Shown piece after piece: positions 1-64,000 of a stretch of DNA of 64,000 nucleotides. The notes under the pieces are model-generated. The model did no database searches. It was not told where the DNA came from and saw nothing but the letters and a program-made list of their open reading frames with translations. The translations under genes and the position numbers were made by a program. Location of the stretch: NCBI RefSeq assembly GCF_900753045.1, contig NZ_CAADXO010000012.1, forward strand, positions 36,588-100,587. Reading direction: 5' to 3'. Numbering within the stretch: the first letter of the stretch is position 1; the number at the start of each line of letters is the position of its first letter. The DNA is from an uncultured Phascolarctobacterium sp. (GTDB lineage Bacteria > Bacillota > Negativicutes > Acidaminococcales > Acidaminococcaceae).

Positions 1-258
1 CGCACTACGAACCTGCCACTAAAGCGAGGCTTCATATTCGGCTCGTTGATGGGCATACCACGGTCGAGCATATCTTCAAGCCAGAGACCTTTTACCTCCA
101 AGATATTTTTGTATGCTTCCTCAAAGGTTTCGCCATCACTCCAACAACCGGGGAGCAGGGGAATACAGGCGAAGTAACCGCCGCCTTCGTCCTCAGGAAT
201 AACGCTGATTTCAACAGGATAATTTAAGGACATGTAATAGTTAAAGTCTTTTTTCATC
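1..258 (-). CDS. hicB: HicB-family antitoxin (UPF0150/RNase-H-like fold), partial; the ORF runs off the window start
   Basis: Reverse-strand ORF starting at ATG 258 translates MKKDFNYYMSLNYPVEISVIPEDEGGGYFACIPLLPGCWSDGETFEEAYKNILEVKGLWLED..., a typical HicB N-terminal domain. It lies directly downstream of hicA on the same strand. Not in the ORF table because it is truncated by the window edge. Confidence 0.6.
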
Positions 259-267
259 TGTTTCACC

Positions 268-510
268 TTAACCTTTCACTAAATCGTTCAATAAATCTGC
301 AATCTGACGTGCATAGATTTTTTTGATGGAGCCTTTGTGTACAGGGATGTACATTGTACTGTATCCTTTGCAAACAATTTTAAAATGACTGCCACCACCA
401 CGCGGAGGAATGACTTCAGCTCCTAGCCTTTCTAAAAGAGCTTTGGTCTGGTCCCAAGGCAAATCCTTTCCGTTGGCCAGAGCGCGGAGTTTTTTCTCGA
501 GGGATGTCAT
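268..510 (-). CDS. hicA: HicA-family mRNA interferase toxin
   Basis: 80 aa with the GSHFKI...KGYSTMYIPVHKG...IKKIYARQI pattern typical of HicA (YcfA-like). Sits immediately upstream of the hicB-like ORF on the same strand. Confidence 0.65.
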   Translation of the reverse strand: MTSLEKKLRALANGKDLPWDQTKALLERLGAEVIPPRGGGSHFKIVCKGYSTMYIPVHKGSIKKIYARQIADLLNDLVKG

Positions 511-557
511 ATTATACCTTCTTTCTTTATGATACTATATATAGTATAAAATATCAA

Positions 558-606
558 CAAAAAAATGGCTGTTACGTACTTCATTACGAAATTCGTAACA
601 GCCATT
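558..606 (-). terminator. Rho-independent terminator after cstA
   Basis: Inverted repeat AATGGCTGTTACG...CGTAACAGCCATT with an adjacent A7 run on the plus strand (T7 on the minus strand), just 3' of the cstA stop. Confidence 0.5.
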
Positions 607-643
607 GAACACGTTCAGTGTTTAATGCTTATAGCATATTTTA

Positions 644-2269
644 TTATTTTGCACCACCGAAGAGATACTTTCTTGATTCCAGGAACAGTGCAATTGCCAG
701 GATGAAGAGTACAGAACCCAATGCAGCGGTAATGATATGAGTTGCCATGTTAGCGAAGATGATTTGTGCCAATGCAACCAAAGTTACACAGAACATAAAT
801 GCCATCGGGATGAGAACCATCAGGTTGTCACGGCCAACGCTCTTCAGCCATACACCGACAGCCAACAGGGAGAGGGCAGCCAACAGCTGGTTAGCAGCAC
901 CGAAGATCGGCCAGATGGTGAGGTAGGAACCAAGGGACATATAACCGGACAGTACAACGGTAATCAGAGTAGCAACAAACGGGTTGGTGAGAACGTTGCC
1001 TTGAGCTTCACCGGTTTTCGGATCAACCTTAGTGAACAGCTCCTGGAAAATGAAGCGGCCCAGACGGGTTGCGGTATCAAGAGTAGTCATAGCGAAAGCG
1101 GAGATGGTCAGAGCAACGAAGCCTTTAGCAACGCCGAAGGAGAAGCCGAGCTTGGTCATGAAGGTACCAACGCCGTCAGCGAATACGTTTACAGGACCGC
1201 CATGCTTCAGCAGGTCGGTCAGCTTGTCGCCGCCAACATAGCCAACAGCAACAACTGCAACTACAGCCAGAACGCCTTCAAGCAGCATGGAGCCGTAGCC
1301 GATGAGCTTAGCATTGCCTTCGTTGTCGAGCTGTTTGGAGGTAGTACCGGAGGATACCAGGGAGTGGAAGCCACTGATAGCACCGCAGGCAACGGTTACG
1401 AACAGCATCGGGAACATCGGGTTAGTGCCTTTGCCGGAAGGATCAAAGGTGGTGAATGCCGGCAGCTGCATGGAAGGCTGATAAATTGCGATACCAACCA
1501 GAGCGAATGCGATGCAGGCATACAGCAGGAAGGAGTTCAGATAGTCACGCGGTTGCAGCAGAATCCAAACAGGAGCGATGGAAGCAACGAAGATGTAAAC
1601 CATCAGGATGCAAACCCAAACGTTTTTGGACAGGTGCAGCGGATACATGTTGCCGATAGCAATTGCAACAACCAGCATGATAACACCGATAACGGTGCCT
1701 ACGCCGAGGCTCAGGCCGCAGCGATATACAGAGAAGCCGAATACAACAGCCAGCAAGATGAACAGCAGGGAAGCGGTTGCAGCCTGCGGGCTTGCTACGA
1801 AGGTAGCGGCTACGATGTTAGCGAAAGCAGCGATAACAACCAGCAGAGTTACATATGCGAAAATGGAGAAGAGGAACTTGCCGCTCTTGCCCAAAGTTGC
1901 ATCGATAATCTGGCCGATGGTTTTGCCGTCAAAACGAATGGAGGAGTACAGAGCACCAAAGTCGTGTACGCCGCCGAAGAAGATACTGCCGATTAAAATC
2001 CACAGCATTACAGGAACCCAACCGAATACAGCAGCGGTGATAGGACCAACGATAGGACCGGCACCGGCGATGGAGGAGAAGTGATGGCCCATCAATACAG
2101 CGGGCTTGGTCGGCATATAGTCGACGTTATCGCACAATCTCTCAGCCGGAGTCTTACGGGTAGGGTCAACACCCCACTTTTTACACAGCCAGGAACCATA
2201 GGTTACGTAGGCAACAAAGAAGATAACCATTGAGCCTACAAGCAACAATAAACCACTCATAAATAACAT
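644..2269 (-). CDS. cstA: Carbon starvation protein A (CstA-family peptide/pyruvate transporter)
   Basis: 541-aa polytopic membrane protein. The N-terminal pattern ...YGSWL..WGVDP...TPA.. and the overall hydrophobic architecture match the CstA family. Confidence 0.85.
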   Translation of the reverse strand: MLFMSGLLLLVGSMVIFFVAYVTYGSWLCKKWGVDPTRKTPAERLCDNVDYMPTKPAVLMGHHFSSIAGAGPIVGPITAAVFGWVPVMLWILIGSIFFGGVHDFGALYSSIRFDGKTIGQIIDATLGKSGKFLFSIFAYVTLLVVIAAFANIVAATFVASPQAATASLLFILLAVVFGFSVYRCGLSLGVGTVIGVIMLVVAIAIGNMYPLHLSKNVWVCILMVYIFVASIAPVWILLQPRDYLNSFLLYACIAFALVGIAIYQPSMQLPAFTTFDPSGKGTNPMFPMLFVTVACGAISGFHSLVSSGTTSKQLDNEGNAKLIGYGSMLLEGVLAVVAVVAVGYVGGDKLTDLLKHGGPVNVFADGVGTFMTKLGFSFGVAKGFVALTISAFAMTTLDTATRLGRFIFQELFTKVDPKTGEAQGNVLTNPFVATLITVVLSGYMSLGSYLTIWPIFGAANQLLAALSLLAVGVWLKSVGRDNLMVLIPMAFMFCVTLVALAQIIFANMATHIITAALGSVLFILAIALFLESRKYLFGGAK

Positions 2270-2529
2270 CCTTTCTTTCCCTTTTGCATCATTGCAAAAT
2301 AAATAATTTAGAAAATGATAACTACTAGTGCACTCTATATCTTATGTGCAATATAGAAATAGTATACCACATTTAGGCTTGTTGTCAACGAATTGTCACA
2401 GAATTATTTATTAACTTAAAAAAGCGCAAAAGCTGTTAAGATTTGTACAGATTGTGCAAATGCTTAACAGCCGAAAGATTTTAAGCGTTTCCTCGGAGGA
2501 ACAAATTGTTTCGTATGAATTGACAGAGG

Positions 2530-3027
2530 TCAACCTTTTGCAAACTCAAAAATAGCCTTTTCTTTAGCGCCTGCTTTGTTGCAATAAAGCCTCTGCGCAG
2601 GGATATCTACGAGGTACAAAGCCAGGTCGGACCAGCCCTTCAGCGTGAAGCAGTAGTCCTTGTGCTGCCTGAGCTTCTGCAGGTCTGCCAAAGCCTTTTC
2701 TTCAATGCCATCTTCACAGATGAGCACGAGGGCATAGATACTGCTCATGTGCTCGGTAGTGGTTTTGAGCGCTGCCATAGCGTCTTTGGTGAACTGCAGG
2801 TAGGGGGCAACCATGTCCGCAGTCAGCTTTTTGTCGAAGTGCGTAGCATAAAGATATTCATTATGCTGCACGCTGTAGGTCTTTAGCGTAGGCACGATGA
2901 AATAGCCCTCGTCCGCAGCGTTAAGCTCTGCTGCAAGGACGAACGCCGGCGCTTGCGGCAAGGGCTTCTTATCATAATAGTGAGCAAGACGCTGCTCTAA
3001 TTGCTGTAAATATTCTTGACCGTTCAT
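2530..3027 (-). CDS. Hypothetical protein
   Basis: 165-aa ORF with a coding-like GC profile and no motif I recognise. Confidence 0.45.
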   Translation of the reverse strand: MNGQEYLQQLEQRLAHYYDKKPLPQAPAFVLAAELNAADEGYFIVPTLKTYSVQHNEYLYATHFDKKLTADMVAPYLQFTKDAMAALKTTTEHMSSIYALVLICEDGIEEKALADLQKLRQHKDYCFTLKGWSDLALYLVDIPAQRLYCNKAGAKEKAIFEFAKG

Positions 3028-3277
3028 TGTTGGGTACTTCCTTTGCGTTTGATAGCTTTTAGTATAAGCTATCAGCCGGCTTTTGTCCAGTATTGCCGTT
3101 TTTACGGCTTGTACAGGCTTCTTTGGCGTTTCTACACAGATTCGCTTTATATAATAGGATATGAATGTTCTTAAAATGCTACAATTATGAAAAAAATTTC
3201 GATAACTGATGACAATTACCGCAATTAAAGCTATAATAGGTATATAAACAAAAAATTATTTTATGAGGTGACATACA

Positions 3278-3853
3278 ATGCAATTTCCGATAGTTTTAGG
3301 TGTTTCTGCACGTCACGCACATCTGTGCCGTGAGCATATGGATATTTTATTTGGTGAAGGCAGCGAGCTGCACGTTAAAAAGGCAATCGGCCAGCCTGGT
3401 CAGTTTGCTTCCGAAGAACAGATTACCATGGTAACTCCCAAGGATTCCATGAAGCTGCGTATCATCGGTCCTCTGCGTCCGGAAACCCAGATTGAGCTTT
3501 CCCTGACCGACGCACGCAAGGTTGGCCTGGATGCTCCTATCCGCAACAGCGGCGACATCGCAGGCAGTGCAGGCGCTAAGCTCATCGGTCCGAAGGGCGA
3601 GCTGGAGCTGAAAGAGGGTATTATCATCGCAGCACGTCACGTGCATCTGTATCCGGAAACCGCTGAAAAATACGGCCTGAAGGATGGCGATATCGTTGAT
3701 ATCCAAACAGAGGGCGAGCGTTCCGTAACTATGCATAATGTTCTGGTACGTGCGGGCGTAAAGCATGCCGATGAGGTTCATATCGACACTGACGAAGCTA
3801 ATGCCTGCAACCTGGGCAGCGGCGTGATGGTTAACATCGTCTACAATAAATAA
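3278..3853 (+). CDS. pduL: Phosphate propanoyl/acetyl-transferase, PduL/EutD type
   Basis: Two copies of the PduL signature around ARH(A/V)HL: GVSARHAHLCREH near the N-terminus and IIAARHVHLYPE in the second half. Size is about 190 aa. Confidence 0.7.
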   Translation: MQFPIVLGVSARHAHLCREHMDILFGEGSELHVKKAIGQPGQFASEEQITMVTPKDSMKLRIIGPLRPETQIELSLTDARKVGLDAPIRNSGDIAGSAGAKLIGPKGELELKEGIIIAARHVHLYPETAEKYGLKDGDIVDIQTEGERSVTMHNVLVRAGVKHADEVHIDTDEANACNLGSGVMVNIVYNK

Positions 3854-3888
3854 TTCCACCGTTTTTCCAACAAAAGGATGGTGAGTAT

Positions 3889-5376
3889 ATGAAAAAAATT
3901 ACAGCCTTGGCAGCAGCACTTGTTTTGTGCGCTGCACATGCTTCAGCCTATGAAAACAGCTACGCAGGCTACAGCGTTAAGGACGGACAGCCTTACTATA
4001 AGCTGGAAGCGAAGAAGGTTTATGCGTATACCAATATCAGCAGCAAAAAGGTTTATCAGGATGAAGAGGATTTAAAAAATACCGCTGTCAACATCGTTAA
4101 CTATTACACAGCAGAGGATATGGAGCAGATTTTGGGCGATAAATTCTCTACTGCTTATTTTGATGCGGAATATGAGAAGCTGGCGCTCTTGGAGCGTTCC
4201 CAGCTTAATCCGAAAACTGTACCTGCGCCGCTGCTGGAGCTTGATAAATATGCCGAGCATGACAGTAACGGCAATCTGACGATTCAGAGCAAGGTGCTGA
4301 AGGAAAAGCTGGAAAAGCTTACGCCTCTTATTAAGACAGGAAAAATTGCCGGCAAAAAAGCGATAACTATTTCTTACCTATATAAACAGGGTGATGTGCT
4401 GGTTAAAATTGATACCAGCCTTGTTTCTGCCAACGACAGACTTTATCTGCTGTCTACCGTAAATACGGACCAGGATCTTTACGCACCCAAGAAGGACGAA
4501 AAAGATGCTGATACCGATGTGGATATTGATGATATCGATACTGACGAAGAAAGCGACGAAAATGACGAAGCAAAGACCGAGTCCAAGGATGCTGCTTCCA
4601 CAAAGGAAGATATGGAAAAGGCTCTGGAGGTTGAGAATGTTTTTGTCCGCGATGTACCGGCAGAAACAATGCAGCGCTTTGATAAAGCACACACTGATCT
4701 GCTGAAGGGCTTTAAGGCTTTTGCTCCGACAAGCACGCCGAAGGCCATCAGCTTTACTGATACTGCAGTCGGCAAAAGTGTGCAACTGCCGGATGACTGG
4801 TTCTACGGCCAGTTGAATCTCAAATACAAGGATAAGGGCACCTTTTACCTGACTTTGGCTTCTTCGATGAAGGAAATGCAGGAGGTTGCCGCTAATACTG
4901 ATTATGACAGCATTTATTCCGTATTATCTATTCCGCAGGCTGACCCCGAATACCAGAAGAAGGTTACGGAGCTTTACAGCAGCGGTGCGCGTAATGTTCT
5001 GGAGCATTGGAATCATCTGCTGATTACTGCCAGTGTTGACAACATTACCGACGCTGAAATCAAGGAGCTTCTTTCAACGCCTGTTGCCAACAGACTTGCT
5101 GTCGAGAGCTTTATCTCCGAAGGTCTGCAGCGCATGAAAGGCTTTAGCAACGAATACTTTGCTTTGAAGGATTATAAGACAAATTTTGACTTCACTCAAG
5201 AAAAAGCGCTCATCGACATCAGCGCTGATACCGATTTGCTGAAGGATTTTGCTTATAACAACAAAATTTTGCTGAGCTGCAACCAAAAAGCTGCTACAGC
5301 GATGCTTTTTATCAAAAAAACCGACGTTGAGACAGAAAAAAGCCTTGAACAGCAAGTAAACGAATGGCACTTTTAA
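3889..5376 (+). CDS. Secreted protein with an acidic low-complexity tract
   Basis: N-terminal signal peptide MKKITALAAALVLCAAHASA. Internal D/E-rich stretch DEKDADTDVDIDDIDTDEESDENDEAK. RBS GGTGAG precedes the ATG. Confidence 0.55.
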   Translation: MKKITALAAALVLCAAHASAYENSYAGYSVKDGQPYYKLEAKKVYAYTNISSKKVYQDEEDLKNTAVNIVNYYTAEDMEQILGDKFSTAYFDAEYEKLALLERSQLNPKTVPAPLLELDKYAEHDSNGNLTIQSKVLKEKLEKLTPLIKTGKIAGKKAITISYLYKQGDVLVKIDTSLVSANDRLYLLSTVNTDQDLYAPKKDEKDADTDVDIDDIDTDEESDENDEAKTESKDAASTKEDMEKALEVENVFVRDVPAETMQRFDKAHTDLLKGFKAFAPTSTPKAISFTDTAVGKSVQLPDDWFYGQLNLKYKDKGTFYLTLASSMKEMQEVAANTDYDSIYSVLSIPQADPEYQKKVTELYSSGARNVLEHWNHLLITASVDNITDAEIKELLSTPVANRLAVESFISEGLQRMKGFSNEYFALKDYKTNFDFTQEKALIDISADTDLLKDFAYNNKILLSCNQKAATAMLFIKKTDVETEKSLEQQVNEWHF

Positions 5377-5648
5377 TTACACAGGTGCAATGAATTGCAG
5401 TGCATGAAAATCTCACGTTTGAGAAAAGGAAAATTTAACATAATATACATTATCGGACGTAAAATATTATTTTGCAGTCTCTGCGCTAAAAAGGCAGCAT
5501 TATAGATATAGTTATTTCCCGACTGAGGAAAATGCTGAAAAAAGCGTCAGATTATGATAATTTTTCGCTTTTTGCTCCTCCCCCGAAGGTTTTAAGAAGC
5601 TTTTAGCGTTTTTTATGTTAAATTAGCCACCGTGCGCACTGCTGTTTG

Positions 5649-5676
5649 ACGAAATTACTTTTATCTGTTATAATTT
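5649..5676 (+). promoter_or_regulatory. Sigma-70-like promoter upstream of lexA
   Basis: TTGACG, then 17 bp, then TATAAT, about 40 bp upstream of the lexA RBS (GGAGGG). Confidence 0.4.
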
Positions 5677-5715
5677 GTATAAGGTAACTATAAACACATG
5701 ATTGGAGGGTCTAAA

Positions 5716-6381
5716 ATGGGAAGAAGAAAAGCACTCCCGCCGGACTTTGATGGCAACTATACCGAAGATATGTTGTCTGAACGCCAACGTAACATTTTGA
5801 AATTCGTCCGTACTTTTATTAATCATAAGGGTTATCCGCCTGCTGTACGCGAAATCGGTGCAGCAGTAGGTTTATCCTCCAGTGCTAGCGTGCATAATCA
5901 TCTGAAGAAGCTGCAGGAGTATGGTTTCATTCAGCGTGATGCTGCCAAACCGCGTGCTCTGGAGCTGATGAGCGAGAGCGATGCCTGGAGAAACAAACTC
6001 CTTGTTCCGGTACCGCTGGTTGGCAAGGTTACTGCAGGTGTTCCTATTCTTGCTGTCGAGAACATTGAAGAGACCTATCCTATTCCTCGCGACCTGATTG
6101 GCTGCGACGATGATGTTTTCATGCTTTCCGTATGCGGTGACAGCATGATTAACGCAGGTATTCTGGATCATGACTACATTATTGCACGTAAGCAGAATTT
6201 TGCTAATAACGGCGATATTGTCGTTGCCCTGATTGACGGCGAGGAAACCACCGTTAAGCGTTACTTCCGCGAGCTGCGCAGTGTGCGCCTGCAGCCGGAA
6301 AACGATAAGTACGAGCCGATTGTTGGTTCTGACAACATTAAGGTGCTTGGCAAGGTTATTTCTGTATTCCGCATGCTCTAA
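5716..6381 (+). CDS. lexA: LexA repressor (SOS regulator, S24 autopeptidase)
   Basis: N-terminal winged HTH (RQRNILKFVRTF...GYPPAVREIGAAVGLSSSASVHNHLKKLQEYGFIQR). C-terminal S24 peptidase with the cleavage-site region VPLVGKVTAGVP, catalytic Ser in CGDSM and Lys in TVKRY. Start chosen at the ATG with GGAGGG 7 nt upstream; the ORF table starts 18 nt earlier. Confidence 0.85.
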   Translation: MGRRKALPPDFDGNYTEDMLSERQRNILKFVRTFINHKGYPPAVREIGAAVGLSSSASVHNHLKKLQEYGFIQRDAAKPRALELMSESDAWRNKLLVPVPLVGKVTAGVPILAVENIEETYPIPRDLIGCDDDVFMLSVCGDSMINAGILDHDYIIARKQNFANNGDIVVALIDGEETTVKRYFRELRSVRLQPENDKYEPIVGSDNIKVLGKVISVFRML

Positions 6382-6442
6382 TAGCTTGACTGTAAAATGC
6401 ATGTAAAATGATGTCACTTTAGCGTCATATATGAAAAACAGC

Positions 6443-6472
6443 TCTTTACAGAGCTGTTTTTTTGTTATATAT
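6443..6472. terminator. Hairpin plus T-run terminator after lexA
   Basis: AAAAACAGCTCTTTACAGAGCTGTTTTTTT. Confidence 0.5.
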
Positions 6473-6519
6473 TATAGTTATGAATATGTGTAAACGATTT
6501 TTACAAGGAGATGACGCTT

Positions 6520-7455
6520 ATGTTACATCCATCTACTGATATTATCATGAACGCCCAGCAATTCTTTGCTGCGGACCAGAGCGAGGCGAATCTGGTTAAG
6601 CTGCTGCATGCAGTCAGCATTGTGCTGCAGGAAGGTGCCGAGGTGCTCATTCCTACTGCTGCCGATGCGCCGGAGGGCCAGCTGCTGCTGCAGACGCAGA
6701 CTACGGAAAGCGGCCTGGAATATATGACTGCTTTCAGCAGCAAGGAGGCCTACGAGCAGGGCGAGCCTTGCAACGTTATCAGCCGTCCTTTGGTCAACTA
6801 TTTTGAAGCTATCCTGCAAATGGATGGCATTGCGGGTATTATCTTTAACCCTGCTTCCCCCGCTCCCTTCAATATCCAAAACCAGATGATCAAAGAGCTG
6901 CTGGATGATGCCAAGAAGAACAAGCAGCAGAACGCTATTTCCGTTTGGCGCGGTGATATAACTACGCTGGACTGCGACGCGATTGTCAATGCTGCCAACA
7001 GCACGCTTTTAGGCGGCGGTGGCGTTGATGGTGCTATTCACAGCGCTGCAGGACCGCAGCTTTTGGAGGAATGCAAAACCTTAGGCGGCTGCACAACCGG
7101 TGCTGCTAAGATTACCTATGGCTATAACCTGCCTGCAAGCTACATTATTCATACAGTAGGCCCTATTTATAACGGTAAGGTTGAACAAAGACTGGAGCTG
7201 GCCGACTGCTACAAGAACAGCCTGGACCTGGCGCGCAAGCATCATCTGCACAGCATTGCTTTCCCGGCGATTTCTACCGGTGTTTATGCTTATCCTGTGG
7301 ATGAGGCTGCCCGTATCGCTCTTTTGACCTGCACCGAATGGATTAACGCCAACGCTGACTATGGCATGAGTGTTGTGCTGACCTGCTTCAACAGCGGCGT
7401 TTATAACGCTTATCAGGAGCTTGTTAAAAAGGCGCAAAGCGGCGAGCTGGACTAA
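6520..7455 (+). CDS. Macro-domain protein (ADP-ribose/O-acetyl-ADP-ribose processing) with an N-terminal SseB-like domain
   Basis: C-terminal half has macro-domain motifs DAIVNAANSTLLGGGGVDGAIH, IHTVGP and SIAFPAISTGVYAYP. The N-terminal 140 aa resemble an SseB-N-like domain. Start at the ATG 9 nt after AAGGAG. Confidence 0.7.
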   Translation: MLHPSTDIIMNAQQFFAADQSEANLVKLLHAVSIVLQEGAEVLIPTAADAPEGQLLLQTQTTESGLEYMTAFSSKEAYEQGEPCNVISRPLVNYFEAILQMDGIAGIIFNPASPAPFNIQNQMIKELLDDAKKNKQQNAISVWRGDITTLDCDAIVNAANSTLLGGGGVDGAIHSAAGPQLLEECKTLGGCTTGAAKITYGYNLPASYIIHTVGPIYNGKVEQRLELADCYKNSLDLARKHHLHSIAFPAISTGVYAYPVDEAARIALLTCTEWINANADYGMSVVLTCFNSGVYNAYQELVKKAQSGELD

Positions 7456-7478
7456 TTTAACAGTGCTTTTATGTACGA

Positions 7479-7513
7479 CAAAACCCGTGACTTCTTTCGG
7501 AGGTCACGGGTTT
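7479..7513. terminator. Bidirectional terminator between convergent genes
   Basis: AAACCCGTGACTTCTTTCGGAGGTCACGGGTTTTT. Confidence 0.5.
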
Positions 7514-7549
7514 TTCTTAGCTTTGGCGTAAGCTTAACAGCGTACAGAT

Positions 7550-10471
7550 TTACGCATTGATGATATTGTTGAACAAAGATTTATTGGCTTCGATAGGCTG
7601 CTTGCCGCCGACTACGCAGATCAGGCCGTCGCTGAGCATGTCCTCTACTACCTTAGCCAGTGCTTGCAGGTCTGCATTGCTTACCTGCAGGATTTCGTTG
7701 CGGATGCGCTGGCGCAGCTCTACGGGAACGTGCTTCAGATATTGCGCGGTAGCCTTGTCAAGACGCATGCTGTTGGTCAGGGGCTTATCCATCGTGCTGA
7801 TGGTACCGATAACGTACTTGTTCAGCTCGCGTTCGGGGAATTCTTCGTTTCTCAGCCATTCTGCCAGACCTTGGTAAGCCTCCAGAGTTTTCGGCAGCTG
7901 CGGGTCGCGGTAGGATGCAAACACGCCTACGCCGTTCAGCTCAAAGCGTGCGGTAACGCCGTAAGCGCCGCCCTGAATACGGATTTTGGTCCAGAGATAT
8001 TCGTAGCTCAGAATGGTTTCCAGTACAGCCATAGCGCCCACGTATTTGTGACCGTGCTTAGCAAAGTTGCCGCCTGCAGCAACGTATTGCACCTTGCCTG
8101 CGGTAGCAATAGCCTCGTTGACAGTGCCTACGGGCAGAACCTCAGCCTTCTCTCCTGCTTCGGCATCAGACAGCTTGCTGATGAAATCAAGGCACTGCTG
8201 TCTTACTGCTGCCTGCTCTTTTACGTCACAGCTGTAGCTGAGCAGGAAACGATTCTTTTGGAAGAAGCGTTTGATTAACTGTCGCAATTGCTCCAGTACC
8301 TGCGGTGCCAGCTCGTCGAAGTTGTCGGTCAGCTTTTTGAGGAACTGGTAATAGCTGAATTCATCCTGCTCGTTGACGCGTGCGCCGGCAGAGCAATAAG
8401 AGAACAGTCTGGTGATAGCAACTGTCTGACCGCGATTGAAGAAGTTGTCGTCCCAATCGGTTTTCAGCTCGGACACCAGCTCGCGGAAGCGGTCCAGATC
8501 GTCCATCTTGCTTTCCAAAGCAATAGCCTGCAGGATGTCCAGCATTTTCGGCAGGTTATCGGTAAGGCATTTTCCTTTGGTGGAAAAGTAAATTTTATAA
8601 TCGTCCGTAGATTCTGCTTCGGTGAAGGCGCGTACAGCGAACGCAATACCACCGGTATACATGATGGCGTTGGTTGCCAGCTCCTGATAGCTGTAGCGCT
8701 CGGTGTTGAACTTGCCCATGATATCGGTGAGCAGATAGCACAGAGGCAACTTGTCAGCTTCCATGTCGGTGATATCAAAATAGAAGCTGGTATAAGCGAT
8801 TTTATTGGTGTTGCGCGGAAGATACAGCAGATGGCTTGCGCCCAGCTCTTCCTCCTGCGTTTCAATCTTCTCTACCTCCTGTCTGATGTCGCTGCGTTTC
8901 AGTACAGGGATGGTGGCACGTGCTTCCTCACTGTCGGGAGTAGCCTGCAGGCGGTGCAGCTCGGCGCATTCGTCGATATGCTGCTGCAGCTCCTCCCGGC
9001 TCATCTGTGCTTTGATAGCGCTCATCTTGGCAGCAGCGGCCTCCTGGTCTGCCTCCTCCTTGCCGGGCTGCGGCAGCAGGGTTACCAGCACCTTATGGGT
9101 GTTGTCCAGCAGGTAATTTTCAATGATGCTTTCGTAATAATTGGTTTTCAGGCCCTCGCGCAGAGCTGCCAGATATTTGTTGTAGCACAGGCCTTCAATC
9201 GGATTGCCGTCGTACAGCCAGTTATCCATAACGCCGATGCCCAAAATCAGTCCCTTGGGATAGCCGCCGAAATCTGCCTCGCGCAACTTGAATTCCATAG
9301 AGTTGATGTTGGCCTCCAGCAGCTTTTTGTCAATGCCGTTGATGGTGATGTCCTGCAGTGTTTTATAGATAACACTGATAAATTTATCGCGCAGATCTTT
9401 CTCGCTGCCGCTGGCACGAATAGAAAATACCGGCTGATACATGCTGGAGGTGTAGCCGCCGTTGATAATCTGGCCTACACCTGCGTCCATCAGCGCACGG
9501 CGCAGTGCGGAGGATTCGCTGTCCAGCAGAGTGCTTTTCAGCAGGCTCAGCGCCATGCTGGTCTGCAGGTCGGTTGCCTTGCCTGTTACGATAGAAAGCT
9601 CGTGATATGTTTTGGCAGTGCAGTCCTCCTCTGCCCCAACCGGATAATATGCTTCGATATCCGCAGTACGCAGCAAGGGCTGCTGCTCTGCGATGGCGGA
9701 ATCAACAGTACCGGTCTTTTCGAAGCTGCTCAGATATTCGCTGTCGAGATATTCCAAAGTAGCGTCGATATCCATATCGCCGTATAAATAGATATAGCTG
9801 TTTTCCGGGCTGTAATAGGTTTTGTGGAACTGCTCGAATTTTTCCTGAGTCAGCTGCGGAATAGCGTCCGGATAGCCGCCGGATTCAAAACGGTAGCAGT
9901 TATCGGGGAACAGCGCCTTCAGTGCTTCGTTTTCCAGATAAGCGTCCGGCGAAGAATATACGCCCTTCATTTCGTTATAAACAACGCCGTTGTAGCTCAG
10001 CTCGCCGTCAAGGCTGTCCAGATTATAATGCCAGCCCTCTTGACGCAGGGTGTATTTGTTCTGATAGAAGGAAGGATAGAACACAGCGTCCAGATATACG
10101 TCCATCAGGTTATGGAAGTCCTTATCGTTGCGGCTGGCAACGGGATACATGGTCTTATCCGAGAAGGTCATAGCGTTCAAAAAGGTGTTCAGAGAACCCT
10201 TGACGAGGTCTACGAAGGGCTCCTTTAAGGGATATTTGCGGGAGCCGCAGAGAGAGGAATGCTCCAGAATATGTGCCACACCTGTATCATCTGCAGGCGG
10301 AGTTCTGAAGGAAATAGAAAAAACCTTGTTATCGTCATCGTTAGCAAGGTACAAAAGGCGTGCGCCGCTCTTGATATGCTCCATGATATATGCCTGGGAG
10401 CTGATTTCATCTACAAATTGTGCTTGTAAAACCTTAAAGCCGTGGTATACGGCATTTATTGCTAAAGTCAT
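7550..10471 (-). CDS. M16-family zinc metallopeptidase (PreP/insulinase-like, about 970 aa)
   Basis: Inverted zincin motif HILEHSSLCGSRKYP (HxxEH) near the N-terminus and the large four-domain size typical of M16C peptidases. Confidence 0.8.
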   Translation of the reverse strand: MTLAINAVYHGFKVLQAQFVDEISSQAYIMEHIKSGARLLYLANDDDNKVFSISFRTPPADDTGVAHILEHSSLCGSRKYPLKEPFVDLVKGSLNTFLNAMTFSDKTMYPVASRNDKDFHNLMDVYLDAVFYPSFYQNKYTLRQEGWHYNLDSLDGELSYNGVVYNEMKGVYSSPDAYLENEALKALFPDNCYRFESGGYPDAIPQLTQEKFEQFHKTYYSPENSYIYLYGDMDIDATLEYLDSEYLSSFEKTGTVDSAIAEQQPLLRTADIEAYYPVGAEEDCTAKTYHELSIVTGKATDLQTSMALSLLKSTLLDSESSALRRALMDAGVGQIINGGYTSSMYQPVFSIRASGSEKDLRDKFISVIYKTLQDITINGIDKKLLEANINSMEFKLREADFGGYPKGLILGIGVMDNWLYDGNPIEGLCYNKYLAALREGLKTNYYESIIENYLLDNTHKVLVTLLPQPGKEEADQEAAAAKMSAIKAQMSREELQQHIDECAELHRLQATPDSEEARATIPVLKRSDIRQEVEKIETQEEELGASHLLYLPRNTNKIAYTSFYFDITDMEADKLPLCYLLTDIMGKFNTERYSYQELATNAIMYTGGIAFAVRAFTEAESTDDYKIYFSTKGKCLTDNLPKMLDILQAIALESKMDDLDRFRELVSELKTDWDDNFFNRGQTVAITRLFSYCSAGARVNEQDEFSYYQFLKKLTDNFDELAPQVLEQLRQLIKRFFQKNRFLLSYSCDVKEQAAVRQQCLDFISKLSDAEAGEKAEVLPVGTVNEAIATAGKVQYVAAGGNFAKHGHKYVGAMAVLETILSYEYLWTKIRIQGGAYGVTARFELNGVGVFASYRDPQLPKTLEAYQGLAEWLRNEEFPERELNKYVIGTISTMDKPLTNSMRLDKATAQYLKHVPVELRQRIRNEILQVSNADLQALAKVVEDMLSDGLICVVGGKQPIEANKSLFNNIINA

Positions 10472-10644
10472 TGTTGCCTCCTAAAAATTTACACTATGGT
10501 ATTTATTATAGCATATTTCAAAAGCTATTGTCTGAAAATCTTGTAAAAACAGTTAGCTGTTTCTAAAAAAGATTATCTCCTTGCCAAAAGCGCTGTTCTT
10601 GCCTATAATAATTAGTAGAATAGGCAGACCTGGAGGGAATATTG

Positions 10645-10908
10645 ATGGAAGAAGCACGCTTTACACTGCGCATTCACCCTATTATTATGAATAAGATGAA
10701 GCATTTGGCAAAGATAAATGGCCGTTCGGTCAATAAGGAAATCGAACAGATTTTGAAATGGGTTATTGATGATTACGAGCGCCAATACGGAAAAATTGAG
10801 CTAACCAAGGCGGAAATGCCGGGCTTCAGCACAGGCGCGACGGTTAAGGAAGCGCCGGAACAGCCTATGGAAATGCTCTTTGGTTTGGATAATAAGAATA
10901 AAAAATAA
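10645..10908 (+). CDS. Arc/MetJ-type ribbon-helix-helix DNA-binding protein
   Basis: FTLRIHPIIMNKMKHLAKINGRSVNKEIEQILKWVI fits a beta-strand plus two-helix RHH pattern. Small protein with an own RBS (GGAGGG). Confidence 0.45.
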   Translation: MEEARFTLRIHPIIMNKMKHLAKINGRSVNKEIEQILKWVIDDYERQYGKIELTKAEMPGFSTGATVKEAPEQPMEMLFGLDNKNKK

Positions 10909-10942
10909 TATGCAGGTTCCCCTGCTCTACGCTATACAATAA

Positions 10943-10985
10943 TTAAGGCACTACTGCGCTCACAGTAGTGCCTTTAGTGTTTTTG
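10943..10985. terminator. Bidirectional hairpin terminator
   Basis: AAGGCACTACTGCGCTCACAGTAGTGCCTT followed by a T-rich run, between convergent genes. Confidence 0.45.
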
Positions 10986-10986
10986 C

Positions 10987-11982
10987 TTATTTTGCTATTG
11001 CATGTTCCTTAAGCTCAAGCTTTTGCTTTTCTTCTACATCTTTAATGCGGCAGCTGGCGAAAATAGAACCGGAAACGTTATGCCATACGCTGAAGATAGC
11101 GCCTGGAAGCGTAGCCAGCGGATTAGCAGCGAAGTTTGCGGTTGCCAGTGCAAGCGCCAGACCGCTGTTCTGCATTGCAACTTCGATAGCAATAGATGTT
11201 TCCTTAGCGTAGGATACCTTCATCAGACGCGCCATGCCCAGGCCCAGAGCCATACCGATGCCGTTGTGCAGGACAACAGCCAGCATTACGATCAGACCGC
11301 AGCTCATCAGCTTAGCAGCGTTAACCGCAACGATACCATCGATAATGGTTACAATCGCTACAACAGAAACCAGCGGCAGAATACCGCCCAGCTTGACAAT
11401 GGTATCGTGGAAAAGGCTGTTTAAGATGATACCTGCAAGCACAGGCAGCAGCACAATCTTCACTACGGAAAGCACCATAGCCATAAAGCTTACCTCAACC
11501 CAGGAGCCTGCCAGCAGGTACACCAGCACAGGTGTTACCAGCGGTGCAATCAAGGTCGAAGTGATGGTCATGCCCACGGATAAGGGAACGTCACCCTTAG
11601 CGATGTAGGCAATAACGTTGCTGGCAGTACCGCCGGGGCAGCAGCCCACGAGGATAACGCCCAGAGCGATATCAGTATCAAGATTCATCACTACAGCCAA
11701 AAGATAGGCTGACAGGGGCATAATGGTGTATTGCAGGATACAGCCGGAAATAACCTCCTTAGGTCGGGAAAAGACGATTTGGAAGTCCTCGCGCTTAATG
11801 GTCAGGCCCATGCCGAACATTGCCGTGCCCAGGAAGAGAGCGGTATACTGCGGAATCCACATGAATTCCTGCGGATGGGTGAAAGCAACCGCAGAGGTGA
11901 TTAAAATCACGACGGCGATGTACTTGGATAAAAATCCGCTTACCTTGCCAATGATGTTTAAAACGCTGTTTTGCTCGTTCAT
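10987..11982 (-). CDS. Bile acid:sodium symporter (BASS/SBF) family transporter
   Basis: 331-aa polytopic protein with ...LGVILVGCCPGGTASNVIAYIAKGDVPLSVGMT..., typical of the BASS family. Confidence 0.8.
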   Translation of the reverse strand: MNEQNSVLNIIGKVSGFLSKYIAVVILITSAVAFTHPQEFMWIPQYTALFLGTAMFGMGLTIKREDFQIVFSRPKEVISGCILQYTIMPLSAYLLAVVMNLDTDIALGVILVGCCPGGTASNVIAYIAKGDVPLSVGMTITSTLIAPLVTPVLVYLLAGSWVEVSFMAMVLSVVKIVLLPVLAGIILNSLFHDTIVKLGGILPLVSVVAIVTIIDGIVAVNAAKLMSCGLIVMLAVVLHNGIGMALGLGMARLMKVSYAKETSIAIEVAMQNSGLALALATANFAANPLATLPGAIFSVWHNVSGSIFASCRIKDVEEKQKLELKEHAIAK

Positions 11983-12107
11983 ATTAAATTGCCTCCTTAC
12001 ATGTATGCTGCCCTGGGGCAGTCACGCTGTTAATTGCCTCGAGCAGAAGCAATTACATGGGTATTGTACCACAAAAAGGAGGAAAAATCCATGCCCGGTT
12101 TAAAGTA

Positions 12108-12296
12108 TCAGCAGGCCTCCAGCAGGTGCGACACCTTCACCTGCAGCTTGTCGGCGATGCGGAATACCAGATCCATACTCGGGCGCGCGCTGCCGTGCTC
12201 GATTTTGCTCAAATACTGCGGAGTAATGCCTATCTCCTCTGCGAGCATCCCCTGCCCCAGCTCCTGCATGATTCTGTAATAACGTATTTTTCTGCC
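12108..12296 (-). CDS. XRE-family helix-turn-helix transcriptional regulator
   Basis: MGRKIRYYRIMQELGQGMLAEEIGITPQYLSKIEHGSARPSMDLVFRIADKLQV is a canonical XRE HTH of 63 aa. Confidence 0.7.
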   Translation of the reverse strand, partial: GRKIRYYRIMQELGQGMLAEEIGITPQYLSKIEHGSARPSMDLVFRIADKLQVKVSHLLEAC

Positions 12297-12590
12297 CATT
12301 TCTACATACTTTTCGCAATACATATATCATCCACTCCTCTACTTCTTACTGATTATAGCTTACAGTATTTCCGGCATTTCTTCATGTAAAAAAAGGTGCG
12401 AAGACTGCCTTGATACCGCTTGCCAAAGTAAATGCGGGCACATTACTGAAAAACGTGCCGGCAATCAGTGTTGTTTTGCATTATGCCTTAGCATAATCTT
12501 ATTATAAAAAATAGGATAGCCAGAGATTGGCTATCCTAAAAAATTTTTTGAGAAATTTTTAGATATTTTTTGCGAAAATGAATTTTGCGC

Positions 12591-13562
12591 TTAATTTACC
12601 GGTATCTCCTGTCTGGAAATAACCTCAATCAGCTCGCCCTGGCTTTTCAGCCAGATATCAATACCCTTGCCGAAAACCTCCGCTTCGATAAGCGTACCGT
12701 TTTCGCCCTCTTCTACTACCTTGGCGGTAGGCAGACGGTCAAGGATATACTCGTAGCTGCTGCCCTTAAACAGGAAGCGCAGGCGCTGCAGATGCCCGCC
12801 GTACATAAACTGGATGCGCTTGCGGAATTCGCCCTCCTCAAAGCGTTTGGAATACGGAACGGCAAAATGCGTTTCGGTGACGGTAAAGCTGTTGATTCTG
12901 TCGATGCGGTAGATAGTCGGGAAGGGATCGTTTTCTATCTCGAATTTGAGCTCCTCCTTCTCCTTGGGCACAATGAAGCCTGCCAGATAAAAGTAGAATT
13001 CGGAGAACATGATGCCTACGGGCTGCAGACTGCGCTGCACCAGCACACCGTCGGTACGGCGGTAGTTGATGATTATCTCCAGATGCTCATGCACAGCGCC
13101 GCTGATCTCCCACATTTTCTTCAGAAACTTATCTTTGTGCTGCGGTTCTACATAAAGCAGCTTTTCGTTGCCTATAAGCTCGCTCACGCGCTGCTGCTCG
13201 GTTTTGGGAATACAGCAGTCAATCAGCTTATCAAGAATCGGATACAGCTCCTTTTTGGTGAACGCCCTGCTCTCTAGCAGTATTTTGAGCGTGGCGAAAA
13301 CCTCCTCATTGGACAGCAGATTGCGTGATGGCGGTACAAGCTGGTAAGCGCCGAGCTTCTGGTTGTAGACCAAATCCTGCACCAGGCCTGATGCTTCATT
13401 CTGCTCATGTAAAAAGGACCGCAGGTCTTCTATGTCGCGCTGAATAGAGCGTAAGGAGCAGCCGAAGCGTTGGGCCTCCTCCTTCTTGTAGAGCATTTTG
13501 CCGTCTACCAGGCGCGAATACATATAGAGCAAACGATCCTTTGCGATGCGTAAATCTGTCAT
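12591..13562 (-). CDS. HTH plus WYL-domain transcriptional regulator
   Basis: N-terminal DeoR-like HTH (AQRFGCSLRSIQRDIEDLRSFL), a central WYL-like region, then a C-terminal extension. Start set at MTDLRIAK with GGGAGG 8 nt upstream. Confidence 0.55.
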   Translation of the reverse strand: MTDLRIAKDRLLYMYSRLVDGKMLYKKEEAQRFGCSLRSIQRDIEDLRSFLHEQNEASGLVQDLVYNQKLGAYQLVPPSRNLLSNEEVFATLKILLESRAFTKKELYPILDKLIDCCIPKTEQQRVSELIGNEKLLYVEPQHKDKFLKKMWEISGAVHEHLEIIINYRRTDGVLVQRSLQPVGIMFSEFYFYLAGFIVPKEKEELKFEIENDPFPTIYRIDRINSFTVTETHFAVPYSKRFEEGEFRKRIQFMYGGHLQRLRFLFKGSSYEYILDRLPTAKVVEEGENGTLIEAEVFGKGIDIWLKSQGELIEVISRQEIPVN

Positions 13563-13765
13563 TATTAGTTCCTCCCTGCCATGAAATTTGCAAAGCGGTT
13601 GATGTAAGAAAATCTCTTTAAGCTTATTATAGCACAATCATTCTCTTAAGCAAACGTTTTGCCACCGGCTATAAGCAAATTTTACCATAGCGGGAGGACA
13701 CATATTGTCTTTCTCTAAAAATATTTTTGGCCTTTTTATTTATTTTAGAGATAACAGGCTAAAAA

Positions 13766-15094
13766 TTACGCCTGTTCAGTTTTAAGCGCAGGCAGAAAGC
13801 CATCCAGTGATTCCAAAGCACGTGCTGCAATCTGAGCATTCTTTTCTCTCTTTTTGCGGATGCGTACAGTGAGCGGCGGAATGAGGCCGAAGTTGATGTT
13901 CATCGGCTGGAAGTTTTCAATCGCTGGGTTGCTGATGTAGTTGGCCAATGCTCCGTGCGCGGTTACGTCGGGGAATTCCACCTCAGGCAGCTCCAGTACC
14001 GCTCTGGCAGCAGCTAAACCGGCCATCAGTCCGGAGGCTGCCGACTCAACGTAGCCTTCTACGCCTGTCATTTGTCCGGCAAAGTAGAAGCGCTTGTTGC
14101 TGCGCAGGTTGAAATGCTTATCCAGCAGCTGCGGCGAATTCAGATAGGTGTTTTTGTGCATTACGCCGAAACGGACGAACTCTGCGTTCTCCAGACCGGG
14201 AATCATACCGAAAACACGTCTTTGCTCCGGCCATTTGAGATGTGTCTGGAAGCCAACCAGATTATAAAGGGAAGCTGCAGCGTTATCCTGACGCAGCTGA
14301 ACTACTGCATATGCTTCCTTGCCGTTGCGCGGGTCAATGAGGCCTACAGGCTTCAGCGGGCCGAAGCGCATAGTGTCCTCGCCTCTTGCTGCCATTTCCT
14401 CGATAGGCATGCAGGCTTCAAATACATCATGCTCAAAATCCTTAACGGGAGCGCTTTCCGCATTGCAGAGCGCTTCCCAGAAGGCAACGTATTCCTCCTT
14501 CGTGTAGAAGGGGCAGTTGAGGTAGTCGGCGCCGCCCTTGTCGTAGCGGGAGGCACGGTAAACCTTGTCATAGTCCAGAGAATCGGCGGTAACAATCGGT
14601 GCTGCGGCATCAAAGAAGTGCAGATAATCAGCCTGCAGCAGCTTTTTGATATCGGCGAAAAGCGCAGCGCTGGTCAGCGGTCCGCTGGCTACGATAACAG
14701 TGCCTTCGAGTCTTTCCAGGTCGGTCACCTCTTCGTGGATGACGGTAACGAGCGGGTTGGCCTTCACTGCTTCGGTTACAGCAGCGGCAAAGCCATCGCG
14801 GTCAACAGCCAGAGCGCCGCCGGCAGGCACCTGATGCTCGTCAGCCTTTTGCATGATGAGAGAGCCTAAACGGCGCATTTCTTCCTTCAGCAGGCCGACA
14901 GCGTTTTCAATATTGCCTGCGCGCAGGGAGTTGCTGCAGACAAGCTCGGCAAAATATGCGGTTTTATGTGCTTCGTCACTTTTTACGGGACGCATTTCGT
15001 GCAGGATTACGGGGATACCGTGGCGCGTGAGCTGGGTAACGGCTTCGCAGCCTGCCAGGCCCGCACCGATTACATGTACAGGAGAGATAGTCAT
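13766..15094 (-). CDS. trmFO: Methylenetetrahydrofolate--tRNA-(uracil54-C5)-methyltransferase TrmFO (Gid)
   Basis: N-terminal FAD-binding [11 protein letters not shown] and the characteristic LVCSNSLR motif, 442 aa. Lies directly downstream of topA as in the Firmicutes dprA-topA-trmFO cluster. Confidence 0.9.
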
Positions 15095-17431
15095 TTATTC
15101 GTTGCTGCCTTTCTTAGTTGTAGTAGTTTTTTTCGTTGCAGTGGTTTTCTTTGCAGTAGCGGTTTTTTTAGCAGTAGTTGTTTTAGTAGCTGTAGTCTTT
15201 TTAGCGGCAGTGGTTTTCTTCGCAGCAGTTTTGGTAGCAGCAGTTTTCTTAGCGGTAGTCTTTTTAGCCGCCGCAGTTTTCTTGGCTGCGGTTGTTTTGG
15301 CTTCCGCAGTCTTTGCTGCAGCGGTCTTGGAAGCATATACCGGTCTTGCCTTAGAGCATTCCGGGTTGCTGCAGAACTTGCGCTTGCTGCCGTTGCGTTC
15401 CACGTGCTCTACCATCATATGCTTACATTCCGGGCATTCCTCATTAAGCGGTTTATCCCAGGTGGTGTAATCGCACTCGGGATATTTTTCGCAGCCATAA
15501 AATACCTTGCCGGTTTTACTCTTGCGTTCGAGAATATCGGCGCCGCACTGAGGACATTTTACACCAATCGGGTGCAGGATAGGCTTAGTATTGCGGCATT
15601 TGGGGAAGTTGGGGCAAGCCAGGAACTTGCCGAAGCGTCCTTCGCGGATAACCATCATGGTGCCGTCGTTGCACTTGTCGCAGGGAACGTCGGATACCTC
15701 CAGCGGGATTTCGACAATAGGAATGGCCACGCCTGCGTGGTCCAGATCCTTTTTGAAGGGACCGTAGAATTCGCTGAGGACCTCGTCCTTGGTGTGCTTC
15801 TTCTCGGCAACCTCATCCAGCTTTTCCTCCATCTGGGCGGTGAAGCCGATGTTGATAAGCTCCTTGAAGTATTCAGTGAGCATATCCACGGTCATAATGC
15901 CAAGCTCGGTAACAAGCAGCTTTTTGGCTTCTTTGACAACGTAACCGCGGGTGAGCAGTGTAACGATGGTAGGCGCAAAGGTGCTGGGGCGGCCGATGCC
16001 CTTCTCCTCCAGCTCTTTGATGAGCGTTGCTTCGGTGAAGTGCGCGGGCGGCTCGGTGAAGTGCTGCTCTGCCGGCATAAGCTTGTAAAGCAGCAGCTTG
16101 CTGCCGGGTTCGACGTAAGGCACCTTGGAGTCCTTTTCTTTATCGTCATATTTGCTGTGCAGCTGCAAGAAGCCCGGGAATTTCAGTACGGAGCCTGTTG
16201 CGCGCAGCTGGTAGTCGGCAGCATCAATCGTCAGAGTGGTAACGTCATAAACAGCGTCCGACATCTGGCTGGCAACAACGCGGTTCCAGATGAGGGTATA
16301 CAGCTTGAGCTGGTCGCCTGTAAGGTACTCCTGCATCTCGGCCGGGGTACGCATAACGCTGGTCGGACGAATTGCCTCATGCGCGTCCTGTGCGTTCTTT
16401 TTGGTGCTGTAGTGGTTTTCCTTCGGCGGGCAGAATTCGCTGCCGAAGTTTTGCTTGATATAGTCGCGGATTTCGGCAATGGCAACCTCTGCCAGACGCA
16501 CGGAGTCGGTTCTCATGTAGGTAATCAGGCCGACGGAGGTTTTGCCCAGAGATACGCCTTCATAAAGCTGCTGTGCGAGCATCATGGTCTTTTTGGCGCT
16601 GAAGTTGAGCTTTTTATTGGCCTCCTGCTGCATGCTGGAGGTAGTAAACGGCGGTACGGGGTGACGCTTGCGTTCCTTCTTCACTGCGTCGCTCACGATG
16701 TAATCAGCCTTGGACAGCGCTTCCTCCGCTGCTCTTGCCTCCTGCTCGTTGTGCAGCTCCAGCTTTTTGCCCTGATATTTTACTGCTTCCGCTTCAAAGA
16801 GCTGTCCCTTGCTGCCTTCACGCAGCTTGGCGCTTAACGTCCAGTATTCTACCGGCACAAAGTCTTCAATTTCACGGTCGCGGTCGGCAACGATTTTGGT
16901 AGCAACGGATTGTACGCGGCCGGCGCTCAGGCCCTTGCGAATTTTGCGCCACAGCAGCGGGCTCAGCTGATAGCCTACGATACGGTCCAAAATACGGCGT
17001 GCCTGCTGTGCATCAACCATATCCATGTCAATGCAGCGCGGATGCTTGATAGCGTCCTTGACAGCGGCAGCGGTAATTTCATGAAATTCAATGCGGCAGG
17101 CAGATGTCGGGTCGATGCCCAGAATAAATGCCAGATGCCAGCTGATTGCTTCACCCTCGCGGTCAGGGTCAGTTGCCAGTAAAACTTTGTCGGCTTTTTT
17201 GGCTTCTGTTTTCAGCGCTTTGATTAAATCGCCCTTACCGCGGATGTTGATATATTTCGGCTCAAATTCGTTTGCATGCTCCTCGTCCGGCAGAAAGGTT
17301 ACACCTAGGGTGCTTTTCGGCAGGTCGCGCAAATGTCCCATAGAAGCCTTTACAGTATAGTTTTTGCCTAAAAATTTCTCGATAGTCTTGGATTTCGTAG
17401 GTGATTCCACGATAACCAGAGTCTTTGCCAT
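15095..17431 (-). CDS. topA: DNA topoisomerase I
   Basis: TOPRIM N-terminus MAKTLVIVESPTKSKTIEKFLG...ASMGHLRDLP, C-terminal Zn-ribbon repeats (CPxCG...), and a long K/A/T-rich tail. Confidence 0.95.
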   Translation of the reverse strand: MAKTLVIVESPTKSKTIEKFLGKNYTVKASMGHLRDLPKSTLGVTFLPDEEHANEFEPKYINIRGKGDLIKALKTEAKKADKVLLATDPDREGEAISWHLAFILGIDPTSACRIEFHEITAAAVKDAIKHPRCIDMDMVDAQQARRILDRIVGYQLSPLLWRKIRKGLSAGRVQSVATKIVADRDREIEDFVPVEYWTLSAKLREGSKGQLFEAEAVKYQGKKLELHNEQEARAAEEALSKADYIVSDAVKKERKRHPVPPFTTSSMQQEANKKLNFSAKKTMMLAQQLYEGVSLGKTSVGLITYMRTDSVRLAEVAIAEIRDYIKQNFGSEFCPPKENHYSTKKNAQDAHEAIRPTSVMRTPAEMQEYLTGDQLKLYTLIWNRVVASQMSDAVYDVTTLTIDAADYQLRATGSVLKFPGFLQLHSKYDDKEKDSKVPYVEPGSKLLLYKLMPAEQHFTEPPAHFTEATLIKELEEKGIGRPSTFAPTIVTLLTRGYVVKEAKKLLVTELGIMTVDMLTEYFKELINIGFTAQMEEKLDEVAEKKHTKDEVLSEFYGPFKKDLDHAGVAIPIVEIPLEVSDVPCDKCNDGTMMVIREGRFGKFLACPNFPKCRNTKPILHPIGVKCPQCGADILERKSKTGKVFYGCEKYPECDYTTWDKPLNEECPECKHMMVEHVERNGSKRKFCSNPECSKARPVYASKTAAAKTAEAKTTAAKKTAAAKKTTAKKTAATKTAAKKTTAAKKTTATKTTTAKKTATAKKTTATKKTTTTKKGSNE

Positions 17432-17442
17432 TTATGTTCCTC

Positions 17443-18564
17443 CTACTTTCGGTAGTAACGCTGCGCCTGATCCGTAGCCACCAGTCCGGCGGCCTGCAGG
17501 TCAAGCAGCTCCATGCTTACGGCAGCAAAAGAAGCTCCGCTCTGCTCCGTAAGCTTTTCTAAAGAAAGCGCTCCTGCCTGCAAAAGCGCAAGCAGTTTCG
17601 CTCCTAATTCCGTTGTGACAGGTGCGGGCGCAGGCTTTGGCTCCTGCGGCGCGCAGTCAAATATACTCGGCTGGGTTAAGCGGCGGTTCATCGCCTGCTG
17701 CCAGCTTCTTTTATCGTCTAAAATATCCTGTGGCATATCCACCAGCTTGGCACCGGTGCGGATAAGCTCGTGACAGCCTACGCTGCTGCCGTCGAAAATA
17801 TTCCCCGGCACGCAATATACCTCACGTCCCTCATCGGCAGCGATGTTCGCCGTAATTACAGCGCCGCTGCGCTTGCCTGCCTCTGCTACCAGTACGGCCT
17901 GCGACAGGCCGACGATGATGCGGTTGCGCGCAGGAAAGTTTGCCGCTGCGGGCGGAACTCCCGGCGGATATTCCGTTACTAGGGCACCTTGCTCGGCAAT
18001 GCGGGCGAACAGCCTGGCGTTTTCGGACGGATAGACAATATCCAGGCCGCAGCCCAGAACTGCCACCGTCACACCTCCGGCCTGCAGGCAGGCCTCGTGC
18101 GCCGCCGTATCAATGCCCTTGGCACCGCCGCTGATGATTGGTATGCTCTCGCGCGTCATTGCCTTGGCAAAGTAGCCTGCGGCACGCACGCCGTATTCGC
18201 TGCAGCGACGTGAGCCTACGATGGCCAAAGCATAATTTGCCTGCGGCAGCTCGCCCTTAACGTACAAAACTAAGGGCTTGTCGGTTAATTGGTGCAGGCT
18301 TTGCGGATAGGCAGCATCGGTATAGGCCAGTATCTGCACGCCGTTATGACGGCAGAAGTAATCCAGCCTTTGCGGCAGACGCGCATCACGGTTGCTGATA
18401 AAGTTTTGCACTGCTCGCGGCGTACAGAGCCCTGTTGCCGTGAGCATGGCGGCGCTCGCTTCAAAAACAGCGCGGGCACTGCCCAGAGCGTTAATCAGAT
18501 CAGGTATTCTGCTGCGTCCCAGACCGGGGACAACAGCGCAGACAGCGGCAAGGTATAAGGTATC
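17443..18564 (-). CDS. dprA: DNA processing protein DprA (Smf)
   Basis: Rossmann-like DprA core LAIVGSRRCSEYG...IISGGAKGIDTAAHEACL...VAVLGCGLDIVYP. Start placed at MDTLYLAA downstream of AGGAGG; the ORF table starts 60 nt earlier. Confidence 0.85.
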   Translation of the reverse strand, partial: DTLYLAAVCAVVPGLGRSRIPDLINALGSARAVFEASAAMLTATGLCTPRAVQNFISNRDARLPQRLDYFCRHNGVQILAYTDAAYPQSLHQLTDKPLVLYVKGELPQANYALAIVGSRRCSEYGVRAAGYFAKAMTRESIPIISGGAKGIDTAAHEACLQAGGVTVAVLGCGLDIVYPSENARLFARIAEQGALVTEYPPGVPPAAANFPARNRIIVGLSQAVLVAEAGKRSGAVITANIAADEGREVYCVPGNIFDGSSVGCHELIRTGAKLVDMPQDILDDKRSWQQAMNRRLTQPSIFDCAPQEPKPAPAPVTTELGAKLLALLQAGALSLEKLTEQSGASFAAVSMELLDLQAAGLVATDQAQRYYRK

Positions 18565-18806
18565 CATAAGGTCACACTCCTCCTGTTTTCCATACATGAT
18601 TATGCAGTCAGAGCGGAACTTCATGCCACAGCCTTCATAATATGCGATTTTCTTACATTATAATGATGAAATTCGTATTGGTCAAGTAAATTAATTATAC
18701 AATAGAAGAAATCGTCAGCAAAATGCGGGGCAAATTCTTCACGAAAACGCACAAAAATCGGCCTATATACAGCAAAAGGACTCCCTCATGTGAAGGAGTC
18801 CGAAAA

Positions 18807-19907
18807 TTATTTTTGCAGTCTTTGCATAACGTAGTCGACAATCTGCTGTGCTGCCAGAGGATGGGCATGCTCGCTGCACGCTGGTGCCTCACGCGGGCCT
18901 ACCGTGCTGCTTTTGATGTGCTGCACCAGCTCGTCGGTAGAACGTGCTACCAGAGCGCCGCAATACTGCTGCAGGAAGGCGGCGTTGCCCTCCTCCTGCC
19001 CCGGCAGCGGCTTGTAAATTAAAAGGTCCAGTCCGCTCGCCAGCACCTCGGCAGAGGTTAAACCGCCGGCCTTGGTGATAATCATATCAGCGCCGGCCAT
19101 GAGCTGCGGTACGTCCTCGCGGAAGCCGTAGATTTCGGCCGTTGCGCCGTATTTGGCCTGCAGCTGTGCGGCCAAAGCTTCGTTGTGGCCGGTGACGGCA
19201 ACAACGCGCAGGTTTTTCAGAGCGGCGCGCTGCAGTGCTGTAATAATCTCAGCCATCGGCAGCAGGCCCTCGCCCCCGCCCATCAAAAGGCAGACGCGTT
19301 CGTTTTCGTCCCAGCCGAAGAACTCGCGGCATTTCTGCTTATCGTGCTTAATCATAAACTGTTGGCGCACGGGAATGCCCGTAGCCTGAATGTCGGCAGT
19401 GGTAGCGAGCTTATCACGCAGCAGCTCGTCGGCGATAAAGTAGGTATCCACGCCGTCGCAAACCCACCAGCGGTGAATCGTAAAGTCGGTCACTACGGCG
19501 CCGAGCCAGAGCTTGGGATGCTGCTTTTTGTAATAGCCGATGATGCCTGCGGGTGTAGCGTGCGTAGCGATTACCGCGTCAGGCTGTACGCTGCGCAGGT
19601 AGCTGCCGCCTAACCATGCCAGCAGGCGGTTTAAAAGCTCACGCAGCCATAAGGAGCCGCCCTGCTTGTTGCCCCAGCTGTAGGCCAGCTTATAAAGCCA
19701 GGGGCAGCATTTTAAAATCCACAGGTAGGTGCCTAAAAAGGCCTTGCCCAGAAACTGCGGGAAGAAGTCGAAGATGTTGCCGTGGATGACCTCAACCTCC
19801 GGACGGTCGGCGAAAGCCTGCTCCAGCGCTTCGGCTGCCAGCCTGTGTCCCGAGCCTATGGGTGCCGAAAGCAGGAGCACAGTATATTTTTTTCGTGTTT
19901 CGTGCAT
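18807..19907 (-). CDS. GT28-family glycosyltransferase, MGDG-synthase/UgtP-like (glycolipid synthesis)
   Basis: N-terminal LLLSAPIGSGH plus C-terminal ...LLMGGGEGL... and ...ADMIITKAGGLTSAE..., resembling processive diacylglycerol glycosyltransferases. Confidence 0.65.
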   Translation of the reverse strand: MHETRKKYTVLLLSAPIGSGHRLAAEALEQAFADRPEVEVIHGNIFDFFPQFLGKAFLGTYLWILKCCPWLYKLAYSWGNKQGGSLWLRELLNRLLAWLGGSYLRSVQPDAVIATHATPAGIIGYYKKQHPKLWLGAVVTDFTIHRWWVCDGVDTYFIADELLRDKLATTADIQATGIPVRQQFMIKHDKQKCREFFGWDENERVCLLMGGGEGLLPMAEIITALQRAALKNLRVVAVTGHNEALAAQLQAKYGATAEIYGFREDVPQLMAGADMIITKAGGLTSAEVLASGLDLLIYKPLPGQEEGNAAFLQQYCGALVARSTDELVQHIKSSTVGPREAPACSEHAHPLAAQQIVDYVMQRLQK

Positions 19908-20073
19908 ATGTATCACCATCTATATTGTATCGGAAATATAGCTAATCGGAATTTTTTTGCGAAAAAGGCTTGCTATCATAGCCTTTATATTGTATCATAT
20001 TTTTAACTACAATCAATAGTTAATGTTCTCGCAAAGAGTAAAATTCGTGAGAAATTTTTGGGAGGCTCATCAA

Positions 20074-21126
20074 ATGACTACAAGAAGACCTGTTGAAAGC
20101 TTTAGCTTTCCTGTAGAAAAAATTAAAGAAGGTTATTATACTGACGCATATTTTATGCGTTCCGAAGAAATCTTAAACGGTGATAATTATCATCCGCGCG
20201 TGCTGATGCAGGTGTTCGCCCGTGACCATGTTGTTGTTTGCGGTACCGACGAAGTCATTGCTCTGATTCGTCAATGTGCTTTCCATCCGGAAACTATCGA
20301 AATTCATTCCCTGCGTGACGGCGAAGAGGTTGACGAATGGGAAACCGTTATGACTATCGAAGGCGATTATGCTGACTTTGCGCATCTGGAAACCATCTAT
20401 TTGGGTATTCTGGCACGCCAGAGCCGCATTGCTACCAATGTTCGCCGCGTAGTGAAGGCTGCCAACGGCAAGCCAGTGCTTTTCTTCCCTGCACGTTATG
20501 ATATTTACCAGACTCAGGAATCCGACGGCTATGCAGCTTTGGTTGGCGGTATCCACGGCTTCTCTACTGATGCTAATGCTTTGGCAGCAGGCGGCAAGGG
20601 CCTGGGCACTATCCCCCATGCTTTGATTGCTTCCTATAAGGGTGACACTGTTGCTGCTACCGAAGCCTTCGATAAATATGTTGACCCGTCTATCGCTCGT
20701 ATCGCCTTGGTTGACTTTGACAACGACTGCGTAAACACCTCTCTGGCTGTTGCCCGCAAGCTAGGCAAAAAGCTCGCAGGTGTGCGTCTTGATACCTCCG
20801 GCAGCATGGTTGACAAGAGCCTGTGGACTCAGATTGGTACCTTTAAACCGACTGGTGTCTGCAAGGAGCTTGTTTGCAACGTTCGCCGTGCGCTGGATGC
20901 CGAAGGCTTCAACCACGTTAAGATTATCGTTTCCGGCGGCTTTGACGCTGAGCGCGTAGCAGCTTTTGAGGAAATGGGCGTGCCTGTTGATACCTATGCA
21001 GTAGGCTCTTCCTTCTTCGACGGCAATATCAACTACACTGCTGATATCGTTAAGGTTGACGGCAAGGACTGCGCTAAGGCCGGCCGTAAATACAATCCTA
21101 ACCCCAAAATGGAGCTTGTAAAATAA
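20074..21126 (+). CDS. Nicotinate phosphoribosyltransferase-family protein (type II PRTase fold)
   Basis: About 350 aa with ...YTDAYFMRSEEIL... at the N-terminus and a C-terminal TIM-barrel-like region (VKIIVSGGFD...GVPVDTYAVGSSF). Start at the ATG after GGGAGG. Confidence 0.65.
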   Translation: MTTRRPVESFSFPVEKIKEGYYTDAYFMRSEEILNGDNYHPRVLMQVFARDHVVVCGTDEVIALIRQCAFHPETIEIHSLRDGEEVDEWETVMTIEGDYADFAHLETIYLGILARQSRIATNVRRVVKAANGKPVLFFPARYDIYQTQESDGYAALVGGIHGFSTDANALAAGGKGLGTIPHALIASYKGDTVAATEAFDKYVDPSIARIALVDFDNDCVNTSLAVARKLGKKLAGVRLDTSGSMVDKSLWTQIGTFKPTGVCKELVCNVRRALDAEGFNHVKIIVSGGFDAERVAAFEEMGVPVDTYAVGSSFFDGNINYTADIVKVDGKDCAKAGRKYNPNPKMELVK

Positions 21127-21139
21127 TTTGCAACAATGA

Positions 21140-21172
21140 GGTTGCAGTGCGAAAGTGCTGCAGCCTTTTTTG
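21140..21172. terminator. Weak hairpin plus T-run after the NAPRTase-family gene
   Basis: TGCAGTGCGAAAGTGCTGCAGCCTTTTTT. Confidence 0.35.
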
Positions 21173-21248
21173 CTATCCGAAGCCTAGCTTACACCAGGTT
21201 GAACTACAAGTTTTGCCCATAGTAAAGCTAGAATTACAACGTAAAAAC

Positions 21249-21450
21249 AGGAGAATATAGTGTCATGCAGGGAATAAAAATTACAGCGAATAAGTGTCTG
21301 GAACCACAGAAGGGGCGCAATGTCTGAGCGCTATGCTTTGCTCGTACAGTACAATCTCTTAGCTTTGCGCGAGTTTTGCGCCACTTCGTCTTGGTTCCAC
21401 ACGAAATGAGCGACCGTAATTTTTGCTGACCGAAAGGACACTTATTCTCC
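21249..21450. repeat. Intergenic nested-inverted-repeat element, tandem copy A
   Basis: About 200-bp unit bounded by GGAGAATATAGTGTC ... GACACTTATTCTCC, with inner inverted repeats GTGTCTGGAACCA/TGGTTCCACAC and GGCGCAA/TTGCGCC. Confidence 0.6.
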
Positions 21451-21492
21451 GTCTATAGCTCACTCTATGATATTTTTCGTATAAAAAAAGCA

Positions 21493-21690
21493 GGAGAATA
21501 AGTATCATGTAGGGAATAAAAATTACAACGAATAAGTGTCCGGAACCAAAAAAGTTCAGCATTGTTTGAGCGCTATGCAAACTCATATTGCAAAATCTCT
21601 AAGCTTCGCGCGAGTTTTGCGCCACTTCGTCTTGGTTCCACACGAAATGAGTGGCCGTAATTTTTGCTGACCGTAGAGATACTTACTCTC
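21493..21690. repeat. Intergenic nested-inverted-repeat element, tandem copy B
   Basis: Second copy about 243 bp downstream, bounded by GGAGAATAAGTATC ... GAGATACTTACTCTCC. The terminal arms carry compensatory substitutions relative to copy A. It ends at the hydF RBS. Confidence 0.6.
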
Positions 21691-21758
21691 CGAACTACAA
21701 TTTCTATGTGTTATTTTTTCATACATATATTTCATACATATATAAAGGAGAACCCACC

Positions 21759-22985
21759 ATGTCATTGAATACAACTCCCGCTGCCGAGCGTATCCACATC
21801 GGCATCTTCGGCAAGCGTAACGCCGGCAAGTCCAGCCTGATCAACGCCATCACCAGTCAGGAGCTTGCCATTGTCAGCGAACAAAAGGGCACCACTACCG
21901 ACCCTGTATATAAGGCTATGGAGCTTCTGCCCCTCGGCCCCGTAATGATTATCGACACCCCCGGCCTCGACGATGAAGGCGAGCTGGGCGCACAGCGCAT
22001 CGCCAAGGCTCAGCAGGTGCTTAACAAGTGCGACATCGCTCTGCTCGTTGTAGATGCCAGCGTAGGCCTCAGCGAAGCGGATAAAGCGCTGTGGCAGCAG
22101 CTGCAGGCGAAAAAGCTGCCCTCCATCCTCGTTCTGAACAAAGTAGAGCTGCTTGACGAAATGCGCCAGGCACTGCTCACCATGGAAGCCATGAAGCTCA
22201 CCAAGCAATGCTTCCTCGTCAGCGCTATCACCAATCGTAACATCAACGAGCTGAAGGAGGCCATCGCCGCCCTACGCCCGCGTGAGGTAGAACGCCAGCT
22301 GCTCGGCGATTTAATCAAGCCCTGCGACATCGTAGTGCTCGTAACGCCGATTGACAGCGCCGCCCCCAAGGGCAGGCTCATCCTGCCGCAGCAGCAGGTA
22401 CTGCGCAACGTGCTCGATAATAAGGGCATCGCCGTAAACGTACAGGAAAGCGAGCTGGCGGAAGCACTGGCACGCCTCGCCTTCCCGCCTAAGCTCGTCG
22501 TAACCGACAGCCAGGCCTTCGGCGTAGTCAGCAAAATTGTGCCGCCTACCGTTCCGCTCACCTCCTTCTCCATCCTCATGGCGCGCTACAAGGGCACGCT
22601 AAGCTCTGCCGTAGAGGCAGTGCGTGTGCTCGATACAGTGCAGGATGGGGATAAGATACTCATCAGCGAGGGCTGCACGCACCACCGCCAATGTCAGGAC
22701 ATCGGCACAGTAAAGCTTCCCGGCTGGATTCGCAGCTTCACCAAAGCGGAGCCTGAATTCTGCTTCAGCAGCGGCACGGAATTCCCCGAGGATTTGTCAC
22801 AATACAAGCTCGTAGTGCATTGCGGCGGCTGCATGCTCAACGAACGCGAAATGCAAAGCCGCAGTGAACGCGCTGCAGCGCAGAACGTTCCCATGACCAA
22901 CTACGGCATCGCCATTGCCTATATGCACGGCATTTTAAAGCGCAGCGTCGCTCCCCTGCCGGATATCGCCAAGCTGCTGGAGTAA
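21759..22985 (+). CDS. hydF: [FeFe]-hydrogenase maturation GTPase HydF
   Basis: GTPase motifs G1 GKRNAGKSS, G3 DTPG and G4 NKVE. C-terminal Fe-S ligand pattern CTHHRQC...HCGGC. Start at MSLNTT after AAAGGAG. Confidence 0.75.
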   Translation: MSLNTTPAAERIHIGIFGKRNAGKSSLINAITSQELAIVSEQKGTTTDPVYKAMELLPLGPVMIIDTPGLDDEGELGAQRIAKAQQVLNKCDIALLVVDASVGLSEADKALWQQLQAKKLPSILVLNKVELLDEMRQALLTMEAMKLTKQCFLVSAITNRNINELKEAIAALRPREVERQLLGDLIKPCDIVVLVTPIDSAAPKGRLILPQQQVLRNVLDNKGIAVNVQESELAEALARLAFPPKLVVTDSQAFGVVSKIVPPTVPLTSFSILMARYKGTLSSAVEAVRVLDTVQDGDKILISEGCTHHRQCQDIGTVKLPGWIRSFTKAEPEFCFSSGTEFPEDLSQYKLVVHCGGCMLNEREMQSRSERAAAQNVPMTNYGIAIAYMHGILKRSVAPLPDIAKLLE

Positions 22986-23019
22986 AGCAGCTGAACAGGA
23001 GAAAGTGAGGGTATGAACC

Positions 23020-23289
23020 ATGCACAGCTTTTTATATTATTACCTGATCTTCATCAACTGCACCGCCTTTGTCGTCTACGGTGCAGATAAAGCCTTCGCC
23101 AAGCTGCATAGCTGGCGTGTGCCGGAAATAGTGCTGCTGCTTTTGGCAGCGCTCGGCGGCAGCGCGGGTGCGTTTATTGCCATGCAGCTTTTCCGCCACA
23201 AGACACAGCATTTGAAGTTCATCTTCGGCGTACCGCTCATCTTCTTCCTGCAGGTTGCACTCATCAGCTATTTTTTCTATAAGGGCTGA
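23020..23289 (+). CDS. Small DUF1294-like membrane protein
   Basis: 89 aa with two predicted TM helices and the YGADKAFAKL...WRVPE pattern seen in DUF1294 proteins. Confidence 0.5.
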   Translation: MHSFLYYYLIFINCTAFVVYGADKAFAKLHSWRVPEIVLLLLAALGGSAGAFIAMQLFRHKTQHLKFIFGVPLIFFLQVALISYFFYKG

Positions 23290-23299
23290 GCGCTCCCTA

Positions 23300-23372
23300 A
23301 AAACCGTACAAACCGTGCAAAACCGTACAACCCCTTGCTGCATAAGGCTTTGGGGCTGTACGGTTTTTGTGT
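23300..23372. terminator. Palindromic terminator-like element, family copy 1
   Basis: AAAACCGTACA...TGTACGGTTTTTGT arms around the loop region CCCCTTGCTGCATAAGGCTTTGGGGC. Directly follows the DUF1294 gene stop. Confidence 0.5.
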
Positions 23373-23612
23373 TGTGTACGGTACTCCCACAGGAGTGGTT
23401 TTGGCAAATTATGTGAGTATATGCAAATCATTTTCTGCATCACAAAACGCTTCTCATTTCTGCGTATTAGAAGCATTTTTTGCTATTCGTGTAGTTTAGT
23501 GTAAAAAAAGTGCTTTTTTTCGCGTATTTTTACACGAATATTTTGGAGAAATGTGTTGTTTTTGACACGAAAGAATTTTATAATATAGGTAGAAACATCG
23601 GAGGTGATAAAT

Positions 23613-24908
23613 ATGTATAGAAAAATATCACAGAAATTACTTGCATGGAAAGAAAGTCCTTTCCGCAAACCACTTTTATTGCAAGGTGCCAGACAGGTAG
23701 GCAAAACCTTCTCTGTTTTGGAATTTGGGCGTAACAACTATGAAAATGTAGCATATTTTAACTTTGAAACCAACACACAATTAAACGCAACCTTTGAGGA
23801 AAATATAGAGCCGGGATATTTGCTGCCTATTTTATCACATATAGCAGGCACCAGTATCATCAAGGAAAAAACACTCATCATCTTCGATGAAGTGCAGCTT
23901 TGTGAACGTGCTCTCACCTCGTTAAAATACTTTTGCGAGCAGGCACCGGAATACCACATCATCGCTTTGGGAAGCCTTTTAGGTGTCGCAGTTAACCGCA
24001 AAACCTACTCCTTCCCAGTTGGTAAGGTGGATATGCTTACCATGTATCCGATGGATATGGAAGAATTTTTGTTGGCGCTGGACGAAAGCTACCTGTTGGA
24101 GAAAATCAAGGCCTGCTTTAAAGATAAAACTGCTATGCCTGCAGCCCTACACCAATCTGCCTTAGAGCTTTACCGACAATATCTTGTTGTAGGCGGTATG
24201 CCGGAGGCAGTGATGATTTTCAGCAAGACGAAGGATTATGTCTTTGTCCGTCATATTCAGGATACTATTCTTACAAGCTATCTTAATGATATGAGCAAGT
24301 ACAATACTGAAAATGAAATCAAAAAGACCAGGCTTACGTATGATAATATAACGGTGCAGCTTTCCAAGAAGAATACACGCTTTCAATATAAGCTGATAAA
24401 AAGCGGTGCGCGGGCAGCGGAGTTTGAAAACGCGATAGAATGGCTTATTCTTTCCGGTATAGTTGACCAGGTTTATAAGGTTGAGCAAATCAAAAAGCCT
24501 TTGGCTAACTACCGTGATATTGATGCCTTTAAGATTTATTTGTCAGATGTAGGCTTATTATGCGCCAAGAAAGACATTATTGCCAACGATATCCTTTATA
24601 TGGTGGATGAACTTAATGATTTTAAGGGTGGTATGACGGAAAACTATGTGCATAATCAACTGAAAATCAATGATTATACAACCTACTATTGGGAATCGGA
24701 TCGTGGCGCTGAAATTGACTTTATTATTCAGCGCGAAGGCAAGCTCATTCCTATTGAAGTAAAAGCTGCCGATAACACCAGAGCCAAAAGCTTGAAGCTG
24801 TATATGGACAGGTTCGAGCCTGCATATGCTATCAAACTTTCTACCAAAAATTTTGCTCAGGAGGATAATAAGCTTATTATTCCTTTATATGCAGCATTTT
24901 GTATCTGA
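23613..24908 (+). CDS. AAA+ ATPase with a DUF4143-type C-terminal domain
   Basis: Walker A LLLQGARQVGKT, Walker B LIIFDEVQ, and the long C-terminal region typical of the AAA_14/DUF4143 family. Start at MYRKISQ, 6 nt after GGAGGTG. Confidence 0.75.
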   Translation: MYRKISQKLLAWKESPFRKPLLLQGARQVGKTFSVLEFGRNNYENVAYFNFETNTQLNATFEENIEPGYLLPILSHIAGTSIIKEKTLIIFDEVQLCERALTSLKYFCEQAPEYHIIALGSLLGVAVNRKTYSFPVGKVDMLTMYPMDMEEFLLALDESYLLEKIKACFKDKTAMPAALHQSALELYRQYLVVGGMPEAVMIFSKTKDYVFVRHIQDTILTSYLNDMSKYNTENEIKKTRLTYDNITVQLSKKNTRFQYKLIKSGARAAEFENAIEWLILSGIVDQVYKVEQIKKPLANYRDIDAFKIYLSDVGLLCAKKDIIANDILYMVDELNDFKGGMTENYVHNQLKINDYTTYYWESDRGAEIDFIIQREGKLIPIEVKAADNTRAKSLKLYMDRFEPAYAIKLSTKNFAQEDNKLIIPLYAAFCI

Positions 24909-24937
24909 AGTAATAGAATAGCGTACACATAACAAAA

Positions 24938-24990
24938 ACCGTACACGCGCAAAGCCTTGCCACGCCTGCGTTTGTACGGTTTTGTTGTCT
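24938..24990. repeat. Palindromic terminator-like element, family copy 2
   Basis: AAAACCGTACACGCGCAAAGCCTTGCCACGCCTGCGTTTGTACGGTTTTGT, directly after the ATPase stop. Confidence 0.55.
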
Positions 24991-25118
24991 TAAAGTTGAT
25001 GCTCTGACTAATTATCATTACTTTTATCAGAAAATACTTATTCTGCCAGAAGCTTATAGGATCCCTTGTTTTTGAAAATTAGTTGCTCATAAGCTTTCAG
25101 AGCATCTTCATCATTGGC

Positions 25119-25928
25119 TTATTCTTCTGGTTCCGCAACCTTCGGCGGATACTTTTCTTCAAAAGCGCGCAATACACCAAGCAGTCTTTCGTCCAGATAG
25201 CTCATGCCCTGCTCCCGCAGTTTTTGCGGTATGCCGTAATAGCATTCTGCTACCGCACCGGTGATTGCTGCTAGCGTGTCGCTGTCACCACCGATAGAAA
25301 TAGCATTACGGATTGCATCTTCATAGCTTGTCGACTCGAAGAAAGCCATCAATGCCTGCGGTACGGTATTCTGGCAGGTTTCATTGAACATATAGGAATC
25401 GCGGATACCATCGAGCGTGAAGTCCATAGGATAATAGTTGGCATCAATATAATCCCTGATGGCTTGCATATCTGCGCCCTGCTTAGCCATAAAGGCTGCC
25501 ACGGCAGTTGCCTCCGCTCCCTTGATGCCCTCCGGATGGTTGTGCGTCACGTCTGTCACCATCAGCGAAAGCTGTTTAACCTGCTCCATGGTATTCGCAG
25601 TATATACAACACCGCTTACGCGCATTGCCGAACCGTTGCCATAGCTGTTATAAGGCTGCGGGTCGCCAAAATAAAGCCAGCAAGAAAAGGTTCTGCCATA
25701 ACCGGCATCAGGATATGCCTCACCAAAAGCACGCATTTTTGCTACAGCCTGCTCGCGCAAATCGCTGAAATCAGGCTTGCTCTCCAAAAGCGCCTCGCAT
25801 AACGCCAAAGACATTACGCTGTCATCTGTGAAAAAGCAGCCATTAGTAAAAAACTCAAAATCCTTTGCTTTGTAATTATCCCATTCAAAACGTGAACCGA
25901 CAATATCGCCGATAATTGCACCCAGCAT
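25119..25928 (-). CDS. ADP-ribosylglycohydrolase (ARH/DraG family)
   Basis: MLGAIIGDIVGSRFEW...FTDDSVMSLAL...GGDSDTLAAITGA are ARH metal-binding motifs. Start at MLGAI with GGAGG 8 nt upstream; the ORF table starts 15 nt earlier. Confidence 0.8.
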   Translation of the reverse strand: MLGAIIGDIVGSRFEWDNYKAKDFEFFTNGCFFTDDSVMSLALCEALLESKPDFSDLREQAVAKMRAFGEAYPDAGYGRTFSCWLYFGDPQPYNSYGNGSAMRVSGVVYTANTMEQVKQLSLMVTDVTHNHPEGIKGAEATAVAAFMAKQGADMQAIRDYIDANYYPMDFTLDGIRDSYMFNETCQNTVPQALMAFFESTSYEDAIRNAISIGGDSDTLAAITGAVAECYYGIPQKLREQGMSYLDERLLGVLRAFEEKYPPKVAEPEE

Positions 25929-26088
25929 TGTATACGCCTCCACTCTTTTGTTATATGTATATTATAGCATAATTGCTGCGATATTACTTGTTATATACGT
26001 ATATGCGTGTTAAAATGAGTTTGTAAACAGATAAATTTGATAGTCTTTTCAAACTTTTCTTTTATATTTTTATAAGGAGTTGGTCGTA

Positions 26089-26616
26089 TTGGAATACTTG
26101 GTTATCAAAAACAATATTACTGAGATAAAATGCGATGCTGTTGTCAATTCAGCTAATCAACATTTAATTAAAGGCTCTGGCATTTGTAAATCAATATATG
26201 AAAGTGCCGGGGAAGCAGAATTGGATAAGTATTTAGAATGCGCTGATGGTCTTGTTGAAGGTGAATGTATTGCAACACCAGGATTTAATTTGCCTGCAAA
26301 ATATATTTTTCATGTTCTCACTCCCAAGTATTATATAAAGAATGATATAAACATAGAAAAATTTAGTCAGTGCTATGCCTCTATTCTACAAGCAGCAGAA
26401 TACTATCGTTGTGAAACAATAGCTATTCCATGTATTGGCACGGGACATCATGGCTGGCCGTTGGATTTGTCTTCTAACATTGCTATAGATACTTTATATT
26501 GGATTATAAATGCAGATGAATCGCGTTTTTCTTTCTTAAAGCAAGTTATTTTTAGTTGTCCTGATTGGCAACATTACTTAACTTATAAGGGATTAATAAA
26601 TTCAAGGAAACTATAA
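26089..26616 (+). CDS. Stand-alone macro-domain protein
   Basis: IKCDAVVNSANQHLIKGSGICKSIYESAG ... IAIPCIGTGHHGWP are macro-domain motifs. GC is very low (about 33%) against a 57% host. Probable TTG start 9 nt after AGGAG; the ORF table uses TTG at 26080. Confidence 0.7.
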   Translation: MEYLVIKNNITEIKCDAVVNSANQHLIKGSGICKSIYESAGEAELDKYLECADGLVEGECIATPGFNLPAKYIFHVLTPKYYIKNDINIEKFSQCYASILQAAEYYRCETIAIPCIGTGHHGWPLDLSSNIAIDTLYWIINADESRFSFLKQVIFSCPDWQHYLTYKGLINSRKL

Positions 26617-26671
26617 ATATATACTATTGTATCTTTCCGTACATTATCGAACATAAAGGAGGCGCTACATC

Positions 26672-27058
26672 ATGCTCGTTATATATCCCGCAATTATTCA
26701 TGTTGATGATGATGGCCTGTGGGCAGAATTCCCCGATCTTCCGGGCTGCTTTACGCAAGGCGATACGCAGGAGGAGCTGCTGGCCAAAGCGGCGGAAGCT
26801 ATGGAATGCTTTTTGATGGGACTGCTGGAGGACGGCGAAAAGCTGCCGCAGGCTTCTGCTCCCCAAAACATCAAATTGACCGAACCCAATACCTATACTT
26901 CCTTGATTCAGTCGAAAATAGACCTAGCGAAGAATACGCGTTCTGTTAAAAAGACGCTGACTATTCCTGCGTGGCTCAACAAGCGCGCTCTGGACGCCAA
27001 TATTAACTTCAGCAGCCTGCTGCAGGACGCTCTTGTAAACGAACTGAAAATCGTCTAA
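26672..27058 (+). CDS. HicB-family antitoxin-like protein (UPF0150 N-domain plus C-terminal RHH), no adjacent hicA
   Basis: MLVIYPAIIHVDDDGLWAEFPDLPGCFTQGDTQEELLAKAAEAMECFL matches the HicB N-domain. The C-terminal KKTLTIPAWLNKRALDANINFSSLLQDAL looks like an RHH. Confidence 0.6.
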   Translation: MLVIYPAIIHVDDDGLWAEFPDLPGCFTQGDTQEELLAKAAEAMECFLMGLLEDGEKLPQASAPQNIKLTEPNTYTSLIQSKIDLAKNTRSVKKTLTIPAWLNKRALDANINFSSLLQDALVNELKIV

Positions 27059-27115
27059 ACCGTACATGCGCAAAGCCCTGCCCGGCCTGCGTTTGTACGG
27101 TTTTGTACGGTTTTC
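27059..27115. repeat. Palindromic terminator-like element, family copy 3
   Basis: AAACCGTACATGCGCAAAGCCCTGCCCGGCCTGCGTTTGTACGGTTTTGTACGGTTTT, near-identical to copy 2 and directly after the hicB-like stop. Confidence 0.55.
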
Positions 27116-27208
27116 TGCGACAGCCAAATATACATATAAATATACAGAAACGCTCTGCCAACCTTGCGGTCAGCAGAGCGTTTTATTGTGTCAGTATAAA
27201 GCCTCAGC

Positions 27209-30200
27209 TTATTTGAAGTAGCTTACGCCGGACAGGAAAATCTTCTGATCCTTGTCGCCAGCAATGTTGCGGAACAGGCCCGGAGCAAAGCGCTCGCTGT
27301 GACCCATCTTGCCGAGGATACGTCCGTCGGGGCTAGTGATGCCTTCGATAGCATACAGGCTGCCGTTCGGGTTGAACGGAGTGTTCATGGTCGGTACGCC
27401 CTGAGCATTTACATACTGGGTAGCAACCTGGCCGTTAGCGAACAGCTCTTTAATGGTGCTTTCCGGAGCGTAGAAACGGCCTTCGCCGTGGGATACGGCA
27501 ACTGCATGCTCTTCGCCGGGCTCGCACAGGCTGAACCACGGAGATTTGTTGGAAACAACTCTGGTGGTAACAATCTGGGAAATATGACGGCCGATGTTGT
27601 TGAAGGTCAGTGTCGGTGCATCGCTGGTCATATCGCGGATATCGCCGTACGGAACGAGGCCAAGCTTAATCAATGCCTGGAAGCCATTGCAGATACCCAG
27701 CATCAGGCCATCGCGGTTTTCGAGCAGGTCGCTGATTGCTTCCTTGATGCGCGGGTTGCGGAACATGGTAGCGATGAATTTGCCGCTGCCGTCAGGCTCG
27801 TCACCGGCGCTGAAGCCACCGGGGATCATAACGATCTGGGAGTTGTTGATATATTTAACCATTGCTTCTACGGATTCTTCGATAGCAGCAGCGGTAAGGT
27901 TGCGCACGATGAAGGTGTTAGCTTCGGCACCTGCAGCTTCAAAAGCGCGGGCACTGTCGTATTCGCAGTTGTTGCCGGGGAATACGGGGATGAATACGCG
28001 CGGTTTGGCGATATTCACCGGAGCGGTGAGCGTCAGCTCGCTCTTGTACAGCGGCATAGCGATGTCAGCAGGCTCCTCTGCCTTCGGAGTGCCGTCCGGG
28101 AAGATGCCCAGCAGCGGCTCGCGGTATGCGGCAAAGGCTTTCGCAGCGTCAATCTTGGTGTCGTTGATGGTGATGCCTGCTTCGGCAGTAGTGTGGCCGA
28201 GCAGCATGTAATCCAGACCTTCGAACAGCTCTTCCGGTTCTACGCCGGCTGCCAGCTCGATAACCATGCCACCGGGCTGCAGAGTAAAGAGGCTGTCGGT
28301 ATCGTGGAACGGTTTGATGAATTCAAAGCCAAGCTCGTTGCCCAGGCTCATGGTGGTTACCAGTGCAGCTACGCCACCCTCTTTAACAGCGGCAGCAGCA
28401 GCGATTTTGCCTGCTTCTATAGCCTTGTGTACAGCGGTCAGGTTTTCCTTCAGCGCTGCAAAATCCAGTACTTCGGCACTGTTGCGCGGGCAGGACAGGA
28501 AGATTACCTTGTCGCCTGCTGCCTTGAAGTCGGCAGATACAGCCTTGTTGCCATCGATTACGCCTACAGCGAAGGAAACGAGTGTAGGCGGAACGGTTTT
28601 GTCCATGAAGGTACCGCTCATGCTGTCCTTGCCGCCGATTGCCGGCAGGTCCAGTGCATCAAGTGCGGTGAAGGCGCCCAGCAGTGCGCTGAACGGCTGG
28701 CCCCAGCTGTTGGCATCATGCAGTTTCGGGAAGTACTCCTGCAGAGTCAGGCGCAGCTTAGCGGGGTCTGCACCCAGAGCTACGGCACGAACTACGGATT
28801 CGGTTACAGCGTACATTGCGCCGTGGAACGGGCTCCAGCAGGCAACGTTCGGGTTGTAGCCGCAGGCCATTACGCTGGCTGCAGTGGTGTTGCCATGCAG
28901 CACAGGAATGCGACCTACCATGCCCTCGCTCGGGGTGAGCTGGGTTTTGCCGCCAAACGGCATCATTACGGTGCCACGGCCGATGGTGCTGTCAAAGCGC
29001 TCGGACAGGCCCTTTTCGCTGCAAACATTCAGACGGCCGAGGTTAGCCAGCCATGCAGCCTCCAGGTCAGCAGCGGAGGTTACTTCGGCAGGAACCTGCT
29101 CGAATACGTTGTCCTCTTTTTCTTCGCTTACTACGATATTGGTGTGCTGTGCAACGCCGTTGGTATCGAGGAAAGCGCGGGACAGGTCAACAATTTTATC
29201 GCCACGCCAGAACATAACCAGGCGCGGTTCTTCGGTAACGTCGGCAACAACAGTTGCTTCCAGGTTTTCTTCGTCAGCATATTTGATGAAGGCGTCGCGG
29301 TCAGCGGCAGCGATAACAACAGCCATACGCTCCTGAGATTCGGAGATAGCCAGCTCGGTGCCGTCCAGGCCTTCGTATTTCTTGGGAACCTTGTCGAGAT
29401 CAATAACAAGACCGTCGGTCAGCTCGCCGATAGCAACGGATACACCGCCTGCACCGAAGTCGTTGCAGCGTTTGATCATTGCGGTTACGGCAGGGTTGCG
29501 GAACAGACGTTGGATTTTGCGTTCGGTCGGAGGATTACCCTTCTGTACCTCTGCGCCGCAGCTCATGAGGGAGTCAACAGTGTGCTCCTTGGAGGAACCG
29601 GTTGCACCGCCGCAGCCGTCACGGCCGGTTTTACCGCCCAGCAGTACTACGATATCGCCGGCAGAGGGACGCTCACGGCGAACTGCGCTACGGGGAGCAG
29701 CGCCGATTACGCCGCCGATTTCCATACGCTTCGCAACAAATTTATCATGATAGTATTCCTGTACATGGCCGGTTGCCAGACCGATCTGGTTGCCGTAGGA
29801 GCTGTAGCCTGCAGCTGCGCCGATGGTAATCTTGCGCTGAGGCAGCTTGCCGGGCAGGGTTTCGCTGATCGGGGTGCGCGGGTCGGCACTGCCGGTTACA
29901 CGCATAGCCTGATATACATAGGAACGGCCGGACAGCGGATCGCGGATTGCACCGCCGAGGCAGGTTGCAGCGCCGCCGAACGGTTCGATTTCGGTCGGAT
30001 GGTTATGGGTTTCGTTTTTGAACATTACCAGCCACTCTTCGGTTTTGCCGTCGATTTCGATAGGCACAACGATAGAGCAGGCATTGATTTCTTCGGACTG
30101 GTCAAGGTCAGCCAGCTTGCCTTCCTTGCGCAGCTTCTTCATGCCGATTACGGCAATGTCCATCAGGGTTACCGGACGCTCGGTGTCTTCACCGTAAACC

Positions 30201-30985
30201 TCGTCACGGGCAGCCATGTATTTGTCATAAGCCTCTTGTACAGGCTGGGTAAAGGTGCCAGGAACGATATCTACATCCTCAATCTGAGTCATGAAGGTGG
30301 TATGACGGCAGTGGTCGGACCAGTAGGTATCCAGCACACGGATTTCAGTAATAGTCGGCTCGCGGTGCTCCTCGTTAAAGTATTTCTGGCACCACAGCAG
30401 GTCGTCCAGGCTCATAGCCAGGCCCATGGATTGGCGCAGTGCTTCTGCTTCTTCCTTGGACATGGTCAGGAAACCGGTAACGGATTTAACCTTTTCCGGC
30501 TCCTCGCAGGTGCTGATGAGGGTTTCAGGCTTAGCCTGCTCAGCCTCACGCGCTTCAATCGGGTTGATGCAGTAAGCCTTGATTTTTTCAACTTCTTCCG
30601 CAGTCAGCTCGCCTTCCAGCACATATACCTTAGCGGCAGCAACCATCGGGCGCTCCTTTTGGGTAATCAGCTGGATACATTGTTCGGCAAAATCCTCACG
30701 CTGGTCATATTGACCGGGCAGCAGCTCTACGGCAAAGGCAGCCTCGCCTGCAGCCAGCGGCAGCTCTTCTTCTACAACATTGTCGACAGGTGGCTCGGAC
30801 AGTACCAGCTGTTTAGCCATAGCGAATTCCTCATCGCTCAGGCCCATCACGTCATAGCGGTTAACGATACGCATACCGGTAAGATTGCTCATACCAAGGT
30901 TATTGCGCAGGTCTGCCAGCAAGCCATGTGCTTCGACAGCAAAGGCATCCTTCTTTTCTACAAAAAGTCTTCTAATGTTACTCAT
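27209..30985 (-). CDS. purL: Phosphoribosylformylglycinamidine synthase, single-chain large form (about 1260 aa)
   Basis: N-terminal PurS-like region, central AIRS/FGAM synthetase domains and a C-terminal glutaminase with the triad region GICNGFQAL. Start at MSNIRR, 8 nt after GGAGG. Confidence 0.95.
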   Translation of the reverse strand: MSNIRRLFVEKKDAFAVEAHGLLADLRNNLGMSNLTGMRIVNRYDVMGLSDEEFAMAKQLVLSEPPVDNVVEEELPLAAGEAAFAVELLPGQYDQREDFAEQCIQLITQKERPMVAAAKVYVLEGELTAEEVEKIKAYCINPIEAREAEQAKPETLISTCEEPEKVKSVTGFLTMSKEEAEALRQSMGLAMSLDDLLWCQKYFNEEHREPTITEIRVLDTYWSDHCRHTTFMTQIEDVDIVPGTFTQPVQEAYDKYMAARDEVYGEDTERPVTLMDIAVIGMKKLRKEGKLADLDQSEEINACSIVVPIEIDGKTEEWLVMFKNETHNHPTEIEPFGGAATCLGGAIRDPLSGRSYVYQAMRVTGSADPRTPISETLPGKLPQRKITIGAAAGYSSYGNQIGLATGHVQEYYHDKFVAKRMEIGGVIGAAPRSAVRRERPSAGDIVVLLGGKTGRDGCGGATGSSKEHTVDSLMSCGAEVQKGNPPTERKIQRLFRNPAVTAMIKRCNDFGAGGVSVAIGELTDGLVIDLDKVPKKYEGLDGTELAISESQERMAVVIAAADRDAFIKYADEENLEATVVADVTEEPRLVMFWRGDKIVDLSRAFLDTNGVAQHTNIVVSEEKEDNVFEQVPAEVTSAADLEAAWLANLGRLNVCSEKGLSERFDSTIGRGTVMMPFGGKTQLTPSEGMVGRIPVLHGNTTAASVMACGYNPNVACWSPFHGAMYAVTESVVRAVALGADPAKLRLTLQEYFPKLHDANSWGQPFSALLGAFTALDALDLPAIGGKDSMSGTFMDKTVPPTLVSFAVGVIDGNKAVSADFKAAGDKVIFLSCPRNSAEVLDFAALKENLTAVHKAIEAGKIAAAAAVKEGGVAALVTTMSLGNELGFEFIKPFHDTDSLFTLQPGGMVIELAAGVEPEELFEGLDYMLLGHTTAEAGITINDTKIDAAKAFAAYREPLLGIFPDGTPKAEEPADIAMPLYKSELTLTAPVNIAKPRVFIPVFPGNNCEYDSARAFEAAGAEANTFIVRNLTAAAIEESVEAMVKYINNSQIVMIPGGFSAGDEPDGSGKFIATMFRNPRIKEAISDLLENRDGLMLGICNGFQALIKLGLVPYGDIRDMTSDAPTLTFNNIGRHISQIVTTRVVSNKSPWFSLCEPGEEHAVAVSHGEGRFYAPESTIKELFANGQVATQYVNAQGVPTMNTPFNPNGSLYAIEGITSPDGRILGKMGHSERFAPGLFRNIAGDKDQKIFLSGVSYFK

Positions 30986-31175
30986 ATACACGGCCTCCAA
31001 TGTAATTTTCTCGAGGTGAATACTTGCTATTTATGTATCTATTTTAACCAATACACTTATATGGTTATGTCAAATAGATTATAAAGAAATATATTGTCTA
31101 GGTAATAAACTTGTATTATTTTGACAATGTATTCCCTTGTAAAACCTGTTGTTTGTGACTTTATAGTGTCACATG

Positions 31176-32330
31176 CTAAGCTTCTATCACAGCAACGTGT
31201 TTTTCCGAACATTCCTGCAAGATGTGCCCATAGATAGCATAGGTGACCGCTATGCTAGTGTGTCCTAAGCGTTCTGTTATAAGAGCTATAGGTACATGCT
31301 TGTAAATCATGTTGGATGCATTTGTGTGTCTCAATCCGTGGAACGTGAAAGGTCTAGTGATACCTGCGCCTTTCCTAGTGAAATCCCACGCATGGATAAG
31401 CAACCGCTCCACATAGAAGCTATCTCTTTTCCTATTATAGAAGATATAAGGTGACTTGTCAAAGCTAAGTGGCTTTAAAGACATAAGAAGCTGTGTTGTC
31501 TTCTCAGATATTTTGATGGTGCGATACCCAGCTTGTGTCTTAGGGTATGTAACTATTGTCTTGTTATTCTTATCCTTAGCTAAGGTTCTTTTTACAGATA
31601 TTGTATTAGCAGCATCATCGAGACAATCCCACGTAAGAGCTAACAGCTCCCCTTCTCTCATGCCTGTTTCATAAGCAAGACAATACAGAGCATAGAACTG
31701 ATACTTCAGCATAGGTTTCTCCTTGTGCTCCCATAGGGGCAGGAGGAACGCTTTGATTCGCTCGTGCTCCTCTTGCGATAAGACAACCACTTCATGTTTA
31801 GGTTTGTCACTCTTTGGTGTCTTCTGCATCGAAGTTACAGGTGACTTTCCAATGAGGTCTTGTTCTACACACCATTTGAAAAAGAGCCTTAAGCGACCTA
31901 TATAATTAAGATAGGTATTAGTTGAATAGTTCTTTTGATGCCACTCTAAGAGCATGGTATCTATAGTATGAGTGGTGACCTTAGATAACGCTAAGCCATT
32001 AGCTGTTTTGTCTAGGAGCTTAAGTACACGCCTTGTGGTGATTATTACAGACCCTGACATCCGCTGAGCTTCTAGGTGCTTAAGGTACACCTCACCCTGA
32101 TACTTTATTGTGTCTTCTTCTGCTTTTACTTGCAGACCTTTATCCTCTTTGTCTCTCTGAAGCTTCTTCAGCTTCTCCACAGCTTCCTTTTTTGTGTCTG
32201 CTGTGGCTGATAGCCAACGCCTTTTGCCATCCACAGGGTCTAATTCTACCCTAACACGTACTTTACCGCTAGGGAGGACTATTATAGACCCCTCTCCTTT
32301 AGGTCTTCTACGAGTGGTTTTAGATGGCAT
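31176..32330 (-). CDS. int: Tyrosine-type site-specific recombinase (phage integrase)
   Basis: C-terminal catalytic region FHGLRHTNAS ... LGHTSIAVTYAIYGHI carrying the R..H-x-x-R...Y signature. Start at MPSKTTRRR, 7 nt after AGGAGG. Confidence 0.9.
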   Translation of the reverse strand: MPSKTTRRRPKGEGSIIVLPSGKVRVRVELDPVDGKRRWLSATADTKKEAVEKLKKLQRDKEDKGLQVKAEEDTIKYQGEVYLKHLEAQRMSGSVIITTRRVLKLLDKTANGLALSKVTTHTIDTMLLEWHQKNYSTNTYLNYIGRLRLFFKWCVEQDLIGKSPVTSMQKTPKSDKPKHEVVVLSQEEHERIKAFLLPLWEHKEKPMLKYQFYALYCLAYETGMREGELLALTWDCLDDAANTISVKRTLAKDKNNKTIVTYPKTQAGYRTIKISEKTTQLLMSLKPLSFDKSPYIFYNRKRDSFYVERLLIHAWDFTRKGAGITRPFTFHGLRHTNASNMIYKHVPIALITERLGHTSIAVTYAIYGHILQECSEKHVAVIEA

Positions 32331-32389
32331 TATAAAACCTCCTGACTTCAAAAATTGCCAAAAATTGTGAAAGGGTATATATAATATAG

Positions 32390-32800
32390 AGATTGGCTGG
32401 TTTCCCCCCCGTGCCGTGGTCTTCGGGTCTCCTGCCTGGAATAGTATACACTATATCTGAATAACATATACTATATCGGTACTCCCAAGGGCACAAGTTA
32501 TGTCCGATAATATATCTTATGTTAAATTTCCCTTGCTTATACAAGGTTTTTGATAAGCTGTCCATATGTTATTACCTAGTTTTTATGGGGATATTGCGAA
32601 CATATGTACATAATAGCGAACGTATAGTATGGTTTAGGTAAAAATTAGGTATAAAATGTATCTGTATATATACCCTAGGTATCTAGTGTATCTAGTGTAT
32701 CCTATATCCCTGCTACATCCATTATATCCCTGAGTTGCCGTTGGTTACATTACTATAGATACTATTGTTAACATTAGCAGCTATTGCTACTACCATTATA
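32390..32800. repeat. Repeat-rich non-coding region between int and the RHH regulator
   Basis: Short direct repeats: AGTATACACTATATC / CATATACTATATCGG; GTATCTAGT twice; TATATCCCTG twice. A 55-bp GC-rich island lies at 32396-32449. Confidence 0.45.
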
Positions 32801-32816
32801 CAGTCAACAGCTACTA

Positions 32817-33002
32817 TTATATATCGCTGCTGCGCTTATGTTGTATGGTGGTGTCTTGTTGCTCATGTATCCATTGTGTTATTAGTTGTCTGAGTAGCTC
32901 ACTGCTATTAATAGCCTTGCTTTTACATAATGCCTGAAAATCATCTTTTAAGCGTTGCGGTACACGTACTCTAATTACTGTATCTTTATCATTATCATAC
33001 AT
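32817..33002 (-). CDS. Ribbon-helix-helix (Arc/CopG-like) regulator, candidate prophage repressor or excision regulator
   Basis: VIRVRVPQRLKDDFQALCKSKAINSSELLRQLITQWI fits an RHH fold. Transcribed divergently from the early operon across an operator-containing region. Confidence 0.55.
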   Translation of the reverse strand: MYDNDKDTVIRVRVPQRLKDDFQALCKSKAINSSELLRQLITQWIHEQQDTTIQHKRSSDI

Positions 33003-33048
33003 TATTATACGCCTCCTCTCTTGTTGTTATCCTCATTATACCATGCGT

Positions 33049-33190
33049 GGCTACATTTTGCTACATTTTTTTGAAAAAAGTACTTGCATTTTGTAGCTAC
33101 ATGTGGTATTATATAACCATATAGAGATACAAAAATACAGATACTCTCTATATATTTTTTAAACATCATGTAGCTACATAGAGCTACAAA
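33049..33190. promoter_or_regulatory. Operator cluster
   Basis: GCTACATTTT twice in tandem, TGTAGCTACA, ATGTAGCTACAT and GAGCTACA, all between the divergent RHH gene and the first early gene. Confidence 0.45.
33085..33112 (+). promoter_or_regulatory. Rightward early promoter with an overlapping palindromic operator
   Basis: TTGCAT, then 16 nt, then TATTAT. The spacer contains the perfect palindrome TGTAGCTACA (33092-33101). Confidence 0.45.
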
Positions 33191-33205
33191 AGGAGGTAAA
33201 TTAAT

Positions 33206-33424
33206 ATGAGAAGACAACAACAGACTACTAAAAAGCATATTGTAGAACCTGAAAAAATAGGCTATAAGAAGCAGAATAATGGCAGCGGTTACGCTATCAA
33301 AAAATATACACGCTTGTATAACCGCTACTGGGGAGATTATACAGTAATAGTAAGTAACTATCCCTCTTTAAATGCTATGCACTTGTTTGGTGCTCATGCA
33401 GATGTACAGATGTACCGCTACTAA
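33206..33424 (+). CDS. Early hypothetical protein (basic, 72 aa)
   Basis: ATG preceded by AAGGAGG. The N-terminus KKHIVEPEKIGYKK is paralogous to the next ORF. Confidence 0.45.
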   Translation: MRRQQQTTKKHIVEPEKIGYKKQNNGSGYAIKKYTRLYNRYWGDYTVIVSNYPSLNAMHLFGAHADVQMYRY

Positions 33425-33517
33425 TAAACTTTTATCGGTACTACCGCCCCGGCGGTGGTACTCATTAAGAGCTTATTAAACTCTTAAAACTTAATAACCT
33501 AGGAGGGACAAAAACAG

Positions 33518-33742
33518 ATGAAAAGACAAAAGCATATTGTAAACCCTGAAAATAAGCTGGGCACTATTAAGAAAAATACCAGCGATATGGGTTATATCCT
33601 CTTTACTTATGCAAAGGGTGCTGCTACTGATGTTGTAATTGTAAGTGAGTATGATACAGACTTTATCCGCTGTATCGCTTTTGACGCTTATACTCAAAAA
33701 GTAAATGAGCAAAAAAGATACTTGCAAGCGTGGGACAAATAG
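33518..33742 (+). CDS. Early hypothetical protein, paralogue of 33206..33424
   Basis: MKRQKHIVNPENKLGTIKK... against ...KKHIVEPEKIGYKKQ; RBS AGGAGGG. Confidence 0.45.
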   Translation: MKRQKHIVNPENKLGTIKKNTSDMGYILFTYAKGAATDVVIVSEYDTDFIRCIAFDAYTQKVNEQKRYLQAWDK

Positions 33743-33754
33743 GAGGGAAAAGTT

Positions 33755-33991
33755 ATGACAATGACGGAGAACGTATATTTAACCTACATGCAACTATTAG
33801 CTAACTATTACGAAAATGTTTACAAGTCACGTAAATGCCAAACAACGTTAGCTAAATTGCATGTTAGCGGACAAATATCGGATGCAGAGTACATTTCTTA
33901 TATCCCACGCATGGAAGCAAAGCTGGAGATATTAGCAGAATTGCAGAACCGGAACTATGAAGAGGACTTGAGAGATTTTAGCAAACTGTAA
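33755..33991 (+). CDS. Early hypothetical protein
   Basis: 78-aa ORF following GGAGGG. Confidence 0.4.
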   Translation: MTMTENVYLTYMQLLANYYENVYKSRKCQTTLAKLHVSGQISDAEYISYIPRMEAKLEILAELQNRNYEEDLRDFSKL

Positions 33992-34082
33992 TAGCTTTTT
34001 TCGGACATACTAGACACTTGTCTAGTGTGTCTCATAAAGAGTTATTAAGGATAACTCTAAAAATATTAGGAGGTAAATTAAT

Positions 34083-34328
34083 ATGGTAAAAAATGTGTGT
34101 CTTATGCTGGCGGTGCTGCTCATGGTGCACCTGAGCTGTGATGCAGCATCCAACCGCATCGGTGGGGAGGTAGATAATACCAGCACTGCTACTATGATTC
34201 TGTGGGACATCCGCACTGCTGTACAAGATGGCAGGTACACCGACCATCTTGCAGACATAGCAGCACAAATAGGCTGCTATGAGCTGGCAGAACTTATCAG
34301 CAACGCAGGAGGTGCAGATAATGCCTGA
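34083..34328 (+). CDS. Early hypothetical protein
   Basis: 81-aa ORF with RBS AGGAGG and a hydrophobic N-terminus. Confidence 0.4.
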   Translation: MVKNVCLMLAVLLMVHLSCDAASNRIGGEVDNTSTATMILWDIRTAVQDGRYTDHLADIAAQIGCYELAELISNAGGADNA

Positions 34329-34638
34329 ATGGTTAGAAGCTTTACTGATTGAAAAATTTGTAGTGCCTAACAAGCTTACAGAAGACCAGCAGCAACTATT
34401 AGAACAAATAGTGCTGGTGGGTGCTGAACTACAACCCATGCAGGAACAACGCTGGTATATCTCTTTTCCATATGTGCAGGCAGATATTTTAAAGTGGTAT
34501 TTACAAGAACACCATATAAAATATCAGGCAATAGAGGTTGCTAAAAATGTTGTACAAATATGGTATAACGCCCCAAAAAATAAAAAGGAATGTAAAGCAC
34601 TTGACGCTTTTATAAACCTGCTTACTAAAACCTTTTAG
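34321..34638 (+). CDS. Early hypothetical protein
   Basis: Start MPEWLEAL, 8 nt after AGGAGG, overlapping the previous stop; the ORF table begins 42 nt earlier. Confidence 0.4.
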   Translation: MPEWLEALLIEKFVVPNKLTEDQQQLLEQIVLVGAELQPMQEQRWYISFPYVQADILKWYLQEHHIKYQAIEVAKNVVQIWYNAPKNKKECKALDAFINLLTKTF

Positions 34639-34718
34639 AGCTTTTCAGGCATCCGCTCCGGCGGGTGTCTCATAAAGCTTTTACAGCTTTAAATAATAAC
34701 CTAGGAGGGAACAAAAAT

Positions 34719-35108
34719 ATGAGAACAAACAAGCAAGTAAAAATCAGCTTGCAGGACTTGCAGGCAGGTAAATATGCCAGCTTGCGCCCCGTCGAATTGC
34801 TGCGGACCTGCAGCCGGTGCTATATCATGCAGGTGCGGAAAAATAACTTTGCAATCTGTGTTATGGAGAAGGACGGCAGCTTATATCCCATCAATGCCCA
34901 TGTAGACAATGAAAAGGGCATAACTTATCGCCTACCCTACCATAAATATAATGCTGTGTCTGAGCCTATATGGACTTTTTACGTCGATGACTATTTTCAA
35001 CTAGCTATTCAGCAACTTTGCGACGTGGTACGGGCAATAAATGCTGATTGTACCATATACGCAGGCACGGCAGGTTGCGGAATTACTACTCATAAATACA
35101 TCAAATAA
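34719..35108 (+). CDS. Early hypothetical protein
   Basis: Start MRTNKQ after AGGAGGG, preceded by the conserved 58-bp intergenic element; the ORF table begins 54 nt earlier. Confidence 0.4.
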   Translation: MRTNKQVKISLQDLQAGKYASLRPVELLRTCSRCYIMQVRKNNFAICVMEKDGSLYPINAHVDNEKGITYRLPYHKYNAVSEPIWTFYVDDYFQLAIQQLCDVVRAINADCTIYAGTAGCGITTHKYIK

Positions 35109-35191
35109 CTTTAAGAGCTTTTCAGGCATCCGCTCCGGCGGGTGTCTCATAAAGCTTTTACAGCTTTAAAACATTATAGGAGGTACAAAAA

Positions 35192-35380
35192 ATGTATGCT
35201 ATCTATTTAAAATGCCCTAGCGGACGTTTTCACCCTATTAGCTTGCCTGAGGGTATTACAGTTAACCGCTTACTTTTTGCAAGTCTATGGGCAGAAAAAG
35301 CGCAAGCTGAAAAAGTTATGCAAAAACTGAAAGCATGGAATACTACTGCAATATTGCAAGTACGTAAAGTAAGAGCATAA
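35192..35380 (+). CDS. Early hypothetical protein (62 aa)
   Basis: RBS AGGAGG, preceded by a second copy of the 58-bp element. Confidence 0.4.
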   Translation: MYAIYLKCPSGRFHPISLPEGITVNRLLFASLWAEKAQAEKVMQKLKAWNTTAILQVRKVRA

Positions 35381-35486
35381 ATTATATTCAATTTAGGAGG
35401 TACAAAAGAAAAGTGAAAAAATGTTTAGTTTATCTGATTGAGTGTTTTTTAGTATCTAAACATACTAATCAGGTATTAAAAGAGGT

Positions 35487-35518
35487 AGCAAGATGCATTG
35501 CAGCCTTGCTTTTTGTCT
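35487..35518 (+). terminator. Early-region rho-independent terminator
   Basis: AGCAAGATGCATTGCAGCCTTGCT followed by TTTTTGTC. Confidence 0.5.
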
Positions 35519-35573
35519 TATTCTTTTCCATTGATTGGGATAAGACCCTGGATGCATGGGAGGTGCTTAAGTA

Positions 35574-35780
35574 ATGGATACATTGCAACAGCTACAGGCA
35601 GAACGAGACCGCACACAAAAACACTTGACTAATATGTCAAGTCTCTACTGTAAAAAGTACATGCAGAAAAATGATAAAAGTGAAGCAGCTTCTGAACTTT
35701 TAATGGATATAAAGTACATGGAGGGATACTTGGACGCTATAAACACTGCATTACTTATAATAGAGCCTATTCCCTTTTAA
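35574..35780 (+). CDS. Hypothetical protein (68 aa)
   Basis: RBS GGGAGGTG. Confidence 0.4.
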   Translation: MDTLQQLQAERDRTQKHLTNMSSLYCKKYMQKNDKSEAASELLMDIKYMEGYLDAINTALLIIEPIPF

Positions 35781-35867
35781 GAGTTTTTAGGGCATGTAGG
35801 GCAACCGCCCTGCGTGCCTTATAAAGCTTTTAAAGCTTTAATATTACTAATCTAGGAGGTGTTACAC

Positions 35868-36107
35868 ATGGATGTAACCTTAAAAAATGGCAAGCACTAC
35901 AGTATTACCTTGCGTGCATGGGACGGAGCACATTGGATGCCTGACTGTGCCGGGGACGTGCTGGCAACTTGGCAACCTGAGACACACGAGGACATTGACT
36001 GGCTTGTAGATGACTGCGACAACTTCAACGCAGGTGTAGACCTTGACTGGCTGGAGCACTGCCCAACGTGTCAAGAGGTGTCCTTGGATGTTCAGGAGGT
36101 GCAATAA
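35868..36107 (+). CDS. Acidic small protein
   Basis: MDVTLKNGKHY...DIDWLVDDCDNFNAGVDLDWLEHCPTCQE is strongly D/E-rich. The ATG lies 8 nt after AGGAGG. Confidence 0.45.
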   Translation: MDVTLKNGKHYSITLRAWDGAHWMPDCAGDVLATWQPETHEDIDWLVDDCDNFNAGVDLDWLEHCPTCQEVSLDVQEVQ

Positions 36108-36322
36108 TGGGAGAGCACAAAAGACAAGGCAAGACCTTTTTCGTGACTGTAGACGCTCATATGCAGGTTGCAATACATCGTGCCCCTAGTGGACATTTTT
36201 CGTATATTATCTACTACGATGGTAGACAAACAACCGGGGCATTACGTATCACACAAGCACATGCAGCCGATAAGCTGGGATTGACACTGCCGGAGCTGCT
36301 GGAAAAATTCAAACTTGACTAG
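36107..36322 (+). CDS. Hypothetical protein (71 aa)
   Basis: MGEHKRQGKTFFVTVDAHMQ..., ATG coupled to the previous stop, RBS AGGAGGTG. Confidence 0.4.
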   Translation: MGEHKRQGKTFFVTVDAHMQVAIHRAPSGHFSYIIYYDGRQTTGALRITQAHAADKLGLTLPELLEKFKLD

Positions 36323-36591
36323 CTAAAAACTGAACAGAGGTACGGACAAAACTGTACCTCTAATTTTTTGCACCCTTTTTTCGCCCCTCAACCGAACGGA
36401 ACGAAATGATGTTCGTAGTTACTGAAGCTCACCTGAGCGGAACGAAACGTGTTGTCTTGTGCGACGCACGGAGCGAAACGAAACGAGGATGCAGGGGCAA
36501 CCCAAGCTGCCAAGGCAAGCAATGGTACTTTTGGGCAAGCAAGGCAAGCCAAAGGGTACACGTATTAGAAGAAAGCAAGCAAGTTTTCTAC

Positions 36592-36616
36592 AATGGGTCA
36601 CCTTTAATGAAGAAAG
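36592..36616 (+). promoter_or_regulatory. Candidate phage-RNAP promoter, copy 1, upstream of the RNAP gene
   Basis: AATGGGTCACCTTTAATGAAGAAAG. The core GGGTCACCTTTAG resembles the -12 to -1 region of SP6/T7-type promoters (SP6: GGTGACACTATAG). Confidence 0.45.
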
Positions 36617-36643
36617 ACCCATCAACACAAGGAGGTATTTACA

Positions 36644-39229
36644 ATGACACAAGTAGATGTGGACATGATGGAAGAAGAATTGAAGTTGGAATCTGCCTAC
36701 AGATTAGCAGGGTATGAAACGATGCAACGCAACCTGCAACAAGCCAAAGAAAATAGCATGGTAGATACAGCTACCCCTATTGGACAAGCATTTTTCACCC
36801 ACAAGCTGTTGGCTGTAAAAGACACAATCGAACAATGGCTTATCAAGAACATGAAACCCAAAGCAGGTGTAAAGCCTAACTATACTTTTCTTTTGGAAGA
36901 CCTGAAAAGAGAGTTCCGCACAGAGGATGATGAGGTTGATATTGACACCATATCTTCTATCTGTGCTAGTGTTACCTTATCCGCTATCTTAAATGCCTTA
37001 ACTCTCAAAGGTGAAAAAGGCAACTATCTGAATGATGTAGCTGCTAAAGCTGGGCGTGGCTTGTACTATGAGTATCAGATGAAAGCCTTTGAAAATTGGC
37101 TGAAGACACAAGACACCAATAAAGGAGCATTGGCAGGTATAGAAAAAAGAGTTGGTCTCCATTATCGTTATGTCTATCTGAAACAGGCTATGTCCAAATG
37201 TGGCTACGCTGCCCCAAATTGGGATAGTCAGAACACAGCTATCCGTACATTAGGTACTGCTTTTGTTGTCTTAGCACAGGAGGAGACAAACTACTTCACC
37301 TTAGAAGCTACTATGGATACCCCTTCTGAGCTTATCCCCACAGAGCAATTTACAGAAGCGTGGCAACGCAATGAAGACAATATGCTGGAACATGCAAGAC
37401 AAAGCTGCCCTATGATTATCCCTCCTAAAGATTGGACAAGCTATGAGGATGGTGGTTATTATGGTGACCTTGCATCCTTCACCTCTCTCCTGCGTTTAAA
37501 GTACCTTGATACTATTTTTGGTAAACAGTACAAACGTAGACTTATGCAACTTGACATTCCACAGGTTTATAAGGCTGTCAATAGTATTCAGGCAACACCA
37601 TGGGTAATCAATAAGCAGGTATTAGAGGTGCTGAAGCAATGTAGACAAAACAACTATATCCCCTGCTCTAGTGAGAATGGAAATGTGCTGTCTTTAGAAA
37701 ATGATGATGCTCCCAAACAACCAGCATCCACAGCCACGGATGAGGAAATAAAGGCATATAAGAAAAAGGCTGTGGAATACTACAAGGGATTGAAACGTCG
37801 TATGTCTTTGCAGAATCGTGCAAATACTATTATAAATACAGCAGAACGCTTCAGCTCCTATGCACACATCTACTTTCCGTGGAACATGGACTTCAGAGGT
37901 CGCATTTACCCTATCCCCTCTTTCAGTCCTCAAAGTGATGATTTAAACAAAGGCTTATTACTTTTTGCAGACACACCACCTTGCCAACATGAAGAAGACA
38001 TCAAGTGGCTTGCCATTACCGGAGCGAACCTTGCAGGTGTAGATAAAGTAAGCTACGATGATAGAATTGCATGGGTATATCAGCATGAAGAAGATATATT
38101 AGCATCTGCTGCTGACCCTATGGGACATCAATGGTGGCTGCAACAGGATGAGCCTGTACAGATGCTGGCGTTCTGCTTTGAGTGGGCAAAGGCTAAGCAA
38201 TGGATAGTTGCACATGGCTCTATTGTTGGTTGGGTAACAGGTCTCCCCTATGCTCAGGATGGAACGTGCTCCGGTCTGCAACATTTCAGTGCTATTCTCA
38301 GAGACCCTATTGGTGGTAAAGCTGTAAACCTTGTACCCCAAGACAAACCAAATGACATCTATGCACAAGTAGCGGAAAAAGTCAATGAGTTTTTGAAAAA
38401 AGATGCAGTAAATGGCACTCTTGATGAATGGGATGAAAAGAAGCTGAGAATGAAGTTTGGCACAAAAACCCTTGCGCAAATATGGTTAAACTTTGGGGTA
38501 AACCGCAAGGTTACCAAAAGACCAACCATGACACTCGCCTATGGTGCTAAAAAGGCAGGATATACTGCTCAAATTATGGAAGACACCATAAAGAAGGCAA
38601 TGAGAGAGCAGGGAGAAGCGTGTGTCTTCACTCAATCTAATAATTTTCAGGCTGCACAGTATTTGGCTGGTCAGATATGGGATGCTGTGGGTCAAACAGT
38701 TGTAAAGGCTGTTGAGGGTATGGATTGGTTACATAAATGTGCTAAACTTGTCACAAAAAATTCAAATGTTGTATCTTGGGTTACCCCTCTAGGCTTACTG
38801 TTACAACAGAGCTATGTCAAGTTTGATATTGAAATTGTTAAGCTCAGATGTGCTGGAAAACGCTATCGTATCTATACTCCACATCAGAATGGACAGATAG
38901 ACAAAAGCAGACAAACAAATGGCATTGCCCCTAACTTCATTCATAGCATGGATGCATGTCACTTGCAACTTACAGTCTGCAAATGCAAAGATGCAGGAAT
39001 TAATCACTTTACGATGATTCACGATAGCTATGGTTGTCCTATGTCTCAGGTGGATATTATGTATAAGTTAGTAAGAGAAGCCTTTATAGAGCTTTATACA
39101 GAGCATGATGTTCTTGCTGAATTTAAAGAATCTCTACAATATTTAGTAACTAAAGAACTCCCTGCTCCACCTAAAAAGGGAGAATTAGACCTGAACATTA
39201 TAAGAGACAGTAAGTATATATTTTGCTAA
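36644..39229 (+). CDS. Single-subunit DNA-directed RNA polymerase (T7 gene 1 family)
   Basis: Motif A region DGTCSGLQHFSAILRD against T7 DGSCSGIQHFSAMLRD. Motif C MIHDSYG. LAFCFEWAKAK against T7 LAFCFEY. 861 aa against 883 aa in T7. Confidence 0.95.
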   Translation: MTQVDVDMMEEELKLESAYRLAGYETMQRNLQQAKENSMVDTATPIGQAFFTHKLLAVKDTIEQWLIKNMKPKAGVKPNYTFLLEDLKREFRTEDDEVDIDTISSICASVTLSAILNALTLKGEKGNYLNDVAAKAGRGLYYEYQMKAFENWLKTQDTNKGALAGIEKRVGLHYRYVYLKQAMSKCGYAAPNWDSQNTAIRTLGTAFVVLAQEETNYFTLEATMDTPSELIPTEQFTEAWQRNEDNMLEHARQSCPMIIPPKDWTSYEDGGYYGDLASFTSLLRLKYLDTIFGKQYKRRLMQLDIPQVYKAVNSIQATPWVINKQVLEVLKQCRQNNYIPCSSENGNVLSLENDDAPKQPASTATDEEIKAYKKKAVEYYKGLKRRMSLQNRANTIINTAERFSSYAHIYFPWNMDFRGRIYPIPSFSPQSDDLNKGLLLFADTPPCQHEEDIKWLAITGANLAGVDKVSYDDRIAWVYQHEEDILASAADPMGHQWWLQQDEPVQMLAFCFEWAKAKQWIVAHGSIVGWVTGLPYAQDGTCSGLQHFSAILRDPIGGKAVNLVPQDKPNDIYAQVAEKVNEFLKKDAVNGTLDEWDEKKLRMKFGTKTLAQIWLNFGVNRKVTKRPTMTLAYGAKKAGYTAQIMEDTIKKAMREQGEACVFTQSNNFQAAQYLAGQIWDAVGQTVVKAVEGMDWLHKCAKLVTKNSNVVSWVTPLGLLLQQSYVKFDIEIVKLRCAGKRYRIYTPHQNGQIDKSRQTNGIAPNFIHSMDACHLQLTVCKCKDAGINHFTMIHDSYGCPMSQVDIMYKLVREAFIELYTEHDVLAEFKESLQYLVTKELPAPPKKGELDLNIIRDSKYIFC

Positions 39230-39252
39230 TGGGTCACCTTTAGTGAAGAAAG
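39227..39252 (+). promoter_or_regulatory. Candidate phage-RNAP promoter, copy 2
   Basis: TAATGGGTCACCTTTAGTGAAGAAAG, immediately after the RNAP stop. Confidence 0.45.
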
Positions 39253-39412
39253 AAGACAATAGATAACTATAGATTCCTATAGACTCTATAGAGACCTTTA
39301 AGTACCTAAGGTTATGTTATTAATAACTAATAATAAACTACCTAAGGTAACTAAAGGTCTCTATTGTCTTTAAAGTCCCTTTAGTTTACTTTAGTTACCT
39401 AAAGAAAATGCT

Positions 39413-39439
39413 AATGGGTCACCTTTAGTGAAGAAAAGA
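39413..39439 (+). promoter_or_regulatory. Candidate phage-RNAP promoter, copy 3
   Basis: TAATGGGTCACCTTTAGTGAAGAAAAG, 186 bp downstream of copy 2. The segment between them is AT-rich and full of internal repeats. Confidence 0.45.
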
Positions 39440-39530
39440 CAACATGCTTTTAAACACTAAATCGCTGCCGTTTCTATTTTTCCTTTCAGTGTGTTGTCTT
39501 TTCCTTAATTCATTTAAGGAGGTATTGTCT

Positions 39531-39815
39531 ATGGTGAAACATGACCTCTGTCATGTTGAGTGCTTAGAACCTACAAAGCACTACGATGAGCATTATGCGT
39601 CCATGATAGGCTTAGAGCCTATTGAGCTGATGCAGCTTGTGTTGACCTATGATGAATTTATTGGCTTTCTCAAAGGCAACATCATCAAATACACCCTGCG
39701 AGCCGGAAAGAAGCAAGGTGAAGCTGCGGAAAAGGATGTAGCTAAGGCTAAACGCTATACTGAATGGCTCGTAAAACTTGGCTATAAGATGCCAATCAAT
39801 CCAAAGGAGGACTAA
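39531..39815 (+). CDS. Hypothetical phage protein, possibly DUF3310-like
   Basis: ...FIGFLKGNIIKYTLRAGKKQGEAAEKDVAKAKRYTEWL...; start MVKHD after AAGGAGG. Confidence 0.4.
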   Translation: MVKHDLCHVECLEPTKHYDEHYASMIGLEPIELMQLVLTYDEFIGFLKGNIIKYTLRAGKKQGEAAEKDVAKAKRYTEWLVKLGYKMPINPKED

Positions 39816-39819
39816 AAAT

Positions 39820-40317
39820 TTGGTAAACATTAAATTCAAAAAACTTGACCCTGAAGCCACTCTCCCCCAAGCAATGACAGGTGGAGCTGCTGGTCTTGAC
39901 TTGGTTTGTCTTAACCGCATGGCGGTGACACCGAACCGCTGGTCTTCAAAGGCAGCTATCATTCACACAGGCTTGGCTATGGAGCTGCCTGAAGGCTATT
40001 ATGCTGAGGTTGTCTTGCGCTCCTCTACAGGCAGAGACACAAAACTCAGACTTGCTAATCAGGTCGGTATTATTGATTCTGATTATCGTGGTGAAATCAT
40101 GTTGTATGTGGAGAATTTAGGTGACCATCTTGAAATTATTGATGCTGGTCAAAGAATTGCGCAACTGTTGATTCACAAGATTGAAGAAGTGGTGATTGAA
40201 GAAGTCACTGATGAGCTGTCTAAGACTGAAAGAGGTCTTGAAAGTGGCAGTACAGGCAAAGGTACTAAACCTGCTGTGAAGACAAGAAGAACCAAGGAGG
40301 GAGCTAAGGATGCCTAA
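39820..40317 (+). CDS. dut: dUTP diphosphatase
   Basis: dUTPase motifs AGLDL, RSSTG and GIIDSDYRGE. TTG start 9 nt after AGGAGG; the ORF-table start (39778) overlaps the previous gene. Confidence 0.85.
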   Translation: MVNIKFKKLDPEATLPQAMTGGAAGLDLVCLNRMAVTPNRWSSKAAIIHTGLAMELPEGYYAEVVLRSSTGRDTKLRLANQVGIIDSDYRGEIMLYVENLGDHLEIIDAGQRIAQLLIHKIEEVVIEEVTDELSKTERGLESGSTGKGTKPAVKTRRTKEGAKDA

Positions 40318-40726
40318 ATTTAAAGTTGGTGACAGAGTTATAGTACAACCATATAGCTATAGGGATGAGATTACAGGTACTATCATTAACGTCAGGGGGC
40401 AGTATTGTCTTTATGATGTGGCATTAGATAAGCCTTTTTTAGAAAGCATGAAAACCTATCTTGCTGCTCCGGGTGAGCTTGCTCCTGCTAAGGAGGATAA
40501 GGCTAAGATTGTCTTCTATGTAGACCCTAAAGAACGTGCTGTTCATTGTAAGTTTTTTGGTTCTATGGGTATGGTGGCTCATACCAAGGCTGTATGCAGC
40601 CCTGATGATGATTTTGATTTTCTGACAGGTGTTCAGATTGCCCTGCAACGTATGCTGAAGGCACAGCATAAAGAGCTGGTACTTCCAGCACTTGGTAATG
40701 TTAAATTTATTGATTTCAAAAAATAA
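40310..40726 (+). CDS. Hypothetical protein (138 aa)
   Basis: ATG overlaps the dut stop; RBS AGGAGGG. Confidence 0.45.
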   Translation: MPKFKVGDRVIVQPYSYRDEITGTIINVRGQYCLYDVALDKPFLESMKTYLAAPGELAPAKEDKAKIVFYVDPKERAVHCKFFGSMGMVAHTKAVCSPDDDFDFLTGVQIALQRMLKAQHKELVLPALGNVKFIDFKK

Positions 40727-40741
40727 AGGAGAATAACAAAC

Positions 40742-41341
40742 ATGGCAAAGAATGATTTTGCACAAATTACAACCCCTGCTGGTGAAGCGGTGTACCCTAA
40801 GCTCCGCAGCACCGAAGTATTTGATGGCGAGGATACCGGAAAGTATGTCTGCGGTATCAAATTGTCTAAAGCAGACACTGATAAGCTGATTCAACGTATT
40901 GAAAACGAATGGGAGATGGCTAAGAAGTCTCCCGACTTTGACGGCAAGCGTTATGGTCGCAACTCTGCACCTGCCCTTGGTTTCCATGAAGACAAAGATG
41001 GTGATATTGTCTTTAAGGCTAAGACCAATGCTGTTATCAAGACCAAAGCTGGTGAGGTTATCGAAAAGACTATGGCTGTCTTTGATAAGAAGGGTAAACC
41101 TATGGATGAAGAGATGGAAGTAGGCAATGGTTCTACCATCCGTCTGTGTATGCTTCTGCGCCCCTTCTATGCTTCTGCTACTGTCTATGGCATCCAACTG
41201 CTCCTGAAGGCTGTTCAGGTGCTGAACTATGTTGCTCCTGCTGCTGGTGCGGTATCTGCTGATGATTGTGGCTTTGATGTCGAAGAAGAATTTGACGAAG
41301 ACAATCCCCCGTTTGCAACCTCTGAGGGTGCAGACTTTTAA
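40742..41341 (+). CDS. ssDNA-binding protein, T7 gp2.5 family
   Basis: Architecture parallels T7 gp2.5: N-terminal AxPxxYPKL and a central ...GSTIRLCMLLRPF... region. The acidic C-terminal tail ends in Phe (...DEDNPPFATSEGADF), as in T7 gp2.5 (...DEDGDF). Confidence 0.65.
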   Translation: MAKNDFAQITTPAGEAVYPKLRSTEVFDGEDTGKYVCGIKLSKADTDKLIQRIENEWEMAKKSPDFDGKRYGRNSAPALGFHEDKDGDIVFKAKTNAVIKTKAGEVIEKTMAVFDKKGKPMDEEMEVGNGSTIRLCMLLRPFYASATVYGIQLLLKAVQVLNYVAPAAGAVSADDCGFDVEEEFDEDNPPFATSEGADF

Positions 41342-41347
41342 GAGCCT

Positions 41348-41815
41348 ATGGCTATTAAATTTAATCGTAGAGGTGGCTTTGCTACCCTCAACAAACCCTA
41401 TCGTAGCGGTTTAGAAGACCGCCTTGCACAGCAACTTGAAAACGCAGGTGTACCTAAGGTGTACGAAAAATACTCTATCGCCTATGAGATTCCTGCTACA
41501 AAGCATCATTATACCCCTGATTTCATTCTGCCTAATGGTATCATCATTGAAGCCAAGGGTATCTTTGAAGCTGCTGACCGCAAGAAACATCTGCTTATCA
41601 GACAACAATATCCGAATTTAGACATACGCTTTGTATTCTCCAACGCTAAGACAAGAATTGGCACAGGTGCAAAGACAACTGTGGCTGAATGGTGTGAGAA
41701 GCATGGTTTCCAATACGCCAGCCGTGAGATTCCCTCTCGCTGGTTCAAAGAGACCATGAAGGACACCAATGGTCTTGTCCTGCGTGGAAAAGGTGAGCGT
41801 ATTGTCACTCTTTAA
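41348..41815 (+). CDS. Endonuclease I (Holliday-junction resolvase), T7 gene 3 family
   Basis: YRSGLEDRLAQQLE and YTPDFILPNGIIIEAKGIFEAADRKKHLLIRQQYPNLDIRFVFS align closely with T7 endo I (FRSGLEDKVSKQLE; YTPDFLLPNGIFVETKGLWESDDRKKHLLIREQHPELDIRIVFS). Confidence 0.9.
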   Translation: MAIKFNRRGGFATLNKPYRSGLEDRLAQQLENAGVPKVYEKYSIAYEIPATKHHYTPDFILPNGIIIEAKGIFEAADRKKHLLIRQQYPNLDIRFVFSNAKTRIGTGAKTTVAEWCEKHGFQYASREIPSRWFKETMKDTNGLVLRGKGERIVTL

Positions 41816-42143
41816 ATTCAAAGAGCGCACTAAGACCACACAGATATGTGTTGTCTTACGAAACCTAAAGGGTAAGCGCAAAGGTGAGCTGTTTAGGGCA
41901 GCTTACAGACAAGGTGAAGTTGACACAGGCTTTCATTTTATTGTCTTCAACAATGGTCTTTTTGAGACCGACAGAGAAATAAAGGCAGTTGCCGGATATA
42001 ATCTGCCTGAATGTGAGACTTCTGTGTATGTCTTAGCTGATACGTTAGGACGAAAGAAAATATCCGATGCTCAGCAGTATGTACTGAATGAGCTGAAGGC
42101 ACACTATAATGTGCCTATAAAATTTATTACTGACGAGGTGTAA
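41802..42143 (+). CDS. T7-lysozyme (gene 3.5, amidase_2/PGRP fold) homologue lacking two of the three Zn ligands
   Basis: FKFKERTKTTQICVV against T7 VQFKQRESTDAIFVH, and GFHFIVFNNGLFETDREIKAVAGYNL against GYHFIIKRDGTVEAGRDEMAVGSHAKGYN. His17 is replaced by Val and Cys130 by Ile, with Tyr46 changed to Phe; His122 and Lys128 are retained. TTG start after GGTGAG. Confidence 0.65.
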   Translation: MSLFKFKERTKTTQICVVLRNLKGKRKGELFRAAYRQGEVDTGFHFIVFNNGLFETDREIKAVAGYNLPECETSVYVLADTLGRKKISDAQQYVLNELKAHYNVPIKFITDEV

Positions 42144-42146
42144 CTT

Positions 42147-43763
42147 ATGGAGACACATCAACCCTGCCCTGCTTGTGGCAGCCATGATGCCCTAACCATA
42201 TATGAAGATGGACACAGTTATTGTTTTTCATGCAACACCTACTTTCGCAGCGACAAGGAGGAGAAAAAATTGTCAAGTGGTTTAAAGAAACAAGGTCTGA
42301 TAGACCTACAGGACATGGTGGTCTCCCCCTTGCCTAAGCGAAAACTGACAAAACAAACCTGCGCCAAATACGGCTACTTTACCTCTAAGGTGCATGGTCA
42401 GCCTGTGCAGGTTGCTTGTTACTATGATGATGATAACAAACTCTTGGGGCAGAAAATCAGATATGCTGATAAGACCTTTGAAGCTAGAGGTTCTTTTAGT
42501 GAGCGATTCTTTGGGCAACATCTGTTCCAAGGTGGCGGTAAGAAGCTGGTAGTGACCGAGGGTGAGATTGATTGTCTTACTGTCTCGCAGGTACAGGGTA
42601 ACAAATATCCTGTTGTGAGTATTCCTACAGGTGCTGCTAGTGCTGCTAAGGTCTTCAGAGCTAACTTTAATTGGCTAGAGAGCTTTGAGGAAGTCATTGT
42701 TATGTTTGATATGGATGATGCTGGACGTAAAGCAGTTAAGGCTGTTAGTGGTATCCTGTCACCTAACAAACTTAAGATAGCATGGTTGCCTTGCAAAGAC
42801 CCTAATGAATGTTTGCAGGAAGGCAAGGCTGATGCTGTTGTTAAAGCTGTTTGGGAAGCTAAGACATACACCCCTGCTGACATCATCAAAGGTGATGAGC
42901 TGTGGGAGGTATTGTCTAAGCATGAAGAATCCCTGAACTACCCCCTGCCTTGGGACATCCCACTGCAAAACATGACTGATGGGTTACGAAAAGGTGAGCT
43001 GGTAGTTATCACAGCAGGCACAGGTATAGGCAAAACTACGTTCGTTAGACAACTAGCCTATCATCTTGGTACAGAGTGCTATTGTAAAGTAGGTATGCTG
43101 ATGTTGGAAGAAAATGTTAAGCACACCGCCAATGGTCTTGTGTGTCTTAAGCTTGGCAAACCTGCCCATAGACCTATCATTGACAGTGAGTACAAAAAAG
43201 CATTTGAAGACATCATGGATAATTTTGTCTTCTACAATCACTTCGGCTCGCTGGAATGTGAAGACCTCTTGCAGACCATCCGTTACATGGTGACAGGTGA
43301 GCAGGTGGATTTTGTTGTCTTAGACCACATCTCCATTGCTATCAGCGGTCTTGACATTGAGAATGAGCGTAAGGCTACTGATGTACTTATGACGAAACTT
43401 CGTTCGCTTGTAGAAGAAACAGGTGTAGGAATGTTGGTTGTCTCTCACCTGCGCAGAACTGATGGCACTCCTGCTGAAGAAGGTGGAGCACTCTCCCTCT
43501 CACATCTGCGTGGTTCGCAAGCAATCTCACAGCTCTCTGATGCTGTGTGGGGTCTTGAAAGAAACCAGCAGGATGAGGGAATGAAGAAGAATCTTGTACG
43601 TGTGAGGGTGCTGAAGAACAGATATAGTGGTGATACAGGTATCGCCGGATACCTTGCATATGACAAGGAACATAATATCTTAAAAGCTGTAAAGGACTTA
43701 TCAGAGTATGAAGCACCTGCATGTCCTTTTGATACTGATGAAACAGAGAAAGGAGATTTTTAG
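42147..43763 (+). CDS. Bifunctional DNA primase/helicase, T7 gp4 family
   Basis: N-terminal Zn ribbon CPACGSHDALTIYEDGHSYCFSC. TOPRIM region LVVTEGEIDCLTV...YPVVSIPTGAASAAK...VMFDMDDAGRKA matches T7 gp4. Walker A GTGIGKTTF. The acidic C-terminus ends ...ETEKGDF. Confidence 0.9.
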   Translation: METHQPCPACGSHDALTIYEDGHSYCFSCNTYFRSDKEEKKLSSGLKKQGLIDLQDMVVSPLPKRKLTKQTCAKYGYFTSKVHGQPVQVACYYDDDNKLLGQKIRYADKTFEARGSFSERFFGQHLFQGGGKKLVVTEGEIDCLTVSQVQGNKYPVVSIPTGAASAAKVFRANFNWLESFEEVIVMFDMDDAGRKAVKAVSGILSPNKLKIAWLPCKDPNECLQEGKADAVVKAVWEAKTYTPADIIKGDELWEVLSKHEESLNYPLPWDIPLQNMTDGLRKGELVVITAGTGIGKTTFVRQLAYHLGTECYCKVGMLMLEENVKHTANGLVCLKLGKPAHRPIIDSEYKKAFEDIMDNFVFYNHFGSLECEDLLQTIRYMVTGEQVDFVVLDHISIAISGLDIENERKATDVLMTKLRSLVEETGVGMLVVSHLRRTDGTPAEEGGALSLSHLRGSQAISQLSDAVWGLERNQQDEGMKKNLVRVRVLKNRYSGDTGIAGYLAYDKEHNILKAVKDLSEYEAPACPFDTDETEKGDF

Positions 43764-43997
43764 ATGTTTGAAATCTTAGAAAAGCTTATTGATTGGTGTA
43801 CTTCCCTGCTGTCTTGGTTGTCTCGTAAGCAGGTAGAAGCTGCTAAGGCTCGCATTAAGAACTGCAATAGCATGATTCATAGTGCCAATAAAGCTAAGAT
43901 GGCATATTTGCAGAAGCATGAGAAGACAATCAATGCTCTTGAAAATGAGCGTGAGCGTATGGAATACTTCTTGTCACAAGATGCTGTGGAGCTGTAA
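43764..43997 (+). CDS. Hypothetical protein (77 aa)
   Basis: ATG overlaps the gp4-like stop (TAGATG). Confidence 0.45.
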   Translation: MFEILEKLIDWCTSLLSWLSRKQVEAAKARIKNCNSMIHSANKAKMAYLQKHEKTINALENERERMEYFLSQDAVEL

Positions 43998-44000
43998 GCT

Positions 44001-45347
44001 ATGCTCTACTTTGATATTGAAACCGATGGTCTGCTGGACAATGTTACTAAAGGGCATTGTCTAGTAATCATCGACGAACAGAACAACATCTCAGCTTACA
44101 GACCTGATGATTTTAAAAAAGGAGCTATGCGATTAATCGCTGCTCTGAGGGATGGAGAAAGCATCTGCGGGCATAACATCATCAATTATGACTGTGCTGT
44201 CTTAGCTAAGCTCTATCCCGAGTTTCGCATAAAGCGAGAATGGAGACCACAAGTTTTAGATACCCTTGTGCTGTCACGTCTTATCTGTGGCAACATAGAA
44301 GATACTGACCACGCTAGGGTACGTAATGGTACACTCCCTGCTAAATTGATTGGTAGACAATCACTAAAGGCATGGGGTTATCGCCTTGGGGAACTTAAAG
44401 GTACGTATGGTGAGCAAGAGGATGCATGGGATTCTTTCAGTGAGGAAATGCTCTCCTATTGTGTGCAGGATGTCACTGTTACCAAGAAGCTCTATACATA
44501 CCTCATGAAGATTGGTGCACCTGCTAAGGCTATAGAGCTGGAGCATCAAGCACAATGGCTGATGTCTAAGCAGGAGCGGAATGGTTTTGTCTTTGACTTA
44601 GAAAAGGCAGAAAAGCTGAGGGAAACCTTAGAATTGCGCTATGCTGTGTTGTCTTCTCAGCTTGTGGCTATTGTGCCACAGATACCTGATAAGGTCTTTA
44701 TACCAAAAAGAGATAACAAACGCTTAGGGTATAAAGCAGGTGTACCTATTCAAAGATATAAGGACTTCAATCCTAGTAGCAGACAGCAGGTAGCATGGGT
44801 GCTGGAGCATCAATTCAACTACTTGCCGGAAAACGAAGACTGCTATGAGGATGAACGCCTGAAGATTGATGGTGATACCTTTAAGTTTATTAAGGGTGAT
44901 GAAAATGCCCCACAAGAACTAAGAGACTTAGCTGCTGTCTTTGAGGAGTATCTTATGGTGGCTAAGCGGTTAGGTCAGCTTGCCACAGGTAACCAAGCAT
45001 GGCTGAAGCATGTTAAGGCTGATGGTAGAATCCATGGTAGCGTAAATCCTTGTGGTACAGTAACAGGACGTGCTACCCATGCGAACCCTAATGTTGCCCA
45101 AGTCCCCCACGTTGGTAGTCCTTATGGTCAAGAGTGCAGGGAATTGTTTAGAGCACCTGAGGGTTGGTTTGAGGTAGGTGTAGATGCCTGTGGCTTGGAG
45201 CTTAGGTGTCTTGCACACTATCTTTATCCCTATGATAAAGGTGCTTATGCCCATGTTATCTTGAATGGTGATATTCATACATTGAATCAACAGGCTGCTG
45301 GGTTACCTACTAGAAACGCAGCTAAGACATTTATATATGCGTTCCTT
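44001..45347 (+). CDS. DNA polymerase (T7 gp5 family), exon 1: 3'-5' exonuclease and N-terminal polymerase part
   Basis: MLYFDIETDGLL (ExoI), HNIINYDCAVL (ExoII), and ...GRIHGSVNPCGTVTGRATH...LELRCLAHY...TFIYAFL against T7 TFIYGFL. The reading frame stops 5 codons after the T7-equivalent position, where the intron begins. Confidence 0.85.
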
Positions 45348-46002
45348 AAAATGCACTATTGAGGAACTAAAACCCATTGAAAACGGTGAAACTCTCACTG
45401 AGACAATACCGTGCTAAGATTTTGGAGGAAATGTGAATAGATGAACAAAACTAATCATTATAGAGGTGCAGAAAATCCACAGTATAAATATGGTGCTGGT
45501 GTCTTTGTTAGAAAAAGGACAGAGATAAAAGAACGTATTGGTAAATGTGAACGCTGTGGTAAAGATTTGACTAATGCAGGACATTATGAGTGGTGTGTGC
45601 ATCATAAAAACCATAACCATTATGATAACACTGAGGGTAATTATGAGTTATTATGCAAGAAGTGCCATCAATTAGAGCATCAATGTGTAAAGAATATCCC
45701 TAAATCATATGAAAAAGTATGTGAACTCTGTGGAGATACCTTTACTGCAAAAGCACATAATCAAAAATATTGCCCTGGCTGTCTCAAAGTCCAACGAAAT
45801 ATGCGCCGATATAGAAGTTTTGAGCAAATAAAAGCATATATCCTTCAAAATAAAGTGTAACGACTATTCCGTAAGGAAGTACAGCACAAGCTAATGGTGC
45901 TGGAAGTGGTGGGCATTGATGATATAGTCTATTCTCATAGGTGACTATGAGCAGTTTCTTAGAAAACGCTTGGGGACTTGCGAACCCTAGGGAATAATTA
46001 AG
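45348..46002 (+). mobile_element. Group I self-splicing intron in the DNA polymerase gene
   Basis: 5' exon ends ...TTCCTT. An internal guide candidate GAGGA 13 nt downstream can form P1 with a U-G pair at the splice site. The intron ends in G (..TAAG). Joining 45347 to 46003 restores ...TFIYAFL|YGAGDKAIG..., matching T7 ...TFIYGFLYGAGDEKIG. Confidence 0.7.
45441..45860 (+). CDS. Intron-encoded HNH homing endonuclease
   Basis: Zn-finger-like CERCGK and an HNH core HHKNHNHYDNTEGNYELLCKKCHQLEH. Own RBS GGAGGA. Confidence 0.8.
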   Translation: MNKTNHYRGAENPQYKYGAGVFVRKRTEIKERIGKCERCGKDLTNAGHYEWCVHHKNHNHYDNTEGNYELLCKKCHQLEHQCVKNIPKSYEKVCELCGDTFTAKAHNQKYCPGCLKVQRNMRRYRSFEQIKAYILQNKV

Positions 46003-46512
46003 TATGGTGCTGGTGATAAAGCTATTGGTAAACAGCTTGGTGGGGATGAAAAGGTTGGCAAGCAGGTAAAGAACAAATTCCTGAAGGCTACCCCTGCTAT
46101 CAAGATGCTGCGTGAAGCTGTCAAGAATACACTCGTGGTTGAGTACCACGGAAAAATTAAAGAATGGAAACGAAAATATTTAAGAGGGTTGGATGGCAGA
46201 CATCTCCATGTGAGAAGTCTACATTCAGCTCTCAATTTGCTTTTACAGTCCTGTGGTGCATTGATATGTAAAAAATGGATATGCCTATGGGAAGAAAACA
46301 TGATTAAAGCTGGCTATGACCATGGAAAAGATTTTCAATTCATGGCATGGGTGCATGATGAGGGGCAAGTAGCTTGCAGAACCGAAGCTATTGCTGAAGA
46401 AGCTGTGAGAATTGCCCAAGAATCTATGAGACAAACACAAGAATATTATGGAATCAGATGCCAATTAGATACCGAGGGAAAGATTGGTAAAAATTGGTAT
46501 GATTGCCACTAG
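46003..46512 (+). CDS. DNA polymerase (T7 gp5 family), exon 2
   Basis: YGAGDKAIGKQLGG...LRGLDGRHLHVRSLHSALNLLLQSCGALICKKW...AWVHDEGQVACRTE...QLDTEGKIGKNWYDCH aligns with the T7 gp5 C-terminus (...MGPNWAICH). Confidence 0.8.
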   Translation, partial: YGAGDKAIGKQLGGDEKVGKQVKNKFLKATPAIKMLREAVKNTLVVEYHGKIKEWKRKYLRGLDGRHLHVRSLHSALNLLLQSCGALICKKWICLWEENMIKAGYDHGKDFQFMAWVHDEGQVACRTEAIAEEAVRIAQESMRQTQEYYGIRCQLDTEGKIGKNWYDCH

Positions 46513-46518
46513 GAGGTT

Positions 46519-47154
46519 ATTACAATAAAGATATTAGTAGCATGTGAAGAAAGTCAACGTGTAACCATTGAGTTACGTAAGTTAGGGCATGAAGCCTATA
46601 GTTGCGACATCATCCCTTGTAGTGGGGGGCATCCTGAATGGCACTTGCAGCAGGATGTTATCCCATTGTTGAAAGAGAAGTGGGATATGATTATTGCTTT
46701 TCCACCTTGTACCTATTTCACAACAGCAGGTGCATGTCGCATGTTTCATAAAGTAGAGGGTGTTAGCATCCTGGACGAAGAACGCTATGCTAATGCTATG
46801 AAGATGAAAGCATTGTTTTTAGCTATCTATGAAGCAGATTGTCCTTATATTTGTATTGAGAATCCTACTCCTATGAAAGTGGTAGGACTTCCTCCTCATT
46901 CACAAGTTATTCAACCCTATCAGTTTGGGCATCCGTGGAGCAAAAGAACTTTATTATGGTTAAAAGGTCTTCCACCTTTGAAGGCTACATGTGTGGTTGA
47001 ACCCACAATGGGAAGTTGGGTTAATGGTTCAGCAGATGCCTACAAGAAAGCTAATGGAAAGCACAATGGCAAAAGTTCTGCTATTGAGCGTAGTAAGACC
47101 TTTGAGGGTATTGCTAGAGCTATGGCAGAGCAATGGGCAGGAAAGAATGTTTAA
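46519..47154 (+). CDS. C5-cytosine-methyltransferase-fold protein with a degenerate SAM motif and no target-recognition domain
   Basis: The frame is open from the DNA pol stop with no ATG/GTG/TTG before the TTG at 46645. Homology to C5-MTases, as I recall their motifs, starts at 46528: KILVACEESQ at motif I (FxGxGG expected), FPPCTYFTTAG at motif IV (PCQ), ICIENP at motif VI (ENV), and HPWSKRT at motif VIII (QxRxR). A conservative CDS would be 46645..47154. Confidence 0.5.
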   Translation: MTIKILVACEESQRVTIELRKLGHEAYSCDIIPCSGGHPEWHLQQDVIPLLKEKWDMIIAFPPCTYFTTAGACRMFHKVEGVSILDEERYANAMKMKALFLAIYEADCPYICIENPTPMKVVGLPPHSQVIQPYQFGHPWSKRTLLWLKGLPPLKATCVVEPTMGSWVNGSADAYKKANGKHNGKSSAIERSKTFEGIARAMAEQWAGKNV

Positions 47155-47533
47155 CATCCCCACTCTACTCTTAGTCATATGCACCGCCTATACCCCTGCC
47201 TTGGACGAATGTGGGAAGACCGATGGCATTACAGCAAGTGGACACCCTGCAATCATGGGGCAAACAGTAGCCTGTGATGGACTACCTCTAGGAACTGAGG
47301 TGGTTATTGATGGTCACAGCTACATTGTTCAGGACAGGTTCGGCGGTGATTATGGTAAGACAAAAATTGATATATTTATGAACACTAAAGCAGAAGCCTT
47401 TAGGTTCGGAAGACAAACAAAAATTGTGGAGGTAAAGCCTTATGTCGAAACAAAAGCAACCTTTTGTGCCAAAGATTGGTCAGAAGGTCTATATCAAACG
47501 TCAGAACTCCTTAGGAGAACCTATCTATTTTGA
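47147..47533 (+). CDS. 3D-domain (MltA/RlpA-like) cell-wall-binding protein with an N-terminal signal anchor
   Basis: LPLGTEVVIDGHSYIVQDRFGGDYGKTKIDIF matches the 3D domain pattern (GT.V.I.G...D.GG...IDIF). Its C-terminal 92 nt overlap the next ORF in another frame. Confidence 0.5.
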   Translation: MFNIPTLLLVICTAYTPALDECGKTDGITASGHPAIMGQTVACDGLPLGTEVVIDGHSYIVQDRFGGDYGKTKIDIFMNTKAEAFRFGRQTKIVEVKPYVETKATFCAKDWSEGLYQTSELLRRTYLF

Positions 47534-47657
47534 GGGTGAGGTAACAAGAATCCGTGTGGAAGTTAAGTGTAAGCAAGGTAGTTTCAGAACTGTAGCTTCA
47601 CCTCATACTTTAGAGACCAAAGCAAAAGGTCTTGTAGCAGGAGGTGACCTGTTCTGA
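47442..47657 (+). CDS. Hypothetical protein (71 aa)
   Basis: Strong RBS GGAGGT 8 nt upstream. Its stop overlaps the thyX start (TGATG), suggesting translational coupling. Confidence 0.5.
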   Translation: MSKQKQPFVPKIGQKVYIKRQNSLGEPIYFEGEVTRIRVEVKCKQGSFRTVASPHTLETKAKGLVAGGDLF

Positions 47658-48277
47658 TGGTAAGTGCTAAGCTTATCTCTATCACCCCTAACTACATGGA
47701 GGTATTGAAGACTGCTTGTAGTCAACCCTATGGTAAAGATGTTACTGAAAAGTCTATCAAGAAAATTATTGAGAGTGGACATCTTAGTGTCTTGGAGCAT
47801 TGCTCTGCTTCTTTTTTGGTTACGTGTAGTGTACGTGTCTTAGGACAACTCACGAGACATCGCCACCTCAGCTTCACCTGTAAATCTGCTCGTGGTAGTG
47901 TCTTTGATACCTGCATTATTCCTGATGGTATGTATGATTTTGCTAAAAAGCATGGCGTACCTAAAGAAGTTATTGATTCTATGATTGATAAGCATCCTAT
48001 GCTTCATGCCTACAAAGAATGTATTGCTGATGGTCTTAGTGAGCAGGATGCTGCCTATTTTTTACCACAGGGCGTTGAGACATCCTTGGTAGTAACAGGT
48101 AATTTTAGAGCATGGCATGAATATTTGCCTAAGCGTTTATGCAAGAGAGCTATGCCGGAGCATAGAGAGTTGGCTATGGCTATTCAAAAATGCTTGGCTG
48201 ATGCTGCACCTGAAATCTTTGATAAAAACTTTATGAACTGTAAGCACTGTACTGAAAGGAGCTGTGATTTTAAATGA
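47657..48277 (+). CDS. thyX: Flavin-dependent thymidylate synthase ThyX
   Basis: ThyX signature RHRHLSFTCKSAR (RHR-x7-S-x-R) plus the N-terminal HLSVLEHCSASF motif, 206 aa. Confidence 0.8.
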   Translation: MVSAKLISITPNYMEVLKTACSQPYGKDVTEKSIKKIIESGHLSVLEHCSASFLVTCSVRVLGQLTRHRHLSFTCKSARGSVFDTCIIPDGMYDFAKKHGVPKEVIDSMIDKHPMLHAYKECIADGLSEQDAAYFLPQGVETSLVVTGNFRAWHEYLPKRLCKRAMPEHRELAMAIQKCLADAAPEIFDKNFMNCKHCTERSCDFK

Positions 48278-48411
48278 TAATGCAGCTGGGAAAATGCTTT
48301 ATGTATGCTCTTATCATTCTTATCTTATTTATCCTTTTCTACAGTCTTTTTGTGGGTGGCGTACTTGCTATGCTTCACCTGCTGATGGAGGTATTTAATC
48401 TTGGCTTCTAA
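48274..48411 (+). CDS. Small single-pass membrane peptide (45 aa)
   Basis: MIMQLGKCFMYALIILILFILFYSLFVGGVLAMLHLLMEVFNLGF. Its start overlaps the thyX stop (ATGA) and its 3' end overlaps the exonuclease start. Not in the ORF table (under 60 aa). Confidence 0.35.
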   Translation: MIMQLGKCFMYALIILILFILFYSLFVGGVLAMLHLLMEVFNLGF

Positions 48412-49174
48412 ACCTTTACATCTGCTCTTTGATGCTGACATGATTGTCTTCCGCACCTGTGCAGCAGCAGAGCAGGAAATTAATTGGTATGGTGACCTGT
48501 GGACACTACACTCTGACTTAGCAGAGGTTAAGGATGCTATTGACACAATGATTGTCAGTATCACCGATAAAGTCCTGCGTCACATGGAGCACGAGGGAGC
48601 TTATACCATTACCATGTGCTTCTCCTGCTACCCCTACTTCCGCTCTAAAGTCTATCCCCCCTATAAGCTCAATCGTGTAGCTAAGAGAAAACCTCTTGCC
48701 TACCATTCTGCTGTTGAGTGGGTAAAGAAAAACTATAATGTGTTGTCTATCCCAAGCCTTGAAGCTGATGATATTTTAGGTATCTATGGGACAATGCCTG
48801 ACACCTCTGCTGTTATTATCAGCGGTGACAAGGATATGCGGTCTATCCCCTGTCCTTTTTATAACTTCATTCAGGACACATTCCATAAGACAACACAAGA
48901 AGAAGCTGACTATCAGTTCTTATATCAGACCCTTGTTGGTGATGTTACTGATAACTACAAAGGTTGCCCTAAGATTGGTGAGGTTGGAGCAAAGAGAATC
49001 CTAGACAAAGACTGCTCATGGGATGCTGTGTTAGCTGCTTATGAGAAAGCAGGTTTGTCTGAGGAAGAAGCACTGACACAGGCGAGGGTTGCTCGTATTC
49101 TCAGATATGAGGATGTTGATGCAGACCTTAAGCCTATCCTTTGGACACCCAAAGGGTCACAAAAGAGACAATAA
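48401..49174 (+). CDS. 5'-3' exonuclease (T7 gene 6 / FEN family)
   Basis: LLFDADMIVF, YKLNR, EADDILG, SGDKD, and the H3TH region LVGDVTDNYKGCPKIGEVGAKRIL. TTG start 8 nt after GGAGGT. Confidence 0.85.
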   Translation: MASKPLHLLFDADMIVFRTCAAAEQEINWYGDLWTLHSDLAEVKDAIDTMIVSITDKVLRHMEHEGAYTITMCFSCYPYFRSKVYPPYKLNRVAKRKPLAYHSAVEWVKKNYNVLSIPSLEADDILGIYGTMPDTSAVIISGDKDMRSIPCPFYNFIQDTFHKTTQEEADYQFLYQTLVGDVTDNYKGCPKIGEVGAKRILDKDCSWDAVLAAYEKAGLSEEEALTQARVARILRYEDVDADLKPILWTPKGSQKRQ

Positions 49175-49197
49175 AGTAAAGGGGCATATAAGCGACA

Positions 49198-49416
49198 ATG
49201 AATATTAATATTGTATCTAATAAAGGGGATGATGGAGAAAAACTACCATATGTAAACCCTGTAATTTATGAACATTTAGAGAGAGCCTACAGTCTTGGTA
49301 GCCTTATGACACACAATGCCAAAAACAATGACGAGTTAATTGGATATATTAGGGGCGTTATGGATGTGCTGGGGCATATCAAGGCTATGGCTAACTTGAA
49401 TGATGATGAGGAGTGA
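49198..49416 (+). CDS. Hypothetical protein (72 aa)
   Basis: Sits at the position of T7 gene 6.5. Confidence 0.4.
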   Translation: MNINIVSNKGDDGEKLPYVNPVIYEHLERAYSLGSLMTHNAKNNDELIGYIRGVMDVLGHIKAMANLNDDEE

Positions 49417-49420
49417 TAAG

Positions 49421-49609
49421 ATGTGCTGGAAGATTAAGACCCCCAGCGTAAACACTGATGTATCTGCATCCTCCTTAGTACCGGAAACCAATGCTAAAGA
49501 CCCTGATAGTCCTGAGTATGGTGGTACTGCTGATACCTTTAACAAGAAAAAAGGTAGACAACAACTGACGATTGCTCGCAATGGCGTGTACAATCCTACT
49601 CAGTTGTAG
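49421..49609 (+). CDS. gp6.7-like small virion protein
   Basis: N-terminus MCWKIKTPSVNTD... against T7 gp6.7 MCFSPKIKTPKMDTN; RBS GAGGAG. Confidence 0.55.
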   Translation: MCWKIKTPSVNTDVSASSLVPETNAKDPDSPEYGGTADTFNKKKGRQQLTIARNGVYNPTQL

Positions 49610-49621
49610 AAGGGAGGAACT

Positions 49622-49801
49622 ATGTGCGGTAAAAAACCAAAAGTACAACAAGCTGCTCCTGCTGCTGCCCCTGTTGCAGCACCCTTGAAGATTGATAATG
49701 TGGCTGAGGATACCAAAAAAGGAAATCCGAACGCTAAGACCAAGGGCAAGAAAAAGCTTACCATTACTCAGATTGGTAGCGGTACAGGGGTGAACCTTTA
49801 A
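49622..49801 (+). CDS. Small basic Ala/Lys-rich protein (59 aa) with an MC- N-terminus like gp6.7
   Basis: MCGKKPKVQQAAPAAAPVAAPLKIDN...KGKKKLTITQIGSGTGVNL. Strong RBS AGGGAGG; its stop overlaps the portal ATG (TAATG). Not in the ORF table (under 60 aa). Confidence 0.4.
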   Translation: MCGKKPKVQQAAPAAAPVAAPLKIDNVAEDTKKGNPNAKTKGKKKLTITQIGSGTGVNL

Positions 49802-51348
49802 TGGCAGAGACAGCAAAAGCTTTATATGAGCGATTGGCTATTGAGCGTGAGGTGTATATTGATAGAGCTGAGGATTGTGCAAAATATACAATCCCTTTTT
49901 TATTTCCGAAAAAAGAAGCTAATGGTACTACTAAGTACCCTACGCCCTACCAAGCGGTAGGTGCAAGAGGTGTCAACAACCTCACTTCAAAGCTGGTATT
50001 AGCTCTGTTCCCTCCAAACACACCCTTTTTCAGACAAGACATCCGAGATGATGTCCTCAAATACTATGAGAGCAAACCTGAAGACAAACAAGAGATAGAG
50101 CAAGCATTAGTACAAAGAGAACAAACGGCTCAGAAATACTTTGAATCTTCACAGATGCGTGTCTCCATGGAGGTGTGTCTGAAACAGCTTATTATAGCTG
50201 GTAATGCTTTACTGTTCTTCCCTCCTAAAGAGGGTGGCATTAAAGTCTATAAGCTGAATAGTTATGTGGTACAAAGAGATTTTGTGGGACATCCTATTCA
50301 GATGATTACCTGTGACAAACTTGCTATCAATACTCTGCCCTATGAGGTCTTAGGACAACTAGATATTGATTTGTCTACCAAACGTGGTGATGAATTGGTT
50401 GAGGTCTATACCCATATCACCTATTCGTCCAAAGACAACAGATATTATAGTTACCAAGAGATTGAGGGTAAACAGATTGATGGCTATGAGCAGTCTTTCC
50501 CTGCTGATGTTTGTCCTTGGATTCCTGTCCGTCTCTTTAAGATGGATGGTGAACATTATAGTCGCTCGTATGTTGAGGAATATATTGGTGACTTAAAGAC
50601 CTTAGAAGGTCTCTCTAAAGCCATTGCAGAGATGTCTGCTATTGCTGCTTCTGTAATCTACCTTGTGCGCCCTAATGGTGTGACACAGCCTAGCAAGATT
50701 ATGAAGACAAAAAATGGTGGCTTTGTAACAGGTAACAAGGAAGATGTTACTTGCCTGTCGCTGGACAAGACACAAGACATGCAGATTGCCAAAATGACAG
50801 CTGATGCTATCGAAAGCAGATTGTCTTATGCATTTATGCTAAATTCTGCTGTCCAACGTAGTGGCGAACGTGTAACGGCTGAGGAAATCCGCTATGTGGC
50901 TAATGAGTTAGAAGACACCTTAGGTGGTATCTATTCTATTCTGTCGCAAGAATTGCAGCTCCCCTTGGCTAACACACTTTTGAATATCCTTTCCAAAAAA
51001 GGTGAAATCGCTGATGTCCCCAAAGATATTGTGTCTCTTGCCGTAACTACAGGCATGGAAGCTATCGGACGTGGACATGACCAACAGAAGCTTACTGTCT
51101 TTATTCAGGGCATTGCTCAGATTCCTGATGCAGCATCTGTTGTGAATTGGGAAGGTGTCGCTCGTGCTTGGGCAAATAGTTGTAATCTTGATACCACAGG
51201 TTTAATTAAGACTGCCGAACAAATTCAGCAGGAACAACAACAAGCACAAATGATGGCAATGGCACAGGCTGCTGTACCTAATGCAACCAAAGGTGCTATG
51301 GATGCCATGAATCAGCAAACACAAGGAGGTAGTGAATCTAATGGCTGA
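49801..51348 (+). CDS. Head-to-tail connector (portal) protein, T7 gp8 family
   Basis: Extensive collinear similarity to T7 gp8: ...YTIPFLFPK..., TPYQAVGARGVNNL, SYVVQRDFVGHPIQM, RSYVEEYIGDLKTLE, AFMLNSAVQRSGERVTAEEIRYVANELEDTLGGIYSILSQELQLPL. Confidence 0.92.
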   Translation: MAETAKALYERLAIEREVYIDRAEDCAKYTIPFLFPKKEANGTTKYPTPYQAVGARGVNNLTSKLVLALFPPNTPFFRQDIRDDVLKYYESKPEDKQEIEQALVQREQTAQKYFESSQMRVSMEVCLKQLIIAGNALLFFPPKEGGIKVYKLNSYVVQRDFVGHPIQMITCDKLAINTLPYEVLGQLDIDLSTKRGDELVEVYTHITYSSKDNRYYSYQEIEGKQIDGYEQSFPADVCPWIPVRLFKMDGEHYSRSYVEEYIGDLKTLEGLSKAIAEMSAIAASVIYLVRPNGVTQPSKIMKTKNGGFVTGNKEDVTCLSLDKTQDMQIAKMTADAIESRLSYAFMLNSAVQRSGERVTAEEIRYVANELEDTLGGIYSILSQELQLPLANTLLNILSKKGEIADVPKDIVSLAVTTGMEAIGRGHDQQKLTVFIQGIAQIPDAASVVNWEGVARAWANSCNLDTTGLIKTAEQIQQEQQQAQMMAMAQAAVPNATKGAMDAMNQQTQGGSESNG

Positions 51349-52093
51349 TACTGAAAACCAAAATACACAGGTTAATGAAGAACCTAAGGAAACACAGGTA
51401 GATATTACCGATACTACTATTGTTTCCAATGGTGAAGTAATTGATACTGCTAAAGATGAAGGTGGCAATGGTGAGGAAGAAACCACCACTGATGAAAAAG
51501 ACACCAAAGAAGAAAAAGAAGACAAACCTGCTGAGGAGCAGGAGGAGTACCAAAAAGCTAAGGGCGAGATTGAATCTGCCAAGACTGAGCTGGAAGGTAA
51601 AGGCATCGACTATGCTGCCTTAGAAGCTGAATACAATGAGAAGGGTGAGTTGTCTGAAGACAGCTATAAGCTGTTGGAAGAAAAAGGCTACCCTAAAGCT
51701 CTTGTAGAAGCAGCTCTTGCAGGTTGGCAAGCTAAGGCTGATGCTTTTGCTAACAAGATTATTGAGGATGCAGGTGGTATCAATGAGTACAAGCGCATCC
51801 AAAAATTCGTACAGTCCCAAGGTAAAGGTGCTGTCAGTGCCTTCAATGCTATTGTAAACAAAGATGATTTGTCTGTTGTGTCTGCTTACATTGCAGGTGT
51901 AAAGGCTCAAATGGTAGCGCAACATGGTACTGCTAATCCTACTTTGGGTGGTAGTGGTAACGTGGGTAAATCCAAAGGCTATACTGATGCCAATGAGATG
52001 ATTAAGGCTATGAGTGACCCACGCTATGGTAAAGACCCCAACTATATGCAGGAAGTAGAGCGTAAAGTAGCTGCTTCTAAATTCTTCGGTTAA
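51341..52093 (+). CDS. Capsid scaffolding protein (T7 gp9-like)
   Basis: Highly acidic, coiled-coil-prone protein at the gene-9 position. Start MADTEN after GGAGGT. Confidence 0.65.
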   Translation: MADTENQNTQVNEEPKETQVDITDTTIVSNGEVIDTAKDEGGNGEEETTTDEKDTKEEKEDKPAEEQEEYQKAKGEIESAKTELEGKGIDYAALEAEYNEKGELSEDSYKLLEEKGYPKALVEAALAGWQAKADAFANKIIEDAGGINEYKRIQKFVQSQGKGAVSAFNAIVNKDDLSVVSAYIAGVKAQMVAQHGTANPTLGGSGNVGKSKGYTDANEMIKAMSDPRYGKDPNYMQEVERKVAASKFFG

Positions 52094-52109
52094 GACAAAA
52101 ACGTCAATC

Positions 52110-52140
52110 CCCTCCCTAGCTGGAGGGTTATTTTTTTTTA
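52110..52140 (+). terminator. Hairpin plus T-run immediately upstream of the capsid gene
   Basis: CCCTCC-CTAGCT-GGAGGG followed by TTATTTTTTTTTA. Confidence 0.4.
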
Positions 52141-52166
52141 TTCAAAATTATTAAAGGAGTGATTTA

Positions 52167-53180
52167 ATGGCTGATATGATTATTGCCAACCCCGGTCTTG
52201 CACAATCTGATAAAGGCAAAGACCGCTTAGGTTTATTTCTGAAAATGTTTACCGGTGAAGTTCTCACCGCTTTCTCTCAATCCACTATTACCGGTGGTCG
52301 CTTCTCTGAGCGTACTATTGAACATGGTAAGTCTGCTATCTTCCCGATTGTAGGTCGTGCAAAAGCTAAGTACCTGAAAGCAGGTAAGAACTTGGATGAC
52401 CTGCGCACCCCCATTGAGCACAATGAGCGCACTATCGTGCTGGATGGTCTGCTGACCTCTGACTGCATGATTTTTGATTTGGATGAAGCTATGAACCACT
52501 TTGAGCTGCGTTCTAAGTATTCCAAGGAAATGGGTGAAGCGTTGGCTGTTGCTCAGGACTGTGCTATCTTGGCTGAAGTAGCTAAGATGATTGTAGCAGA
52601 CAAAGAGAATCTGCCTACCAATGCTACTACTGGTGTCAAAGGTACTGGCAAGGGTCTGATTGTCACCGAGACTGTGGCAACCGCTGACTATGGCGAGACT
52701 GAAGCTATGGGCGTAGCTATCTTTAAGGAACTGTTGAAAATCAAGACCAAAATGTCTGAGAACAATGTTCCGCTGGCAGGTCGCAACTGCTATATTAAAC
52801 CGATGGCACTCAATGCACTGATTGCCAACAAAGACATCATCAACAAACTGTATGGTGCTTCTATGACCATTGAGGGCAACAACCCTCCGAAACTGATTGG
52901 TTTTGATTTGATTGAAGCTCCCCTGCTGACCGAGGGTGGTGTAGATAACGAGAATGTTATGCAAGGTGATGGTCATGTATTCCCTACTACCTACAAAGAC
53001 ACCTGCCAATTCATTGTGGCACATCCGTCTTCTGCTGGTATCTTGACCCTCAAAGGTCTTGGTATGGAACATGCTCGCCGTCCTGAATATCAGGCTGACC
53101 AAATTATTGCTAAGTATGCAAAAGGCTTTGGTGGTCTGCGCCCTGAAGCAGCCTTCATGGGTGTTGTAACTCAGGCTTAA
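52167..53180 (+). CDS. Major capsid protein, T7 gp10 family
   Basis: LGLFLKMFTGEVLTAF, ...GKSAIFPIVGR..., NLDDLRTPIEHNERTIVLDGLLTSD...EAMNH, and the C-terminus ...EYQADQIIAKYAKGFGGLRPEAA closely parallel T7 gp10A. Confidence 0.92.
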   Translation: MADMIIANPGLAQSDKGKDRLGLFLKMFTGEVLTAFSQSTITGGRFSERTIEHGKSAIFPIVGRAKAKYLKAGKNLDDLRTPIEHNERTIVLDGLLTSDCMIFDLDEAMNHFELRSKYSKEMGEALAVAQDCAILAEVAKMIVADKENLPTNATTGVKGTGKGLIVTETVATADYGETEAMGVAIFKELLKIKTKMSENNVPLAGRNCYIKPMALNALIANKDIINKLYGASMTIEGNNPPKLIGFDLIEAPLLTEGGVDNENVMQGDGHVFPTTYKDTCQFIVAHPSSAGILTLKGLGMEHARRPEYQADQIIAKYAKGFGGLRPEAAFMGVVTQA

Positions 53181-53198
53181 TTTTAAACTACTAACCTT

Positions 53199-53230
53199 AG
53201 GGGATGGCGTATGCTGTCCCCTATTTTTTC
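53199..53230 (+). terminator. Late terminator after the capsid gene (T7 T-phi analogue)
   Basis: AGGGGATGGCGTATGCTGTCCCCT followed by ATTTTTTCT. Confidence 0.5.
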
Positions 53231-53251
53231 TAAAAATGAAAGGAGATGTCA

Positions 53252-53821
53252 ATGCAACTAACAGCGTTAACTGAACTTGATGCAGTCAATAGTATCATTG
53301 GTACTATTGGTGAAGCTCCTATCAACAGTCTTGAAGAAATGACAGATGTGGATGCTATTAATGCCTTACGTATCCTGCGGAATATCAGCAGACAAGAGCA
53401 GTCACGAGGATGGACTTTTAACAAGACACCCCACTTCACCCTTAACCCTGATGTAGACACCAAAAAGATTCCATGGAACAGTAACTACTTGTATCTTAAG
53501 GATAACCATGGTGTCAAACTCGTTAGACAAGGTGACTATGTGAAAGACCTGTTTAAAGACACATTGATATTTGAGCAGCCTTTAGATGTAGAGATGGTGC
53601 TTTATCTTGATTTTGAAAACTTGCCGGAGCAGATGAGAAACTATATCTTAGCTAAGGCATGTTTTATCTTCCAAAGCTCCTACTTTGGTGATGATAGTTT
53701 GACCAAGGTTACCCAGCAGGAGATTGCTGAAGCATGGCAACATCTGATGGAATTTGAGGTAGACAATAACAGCTACTCTATGCTGGAGCATACCTATGTG
53801 CATAAGCTGAGATTGAGGTGA
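53252..53821 (+). CDS. Tail tubular protein A, T7 gp11 family
   Basis: [22 protein letters not shown]...[20 protein letters not shown] against T7 [22 protein letters not shown]...[20 protein letters not shown]. Confidence 0.85.
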   Translation: [189 protein letters not shown]

Positions 53822-53825
53822 GATT

Positions 53826-56564
53826 ATGGGATTGATTAATCAAGACATAAAGAACCTTGTTAGTGGTGTGTCTCAGCAACCCCCTATCCTCAGACACCCT
53901 GAACAGTTAGAGGAACAGTTGAATGGTTATTCTAGTGAAGCAGGTGGCTTACAAAAGAGACCCCCTAGTATTCTAGTAGCCAACTTAGGGCGTAAAATAA
54001 ATGATTCCGCTAAGCCTTTGGTACACTTTATTGACAGAGATGTGAATGAGAAGTATATTGTCTTGTTCACAGGTAGTGATATTGAGATTTATGATATGCA
54101 AGGTAACAGAAAAACTGTGAACTTTGCTAGTGATACTAAATCTTATATCTATACACAGTCCCCACGTTATAATCTGAAGCCAATCACGATTGCAGATTAT
54201 ACTTTTATCTGCAACACTCTGCAAAAGACAAAGATGGCTGATACTATTGATAATAATAGTTGGGATACCCAAGGTCTCCTTGTCAACATCAAGAGTGGTC
54301 AGTATGGTAGAACTTATCGTATTGATGTAAATGGTACAACTATAGCAAGCCATGAGACACCTGACGGCTCAGATAAAAGCCACACAAAACTGATTACCAC
54401 TGACTATATTGCACAGCAATTAGCAACTAAAGCAAAGGATAGTGGCTTTGTGGTTACCACAGGTTCTTCATGGTTATATCTGAAGAAAACTGCTATTAAA
54501 ACTGTTACAGGTGAGACAGTATATTTACAACCTACCACATCTCCTGTACAACAAGAAGACCGCTTCAAAGGGTTGGCTTTTACAGGACACTTTCATACTT
54601 GGGCAGAATTTCCAACTGTTATATCACGTAATGGTTATGTTATAACAGTTAAGTTTCCTACAGAAGAAAATCTGCGTGCTAATTCAAATGAGAGCTTTGA
54701 TAGTGATTATGCTGCTTACAATAAGATGATGGCAGAGATTACACGATGTCAAAATGACAAATGGGAAGTCTCTAATGAGGTGATAACACAACAGGCTGCA
54801 CACTTAAAGTTAGATAGCACGATGAATGTCTATACACTCACATGGACTGCATCTACCTCTGTTCCTAGTAATACAAAAGTTTATTCTCTGATTGATTCTG
54901 CTACTGTCTATGATGGTTATAATAACCAAGCTGCTTTTGGTATTCTAAAGTCTGTTCAAAAATTCTCTAATTTACCTGTCAATGCTCCTGATGGTTTCAC
55001 TGTTAAAATCAATGGTGAAGAAGGTAGCAGTACAGATGATTATTATGTCTCCTATGTGGCAGCAGACCAAGTATGGCGTGAATGTGCAAGACCCTCAATG
55101 AAAAATCATATTGATAATACTACTATGCCCCATGTGCTAGTGCGTGAAGCAGATGGTACTTTCACTTTCAAATGTGCGGATTGGTCTGTGCGTGATGTAG
55201 GTGATGAAGACAGCAACCCTGAACCTTCCTTTATTGGCGAGACAATTAATGATGTCTTCTATCACAGAAACCGCTTAGGCTTTCTTAGTGGTGAGAATAT
55301 TATCCTCACTCGCTCTGCTGACTTCTTTAACTTTTGGATGACTAGTGCAACCAAGGTGCAGGATACAGACCCTATCGACTTAGCGGTCTCTGACAATACT
55401 ATTAGTACCCTCTATAATGCTGTCACGTTTGATACTGACCTTATCTTATTCAGTCAAGAAGCACAATTTATGCTCTCTGCCGATGGTGTCTTGACACCTA
55501 CAAGTGCTAACCTGTCCCCGGCAGTTACCCACTACGAAGCTAGTCTTAAAGCTAAGCCTGTCAATGCAGGACGCAATGTTTACTTTGTAGCTGAAAGAGC
55601 TAAGTATACTACTGTGCGTGAGTTCTTCACCGCAGCAGACAACACAGATGCTAAGGATGTTCAAGACATAACATCCCACGTTCCTAACTACATTCCTAAT
55701 GGTGTCTATAAAATCATACCTTCTACTGTTGAGAATGTCATGCTTTATCTTACTGAAGGTGATGAGACCTCAATGTATGTCTATAAGTACCTCTTTATCG
55801 ACAGCCAGCGTGTACAGGCTGCATGGTCTAAGTGGGATATGCAGGGTGTTGTCTATGGAGGGCAATTTATTGACAACTATCTCTATCTGATAGTTGAGCG
55901 TAATGGTTACTACTGTTTGGAGAAGGTTTCCTTTACCATTAATACTACTGACTTTGATAGTGAAGCCTATCGTATCTTGTTGGACTGTAAACACTCCTAT
56001 CAGATTCCTGCTGATTGCTATGATTCTCTAAAGGATGAAACTACAGTAAATGTACGTGACATCTTTGGAGATATATATGAGCAGGACAGACAATATAGTG
56101 CTGTTACTTCTGATGGTACGTATGCTAAGGCTAAAGAAGGTAAGCTGGTATTTATAGGTGATTATTCTAACCAAGTGTTAACTGTAGGTATCAACTATAA
56201 CTTTAAGATTGTTATGTCAACTATTATGGTTAAGCAATCTGATAATGGTAATACTCAGGCTCTTATTGAGGGCAGATTACAGCTTCGTCAGATGTGGTTT
56301 AACTATGCTGATAGTGGCTACTTTAAAGTAACTGTAGATATTAAAGACAAACAAGCCTATGTCTATGAGCATACCTCTAGGCTCTTAGGTACTCGTTTTA
56401 ATATCTTAGGTGCAATGCCTTTTACCACAGGTTCTTTTAAGTTCCCTATCCAAGCCAAAAATGAAAACGTAAACATTTGTTTGGAAACAGACACCCCACT
56501 TCCTGTATCTCTTGTAGGTGCAGGTTGGATTGGTAACTATCAAAGGAGGACGAGACTATTTTAA
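53826..56564 (+). CDS. Tail tubular protein B, T7 gp12 family
   Basis: MGLINQDIKNLVSGVSQQPPILRHPEQ...GLQKRPP against T7 MALISQSIKNLKGGISQQPDILRYPDQ...GLQKRPP. Internal INDVFYHRNRLGFLSGENIILTRSADFFNF against INDVFFFRNRLGFLSGENIILSRTAKYFNF. 912 aa. Confidence 0.92.
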   Translation: MGLINQDIKNLVSGVSQQPPILRHPEQLEEQLNGYSSEAGGLQKRPPSILVANLGRKINDSAKPLVHFIDRDVNEKYIVLFTGSDIEIYDMQGNRKTVNFASDTKSYIYTQSPRYNLKPITIADYTFICNTLQKTKMADTIDNNSWDTQGLLVNIKSGQYGRTYRIDVNGTTIASHETPDGSDKSHTKLITTDYIAQQLATKAKDSGFVVTTGSSWLYLKKTAIKTVTGETVYLQPTTSPVQQEDRFKGLAFTGHFHTWAEFPTVISRNGYVITVKFPTEENLRANSNESFDSDYAAYNKMMAEITRCQNDKWEVSNEVITQQAAHLKLDSTMNVYTLTWTASTSVPSNTKVYSLIDSATVYDGYNNQAAFGILKSVQKFSNLPVNAPDGFTVKINGEEGSSTDDYYVSYVAADQVWRECARPSMKNHIDNTTMPHVLVREADGTFTFKCADWSVRDVGDEDSNPEPSFIGETINDVFYHRNRLGFLSGENIILTRSADFFNFWMTSATKVQDTDPIDLAVSDNTISTLYNAVTFDTDLILFSQEAQFMLSADGVLTPTSANLSPAVTHYEASLKAKPVNAGRNVYFVAERAKYTTVREFFTAADNTDAKDVQDITSHVPNYIPNGVYKIIPSTVENVMLYLTEGDETSMYVYKYLFIDSQRVQAAWSKWDMQGVVYGGQFIDNYLYLIVERNGYYCLEKVSFTINTTDFDSEAYRILLDCKHSYQIPADCYDSLKDETTVNVRDIFGDIYEQDRQYSAVTSDGTYAKAKEGKLVFIGDYSNQVLTVGINYNFKIVMSTIMVKQSDNGNTQALIEGRLQLRQMWFNYADSGYFKVTVDIKDKQAYVYEHTSRLLGTRFNILGAMPFTTGSFKFPIQAKNENVNICLETDTPLPVSLVGAGWIGNYQRRTRLF

Positions 56565-56611
56565 AAGTATCTAAATTAAACATTGCACAGCTCTGTGACT
56601 TTAGAGAAAAC

Positions 56612-56986
56612 ATGAGAGAGGAAGACAGACTAGAGTGGTATTATGCTTCAGGCTGCTCTTTTGGTCTCACACCTGTTTTAGAGTTGAAGGATGCTTTGTG
56701 TCTTTATGATGATGAGACACACAAGGTCTATGCCGTTGGTGGTATTGAAGCTGACTTAATATGGGTTGTCTGCACTACAGAAGTAGACAAGCACCCTATC
56801 AAGTTCCTGCGCTTCTGTAAACCCTTTTTCAAGAAGTGGGTACAATGGCATGTCAGCAATTATGTATGGATGAAGAATATCAAACATATCAGATGGCTCA
56901 CATGGTTAGGTGCTAAATTCTACAAATACAAAGAAATCAATGGAGAGCCATTTCAGAAATTTAGTTTATATCCGGCAAAGGAGTGA
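56612..56986 (+). CDS. Hypothetical protein at the T7 gene-13 position
   Basis: 124 aa, Trp/Tyr-rich; assigned by position only. Confidence 0.4.
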   Translation: MREEDRLEWYYASGCSFGLTPVLELKDALCLYDDETHKVYAVGGIEADLIWVVCTTEVDKHPIKFLRFCKPFFKKWVQWHVSNYVWMKNIKHIRWLTWLGAKFYKYKEINGEPFQKFSLYPAKE

Positions 56987-56992
56987 TGTCTT

Positions 56993-57637
56993 ATGTGCAG
57001 TCCTATGGTGGCTGCTGGTATCAGTACAGGCTTGAAAGTAGCAGGTGACTACATGGGACAACGTGCGCAAGCTAAGGCAGCACAGGCTACCATGAACGCA
57101 CAGGCTAAGGCAGCTATTACTGAAATGAATTGGAATATCATGGATTTAGAACAGCAGCGCACAGATGCCTTTGACCAAGCTGTTGTGGAGATTAGCAACA
57201 CTAGGTTGAACTCTATGCAACTCAATAGTGGCGTAAAGGCTGCTGTGAATGAGACCATGAGCGGACGTACAGCTAACCTCATTGTACGTGCTGCCGAAGG
57301 TGATACCGCTCGTGCTGTGTCCTCTATCCAAGATAACTATAAACGTAAATCTAATGAGGTTGACCTGAATCGTGAGCGTCAGGTAAAATCTACTCACGAA
57401 TATTTAGAGAACCTTAATGCTTCTGCTCCTAAGATGCCTAGTAGATTCACTAACTTATTGTCTTCTGCTGCAACAGGCTTGAATAATTATACGCAAGCTA
57501 AGAATATTATGAATCAGCAGAAGATTACAGGTGGTGCTGGAAAAGCAGCAAAAAATGCTACTAAGACATGGGTGGGCAACGCTCCACGTAGCGTCCATGA
57601 GAAGCTAGGTATTGGTAATGGTATTTACAGGAGGTAA
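56993..57637 (+). CDS. Internal virion protein B, T7 gp14 family
   Basis: N-terminus MCSPMVAAGISTGLKVAGDYMGQRAQAKAAQATMNAQ against T7 gp14 MCWAAAIPIAISGAQAISGQNAQAKMIAAQTAAG. Size and position fit. Confidence 0.7.
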   Translation: MCSPMVAAGISTGLKVAGDYMGQRAQAKAAQATMNAQAKAAITEMNWNIMDLEQQRTDAFDQAVVEISNTRLNSMQLNSGVKAAVNETMSGRTANLIVRAAEGDTARAVSSIQDNYKRKSNEVDLNRERQVKSTHEYLENLNASAPKMPSRFTNLLSSAATGLNNYTQAKNIMNQQKITGGAGKAAKNATKTWVGNAPRSVHEKLGIGNGIYRR

Positions 57638-57642
57638 GAAGA

Positions 57643-59736
57643 TTGAGTAAAGAAGTACAGGCAGCGGTAGGTACTCAACGGCAGTTTGCAAAGCAACCGG
57701 AGATGCCCTATGCGCTGTCCTTAAATAAATTCAATGCATCTACAGGTATCTCACAACGTACAGATTTAGATGCACAGCGCTTAGCATCATCTTTAGGTCT
57801 CCTTGGTAAGAATATCATGGAGGAGCGTATTGCTGATGAGAAGCGTACCCAAGACCAAGCAGTCTTGGTCAATGCAGACAAACTCCTTGCAGGTAAGACA
57901 CAAGAAGACCTGAAGAAGTTTGACCGCATGGCAGCTTTACAGAACTCTAGTGCTGATTTTGACTTGACAGATAACCGCTATGCTATGGCTGTTCTTGAAA
58001 AAGGCATTGGTAAAATGGCAAGCCAATATGCTAAAGAGCAATGGGCAAATGACCCTGCTTCTGAAAAGCCTAAGAGTGTATCTGAAGCTGTTAGTCTTTT
58101 CAATAAATATTTGCAGGAGAACAGAGCTAACTTCAGTGATGATGGTATCTCTAATAAGGTAGCATTTGACCAAGGCTATTATGAGGGTGCTGTTCAAGAC
58201 ACAATAAAAATAGCTAATGAAGCTGACAAGAGAATCAATGATGATAAGCGTCAGAAGATGGTCATGTTAGGTTCTAGTGAGTTTCAAGACCTTGTGTATA
58301 GTGGAGCTAAGGGTGAAGACTTCCTCACTCGTGGCAATGAAGCGTTGCGTAAAGTTCAGTTAGGTGCTAGAGATAGAGATGGTTTCATTAAAGCTGTTGC
58401 TCCTCTTGCTCAGATGATTGCTGACCAAGATTTTGATACGGCAAGATTGGATGCCTTAGGTGACTATCAGTACGAAGATGGTTTGTCTTTAAAGCAGATG
58501 GTTAACCTCTACCCCTCCTATACCAAGATTGCAGATAACTTCAATCTGAGAGTTACCGATGATATTGTGTCTAAATGCACACGTCCTGATGGCACTGTTG
58601 ACCTCTCAAAAGCTGAAGCATTGTTGTCTCAGTTACCTGCGGAAACTACAAATGCTGATGGTATTCCTGAAGCTAACCTGCCTATCTCGCAGGGAGACAA
58701 CCCCGACTTAGCAGACCTGTCACCCACTATGAAAAGTGTGTTACCTATGGTTGGTGGTGCTATCTATCAGTTAGGTTTTAAGGATGCACAGATTACCAGC
58801 GGTTATCGTACAGCAGAGCACAATGCGTCTGTGGGTGGTGTACCAAACTCAGAACATACCCAAGGCAATGCTGTGGATATTTATTTAGGTGACAATGTGG
58901 ACGAAGCACAGGCAAATAAAGCATTGGCTTATTTTAAGCAATACTTTGGTGAGGTCTTGTTCCATGATGCTGGCACAGGCAGACATTTGCATCTTGCTGA
59001 TTACCATGGTGGTATGAAAGCTGCTAATCCTAAAGAGCAGTCTGCTGCTGCCTATAATCCCCAACGTGTCAATAAGATACGCCAAGCTATCTATGCCAAA
59101 CAGGCACAGGCTCAGCGTGTTAAGGCTCAACGTGATGCTGAGGAAAGAGACAGAATCAATATGGCTCTTTTGCAGACCAATGACCCCAACGAGCAATTAC
59201 AGATTATTAATAGCTCTAACTTGCCAGCAGCAACTAAAGCTACTATGGCTCGTACTATTACACGCCAAGCACGTCAGTCCGCTAAAGGCTATGGTAATGA
59301 TGCAGAAGCTAAACATTTTTGGTCATATGAAAATAGCTATCAATATATTAAAGACACACAGACATATGCCGAATGGTACAAAGCTTATCAAGACCCTGAT
59401 GTTGATGGAGATTCTGATGAGTATAAGGCTTTGCAAAAGAGAGCTAATAGAGCCACAGCAAGACTTAATGACTTGCTAGAGTTCAAAAAGAAACGTGGGT
59501 ATATTCCTAGTGAGCAGGCTAAGACAACACAGTCTAATGAACCTCCTGATGATACCCCTGTGTTCTCTCAAAAAGACAAGGATATTGCTGAGATGAAGAT
59601 ATGGGCAAACAGTAACCCTAAAAATTCTGCTGGCGTACCTTTGGATGAAGACCAAATACGTGATGCTATTGATAAGTTTGCTATACGTAATGGTCTTGAT
59701 GTGAATGATATTGAGGAGGAGGTCTTTGGTTCATAA
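57643..59736 (+). CDS. Internal virion protein C (gp15-like) carrying a peptidase-M15 (LAS metallopeptidase) domain
   Basis: Position and size match gp15, with a moderate match at the MSK N-terminus. The region at about 58780-59015 encodes ITSGYRTAEHNASVGGVPNSEHTQGNAVDIY...HLHLADYHGG. That is the SxHxxGxAxD...H zinc-site signature of M15/VanY-like peptidoglycan peptidases. Confidence 0.72.
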   Translation: MSKEVQAAVGTQRQFAKQPEMPYALSLNKFNASTGISQRTDLDAQRLASSLGLLGKNIMEERIADEKRTQDQAVLVNADKLLAGKTQEDLKKFDRMAALQNSSADFDLTDNRYAMAVLEKGIGKMASQYAKEQWANDPASEKPKSVSEAVSLFNKYLQENRANFSDDGISNKVAFDQGYYEGAVQDTIKIANEADKRINDDKRQKMVMLGSSEFQDLVYSGAKGEDFLTRGNEALRKVQLGARDRDGFIKAVAPLAQMIADQDFDTARLDALGDYQYEDGLSLKQMVNLYPSYTKIADNFNLRVTDDIVSKCTRPDGTVDLSKAEALLSQLPAETTNADGIPEANLPISQGDNPDLADLSPTMKSVLPMVGGAIYQLGFKDAQITSGYRTAEHNASVGGVPNSEHTQGNAVDIYLGDNVDEAQANKALAYFKQYFGEVLFHDAGTGRHLHLADYHGGMKAANPKEQSAAAYNPQRVNKIRQAIYAKQAQAQRVKAQRDAEERDRINMALLQTNDPNEQLQIINSSNLPAATKATMARTITRQARQSAKGYGNDAEAKHFWSYENSYQYIKDTQTYAEWYKAYQDPDVDGDSDEYKALQKRANRATARLNDLLEFKKKRGYIPSEQAKTTQSNEPPDDTPVFSQKDKDIAEMKIWANSNPKNSAGVPLDEDQIRDAIDKFAIRNGLDVNDIEEEVFGS

Positions 59737-62700
59737 TGAGTATTATCGAGGATTTAAATAAACTTGGTGATGAATCATATGGTGATTTACAAGCCAAGGG
59801 CGAAGCACAGCTCCAAAAGATACAACATCAAGGCTATAACCCTTTTGATGATTTTGCCGGTGCTGTTACCGAATGGATTGCAGACATAAATAAATCAGGA
59901 CAAAAACTTACTGAGAAAGCAAGTGAAGCTTACCAAGCAGGTGTCTTGCCTGATTCTATAGATGATATGGCATTACCTCAACAGGATATGTCTCCTGCCC
60001 AAGAAAAGGTTGCCCAAGCTTTGCAGGATGCTGTGGATGATGCTCGCTATACTGCCACTAAAGACCCTCTTACTCTCGTAGGTGATGTAGCTGGTGCTGT
60101 TAGTCCTTGGATTCCCTTAGCTGTTCAAGTACCTATCATGGTACATGAGATGCAGAAGGCACAAGAGATTGAAAACGCCCCTGAGATGTCTGACCAAGCC
60201 AAAGCATCCCTGCTCCCTATGTTGGCAGGTACTGTGGCAGCTTCTGTGACACATGGCGTGGGGGGGCTTTTATCTAAGGCTGCCCCCACAGTCTCTAAGG
60301 TTATGACTACACCTTTTGTGGGTAGTGGTATCGCAGCAGGTACAGTTCTTGCTATGGATGAAAATGTCCGTAAGTATGCAGAAGAACATCCTGCTCGTTT
60401 TGCTGTCAGTCAGTTTCTGACAGATACTGCTATTAGTGCTAAAAAGCTTGCCAAAGCAGATTGGTCTGCTAAGACAACCCCTATCACGGATGCAGAGATT
60501 GTGTCTGAAAAGACAAATCCTGCTACTGAGGTTATGGCTGATAAGACTAAGGTTGAGGAGACAAACAAAAAGTTAGGTTCTCCTACTAAAGAGAAGAATA
60601 AAAGAAAGTGTAAGCATCGTAAGCAACATCGTGAGAATGTATGGGATGTTGACAATGACTATGAGGAGATGGTTACACCTGCTCAGGTTACTAAGCGTGA
60701 ACCCAAGACAACCGCTGAAAAAGCTTATCCTGAACAGATGCCTGAACAGCAAATGCAACAGGATGCTATTGCTAATCAGTTAGCTAAAGACCGCATCGAA
60801 GCCAGTCAGACACCTGAAATTATGCAGGGTGCTCATGGTGATAAGCTTGAATATAGCAAAGATAATCTTTATCCTCATCCTGTGAGTGCAGAAGATATTT
60901 GGGAAACTGCAAAAGCTATGTTCCCTATTCGCCCCGGTAGGCTGGATTTAGCTGATAGTGATAGAACCTTAGGCTACTTTATGCCCCATGGTAAAGGTAT
61001 TCGTATCCGTGGTTTCCGTGCATGGTCTGTAATCTGTCACGAAATCGGACATGGTTTGTCTGATAAATTTGGTTGGGGTAAAGATACAGCAATTCAAAAA
61101 GAACTTTATGATGGTGCAACTTCCATATGGCAACATGGTGAGTATGGCAATAGATATGCCCCGGAAAACTATGCTACCTATGTAGAAGAAGGACGTGCTG
61201 CCTTTATGAATGAGTATTGTGTTAACCCTGAGATGGCTAAGAAGCACTTCCCTCTTGCCTATGCTGAGTTTGAAAAGGCTATTACAAGTGATAGATTCTA
61301 TCAGGCACAAATGAACCTTTTAGGTCAACAGGTACGCCGATGGGGTTCTCAGTCTGCCTTCAGCAAAGCTGCTGGTATGTTCCATTGGGCAGACAAAGAG
61401 CTTGGCAAAAGAATTGATAAACTCATTGGTACTTGGACTGCTACTAAAAAGCATTTTGCTTGGGAGTATGCTGACCTTGACGAAAGCATAAGAGCCTATG
61501 AGGATAATCAAGGTGTAAAGATAGCTATGGAGAATGACCCTGCTGTCTTAGCACAGTATGCAAAGCAAGCAGGTAATGATACTGTTGGTTGTCTTCTGAA
61601 TGGTAATAATCTAGGCACTAGAGCTGCTATTAAGATGTTGCAAACAAAATTCAATGTCGCTCTTAATAATGTTGTTGCTAGTGATATTATAGTACCCCTA
61701 AGACCACTAGGTAAGCGTGGTGCTGAACTCCAAAAGTGGCTTGCAGAGACAGAATATAAGGATATGTATGAAGCCTTTAATACTTACCAAACAGCTAAGC
61801 ATGAATTAGAAGTTATGTCAACAGGACGTAAGACAACACATACTCTTGAAGAATGTAATAAAATCATTGCTAAAGCAGAAGAACTGCCTGAAATGAAAGT
61901 GGCTTCTAACCTTTGGAAACAATGGAATGAGAATGTGTTGCGTATTGCTGTTGCTGGTCAGATTATCCCTGCAAAGGTTGCTAATACCTTTTTGAAAAAA
62001 TACCCTGAATATATCCCTATGTCTCGTTCATTTGAGATTGAGGGTACAAGTGACTTCTTTGCATCCCATAAAGCTATGACTGTTGAGGGTTCTGAGCGTA
62101 TCATCAAAGACCCTATGGTACAGGCTATGAAGAATATGCAGAGTATTGTCACTAAGGTAGAGCGCAACCGTGTTGGTCTTGCTCTTGCTGATTTAGCTAA
62201 GGGTGAAAATGGACATTTTCTTATGATGCCTGTAAAAGATGGTAAATACAAGCACGCTTCACAAATTATTACTGTCTATGAAGATGGGCATCCTAAATAC
62301 TACCAATGTATGATGAAAGGTCTCTATGAAGCTATGACTTCCGAAGATGGCAATATAAGTGCTTCTAAACTTGACATTATTGAGAAAATCTCTCATGGTG
62401 CAGCAACAGCTTTACGTATTGGTGCTACTAGCACACCTATGTTTGCTACTGCTAACCTCTGCAAAGATATTCTTGAAGCAACTATTATGAACGCTGATGG
62501 GCGTAGTGCTTCTCACATTCCCCTTGTTGCTCCTATGAAAATCTTTTGGCAGGGATTGCAGATGCTCAATAGTGACAATGCTTTTGGTAAACTTATCATC
62601 CGCAACAACAGAGAACGTGCTCTGCTTAGACAATACAAAAGAGAATTTAGGTCTAATGGTGTCACTATGTCCACACGCTTAGGCTCTATTGCTGAAATTA

Positions 62701-63917
62701 ATAAAGACTTTAGGAAAATTGTAGACCCTAACATTAGTGATTCTGCCCTTGATAAAATCTTATATCCTATCAAAGTATTATGGAATTGGAATGTAGCATA
62801 TGGTGAAGCTATGGAACAGTTACCACGTATGGCTCTTTATCGACGTGCTAAAGGACGTGGTGCTTCTATGATTGAAGCTGCTATGGTTGCTTCTGACAGT
62901 ACCCTTAATTTTGCGAAGAGTGGTACTACTGTTAAAATTCTTAACATGCATACACCTTTTTTAAATGCTGCTTTTCAAGGTACTTTAAAGACAGCTAGAG
63001 AGCTTTCTAAAAATCCTCTCAGTGTTGGTCTTGCATTGGCAGAACATCTACTATTGCCAACCCTTGTGCTTTGGTATTGGAATAAGGATGAAGATTGGTA
63101 TAAAGATATGCCTATGGAAATGAAAAATAAAGCATGGTATATAAAAATAGGAGACCATATTTATGACTATCCTAAACCAGCCTTTATCGGACAGCTTGCT
63201 GGCTCAATACCTGAAAGATTATTAGATGTTATGTCTGAGGGTGAAGATAAGCAGGTTATTGCTGATGCTGTCTATAAGCTTATCAAAGAGCTTGCTCCGT
63301 CAGGCGCACCCCCTATCATCGAAAAATTCTATGAGTGGCAGACAAATCATTCTATGTACCGAAACCGCCCTCTTGTTGACCAGCGTCTTGAAAAGCTCAG
63401 TCCTAAGAACCAATATAATCAGTACACCTCTATGTTAGCACGTGGTATTGGACAGGTAACTAATCTGTCACCTATTAAGATAGACAATACAATCTATGGT
63501 CTCACAGGCTCTATGGGTTATGCTTTTATGAATGTTGTGGATATGGTAGCTAGGGATAATATCACCCCCAGCAAGAAATGGACTGAATATACTCGCTTTA
63601 CTTATACTGAGGGTACAGGTACTTCCCGTAGCAAGGATGTATTCTTTGGTGGTCTTGATAAGTTAGAGACACAATATGCAGATGCTTCTTTTGAGGGCAG
63701 GAAGCCTAAGGTGGGCAAAGAACTCAAAGGTATGCGTAAAGCTAGGGCAGATGCTATGAAAGTTTCTAAGGCTATCAGGGAACTGTATGCAGACAAAACT
63801 ATGGATGCAGACACTAAGCGTACTAAACTTGATGAGCTGAATAAGAAGCAGAATAGTATTTTCAGAACTGCTAACAAGAAATACCTCAATTATAAATATA
63901 TACAAGCACCTAAATAA
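59736..63917 (+). CDS. Internal virion protein D (gp16-like, 1393 aa)
   Basis: Giant protein at the gene-16 position; its ATG overlaps the gp15 stop. I did not recognise an SLT/lytic-transglycosylase motif. An HExxH motif (WSVICHEIGHGLSD) lies at about 61038-61052. Confidence 0.7.
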   Translation: MSIIEDLNKLGDESYGDLQAKGEAQLQKIQHQGYNPFDDFAGAVTEWIADINKSGQKLTEKASEAYQAGVLPDSIDDMALPQQDMSPAQEKVAQALQDAVDDARYTATKDPLTLVGDVAGAVSPWIPLAVQVPIMVHEMQKAQEIENAPEMSDQAKASLLPMLAGTVAASVTHGVGGLLSKAAPTVSKVMTTPFVGSGIAAGTVLAMDENVRKYAEEHPARFAVSQFLTDTAISAKKLAKADWSAKTTPITDAEIVSEKTNPATEVMADKTKVEETNKKLGSPTKEKNKRKCKHRKQHRENVWDVDNDYEEMVTPAQVTKREPKTTAEKAYPEQMPEQQMQQDAIANQLAKDRIEASQTPEIMQGAHGDKLEYSKDNLYPHPVSAEDIWETAKAMFPIRPGRLDLADSDRTLGYFMPHGKGIRIRGFRAWSVICHEIGHGLSDKFGWGKDTAIQKELYDGATSIWQHGEYGNRYAPENYATYVEEGRAAFMNEYCVNPEMAKKHFPLAYAEFEKAITSDRFYQAQMNLLGQQVRRWGSQSAFSKAAGMFHWADKELGKRIDKLIGTWTATKKHFAWEYADLDESIRAYEDNQGVKIAMENDPAVLAQYAKQAGNDTVGCLLNGNNLGTRAAIKMLQTKFNVALNNVVASDIIVPLRPLGKRGAELQKWLAETEYKDMYEAFNTYQTAKHELEVMSTGRKTTHTLEECNKIIAKAEELPEMKVASNLWKQWNENVLRIAVAGQIIPAKVANTFLKKYPEYIPMSRSFEIEGTSDFFASHKAMTVEGSERIIKDPMVQAMKNMQSIVTKVERNRVGLALADLAKGENGHFLMMPVKDGKYKHASQIITVYEDGHPKYYQCMMKGLYEAMTSEDGNISASKLDIIEKISHGAATALRIGATSTPMFATANLCKDILEATIMNADGRSASHIPLVAPMKIFWQGLQMLNSDNAFGKLIIRNNRERALLRQYKREFRSNGVTMSTRLGSIAEINKDFRKIVDPNISDSALDKILYPIKVLWNWNVAYGEAMEQLPRMALYRRAKGRGASMIEAAMVASDSTLNFAKSGTTVKILNMHTPFLNAAFQGTLKTARELSKNPLSVGLALAEHLLLPTLVLWYWNKDEDWYKDMPMEMKNKAWYIKIGDHIYDYPKPAFIGQLAGSIPERLLDVMSEGEDKQVIADAVYKLIKELAPSGAPPIIEKFYEWQTNHSMYRNRPLVDQRLEKLSPKNQYNQYTSMLARGIGQVTNLSPIKIDNTIYGLTGSMGYAFMNVVDMVARDNITPSKKWTEYTRFTYTEGTGTSRSKDVFFGGLDKLETQYADASFEGRKPKVGKELKGMRKARADAMKVSKAIRELYADKTMDADTKRTKLDELNKKQNSIFRTANKKYLNYKYIQAPK

Positions 63918-63966
63918 ATGTTATAATTTAGGTGAATTTACACAAAGATAAGGGAGGACATTTATT

Positions 63967-64000
63967 ATGTCAACAACAGCAAAAGCTTTTCTAATAAGCT
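63967..64000 (+). CDS. Start of the next late gene (tail fibre expected by synteny), truncated by the window end
   Basis: RBS GGGAGGA then ATG; MSTTAKAFLIS... Only 11 codons are visible. Confidence 0.3.
   Translation, partial: MSTTAKAFLIS

What the first reader, a model, noticed from the sequence alone, without database searches (positions are those of the whole stretch)
36592..39440. Three copies of a 25-bp T7/SP6-like promoter sequence bracketing the RNAP gene, and a probable primary replication origin
TAATGGGTCACCTTTAGTGAAGAAAG occurs at 36592 (just upstream of the RNAP RBS), 39227 and 39413. Its GGGTCACCTTTAG core resembles the -12 to -1 element of SP6/T7 promoters. In T7 the first phage promoters (1.1A/1.1B) sit right after gene 1 and flank the AT-rich primary origin. 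Here copies 2 and 3 flank a 160-bp AT-rich segment full of short repeats (CTATAGA..., TACCTAAGGT...). The upstream copy would make RNAP expression self-amplifying. No further clear copies were seen in the late region, so later promoters must be more diverged if they exist.
Basis: partly seen in the sequence, partly recalled or inferred. Interest (0 to 1): 0.6.

Follow-up and report, generated by a model that had tools for sequence, protein, structure and literature searches.

The report
Prophage RNA polymerase's three own promoters
Three copies of a 26-bp sequence around the RNA polymerase gene of a T7-like prophage in a gut Phascolarctobacterium are very probably that polymerase's own promoters, because in related phages the sequence changes together with the polymerase at all three sites; whether the AT-rich hairpin between two of them is the replication origin remains open.

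Summary
The three copies are real: 36591-36616, 39227-39252 and 39412-39437, all on the + strand, with none expected by chance. They are the only such sites in the window and in full-length relatives.

The window holds a temperate T7-like prophage of an uncultured Phascolarctobacterium. Its RNA polymerase (RNAP) is about 35% identical to T7's.

In about 45 related contigs the layout is kept: one copy before the RNAP ribosome-binding site, one overlapping the RNAP stop codon, and one after a roughly 160-bp element. The 6-8 bp core of the motif differs between at least 10 RNAP types. It is the same at all sites of a genome, with two partial exceptions.

The diverged block is exactly the RNAP gene plus copies 1 and 2. 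Its flanks stay 92-100% identical. Copy 3 is a separate island that still matches. This is strong comparative evidence for cognate promoters.

The upstream half resembles the experimentally defined Syn5 promoter.

A phage promoter before the RNAP gene (LUZ100) and tandem promoters after it (T7) both have precedents.

The segment between copies 2 and 3 is 28% GC and forms a conserved 120-nt hairpin. It could be an origin, an RNase III site or an early terminator; this is undecided.

Verdict: a new member of a known kind, with an interesting pattern of RNAP/promoter cassette swapping.

The parts
36336..36361 (+). Intrinsic-terminator-like hairpin (10-bp stem followed by AATTTTTT) that closes the early operon, about 280 nt before the RNAP gene.
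   Evidence: terminator scan; fold. The region is 94-100% identical in relatives.
36362..36590 (+). Conserved RNAP leader containing GAACGAAAC and GGCAAGCAAGG repeats. It probably includes decayed older promoter units.
   Evidence: No Rfam match.
36549..36575 (+). Relic promoter-like unit of a foreign type, CCAAAGGGTACACGTATTAGAAGAAAG. It resembles type C (AATGGGTACACGTAAACGAAGAAAG).
   Evidence: The pattern occurs once per contig, and only in type A and B phages.
36591..36616 (+). P1: an off-consensus copy of the phage promoter (CAATGGGTCACCTTTAATGAAGAAAG), directly upstream of the RNAP ribosome-binding site. ATGGGTC pairs with GACCCAT at 36617-36623.
36644..39229 (+). Single-subunit RNA polymerase gene (861 aa) with intact catalytic motifs.
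   Evidence: Pfam RNA_pol E=7.7e-110. DGTCSGLQH and IHDSYG align to T7 D537 and D812. 35% identical to T7, 27% to SP6 and 27% to Syn5.
39227..39252 (+). P2: consensus promoter copy. Its first three bases are the RNAP stop codon.
39252..39371 (+). Conserved long imperfect palindrome or hairpin, 28% GC. The outer stem is AAGACAATAGA/TCTATTGTCTT, the inner stem is AGACCTTTA/TAAAGGTCT, and the apex is AT-rich.
   Evidence: I1, I14; -50.3 kcal/mol, z=-6.3.
39267..39292 (+). Three CTATAGA repeats spaced 10 and 9 bp apart. Relatives carry 2-4 copies.
   Evidence: four copies in L028; L101.
39412..39437 (+). P3: consensus promoter copy ahead of the DNA-metabolism and structural gene block.
39435..39501 (+). 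5' leader stem of the P3 transcript (AAGACAACAUGCUU ... CAGUGUGUUGUCUU), parallel to the AAGACAA.../...TTGTCTT stem that follows P2.

Best explanation
The three repeats are the complete promoter set of the prophage's own T7-type single-subunit RNA polymerase (RNAP).

Proposed mechanism; every step below is inferred, none is shown:
- After induction, host RNA polymerase transcribes the early operon.
- Some transcripts read through the terminator at 36336-36361 into the RNAP gene.
- The new RNAP binds P1, a slightly off-consensus copy, and amplifies its own synthesis.
- It also fires from P2, which overlaps its stop codon, and from P3, 185 bp further on.
- P2 and P3 would then transcribe the whole co-oriented DNA-metabolism, structural and lysis block. 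Hairpin terminators after the scaffold and capsid genes would lower the dose of the later genes.

The promoter has three modules:
- an upstream half, TAATGGGTCAC, conserved across the phage group. It is probably read by the equally conserved AT-rich loop and specificity loop of the RNAP.
- a 6-8 bp core, CTTTAGT here, that is specific to each RNAP type.
- a purine-rich start region, GAAGAAAG. Transcription most likely starts at its first G, give or take 2 nt.

The AT-rich hairpin between P2 and P3 acts either on RNA (processing, or 3' end formation for the RNAP message) or on DNA (a transcription-activated origin), or both, as in the corresponding T7 interval.
For: Context:
- The setting is a T7-type genome with integrase, RNAP, T7-type SSB, endonuclease I, primase-helicase, family A DNA polymerase, exonuclease, portal and capsid.
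- The RNAP has intact catalytic motifs.

Covariation between motif and RNAP:
- Across about 45 related contigs the three-site layout is kept.
- The core differs by RNAP type: A CTTTAGT, B AGAATAT(T), C (AC)GTAAAC, D AAACAT, E TACTGTC, H TCTATC, J TCCCACC. Types F and I have other motifs.
- Within each genome P1, P2 and P3 carry the same core.

The variable block is the RNAP gene itself:
- Against types B, C and D, nucleotide identity drops only between about 36510 and 39250. This is the relic, P1, the RNAP gene and P2.
- The flanks stay 92-100% identical, and the replication genes are 93-94% identical. RNAP is therefore the only type-specific protein in the block.

P3 tracks the RNAP type independently:
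- P3 lies beyond the conserved roughly 160-bp element, which is 92-98% identical between A and B and between C and D.
- The gene after P3 is shuffled among RNAP types; for example, MLKSEAFCGQ... occurs with types A, B, C and D.
- P3 nevertheless always matches the RNAP type.

The upstream half tracks the specificity loop:
- In L099, the residues aligned to T7 R746 and R756 change (I to K, R to N) and P1/P2 change GGGTCAC to GGTCTAC.
- In type F, the residue aligned to T7 N748 is Q rather than K and the upstream half is GATTGACACAC.

Resemblance to a proven promoter:
- The experimentally defined Syn5 promoter is ATTGGGCACCCGTAA followed by G at +1 (PMC3950665).
- It aligns with types C and D, placing CAC at -9..-7 and a G at +1.

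Other points:
- All sites have a pyrimidine followed by GA at the proposed start.
- No sigma-70-like promoter is called at any of the three sites.
- The motif is found in IMG/VR only in this phage group, at most three times per contig.

Precedents:
- T7 has phi1.1A and phi1.1B directly after gene 1.
- LUZ100 has a mapped phage promoter directly before its RNAP gene, a proposed feedback loop, and tandem promoters (PMC10134795).
- Phages with 2-4 phage promoters per genome are known: the Syn5-, phiKMV- and KP34-like groups (PMC11880802).
Against: - There is no transcript or biochemical evidence, and the start site is ambiguous by 1-3 nt. In types A, B and E the CAC-to-G spacing is 7-8 nt, against 6 in Syn5 and in types C and D.
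- The motif lacks the CACTATA core of T7-group promoters.
- There are two partial exceptions to concordance. L100's P1 has a different core from its P2 and P3. L099's P3 keeps GGGTCAC while its P1 and P2 have GGTCTAC.
- The contigs are related, so the number of independent switches is smaller than the number of contigs. For the deeper split (A/B against C/D) the stretch between the hairpin and P3 also differs, so P3 could have travelled with the cassette.
- The RNAP segment that reads the variable core could not be mapped. E and J have different cores but identical 'intercalating hairpin' regions and near-identical C-terminal domains. A and L099 share a core but have dissimilar N-terminal domains.
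- A single transcription unit of about 30 kb driven from P2/P3 is assumed, not shown.
Confidence: 0.8

Rival explanations
1. The P2-hairpin-P3 interval is mainly the primary replication origin. Transcription by the phage RNAP from P2 or P3 opens the AT-rich palindrome, and the T7-type primase-helicase and DNA polymerase start there. The CTATAGA repeats would act as iterons or as loading or primase sites.
For: - The interval has 27.8% GC and an apex of about 22% GC.
- It has repeats spaced about one helical turn apart, with copy number varying from 2 to 4.
- TATAGA-type repeats persist in distant relatives whose surrounding sequence has changed: L028 and L101. L100 has roughly 47-bp direct repeats there.
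- A full T7-type replisome is encoded.
- In T7 the primary origins are phi1.1A and phi1.1B, and every T7 origin needs a phage promoter (PMC8373140). This phage has only three such promoters.
- The whole hairpin is inverted in one subgroup without loss. This fits an orientation-independent DNA element.
Against: - There is no replication evidence.
- Cumulative GC skew shows no inflection at 39.3 kb. This is uninformative where skew follows transcription.
- The feature conserved down to relatives with 49-55% RNAP identity is a stable hairpin directly after P2. That fits an RNA role equally well.
- In T7 the AT-rich origin segment follows both promoters rather than lying between them (own knowledge).
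- The P. faecium relative has only one promoter there.
Confidence: 0.35
2. The hairpin between P2 and P3 works at the RNA level. It would be an RNase III site or 3' stabiliser for the RNAP message, like T7 R1.1. Alternatively it would be an early terminator that stops host-RNAP read-through. In either case P3 exists to restart transcription beyond it.
For: - The predicted hairpin is 120 nt, at -50.3 kcal/mol with z=-6.3.
- RNAalifold predicts 49 pairs. Seven have compensatory changes and several are A-U to G-U changes.
- Unrelated sequences at the same position in L100, L101 and L083 also fold well, with z=-4.2, -4.0 and -2.9.
- The T7 interval between phi1.1A and phi1.1B also folds into hairpins. 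It contains the RNase III site R1.1 (own knowledge).
- Five early intergenic units in this phage also form strong hairpins. This suggests that processing sites are used generally in this phage.
Against: - All the compensatory changes come from one sequence, L030.
- A perfect DNA palindrome gives the same signal.
- No clear U-tract follows the stem in the window, so it is a poor intrinsic terminator.
- Conservation of the CTATAGA sequence itself in distant relatives points to sequence-specific recognition rather than shape alone.
Confidence: 0.4
3. The repeats are not promoters. They would be recombination scars or boundary sequences of a mobile RNAP cassette, homogenised by gene conversion. 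Alternatively they would be operators for a type-specific DNA-binding protein other than the RNAP.
For: - P1 and P2 abut the swapped RNAP gene, so they would co-transfer without any function.
- Relic units upstream show serial cassette replacement.
- P2 and P3 are direct repeats 185 bp apart with extended flanking identity (GCTAATGGG...GAAGAAA..AGACAA). This could drive gene conversion (D4).
Against: - The only protein encoded in the diverged block is the RNAP.
- The type-specific core sits inside the repeat, between conserved halves. This is the opposite of what a recombination boundary would need.
- P3 stays matched despite homology-rich flanks and demonstrated recombination immediately downstream.
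- All copies are co-oriented with the genes and sit in front of gene blocks.
- The upstream half tracks changes in the specificity loop and resembles the proven Syn5 promoter.
- Relic units decay, for example TAAT to CAAA, once they no longer match the resident RNAP.
Confidence: 0.07
4. The sites are host sigma-70-type promoters, or operators of the prophage repressor.
For: Copy 1 contains TTTAAT and copies 2 and 3 contain TTTAGT, which are weakly -10-like. The sites lie in intergenic positions.
Against: - The sigma-70 scan calls no promoter at any of the three sites.
- There is no usable -35 element. The -10-like hexamer falls in the core, which is replaced by unrelated sequence in other types (GTAAAC, TACTGTC, TCCCACC).
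- The likely repressor operators are TGTAGCTACA palindromes beside the early promoter at about 33045-33190. These do not occur at P1, P2 or P3.
Confidence: 0.03

Closest known systems
T7 promoters phi1.1A and phi1.1B with the primary origin and RNase III site R1.1
   Same: - Two phage-RNAP promoters stand in tandem directly after the RNAP gene. In T7 they are at 5848 and 5923, after the gene 1 end at 5822.
- The interval between them folds into hairpins.
- AT-rich DNA lies nearby, and a T7-type replisome is encoded.
   Different: - The spacing is 185 bp here against 75 bp in T7.
- The AT-rich element lies between the promoters rather than after them.
- The promoter sequence lacks the CACTATA core.
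- T7 has about 17 phage promoters and none before gene 1. This phage has three, one of them before the RNAP gene.
- The RNAPs are only 35% identical.
Pseudomonas phage LUZ100 (temperate T7-like): phi1 upstream of the RNAP gene and tandem phi2/phi3
   Same: - It is a temperate T7-like phage with an integrase.
- A phage-specific promoter lies directly upstream of the RNAP gene, behind a terminator.
- A read-through plus positive-feedback model has been proposed for it.
- It has tandem phage promoters early in the middle region (PMC10134795).
   Different: - LUZ100 has eight phage promoters, spread over the middle and late regions. Their start sites were mapped by ONT-cappable-seq.
- A MarR-type regulator is implicated there. 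Here the candidate repressor is a small RHH protein, and no operators lie at P1.
- No RNAP/promoter type switching has been described for LUZ100.
Cyanophage Syn5 RNAP promoter (ATTGGGCACCCGTAA, +1 G)
   Same: - The upstream half is shared: (A/T)TGGG(G/T)CAC. CAC sits 6 nt before a G start in types C and D. Type C matches 12 of the 15 positions.
- Both have very few promoters per genome.
- K-x-R is present in the specificity loop of both RNAPs.
   Different: - The RNAPs are only 27% identical, so the resemblance may be convergent.
- One Syn5 promoter lies inside its RNAP gene.
- The Syn5 promoter is 15 bp and has no conserved GAAGAAAG start region.
SP6 promoter (ATTTAGGTGACACTATAGAAGAG; recalled from my own knowledge)
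   Same: A GGTGAC/GGTCAC element and an initially transcribed GAAGA sequence.
   Different: There is no CACTATA. The register is shifted by about 1 nt. The RNAPs are 27% identical. SP6 has about 12 promoters (PMC11880802).

Membership tests
Promoters of phage single-subunit (T7-type) RNA polymerases | A cognate single-subunit RNAP gene with intact catalytic residues in the same genome | tested here: met
   Pfam RNA_pol E=7.7e-110 plus RPOL_N. The motifs aligned to T7 D537 and D812 are conserved.
Promoters of phage single-subunit (T7-type) RNA polymerases | A roughly 20-25 bp sequence repeated almost exactly, co-oriented with the genes, in non-coding positions ahead of gene blocks | tested here: met
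   Three copies on the + strand, with none expected by chance. Their positions are before the RNAP ribosome-binding site, at the RNAP stop codon, and before the middle-gene block.
Promoters of phage single-subunit (T7-type) RNA polymerases | Promoter sequence co-varies with the RNAP among related phages (cognate pairs) | tested here: met
   At least 10 RNAP types, each with its own core at all its sites. The diverged block is confined to the RNAP gene. Two partial exceptions: L100 P1 and L099 P3.
Promoters of phage single-subunit (T7-type) RNA polymerases | Specific initiation by the phage RNAP at a defined +1 | not testable with these tools
   Needs in vitro transcription or start-site mapping. 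Only inference is available: Y|GA is invariant at all sites, and the register matches Syn5.
T7-like promoter category in the strict sense (PhageProm PSSM; about 13 per genome; region III CACTA) | Conserved CACTA(TA) core at -7..-1 and many copies across the middle and late regions | tested here: not met
   Only CAC is shared, and the following 6-8 bp are the most variable part. There are three copies per genome and none in the late region. PMC11880802 describes the category.
Syn5-like promoter category | Similarity to ATTGGGCACCCGTAA with +1 G, and few copies per genome | tested here: inconclusive
   The upstream half and the register match for types C and D. Type A differs in 6 of the last 8 positions, and the RNAP is only 27% identical to Syn5's.
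Autoregulated RNAP gene (phage promoter upstream of its own polymerase, as LUZ100 phi1) | A cognate-type promoter directly upstream of the RNAP gene, downstream of a terminator that limits host read-through | tested here: met
   P1 at 36591-36616 and the terminator at 36336-36361. P1 carries the cognate core in 9 of the 10 types examined.
Autoregulated RNAP gene (phage promoter upstream of its own polymerase, as LUZ100 phi1) | RNAP-dependent transcripts starting at that promoter | not testable with these tools
   No transcript data are available.
T7-type primary replication origin | Phage-RNAP promoter(s) next to an AT-rich segment just after the RNAP gene, in a genome with a T7-type replisome | tested here: met
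   P2 and P3 flank a 27.8% GC segment. SSB, primase-helicase, DNA polymerase A and exonuclease are encoded. T7 is the reference. Difference: the AT-rich part lies between the promoters, not after them.
T7-type primary replication origin | Replication initiates there | not testable with these tools
   Needs marker-frequency analysis, 2D gels or in vitro replication. GC skew is uninformative.
RNase III processing site of T7 early/middle mRNAs (R1.1-like) | A long imperfect hairpin in the transcript between genes | tested here: met
   z=-6.3; 49 pairs, 7 compensatory; hairpins at the same place in distant relatives.
RNase III processing site of T7 early/middle mRNAs (R1.1-like) | Cleavage by host RNase III | not testable with these tools
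   Needs a cleavage assay or 5'/3' end mapping.

The most novel reading that the evidence does not exclude
The RNAP gene and its three promoters form an exchangeable 'transcription-specificity cassette'. This gut phage population would maintain many mutually orthogonal types (at least 10 were seen) on one nearly identical backbone. The selective pressure would be to avoid, or to exploit, cross-activation between co-resident or superinfecting relatives, which is analogous to immunity types in lambdoid phages.

On this reading, the stacked foreign-type promoter units upstream of the RNAP gene are not mere fossils. There is one such unit in the window and up to three, well preserved, in L099 and L030. 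They would act as sensors that switch on the resident RNAP gene when a heterotypic relative's polymerase appears.

Specificity would be encoded mainly in the -7..-1 part of the promoter. This differs from the -12..-8 rule established for T7, T3, SP6 and K11.
Probability: 0.2. Interest if true: 0.75.

Novelty: new member of a known kind. Interest (0 to 1): 0.5.

Why it matters
- **Transcription map.** It gives a testable map for an undescribed lineage of temperate T7-like phages of Phascolarctobacterium, a common human gut genus. The map has one feedback promoter and two tandem promoters that would drive about 30 kb of genes.
- **Orthogonal pairs.** The comparative data offer a natural panel of closely related RNAP/promoter pairs. 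These differ mainly in a 6-8 bp core next to the start site. This is useful for building orthogonal expression systems and for learning which RNAP residues read that part of the promoter.
- **Evolutionary record.** The relic promoters record serial replacement of the polymerase gene. They raise the question of whether transcription specificity acts as an incompatibility system among prophages.

Tried and rejected
- **Searches that added nothing.**
  - A genome-contig search with the RNAP found only an irrelevant archaeal fragment.
  - A DNA search of cultured phages found only short RNAP matches of 4% coverage. The best cultured RNAP is about 36% identical.
  - Rfam gave nothing at the leader or the three sites. 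Within the hairpin there was only a chance-level miRNA hit.
  - No tRNA was found at the prophage end.
- **Host promoters.** The sigma-70 reading was rejected.
- **Mapping the core-reading RNAP segment.** I considered that the hypervariable RNAP segment aligned to the T7 intercalating hairpin reads the variable core. I dropped this because types E and J have identical sequence there but different cores, while A and L099 share a core with dissimilar N-terminal domains.
- **The relic's origin.** I searched IMG/VR for a phage that uses the window's relic sequence as its active three-copy promoter. None was found.
- **The P1 hairpin.** It is predicted in types A-E but is not more stable than shuffled sequence (z -0.8 to +0.4, except type D at -2.2). 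Its role stays open.
- **Replication origin from skew.** GC skew gave no origin signal.
- **Literature.** The JBC 2013 Syn5 paper could not be read. No paper on T7-like prophages of Phascolarctobacterium was found.


Full report
**Observation**

The 26-mer occurs three times on the + strand. The copy at 39227-39252 is exact. The copy at 39412-39437 has one mismatch. The copy at 36591-36616 has two mismatches (CAATGGG... and ...TTTAATG...). Shuffled sequence gave none. Frame patterns that ignore the core, AATGGG-N9-14-GARRAA and GGGTCAC-N5-9-GAAGAA, hit only these three places in 64 kb.

Copy 1 (P1) ends 28 nt before the start of an 861-aa ORF. Copy 2 (P2) begins with that ORF's stop codon. Copy 3 (P3) lies 185 bp further on.

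The segment between P2 and P3 has 27.8% GC against 41.6% for the phage part. It carries three CTATAGA repeats.

**Context**

Positions 1-31000 are host DNA of about 50% GC. A prophage starts at about 31100. Its genes, with Pfam support, are:
- integrase at 31176-32351 on the minus strand;
- a small RHH protein and small early genes;
- the RNAP gene at 36644-39229;
- a DUF3310 protein, dUTPase, T7-type SSB, endonuclease I, primase-helicase and family A DNA polymerase;
- ThyX, exonuclease, portal, scaffold and a T7-type capsid protein;
- tail tube proteins and internal virion proteins.

The exact RNAP sequence is on record as WP_293690457.1 from an uncultured Phascolarctobacterium sp.. It keeps the T7 catalytic motifs. 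It is 35% identical to T7 RNAP, 27% to SP6 and 27% to Syn5. No cultured phage has an RNAP more than about 36% identical. I found no paper on such prophages.

**The decisive evidence is comparative**

IMG/VR and assembly look-ups gave about 45 contigs with RNAPs 55-99% identical to this one. The layout is kept in them: one motif before the RNAP ribosome-binding site, one at the stop codon, and one after a roughly 160-200-bp element. The middle of the motif differs by RNAP type:

| Type | Example | Motif |
|---|---|---|
| A | window | TAATGGGTCAC-CTTTAGT-GAAGAAAG |
| B | L007-L009 | ...CAC-AGAATATT-GAAGAAG |
| C | L011, L040 | ...GGGTACAC-GTAAAC-GAAGAAAG |
| D | L013-L025 | ...GGGGCAC-AAACAT-GAAGAAAAG |
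| E | L030 | ...CAC-TACTGTC-GAAGAAAG |
| H | L100 | ...CAC-TCTATC-GAAGAAAG |
| J | L102 | ...CAC-TCCCACC-GAAGAAAG |
| F | L028 | GATTGACACAC... |
| I | L101 | ATTGGGGACATATTGA... |

A search with each type's own motif, allowing up to 5 mismatches, was run over the paired early and late loci of the same contigs. It finds exactly three copies per genome and none in about 24 kb of late region. The exact type A motif occurs in IMG/VR only in this phage group.

**The type-specific block is the RNAP gene itself**

Against types B, C and D, nucleotide identity falls to 45-75% only between about 36510 and 39250. The leader at 36310-36510 is 92-100% identical. The inter-promoter element is 92-98% identical, and the replication genes are 93-94% identical. 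The only protein that changes together with the motif is therefore the RNAP.

P3 is a small type-specific island inside conserved sequence. The gene that follows it is shuffled among RNAP types: the MLKSEAFCGQ... variant occurs with types A, B, C and D, and the DUF3310-first variant occurs with A and D. P3 nevertheless always carries the core of the resident RNAP.

For the deep split between A/B and C/D, the stretch between the hairpin and P3 also differs, so P3 may have moved with the cassette. For A against B and for C against D, the element is nearly identical and all three cores still differ.

Two partial exceptions exist. L100's P1 has a different core from its P2 and P3. L099's P3 keeps GGGTCAC while its P1 and P2 read GGTCTAC.

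**How the promoter is probably read (inference)**

The upstream half, TAATGGGTCAC, is conserved across types A-E, H and J. So are the RNAP segments aligned to the T7 AT-rich recognition loop (KPKAGVKPN) and to the specificity loop (VKLRCAGKRFRIY).

Where the upstream half changes, the loop changes too:
- L099 has K and N at the positions aligned to T7 R746 and R756, and its promoter reads GGTCTAC.
- Type F has Q instead of K at the position aligned to T7 N748, and its promoter reads GATTGACACAC.

In a large covariation study, K at the N748-equivalent position goes with G at -11 (PMC11880802). That is what these promoters have in the preferred register.

The Syn5 promoter, defined in vitro as ATTGGGCACCCGTAA followed by G at +1 (PMC3950665), aligns with types C and D. 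CAC then sits at -9..-7 and a G at +1. All sites of all types have a pyrimidine followed by GA at that point. I therefore place the start at the first G of GAAGAAAG, give or take 2 nt. In types A, B and E the spacing is 1-2 nt longer.

The RNAP part that reads the variable core could not be mapped. My first idea, the segment aligned to the T7 intercalating hairpin, is contradicted by types E and J.

**Circuit (inference)**

A strong terminator-like hairpin at 36336-36361 closes the early operon. A conserved 230-nt leader follows it, and then P1.

P1 is consistently off-consensus: C instead of T at its 5' end in types A, C and D, and changes near the start. A weak cognate promoter before the RNAP gene gives positive feedback once read-through has produced some enzyme. 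The same design was mapped and proposed for the temperate T7-like phage LUZ100 (PMC10134795).

P2 and P3 would drive all downstream genes. Intrinsic-terminator-like hairpins follow the scaffold gene (about 52110-52140) and the capsid gene (about 53203-53235). The second is where T7 has T-phi.

Genomes with only 2-4 phage promoters are known for the Syn5-, phiKMV- and KP34-like groups (PMC11880802).

**The element between P2 and P3**

As RNA it folds into a 120-nt hairpin (39252-39371; -50.3 kcal/mol, z=-6.3). The hairpin is kept in relatives: 49 predicted pairs, seven of them with compensatory changes, all from L030.

In one type D subgroup the whole roughly 70-bp palindrome core is inverted. 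Unrelated sequences at the same position in L100, L101 and the P. faecium prophage L083 also fold significantly well. TATAGA-type repeats recur in L028 and L101.

T7 has two promoters in the same place, and hairpins lie between them. By my own knowledge these hairpins are the RNase III site R1.1, with the AT-rich primary origin just downstream. PMC8373140 states that the primary origins are phi1.1A and phi1.1B and that every T7 origin needs a phage promoter.

The element could therefore be an origin, a processing site or an early terminator. These roles are not exclusive, and the tools cannot separate them.

**Rivals**

- Host promoters or repressor operators are unlikely. No sigma-70 call was made at the sites, the -10-like hexamer lies in the variable core, and the likely operators (TGTAGCTACA) sit at the early promoter.
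- Neutral recombination scars are unlikely. The variable part lies inside the repeat, and P3 stays matched despite recombination around it.

**Comparison and novelty**

The kind is known: promoters of a phage single-subunit RNAP, an autoregulated RNAP gene (LUZ100), and tandem promoters after gene 1 (T7). The promoter consensus, the phage lineage and the host are new.

The pattern of many RNAP/promoter types on one backbone is the most interesting by-product. Type specificity appears to sit next to the start site, and relic promoters are stacked upstream. This pattern needs experiments.

Noticed in passing
window 36549-36575; L007-L009, L012, L040, L030, L099 upstream of RNAP: Promoter-like units of foreign type are stacked upstream of P1. 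The window has a type C-like unit with TAAT degraded to CAAA. Type B phages keep a type A unit. Type C phages keep a type B-like unit. L099 and L030 carry two or three well-preserved units. This looks like a stratigraphy of serial RNAP-cassette replacements, or possibly sensors for other phages' polymerases.
   Followed up: partly
window 36592-36623 and the same place in types B-E, J, I: This is a P1-specific inverted repeat. The promoter's AATGGG(TC) pairs with (GA)CCCATT 8-15 nt after the proposed start. It is absent at P2 and P3. In L101 both arms change together (ATTGGG / CCCAAT). The fold is not more stable than shuffled sequence. Its role is unknown; possibilities are an mRNA 5' structure or a head-on RNAP binding site for negative feedback.
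   Followed up: partly
window 45347-46001 (HNH ORF 45441-45860): The family A DNA polymerase gene is interrupted by a 655-bp insertion that encodes an HNH endonuclease. The insertion is precisely absent in L003, L008 and L016. There is a weak Rfam group I intron hit at 45775-45951 (E=0.0009, below the gathering score). It is probably a mobile group I intron, as in some T7-like phages.
   Followed up: partly
window 33437-33500, 34003-34060, 34647-34695, 35124-35172, 35790-35840: Five early intergenic units share one design: a GC-rich hairpin, then CTCATAAAG, then a second AT-rich hairpin, then the ribosome-binding site. Fold z-scores are -3.1 to -5.9. They resemble the RNase III sites between T7 early genes.
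   Followed up: partly
L014-L017, L025, L027, L037 versus window 39293-39363: The roughly 70-bp core of the inter-promoter palindrome (GAGACC...GGTCTC) is present in inverted orientation in one type D subgroup. This implies inversion by recombination between its arms.
   Followed up: partly
window 36362-36590: The RNAP leader is 92-100% conserved among RNAP types. It is rich in GAACGAAAC and GGCAAGCAAGG repeats and has no Rfam match. A sigma-70-like promoter (TTGACA-16-TG-AAAAAT, 36281-36308) sits just before the terminator at 36336-36361.
   Followed up: no
window 33045-33190: TGTAGCTACA palindromes and GCTACA repeats flank a sigma-70-like early promoter, between the divergent RHH/integrase genes and the early operon. 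These are the likely operators of the lysogeny switch.
   Followed up: no
window 52110-52140 and 53203-53235: Intrinsic-terminator-like hairpins with U-tracts lie right after the scaffold gene and the major capsid gene. The second is in the position of T7 T-phi.
   Followed up: no
L008 versus window 37910-38400: The type B RNAP gene is a mosaic. Its central (palm/fingers) part is 90-98% identical in nucleotides to type A, while its N-terminal and C-terminal parts are only 55-80% identical. This indicates recombination inside the RNAP gene.
   Followed up: partly
L083 (Phascolarctobacterium faecium LR215982.1) 5836-5888 and 12517-12543: In the prophage with 49%-identical RNAP, the motif after the RNAP stop codon (TTAATTGTTCCACATCCAAGAGAAAGG) has no copy before the RNAP gene. 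Two divergent copies lie instead in the integrase-early intergenic region. This is a different wiring of the same parts.
   Followed up: no
L100 5620-5790: In type H the element between P2 and P3 consists of two roughly 47-bp direct repeats (GATAGAATATAGTTAGCAGAAAGATAGCAGATAGATA...) plus a hairpin. It looks like an iteron array.
   Followed up: no

Follow-up and report, generated by a model that had tools for sequence, protein, structure and literature searches.

A short T7 lysozyme homologue without the zinc ligands in a T7-like prophage of Phascolarctobacterium: a candidate dedicated regulator of the phage RNA polymerase

T7 lysozyme (gp3.5) is a textbook bifunctional phage protein, being both an enzyme and a regulator of transcription. 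To our knowledge, these two roles have until now been separated only by laboratory mutations. One amidase-dead laboratory variant of T7 lysozyme is LysY (K128Y). Another is AFK136, in which codons 130-135 are deleted, abolishing lysis with normal binding to the RNA polymerase (RNAP) (PMC2680503). As described in PMC5445346, the region interacting with the RNAP comprises residues 2-52, and inhibition takes place without need for Zn. In other T7-like lysozymes, RNAP inhibition is tuned by N-terminal residues, and an R3S change weakens T7 lysozyme (PMC10138996). A literature search found no paper on natural truncated, ligand-less gp3.5 homologues, nor on loss of the catalytic site in public entries. 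Here, a short relative of gp3.5 encoded by a prophage of an uncultured Phascolarctobacterium sp. is compared with the T7 protein.

The prophage and the position of the short gp3.5 gene

In the window, i.e. the whole stretch of 64,000 nucleotides that was analysed (contig NZ_CAADXO010000012.1), a T7-like prophage adjoins about 31 kb of chromosomal DNA of the bacterium. The nucleotide homology of related MAG contigs (L006 and L010) with the window stops at exactly 31048, and the prophage (31049-64000) is inserted about 48 bp upstream of purL, with a tyrosine integrase at its left end (Table 1). Integrase-bearing relatives occur as viral contigs of ~41-45 kb. Literature searches turned up no temperate T7-like phages of Negativicutes, and nothing specific on T7-like phages of this group in general. 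Contig L010 (CAVCLW010000028.1) is labelled 'Escherichia coli isolate ... cleanbin'; its PurL is 99% identical to that of Phascolarctobacterium and it is collinear with the host part of the window. In the public record, this MAG contig has probably been binned wrongly or given the wrong label.

Table 1. Features of the window discussed in the text. T7 residues are given in mature numbering.
Feature	Position	Strand	Remarks
PurL	27209..31000	-	99% identical to PurL on uncultured Phascolarctobacterium MAG contigs
Tyrosine integrase	31176..32351	-	Left prophage end
T7-type single-subunit RNA polymerase	36644..39229	+	E 6.8e-130 to 1ARO_P; presumed target of short gp3.5
22-nt element AATGGGTCACCTTTAGTGAAGA	39413..39434	+	Nearest upstream copy to short gp3.5 gene
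SSB	40742..41341		
Endonuclease I (T7 gp3 homologue)	41348..41815	+	PF05367, E 1.5e-57
Shine-Dalgarno sequence AAGGTGAG	41790..41797	+	TTG start of short gp3.5 gene 4 nt further on
Short gp3.5-like gene	41802..42143	+	113 aa; predicted pseudo-amidase of Amidase_2/PGRP fold
Val18 codon of short gp3.5	41853-41855		Counterpart of T7 His17
Phe44 codon of short gp3.5	41931-41933		Counterpart of T7 Tyr46
His45 codon of short gp3.5	41934-41936		Counterpart of T7 His47, invariant in family
His101 codon of short gp3.5	42102-42104		Within helix, not His122
Lys107 codon of short gp3.5	42120-42122		Counterpart of T7 Arg120
Ile109 codon of short gp3.5	42126-42128		At T7 His122 position
Stop codon of short gp3.5 gene	42141-42143		
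Primase/helicase (T7 gp4 homologue)	42147..43763	+	ATG at 42147

The prophage genes are arranged in the T7 order. RNAP, DUF3310, dUTPase, SSB, endonuclease I, short gp3.5 and primase/helicase are followed by DNA polymerase, exonuclease, portal, scaffold, capsid, tail tube and internal virion proteins. The short gene is found in the slot between endonuclease I and primase/helicase of a T7-like genome with a single-subunit RNAP, as is T7 gp3.5 (1LBA; 1ARO chain L). The DNA polymerase gene (44001-46512) is split: an HNH endonuclease ORF (45441-45860) separates the N-terminal part (44001-45362) from the C-terminal one (46105-46512). The related loci L002 and L086 encode a single intact DNA polymerase of 618 aa. 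The window also encodes ThyX (47657-48277), a dUTPase (39778-40317) and a DNA methyltransferase (46645-47154), and the anaerobic ribonucleotide reductase NrdD is encoded by relatives (L118, 19557-21722; L168, 3985-5769). Together, these give the gut phages a gene set for nucleotide metabolism that suits an anaerobic host.

The ORF on which the original prediction was based is real and encodes 113 aa from a TTG start behind a strong Shine-Dalgarno sequence. Its start overlaps the 3' end of the endonuclease I gene by 14 nt, and the ATG of the primase lies 3 nt past its stop codon. The ORF is intact, at 111-113 aa, in 39 of 39 close viral contigs in IMG/VR, all of which share the TTG start and the tight primase junction and have an identical or closely similar Shine-Dalgarno sequence. 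An upstream ATG at 41769, which would give a 124-aa form, was dropped as a start, since the conserved Shine-Dalgarno sequence and the gene calls of most relatives favour TTG; the constancy of these signals and of the primase junction in all 39 contigs makes it unlikely. A missing C-terminus encoded downstream or reached via a frameshift was ruled out, because the early start of the primase leaves no room for it.

In every clade relative examined (L128-L166, L001, L002, L084-L087), the short gene has a non-ATG start. The start codon is TTG, or GTG in L001, always with a strong Shine-Dalgarno sequence and the overlap with endonuclease I. The non-ATG start together with the overlap points to deliberately limited or coupled translation of short gp3.5.

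Upstream, a 22-nt element with the pattern AATGGGTCACCTTTA[A/G]TGAAGA is present in three copies, at 36592-36613, at 39228-39249 and at the position in Table 1, with 0 matches expected by chance. In a manual comparison with the consensus sequences, it resembles SP6/T7-type promoters. The copy nearest to the short gene is a candidate phage promoter for the DUF3310-to-primase block, short gp3.5 included. The first copy is located 31 nt ahead of the RNAP gene; a promoter in this place would permit auto-amplification of the RNAP. At up to 3 mismatches, no copy was found in front of the late genes in the window. The early region also contains a 67-nt direct repeat (34627-34693 and 35104-35170, 96% identical), with a third partial copy at 35814-35841. 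This repeat holds a GC-rich hairpin (GGCATCCGCTCCGGCGGGTGTC) followed by CATAAAGCTTTTACAGCTTTAAA, and could be an early terminator/promoter or operator module.

Homology to T7 gp3.5 and loss of the catalytic residues

As a single sequence, the window protein matches T7 lysozyme in the PDB only weakly (E 0.022) and the PHROG amidase family with an E of 0.0035. It does not pass the Pfam gathering threshold for Amidase_2 (PF01510), no match to this family being found even at E<=1. Weak Amidase_2 matches are obtained from 27 of 96 family members, the best with an E of 9.7e-7. With 12 close homologues as a profile, the E-value against 1ARO_L is 4.5e-8, and with the 96-member family profile 2.5e-19. 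An hhalign comparison of the short family with 29 canonical gp3.5 proteins gives 99.6% (E 1.5e-24), placing window residues 2-108 on T7 residues 2-122 (Met-numbered).

The AF2 model based on the 96-sequence alignment has a pLDDT of 84.7; an alignment of only 12 sequences gave a pLDDT of 54 and an unusable model, and the 96 sequences were used instead. In a Foldseek search of the PDB with this model, 1ARO_L is the top match (TMq 0.74). The other top matches are LysC, 1LBA, Amidase_2 endolysins and PGRPs (top set TMq 0.66-0.75), with many PGRP matches at TMq 0.6-0.7. The three-layer alpha/beta amidase fold is thus present according to model and search. The short protein is a true homologue of T7 gp3.5; the relationship is marginal for the sequence taken singly, and profiles and fold show that it is not due to chance. 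Two sequence features of T7 gp3.5 are kept, its N-terminal arm (F-K-x-R-x-x-T) and the motif G-[YF]-H. The original prediction had described an alignment along the length of gp3.5. The homology stands, but it covers the T7 2-122 portion only: the short protein has 113 aa versus 151 aa in T7, and Lys128 and Cys130 are among the ~25 final residues that it lacks.

Next, the catalytic residues were mapped through the profile-profile alignment (hhalign), with T7 in mature numbering. His17 falls on Val18 and Tyr46 on Phe44, in agreement with the two N-terminal substitutions proposed earlier. T7 Gly116-Ala121 corresponds to NVPIKF (103-108), the last strand. Extension of the alignment by one further residue, without a gap, puts Ile109 at the position of His122, and the chain finishes at Val113, about T7 residue 126. 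Lys128 and Cys130 have no counterpart, as their positions are past the stop codon. Since the chain ends just past the strand that would bear His122, all of His122, Cys130 and Lys128 are lost.

For this C-terminal part, the earlier residue assignments have to be revised. The supposedly retained His122 is His101, which lies inside the last helix of the AF2 model (helix 89-102), is variable in the close set and is replaced by Gln in most >94%-identical relatives. The supposedly retained Lys128 is Lys107, which aligns with mature Arg120. The isoleucine that was taken as the substitute of Cys130 is Ile109, at the position of His122. Instead of two of three Zn ligands, three of three are therefore gone, in addition to Lys128 and, in this copy, Tyr46. 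A mere shift of the ligands, which would have spoken against the prediction, was not what the alignment gave: the His122/Lys128/Cys130 segment is absent. With no alternative conserved His or Cys either, the central proposal of an amidase-dead gp3.5 homologue is supported by the sequence comparison, the loss of ligands being complete rather than partial. Since the Zn ligands and catalytic residues are lost, the short protein is predicted neither to bind a catalytic Zn nor to cut peptidoglycan.

A family of short gp3.5 proteins

An exhaustive HMM search of 1.84 billion cluster representatives retrieved at least 116 clusters (50% identity) at E<=1e-3, nearly all of 100-125 aa. A canonical amidase of 164 aa (P0123; VVHC...GYHF...GHRD...KACP) appeared only at the edge of significance. 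Column counts were made in an alignment of 118 sequences with T7. The His17 column contains Val in 50 and His in 13 sequences, the Tyr46 column Tyr in 60 and Phe in 40. His47 is His in 116 of the 118, whereas His is not among the eight commonest residues in the His122 column. Gaps occupy the Lys128 column in 88/118 and the Cys130 column in 104/118. The tails past the last strand have 0-13 aa, and contain a His in 6 of 96 members and a Cys in 4 of 96. Conserved across the family are R9, T12, G38, H45, G52, R58, A64 and Q91, all of which except A64 are invariant in canonical gp3.5. No conserved set of His, Cys, Asp or Glu able to rebuild a metal site was found in the family, the sole invariant His being His45.

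The order endonuclease I, short gp3.5, primase is conserved at each of the nine related loci that were inspected (L001-L003, L084-L087, L168, L169). Among them are members with an identity of only about 30% and, on a contig of 287 kb, a prophage with a protein cluster assigned to Dialister sp. by NCBI. In L084, an HNH/NUMOD4 ORF is inserted between the short gp3.5 gene and the primase. The dN/dS of the window gene versus its relatives is 0.07-0.23. Family-wide truncation, strict synteny and purifying selection together exclude a pseudogene.

A scan of GTDB genomes found no short-family relatives. A megablast of the 4-kb region against cultured phages gave no match, and tblastn gave 537 weak matches, all <60% identical. 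The 40 of these that were listed all belong to T7-like phages of enterobacteria and Vibrio, the annotated ones being amidase, lysozyme or endolysin; no short-family member of a cultured phage was present among these 40 of 537. A further short form may exist in a cultured phage, Aeromonas phage PZL-Ah152, whose 'Lysozyme' of 104 aa is a BFVD match. Two BFVD entries named 'Endodeoxyribonuclease I', A0A8S5V3F5 (198 aa) and A0A8S5QNR3 (216 aa), match the gp3.5-like fold and may be endonuclease I-gp3.5 fusions or mis-called overlapping genes.

Among metagenomic entries, the 'Lysozyme' A0A8S5T7U2 of Caudovirales sp. ctIZM3 (113 aa; BFVD TM 0.84/0.84) is a member of the short family, as are DAG17728.1 and UWG83933.1. 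Public names of the family are automatic: 'lysozyme', 'N-acetylmuramoyl-L-alanine amidase' or 'hypothetical protein'. Given the predicted loss of activity, the 'lysozyme' and 'amidase' labels in public virome records would constitute a systematic annotation error.

Lysis, the phage RNA polymerase and the possible role of short gp3.5

Because the window ends within the late region, a related viral contig of 44.9 kb (IMGVR_UViG_3300010283_000008) was used as a stand-in for the late genes. Its short gp3.5 is 95% and its gp16 96% identical to those of the window. Further on from the short gene (L137), this contig encodes a T7-type holin (PF10746) and, immediately after it, a Peptidase_M15_3 endolysin of 118 aa (PF08291, E 3.2e-21; phrog_894, E 9e-35). 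With such a separate cassette on a related genome, a lytic role for short gp3.5 is not needed; the separate M15 endolysin is a difference from T7.

By analogy with T7, short gp3.5 is rather probably a dedicated regulator that binds the phage RNAP. This reading is favoured because the two activities of T7 lysozyme are separable, the N-terminal portion is kept and selection on the gene persists despite a separate endolysin. In the hhalign alignment, the segment equivalent to T7 residues 2-52 is fully retained. Against this reading, position 3, the site of the weakening R3S change in T7 lysozyme, is Leu in the window protein. The phenotype proposed for the short protein is that of AFK136, in which C-terminal catalytic loss abolishes lysis and RNAP binding is kept. 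However, AFK136-type variants were obtained from a bifunctional enzyme by engineering or selection, whereas the short family is natural and widely conserved. The loss is also much larger in the short family, involving all Zn ligands and the whole C-terminal segment. Precedents exist in pseudo-enzymes that keep a moonlighting role, in laboratory amidase-dead lysozymes and in non-catalytic PGRPs.

The polymerase side of the presumed interface appears to weaken this reading. In an alignment to 1ARO_P read by eye, the window RNAP shows poor conservation of the residues through which T7 RNAP is reported to touch lysozyme. R307 is kept, and E309/D310/V311/Y312 are M/Q/L/D. R720 is replaced by K, K721 by N, A724 by V, H726 by S and W736 by Q, with V728 kept. 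F849-Q852, including contact residues 850-852, fall in a 4-residue deletion. On the lysozyme side, the conservation of R9, T12, G38, H45, G52, R58 and Q91 may reflect the structure of the fold and not an RNAP interface.

The divergent RNAP contacts, and conserved residues that cannot be assigned to the interface, would also fit a protein in which the amidase fold was kept only as a stable scaffold and re-purposed for a partner other than the RNAP. Such a partner could be a host factor or one of the replication proteins encoded nearby (endonuclease I, primase/helicase, SSB). The close packing of the gene between endonuclease I and the primase, with probable coupling of their translation, is in line with this. 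This gene order, however, is the ancestral T7 order, and RNAP binding is the sole non-enzymatic function known for the gp3.5 family (PMC2680503, PMC5445346). Moreover, the region equivalent to T7 2-52 contains four of the nine family positions conserved at 80% or more (R9, T12, G38, H45), with G52 two residues beyond its end. A different partner is therefore considered less likely. The match of the fold to amidases and PGRPs (TMq 0.6-0.7 for the latter) brings in another role, that of a non-catalytic binder of peptidoglycan or muropeptides, as a sensor or an accessory of the M15 endolysin. Animal PGRPs of the same fold superfamily that have lost the Zn ligands still bind peptidoglycan (PMC8124813); non-catalytic PGRPs include PGRP-SA and PGRP-LC. 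These proteins are full length and extracellular, whereas the short protein is truncated and presumably cytoplasmic. Its gene lies among early/middle DNA-metabolism and replication genes, far from the holin-endolysin cassette, and no hydrophobic N-terminal leader or export signal was seen when the sequence was read by eye. The truncation also removes T7 residues 126-150, which make up one wall of the binding cleft at its C-terminal side. Binding of peptidoglycan seems improbable.

Some amidase activity with shifted or alternative ligands could be imagined from the 13 of 118 members with His at the His17 position, the about half that keep Tyr46 and the weak Amidase_2 matches of 27/96 members. 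Set against this are the absence of the His122/Lys128/Cys130 segment, the lack of any conserved metal-site set beyond His45 and a window protein under every Pfam Amidase_2 threshold, making residual catalysis highly improbable. Least probable of all is that the prophage is defective and its gene 3.5 in decay. The element is indeed an integrated prophage with an interrupted DNA polymerase gene, but decay is refuted by a dN/dS of 0.07-0.23, by the start codon and length kept in 39 viral contigs and by the same truncated architecture across 116 divergent clusters. Both residual catalysis and decay are essentially excluded.

Short gp3.5 is best explained as a natural pseudo-enzyme derived from T7 gp3.5. 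It keeps the N-terminal arm as well as the beta-alpha core of the fold (T7 1 to ~125), and lysis would be left to the separate late holin and Peptidase_M15 endolysin. If it does regulate the RNAP, it would be expressed with the class-II-like genes, its translation beginning at a weak TTG that is coupled to endonuclease I, and would accumulate as infection proceeds. By binding the single-subunit RNAP away from the active site, it might damp initiation, which would shift transcription and assist replication and packaging. More doubtful is the further idea that the short proteins arose as natural 'LysY-like' dampers in those T7-like phages that are temperate and infect diderm Firmicutes (Phascolarctobacterium, Dialister), the loss of the amidase being an adaptation to lysogeny and not simple redundancy with the M15 endolysin. 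Short proteins could then be made safely in the lysogen or early after induction, since they would have no wall-degrading activity, and might set a threshold against runaway, possibly auto-amplifying, expression of the phage RNAP.

A dedicated regulator of this kind would mean that the regulatory role alone is worth keeping, as shown by a large natural family without the catalytic apparatus. It would also set the minimal RNAP-regulating module at about 110 aa, and expression systems based on orthogonal phage RNAPs would gain inhibitors that are non-toxic and ready to use.

Elsewhere in the prophage, an internal virion protein (57643..59736) carries a Peptidase_M15_3 domain, with a role analogous to that of the T7 gp16 transglycosylase. 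An ORF of 180 aa (46991..47533) has weak matches to L-Ala-D-Glu peptidase PHROGs and a sub-threshold match to the Pfam 3D domain. The products of these two genes are possibly two further wall-active proteins.

Follow-up and report, generated by a model that had tools for sequence, protein, structure and literature searches.

A putative mobile group IA2 intron lacking the P8 hairpin in the O-helix codons of a T7-like phage DNA polymerase gene

The window (the whole stretch of DNA analysed, 64 kb) carries, within a prophage, a T7-like family A DNA polymerase gene interrupted by an insert that, judged from its sequence, is very probably a mobile intron of group I, subgroup IA2. On this evidence the element belongs to a known class, occupies a new site and shows a structural variant, an unusually reduced RNA core; its splicing is predicted. 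Textbook examples of selfish elements already include HNH-bearing group I introns of phage polymerase genes, and the basic finding is confirmatory. A previous sequence-only reading had proposed a group I intron with an HNH endonuclease in a DNA polymerase gene, a proposal supported here by covariation of the ribozyme core, a PHROG match and the existence of intron-less alleles. The features are listed in Table 1.

Table 1. Coordinates of the interrupted polymerase gene and of the predicted intron, numbered within the window
Feature	Coordinates	Strand	Details and basis
Exon 1, T7-like family A DNA polymerase	44001-45347	+	449 codons; ORF list, Pfam, T7 gp5 alignment
P1 5' strand, exon GUUCCUU	45341-45347	+	U45347 is the 5' splice-site U in the U•G pair
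Predicted group I intron	45348-46002	+	655 nt, 36.6% GC; presence/absence relative to L009, L012, L013 and L014, RF00028, covariation
P10 intron strand GCACUAU	45353-45359	+	7 bp with 3' exon 46004-46010 AUGGUGC
Internal guide sequence, P1 3' strand GAGGAAC	45361-45367	+	Sequence; compensatory variants in relatives
P3 5' strand CCCAUUG	45373-45379	+	Partner 45907-45913 UGGUGGG
P4 and P5	45383-45412	+	P4 45383-45387/45408-45412 around P5 45393-45396/45400-45403; partial RF00028 match, covariation
P6 and P6a 5' strands	45413-45424	+	P6 GC 45413-45414 with GU 45855-45856; P6a AUUUUG 45419-45424 with CAAAAU 45846-45851
GGAGG Shine-Dalgarno	45424-45428	+	12 nt before ATG; first G doubles as last P6a base
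Putative HNH homing-endonuclease ORF	45441-45860	+	139 aa; in P6a loop; stop UAA 45858-45860 in J6/7
P7 5' strand GACUA	45862-45866	+	Partner 45925-45929 UAGUC; fits RF00028 consensus
P7.1, linker and P7.2	45867-45902	+	P7.1 45867-45878, GUA linker 45879-45881, P7.2 45882-45902 (9-nt loop AAGCUAAUG); IA2 signature
CAUUG linker at expected P8 position	45914-45918	+	No P8 hairpin
J8/7 AUGAUA	45919-45924	+	Fits RF00028 consensus AAGAUA-UAGUC
P9.0, P9, P9.1 and P9.2	45930-45996	+	P9.0 45930-45933/45993-45996, P9 45934-45951, P9.1 45954-45967, P9.2 45970-45990
Terminal guanosine (omega G)	46002	+	Sequence; junction fixed by intron-less alleles
Exon 2 of DNA polymerase	46003-46512	+	169 codons and stop; translation, Pfam, T7 alignment

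Translated from 44001, the polymerase frame gives a 3'-5' exonuclease domain and the polymerase domain's N-terminal portion as far as ...AKTFIYAFL, with Pfam matches to DNA_pol_A, RNase_H_2 and DNA_pol_A_exo1, followed by KMHY and a TGA stop (45360-45362) four codons inside the insert. Exon 2 opens with YGAGDKAIG, includes the VHDE sequence of motif C, covers Pfam DNA_pol_A profile positions 219-381 and ends with a stop at 46510-46512. Both exons are intact and in frame, and joining 45347 to 46003 gives a 618-aa product, with a phmmer E-value of 4.6e-156 against T7 DNA polymerase chains. The joined product aligns without a break to T7 gp5 through the O-helix (query TRNAAKTFIYAFLYGAGDKAIG versus T7 517-TRDNAKTFIYGFLYGAGDEKIG), with RNAAKTFIYAFLYGAGD aligned to T7 residues 518-534 and thus covering the O-helix residues R518, K522, Y526 and Y530. 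The junction cuts through the middle of the O-helix, separating the equivalents of T7 L529 and Y530, a point that by motif correspondence would match E. coli 765/766 (motif B, O-helix). The interrupted frame, its resumption at 46003 and the match to T7 gp5 across the join, all claimed from the sequence alone, are thereby confirmed. An intein or a group II intron was dismissed, given the early in-frame stop, the group I anatomy and the lack of intein and reverse-transcriptase domains.

The boundaries of the insert are defined to the base by uninterrupted 618-aa alleles in four sibling phages from human-gut metagenomes (L009, L012, L013 and L014), in which the flanks meet exactly at 45347|46003. 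This comparison, with related phages lacking the insert, had been suggested by the earlier reading, and the same alleles fix G46002 as the last base, in agreement with its claim that the intron ends in G. The last ten exon nucleotides show five synonymous differences between intron-plus and intron-less alleles, the latter having CUUUUUG at the position of the P1 5' strand and no P1 pairing there. The ligated junction of the intron-plus allele would read ...TATGCGTTCCTT|TATGGTGCTGG, and the 24-mer TATGCGTTCCTT|TATGGTGCTGGT is an exon signature specific to this allele, compared with TACGCCTTTTTG|TATGGT in the intron-less siblings; the L009-type allele reads ...TACGCCTTTTTGTATGGT... versus ...TATGCGTTCCTTTATGGT... 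for the predicted spliced junction. Uninterrupted TATGCGTTCCTT|TATGGTG junctions found in viral contigs were considered as spliced copies or recent intron losses and rejected, the contigs encoding distant polymerases that share these codons, with flanks of 26-57% DNA identity.

At the 5' splice site, the guide GAGGAAC lies 13 nt downstream of the end of exon 1 and pairs with GUUCCUU, closing with the terminal pair U45347•G45361, much as the sequence-only reading had described for a GAGGA guide. Compensatory P1 variants occur in L201, in type B/C relatives, in Klebsiella phage IME184 and in L015; the pairings are AUUCCUU/GAGGAAU in L201, AGACCUU/GAGGUCU at a second insertion site and AUGCGU/GCGCAU in IME184, each ending in U•G. 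In P10 of the relative L060, both strands are altered together (CUACCAU with AUGGUAG).

The secondary structure covaries. Covariation was counted on 12 distinct P8-less relatives only (alignment A2), because MAFFT alignment with P8-containing outgroups misaligned the P7.2-P3'-P8 region (alignment A1), and the outgroups were compared by eye. Over the whole structure, 98.7% of cells are paired, versus 36.5-43.2% when the partner strand is slid by 1-3 columns, a difference that is inflated because the structure tested came from the same sequences. Changes on both sides of a pair were found at 27 of 60 pairs, versus 2-5 in the slid controls, and none of 500 shuffles reached the observed value on four of five whole-structure measures; on the fifth, the count of further standard pair types, 69 of the 500 did so. 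P3 is 100% paired, with a C-G to U-A change in L201 and an A-U to U-A change in IME184, and the covariance-model alignment of the sibling L025 agrees. P4 and P5 are likewise 100% paired, with double changes at 3 pairs, and P6a has double changes at all 6 pairs. P7 is invariant across relatives, hence uninformative by covariation either way. P7.1 and P7.2 are 100% paired with 4 pairs double-changed, and P9.0, P9, P9.1 and P9.2 are 93.5-100% paired with 13 pairs double-changed. Group IA2 introns are recognised by P7.1 and P7.2 hairpins between P7 and P3', joined by G-U-A (PMC3428280); the window intron has both covarying hairpins and the GUA, together with an extended P9 domain containing P9.0, P9.1 and P9.2, and it has no P2. 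Minimum free energy folding of the single sequence finds P1, P6a, P7.1 and P9; the P3/P7 pseudoknot lies outside what this method can represent, and the fold was set aside as evidence.

RF00028 is the sole Rfam family matching anywhere in the window at E≤0.1. A default Rfam scan at the gathering threshold returned no match in the window, where RF00028 scored 29.2 bits (E=0.0017, 45775-45951) and 13 bits (45383-45472, P4-P6) against a gathering score of 50, a shortfall caused by the 420-nt ORF within the core and by the lack of P8. The ORF-less sibling L025, whose 233-nt intron has the same site and flanks and closes P6a as a short hairpin, scores 60.3 bits (E=5.9e-15), above the gathering score. 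The window matches the RF00028 consensus in J6/7-P7 (AAcGACUA), J8/7-P7' (GAUAUAGUCU), P3, P4-P6 and P9, and the P8 region of the model is deleted in its lineage. The refuting outcome named with the sequence-only reading, a P3-P9 core that covariance models could not fold, did not arise, and the core helices covary apart from the invariant P7. For the SPO1, SP82, Bastille and Bastillevirinae introns, covariance models likewise often overlook or fragment the element where an ORF breaks up its core (PMC11878797).

These results bear on the idea of a polymerase made without splicing, as two gene products that assemble into an active enzyme after a free-standing homing endonuclease gene has divided the coding sequence. 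The GenBank record of the IME184 locus has just this arrangement, an "endonuclease VII" CDS with a "DNA-directed DNA polymerase" CDS on either side, and split genes of such a kind are known in phages (PMC2677866, PMC3045599). We nevertheless regard such a fractured gene as extremely improbable: the break would fall within the O-helix, the earliest in-frame start codon for exon 2 is at 46105, so that a stand-alone C-terminal protein would lose 34 residues of the fingers domain, and Pfam detects neither intein-like nor interaction domains. The ORF is surrounded by about 235 nt of RNA that is non-coding, structured and covarying, and the L025 insertion passes RF00028 with no ORF at all.

The structural variant of the predicted intron lies at P8. 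In the P8-less lineage a 4-5-nt linker joins P3' straight to J8/7, and the covariance-model alignment of L025 deletes 59 model positions between P3' and J8/7. Relatives that retain P8 have a 12-nt hairpin (CACCUACGGGUG, IME184) or longer hairpins. Cores without P8 recur across several host genes and diverged lineages, one of them in Streptococcus phage Str-PAP-1, an isolate. A pseudoknot replacing P8, between the CAUUG linker and the enlarged P7.2 loop AAGCUAAUG (5 bp possible in the window lineage), was rejected: L204 has the linker CAAAG with the loop unchanged, L203 and L205 share one loop with different linkers and no common register, and Str-PAP-1 is P8-less yet has a plain AAGC tetraloop. 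A literature search for natural group I introns lacking P8 found nothing relevant, with an imprecise query that makes a prior report possible. Species-representative genomes scanned for the P3'-linker-J8/7 motif of the intron gave zero matches.

P8 is part of the conserved P3-P8 stack in group I introns, and in the Azoarcus structure P2 reportedly docks on it. Autonomous catalysis cannot be assumed, because this conserved hairpin is absent, and a genuine group I intron might have lost the ability to self-splice together with P8, then needing a protein cofactor, either an RNA chaperone from the host or the phage or the endonuclease itself acting like a maturase. The 5-nt linker in place of P8 and the sub-threshold Rfam score of the window would fit such dependence, which we consider unlikely. 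Because the P8-less core can be accompanied by either of two unrelated endonuclease ORFs or by no ORF, the encoded protein cannot be an obligatory maturase; its recurrence in diverged lineages and host genes, Str-PAP-1 among them, and the absence from the window intron of P2, said to be the docking partner of P8 in other group I introns, also speak against a cofactor requirement. A general host factor may still be needed. Tentatively, and with less than even confidence, we suggest that the window intron belongs to a natural group I lineage that dropped P8 yet splices, and that retargets by changes in P1 and P10 alone while swapping its endonuclease cargo. If P8-less cores do self-splice, they would represent a smaller natural catalytic core than current group I models use, and standard covariance-model annotation would systematically under-detect such introns; the 233-nt natural RNA of L025 makes the P8 requirement directly testable.

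The sequence-only reading had described a free-standing HNH ORF with its own ribosome-binding site. The HNH ORF and a GGAGG motif are indeed present, but the ORF is intron-encoded in the P6a loop, and the spacing from the motif to the start codon is long. The protein has the layout C36xxC...H53H54...N...C72xxCH76...H80, followed by a C-terminal CxxC...CxxC. It matches PHROG 25862 "HNH endonuclease" (E=5.8e-22) and five more HNH PHROGs; the Pfam HNH score of 17.7 bits falls short of the 21.4 cutoff, and residues 31-83 align with the IscB HNH domain (E=0.0012). HNH genes of phages show 40-53% identity to it. The ORF is intact in L201 and in L053, the latter with 14 synonymous and 5 non-synonymous differences. 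A single ribozyme at a single site is found with the HNH ORF (window, L053 and L201), with an Endonuclease_7 ORF (L060, L194 and L197) or with no ORF (L025 and L079).

The intron shows a signature of recent horizontal spread. The phages L002 and L005 carry it with 0 mismatches over 655 nt. L002 departs from the window at 50 of 1347 positions in exon 1 and 35 of 513 in exon 2, with identical flanking tracts of 24/41 nt; for L005 the figures are 81 of 1347, 14 of 513 and 261/11 nt. An intron that is 100% identical in phages with exons 3-7% apart indicates, at the sequence level, probable recent homing. The exact HNH protein sequence is present on 12 contigs; 7 were aligned (several samples), all with an identical intron, and four of the contigs are phage-sized (39.9-47.7 kb). 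Because all copies of the exact intron are identical, purifying selection must be inferred from more distant relatives. By megablast, the polymerase region had no match among isolated phages, and the phage is known from metagenomes only.

The same data weigh on the view that the insert is a decayed, non-splicing intron remnant, which would leave the polymerase gene inactivated and the prophage defective. A prophage location would in principle allow for a defective element, and the missing P8 and low Rfam score could be read as decay. This reading appears very improbable to us in view of the two intact, in-frame exons, the identical introns on the seven aligned contigs, the four phage-sized contigs, the preservation of every helix by compensatory changes in diverged relatives, P1 and P10 strands that track their exons, and an intact HNH ORF with a synonymous to non-synonymous ratio of 14:5.

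The functional intron that we favour would act as follows. The polymerase pre-mRNA would fold into the ribozyme, and an exogenous guanosine bound in P7 would attack after U45347, the base that the guide holds in P1 through the U•G wobble. With the 3' exon aligned by P10, the freed 3'-OH of exon 1 would attack after G46002, and exon ligation would give an mRNA for the whole 618-aa polymerase, in which the O-helix sequence ...KTFIYAFL|YGAGD is continuous again. The HNH endonuclease, whose ORF in the P6a loop has a ribosome-binding site of its own, may cut or nick intron-less polymerase alleles of co-infecting relatives near the site, and recombinational repair would copy the intron, with a variable stretch of flanking exon, into the intron-less allele. 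Such cleavage has indirect support in the identity of the intron across diverged backgrounds and in the differing lengths of the co-conversion-like tracts. The synonymous exon changes beside the intron would supply P1 pairing, and probably also endonuclease resistance.

IA-type introns with HNH nicking endonucleases have a hot spot in the family A polymerase genes of phages (PMC11878797). The PhiI and W31 introns resemble the window intron in lying in a highly conserved catalytic motif of a T7-like family A DNA polymerase gene, in being IA2 and in carrying an HNH ORF in P6a with its own ribosome-binding site; however, they occupy E. coli Pol I position 881 (motif C) rather than motif B, and unlike them the window lineage has no P8. 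The cyanophage Pf-WMP3 (I-PfoP3I), also a T7-like phage, has a DNA polymerase IA2 intron of ~670 nt without P2, with P7.1 and P7.2 joined by GUA, an ORF starting in P6a, an upstream ribosome-binding site and P10 (PMC3428280). That intron was shown experimentally to self-splice; it lies at position 674 (E. coli numbering), and its ORF runs through P7-P7.2 with a C-terminal HNH motif, whereas the window ORF ends in J6/7 with an N-terminal/central motif (PMC3428280). The DNA polymerase introns of SPO1, SP82 and Bastille (I-HmuI, I-HmuII and I-BasI) differ in site (674/676), in their Firmicutes myovirus hosts and in having endonucleases with NUMOD domains.

The closest ribozyme in isolated phages is an unannotated intron of the Klebsiella phages IME184 (MZ398244) and Kpp-61 (PQ570679), with 77-78% identity to the window over the P3-P6 and P7-P9.2 segments. 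It too lies in the O-helix region of a podovirus DNA polymerase gene, with a P6a ORF that, like the window ORF, ends in ...GUGUAACGACUA. Its insertion point differs from that of the window intron: it lies 5 nt upstream and follows GCGU, separating positions 1 and 2 of codon F528, with a matching guide GCGCAU. The ORF is of the Endonuclease_7 family instead of HNH; P8 is normal (CACC-UACG-GGUG), and P7.2 is capped by a tetraloop. For such loci, default Rfam and gene callers give two polymerase fragments plus an endonuclease, as in the IME184 record, and this split annotation distorts phage pangenomes and calls of prophage "intactness".

Related introns occupy four insertion points within ~17 nt of the O-helix codons (KTFIYAFLYG), which thus form an insertion hot spot: the P8-less lineage is found at no fewer than two positions 16 nt apart, and close P8-containing relatives at two further positions. 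Closely related alleles are present in one human-gut phage population: some are intron-less, some have the motif B intron with one or other of two unrelated endonucleases or with none, and there is also a motif C intron. With its visible co-conversion tracts, this population offers a good system for homing and intron/endonuclease modularity in the gut virome. The motif C intron, in sibling L010, is a different, 632-nt element with an HNH_3 ORF, located exactly at the H|DE site.

The polymerase reading frame that opens at 44001 on the forward strand runs through ...NAAKTFIYAFL and KMHY to a TGA stop (45360-45362), and is picked up again at 46003 with YGAGDKAIGKQLGG..., ending at a stop codon at 46510-46512. 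Excision of 45348-46002, a 655-nt insert with a GC content of 36.6% (45.2% across the window), gives an in-frame gene of 618 codons. Pfam analysis assigned an exonuclease domain and positions 28-190 of the DNA_pol_A profile to exon 1, and positions 219-381 of the same profile to exon 2. The joined 618-aa protein matches T7 DNA polymerase chains with E=4.6e-156, and the alignment is unbroken over the junction (query TRNAAKTFIYAFLYGAGDKAIG versus T7 517-TRDNAKTFIYGFLYGAGDEKIG), placing the break in the O-helix (motif B), at the point where L529 meets Y530 in T7. We take this site to lie near E. coli Pol I 765/766, by motif correspondence rather than alignment. The frame break, its resumption and the T7-like joined product, all described in the sequence-only reading, were recovered in place, and the group I intron with an HNH endonuclease that it proposed is supported by the junction, the ribozyme fold and the relatives. 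The sequence evidence supports the reading of the insert as a mobile group I intron of the IA2 type, which encodes an HNH homing endonuclease and interrupts a T7-like DNA polymerase gene.

Sibling phages were found in human-gut metagenome contigs by exact-protein look-up with the adjoining primase-helicase. The 618-aa polymerase frame is unbroken in three contigs (L009, L012 and L013). Here, and in L014, where the contig ends within the polymerase gene, the flanks that enclose the insert in the window are directly joined at 45347|46003, exactly the junction given in the sequence-only reading. A gene split at the protein level is very unlikely. Exons of the intron-less alleles are ~93% identical to those of the window, with a cluster of five synonymous differences within the final 10 nt of exon 1, which ends in TAT GCG TTC CTT in the window versus TAC GCC TTT TTG in the intron-less alleles. 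The intron-less version neither ends in U nor can pair with the guide sequence, whereas the window version does both.

The elements of the window intron occur in canonical order, with P2 absent. P7.1 and P7.2 are linked by GUA, the arrangement that defines subgroup IA2 among phage introns (PMC3428280).

Features of the intron and prophage in window coordinates, with the number of pairs changed on both sides in A2, an alignment of 12 distinct P8-less introns
Feature	Position	Strand	Pairs changed on both sides	Remark
P1	exon GUUCCUU 45341-45347 with GAGGAAC 45361-45367	+		U45347•G45361 at splice site
P10	3' exon AUGGUGC 46004-46010 with GCACUAU 45353-45359	+		intron strand just 5' of guide sequence
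P3	45373-45379 with 45907-45913	+	1	
P4	45383-45387 with 45408-45412	+	2	
P5	45393-45396 with 45400-45403	+	1	
P6	45413-45414 with 45855-45856	+	0	invariant
P6a	45419-45424 with 45846-45851	+	6	loop holds ORF
P7	45862-45866 with 45925-45929	+	0	invariant
P7.1	45867-45878	+	2	
GUA linker	45879-45881	+		
P7.2	45882-45902	+	2	
J8/7	45919-45924	+		
P9.0, P9, P9.1, P9.2	within 45930-45996	+	1, 4, 2, 6	
Terminal G	46002	+		
HNH ORF	45441-45860	+		139 aa
Tyrosine integrase	31176-32351	-		
Single-subunit RNA polymerase	36644-39229			

At the Rfam gathering threshold no match was found in the window. In E-value mode over the whole 64 kb, RF00028 was the sole family at E<=0.1, matching 45775-45951 with 29.2 bits (E=0.0017). 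A second, partial match at 45383-45472 spans P4-P6. The low score stems from the 420-nt ORF, which splits the core, and from the missing P8 region of the model. An ORF is missing from two relatives, L025 and L079, which share the ribozyme, its insertion site and the flanking exon sequence with the window; their intron measures 233 nt, and P6a closes into a small hairpin. L025 passes RF00028 with 60.3 bits (E=5.9e-15), and the alignment produced by the model agrees with the assigned P3, P4-P6, P7 and P9. A P3-P9 core foldable by covariance model, on which the sequence-only reading had made its proposal depend, is thus recovered with the same helices in this sibling.

Scanning viral and metagenome contigs for sequence patterns yielded many related introns. 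In A2, 98.7% of cells are paired, versus 36.5-43.2% with partners slid by 1-3 columns, and 27 of 60 pairs are changed on both sides, versus 2-5 in the slid controls, the tested structure having been taken from these same sequences, themselves related to one another. Four of five whole-structure measures were matched in none of 500 shuffles; the fifth, which counts further standard pair types, was attained in 69. Both P1 and P10 follow their exons across relatives: P1 is AUUCCUU/GAGGAAU in the diverged copy L201, AGACCUU/GAGGUCU in relatives at a second site, AUGCGU/GCGCAU in Klebsiella phage IME184 and UCAUCU/GGAUGA in L015, and both strands of P10 are altered jointly in L060 (AUGGUAG/CUACCAU). 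A dead intron remnant, to which the sub-threshold Rfam score of the window might point, is unlikely alongside these paired changes.

Distantly related phage polymerases (L276-L286) have an uninterrupted TATGCGTTCCTT|TATGGTG. These natural intron-less sites already match P1 and P10 of the window intron, and could therefore serve as homing targets or represent the background from which the intron was first donated. Annotated large-terminase genes of Escherichia phage K1E (gp40A) and of Klebsiella and Salmonella SP6/K1E-like phages contain sequence with 84% identity to the P3-P6 segment of the window intron (intron nt 21-71), which suggests related introns in the TerL genes of K1E-like phages.

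Between P3' (UGGUGGG) and J8/7 (AUGAUA-UAGUC), the window intron has CAUUG alone (45914-45918) and no P8. Close relatives have a hairpin there (CACC-UACG-GGUG in IME184; CCCUC-GCAA-GAGGG in L017), and 59 model positions are deleted at the place of P8 in the Rfam alignment of L025. The P8-less state is common to all members of the window lineage, and the other helices covary. With the core so reduced, an intron dependent on a cofactor is possible. A pseudoknot with the P7.2 loop as compensation for P8 was unsupported by comparison of relatives. P8-less introns also occur in large oral and gut viral contigs (L203, L205, L207, L209, L212, L219 and L225), in a further group (L200, L206 and L224) and, unannotated, in the isolate Streptococcus phage Str-PAP-1 (KP208803; L239 1335-1600). 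These lie in other genes and have only CAUAG, CAUUG, CUAG or CUUG from P3' to J8/7; in at least three of them the core sequence departs from that of the window lineage. The 5' C and 3' G of P8-less linkers are nearly always kept. A weak literature search found no description of natural P8-less group I introns, and their novelty is uncertain.

The HNH ORF has the core CxxC...HH...N...CxxCH...H, with a second CxxC...CxxC pair toward the C-terminus. It matches PHROG 25862 'HNH endonuclease' (E=5.8e-22), falls below the cutoff for Pfam HNH (17.7 bits) and weakly matches the IscB HNH domain, while residues ~5-89 share 40-53% identity with HNH genes of various isolated phages. Its stop codon lies inside J6/7, and a GGAGG (45424-45428), the first G of which is the last base of P6a, stands 12 nt ahead of its ATG. 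A two-codon mini-ORF, AUG-UGA (45431-45436), lies between the GGAGG and the ATG at 45441. The mini-ORF, the Shine-Dalgarno spacing and the P6a overlap may be a means of holding endonuclease expression low. Diverged intron copies in L053 and L201 contain the same ORF: the L053 copy differs from that of the window synonymously at 14 codons and non-synonymously at 5, and the 139-aa frame is retained in L201, consistent with selection on the HNH protein. L060, L194 and L197 share the ribozyme and its site but carry a 154-aa Endonuclease_7-family ORF instead.

The siblings L002 and L005 have introns identical to that of the window (0/655 mismatches each) in exons with 50/1347 and 81/1347 mismatches, respectively, in exon 1 and 35/513 and 14/513 in exon 2. 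The identical tract extends 24 nt upstream and 41 nt downstream of the intron in L002, and 261 nt and 11 nt in L005. Taken together, an identical intron in diverged exons, its presence or absence and the clustered synonymous junction changes form the pattern that homing driven by the endonuclease, with co-conversion of varying extent, would be expected to leave.

The O-helix codons form an insertion hot spot, interrupted by related ribozymes at four positions within about 17 nt, the first lying 16 nt upstream of the window site. By T7 numbering, the insertion follows codon position 2 of F524 in L167-L172, L171, L190 and L204 (of the window's P8-less lineage, with guide GAGGUC), position 1 of Y526 in L015 and L071, and position 1 of F528 in the Klebsiella phages IME184 and Kpp-61, and falls between L529 and Y530 in the window. 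The IME184/Kpp-61 intron is a group I intron closely related to that of the window and inserted 5 nt upstream of its site, with an Endonuclease_7-family rather than HNH ORF in P6a. GenBank annotates IME184 (MZ398244 5573-6213) and Kpp-61 (PQ570679) only with two 'DNA-directed DNA polymerase' CDSs around an 'endonuclease VII' CDS. For family A polymerases of phages, the published intron sites are 674, 676 and 881 (PMC3428280). The element is of a known kind, with counterparts in PhiI/W31, Pf-WMP3 and SPO1, from which the window intron differs in its previously unlisted site and reduced, P8-less core. A sibling contig with an identical primase-helicase (L010; ERZ27241609 k141_130654) has no intron at the window's site, but a different 632-nt group I intron at 9556-10187, with a P8 hairpin and a 146-aa HNH_3/HTH ORF. 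This second intron interrupts polymerase motif C at H|DE, where introns of coliphages PhiI and W31 have been reported.

The window covers a junction of bacterial chromosome and prophage, the right end of which lies outside it. Positions 1 to ~31000 are bacterial, with genes on both strands (topoisomerase I, HydF and M16 peptidase) and a GC content of 0.43-0.58; topoisomerase I (15095-17431) has 94-98% identity with P. succinatutens and uncultured Phascolarctobacterium. Past the integrase lies a co-directional, complete-looking T7-like gene set (GC ~0.41) that includes the single-subunit RNA polymerase, primase-helicase, polymerase, ThyX, 5'-3' exonuclease and head-tail connector. The bacterial flank, integrase and gene set therefore indicate an integrated, temperate T7-like prophage of a gut Negativicute. 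Between polymerase and thyX (46513-47660), small genes vary among siblings (compared with L002, L003, L005, L009 and L012), with differing sets of 70-169-aa ORFs forming a second variable spot directly downstream of the intron-bearing gene.
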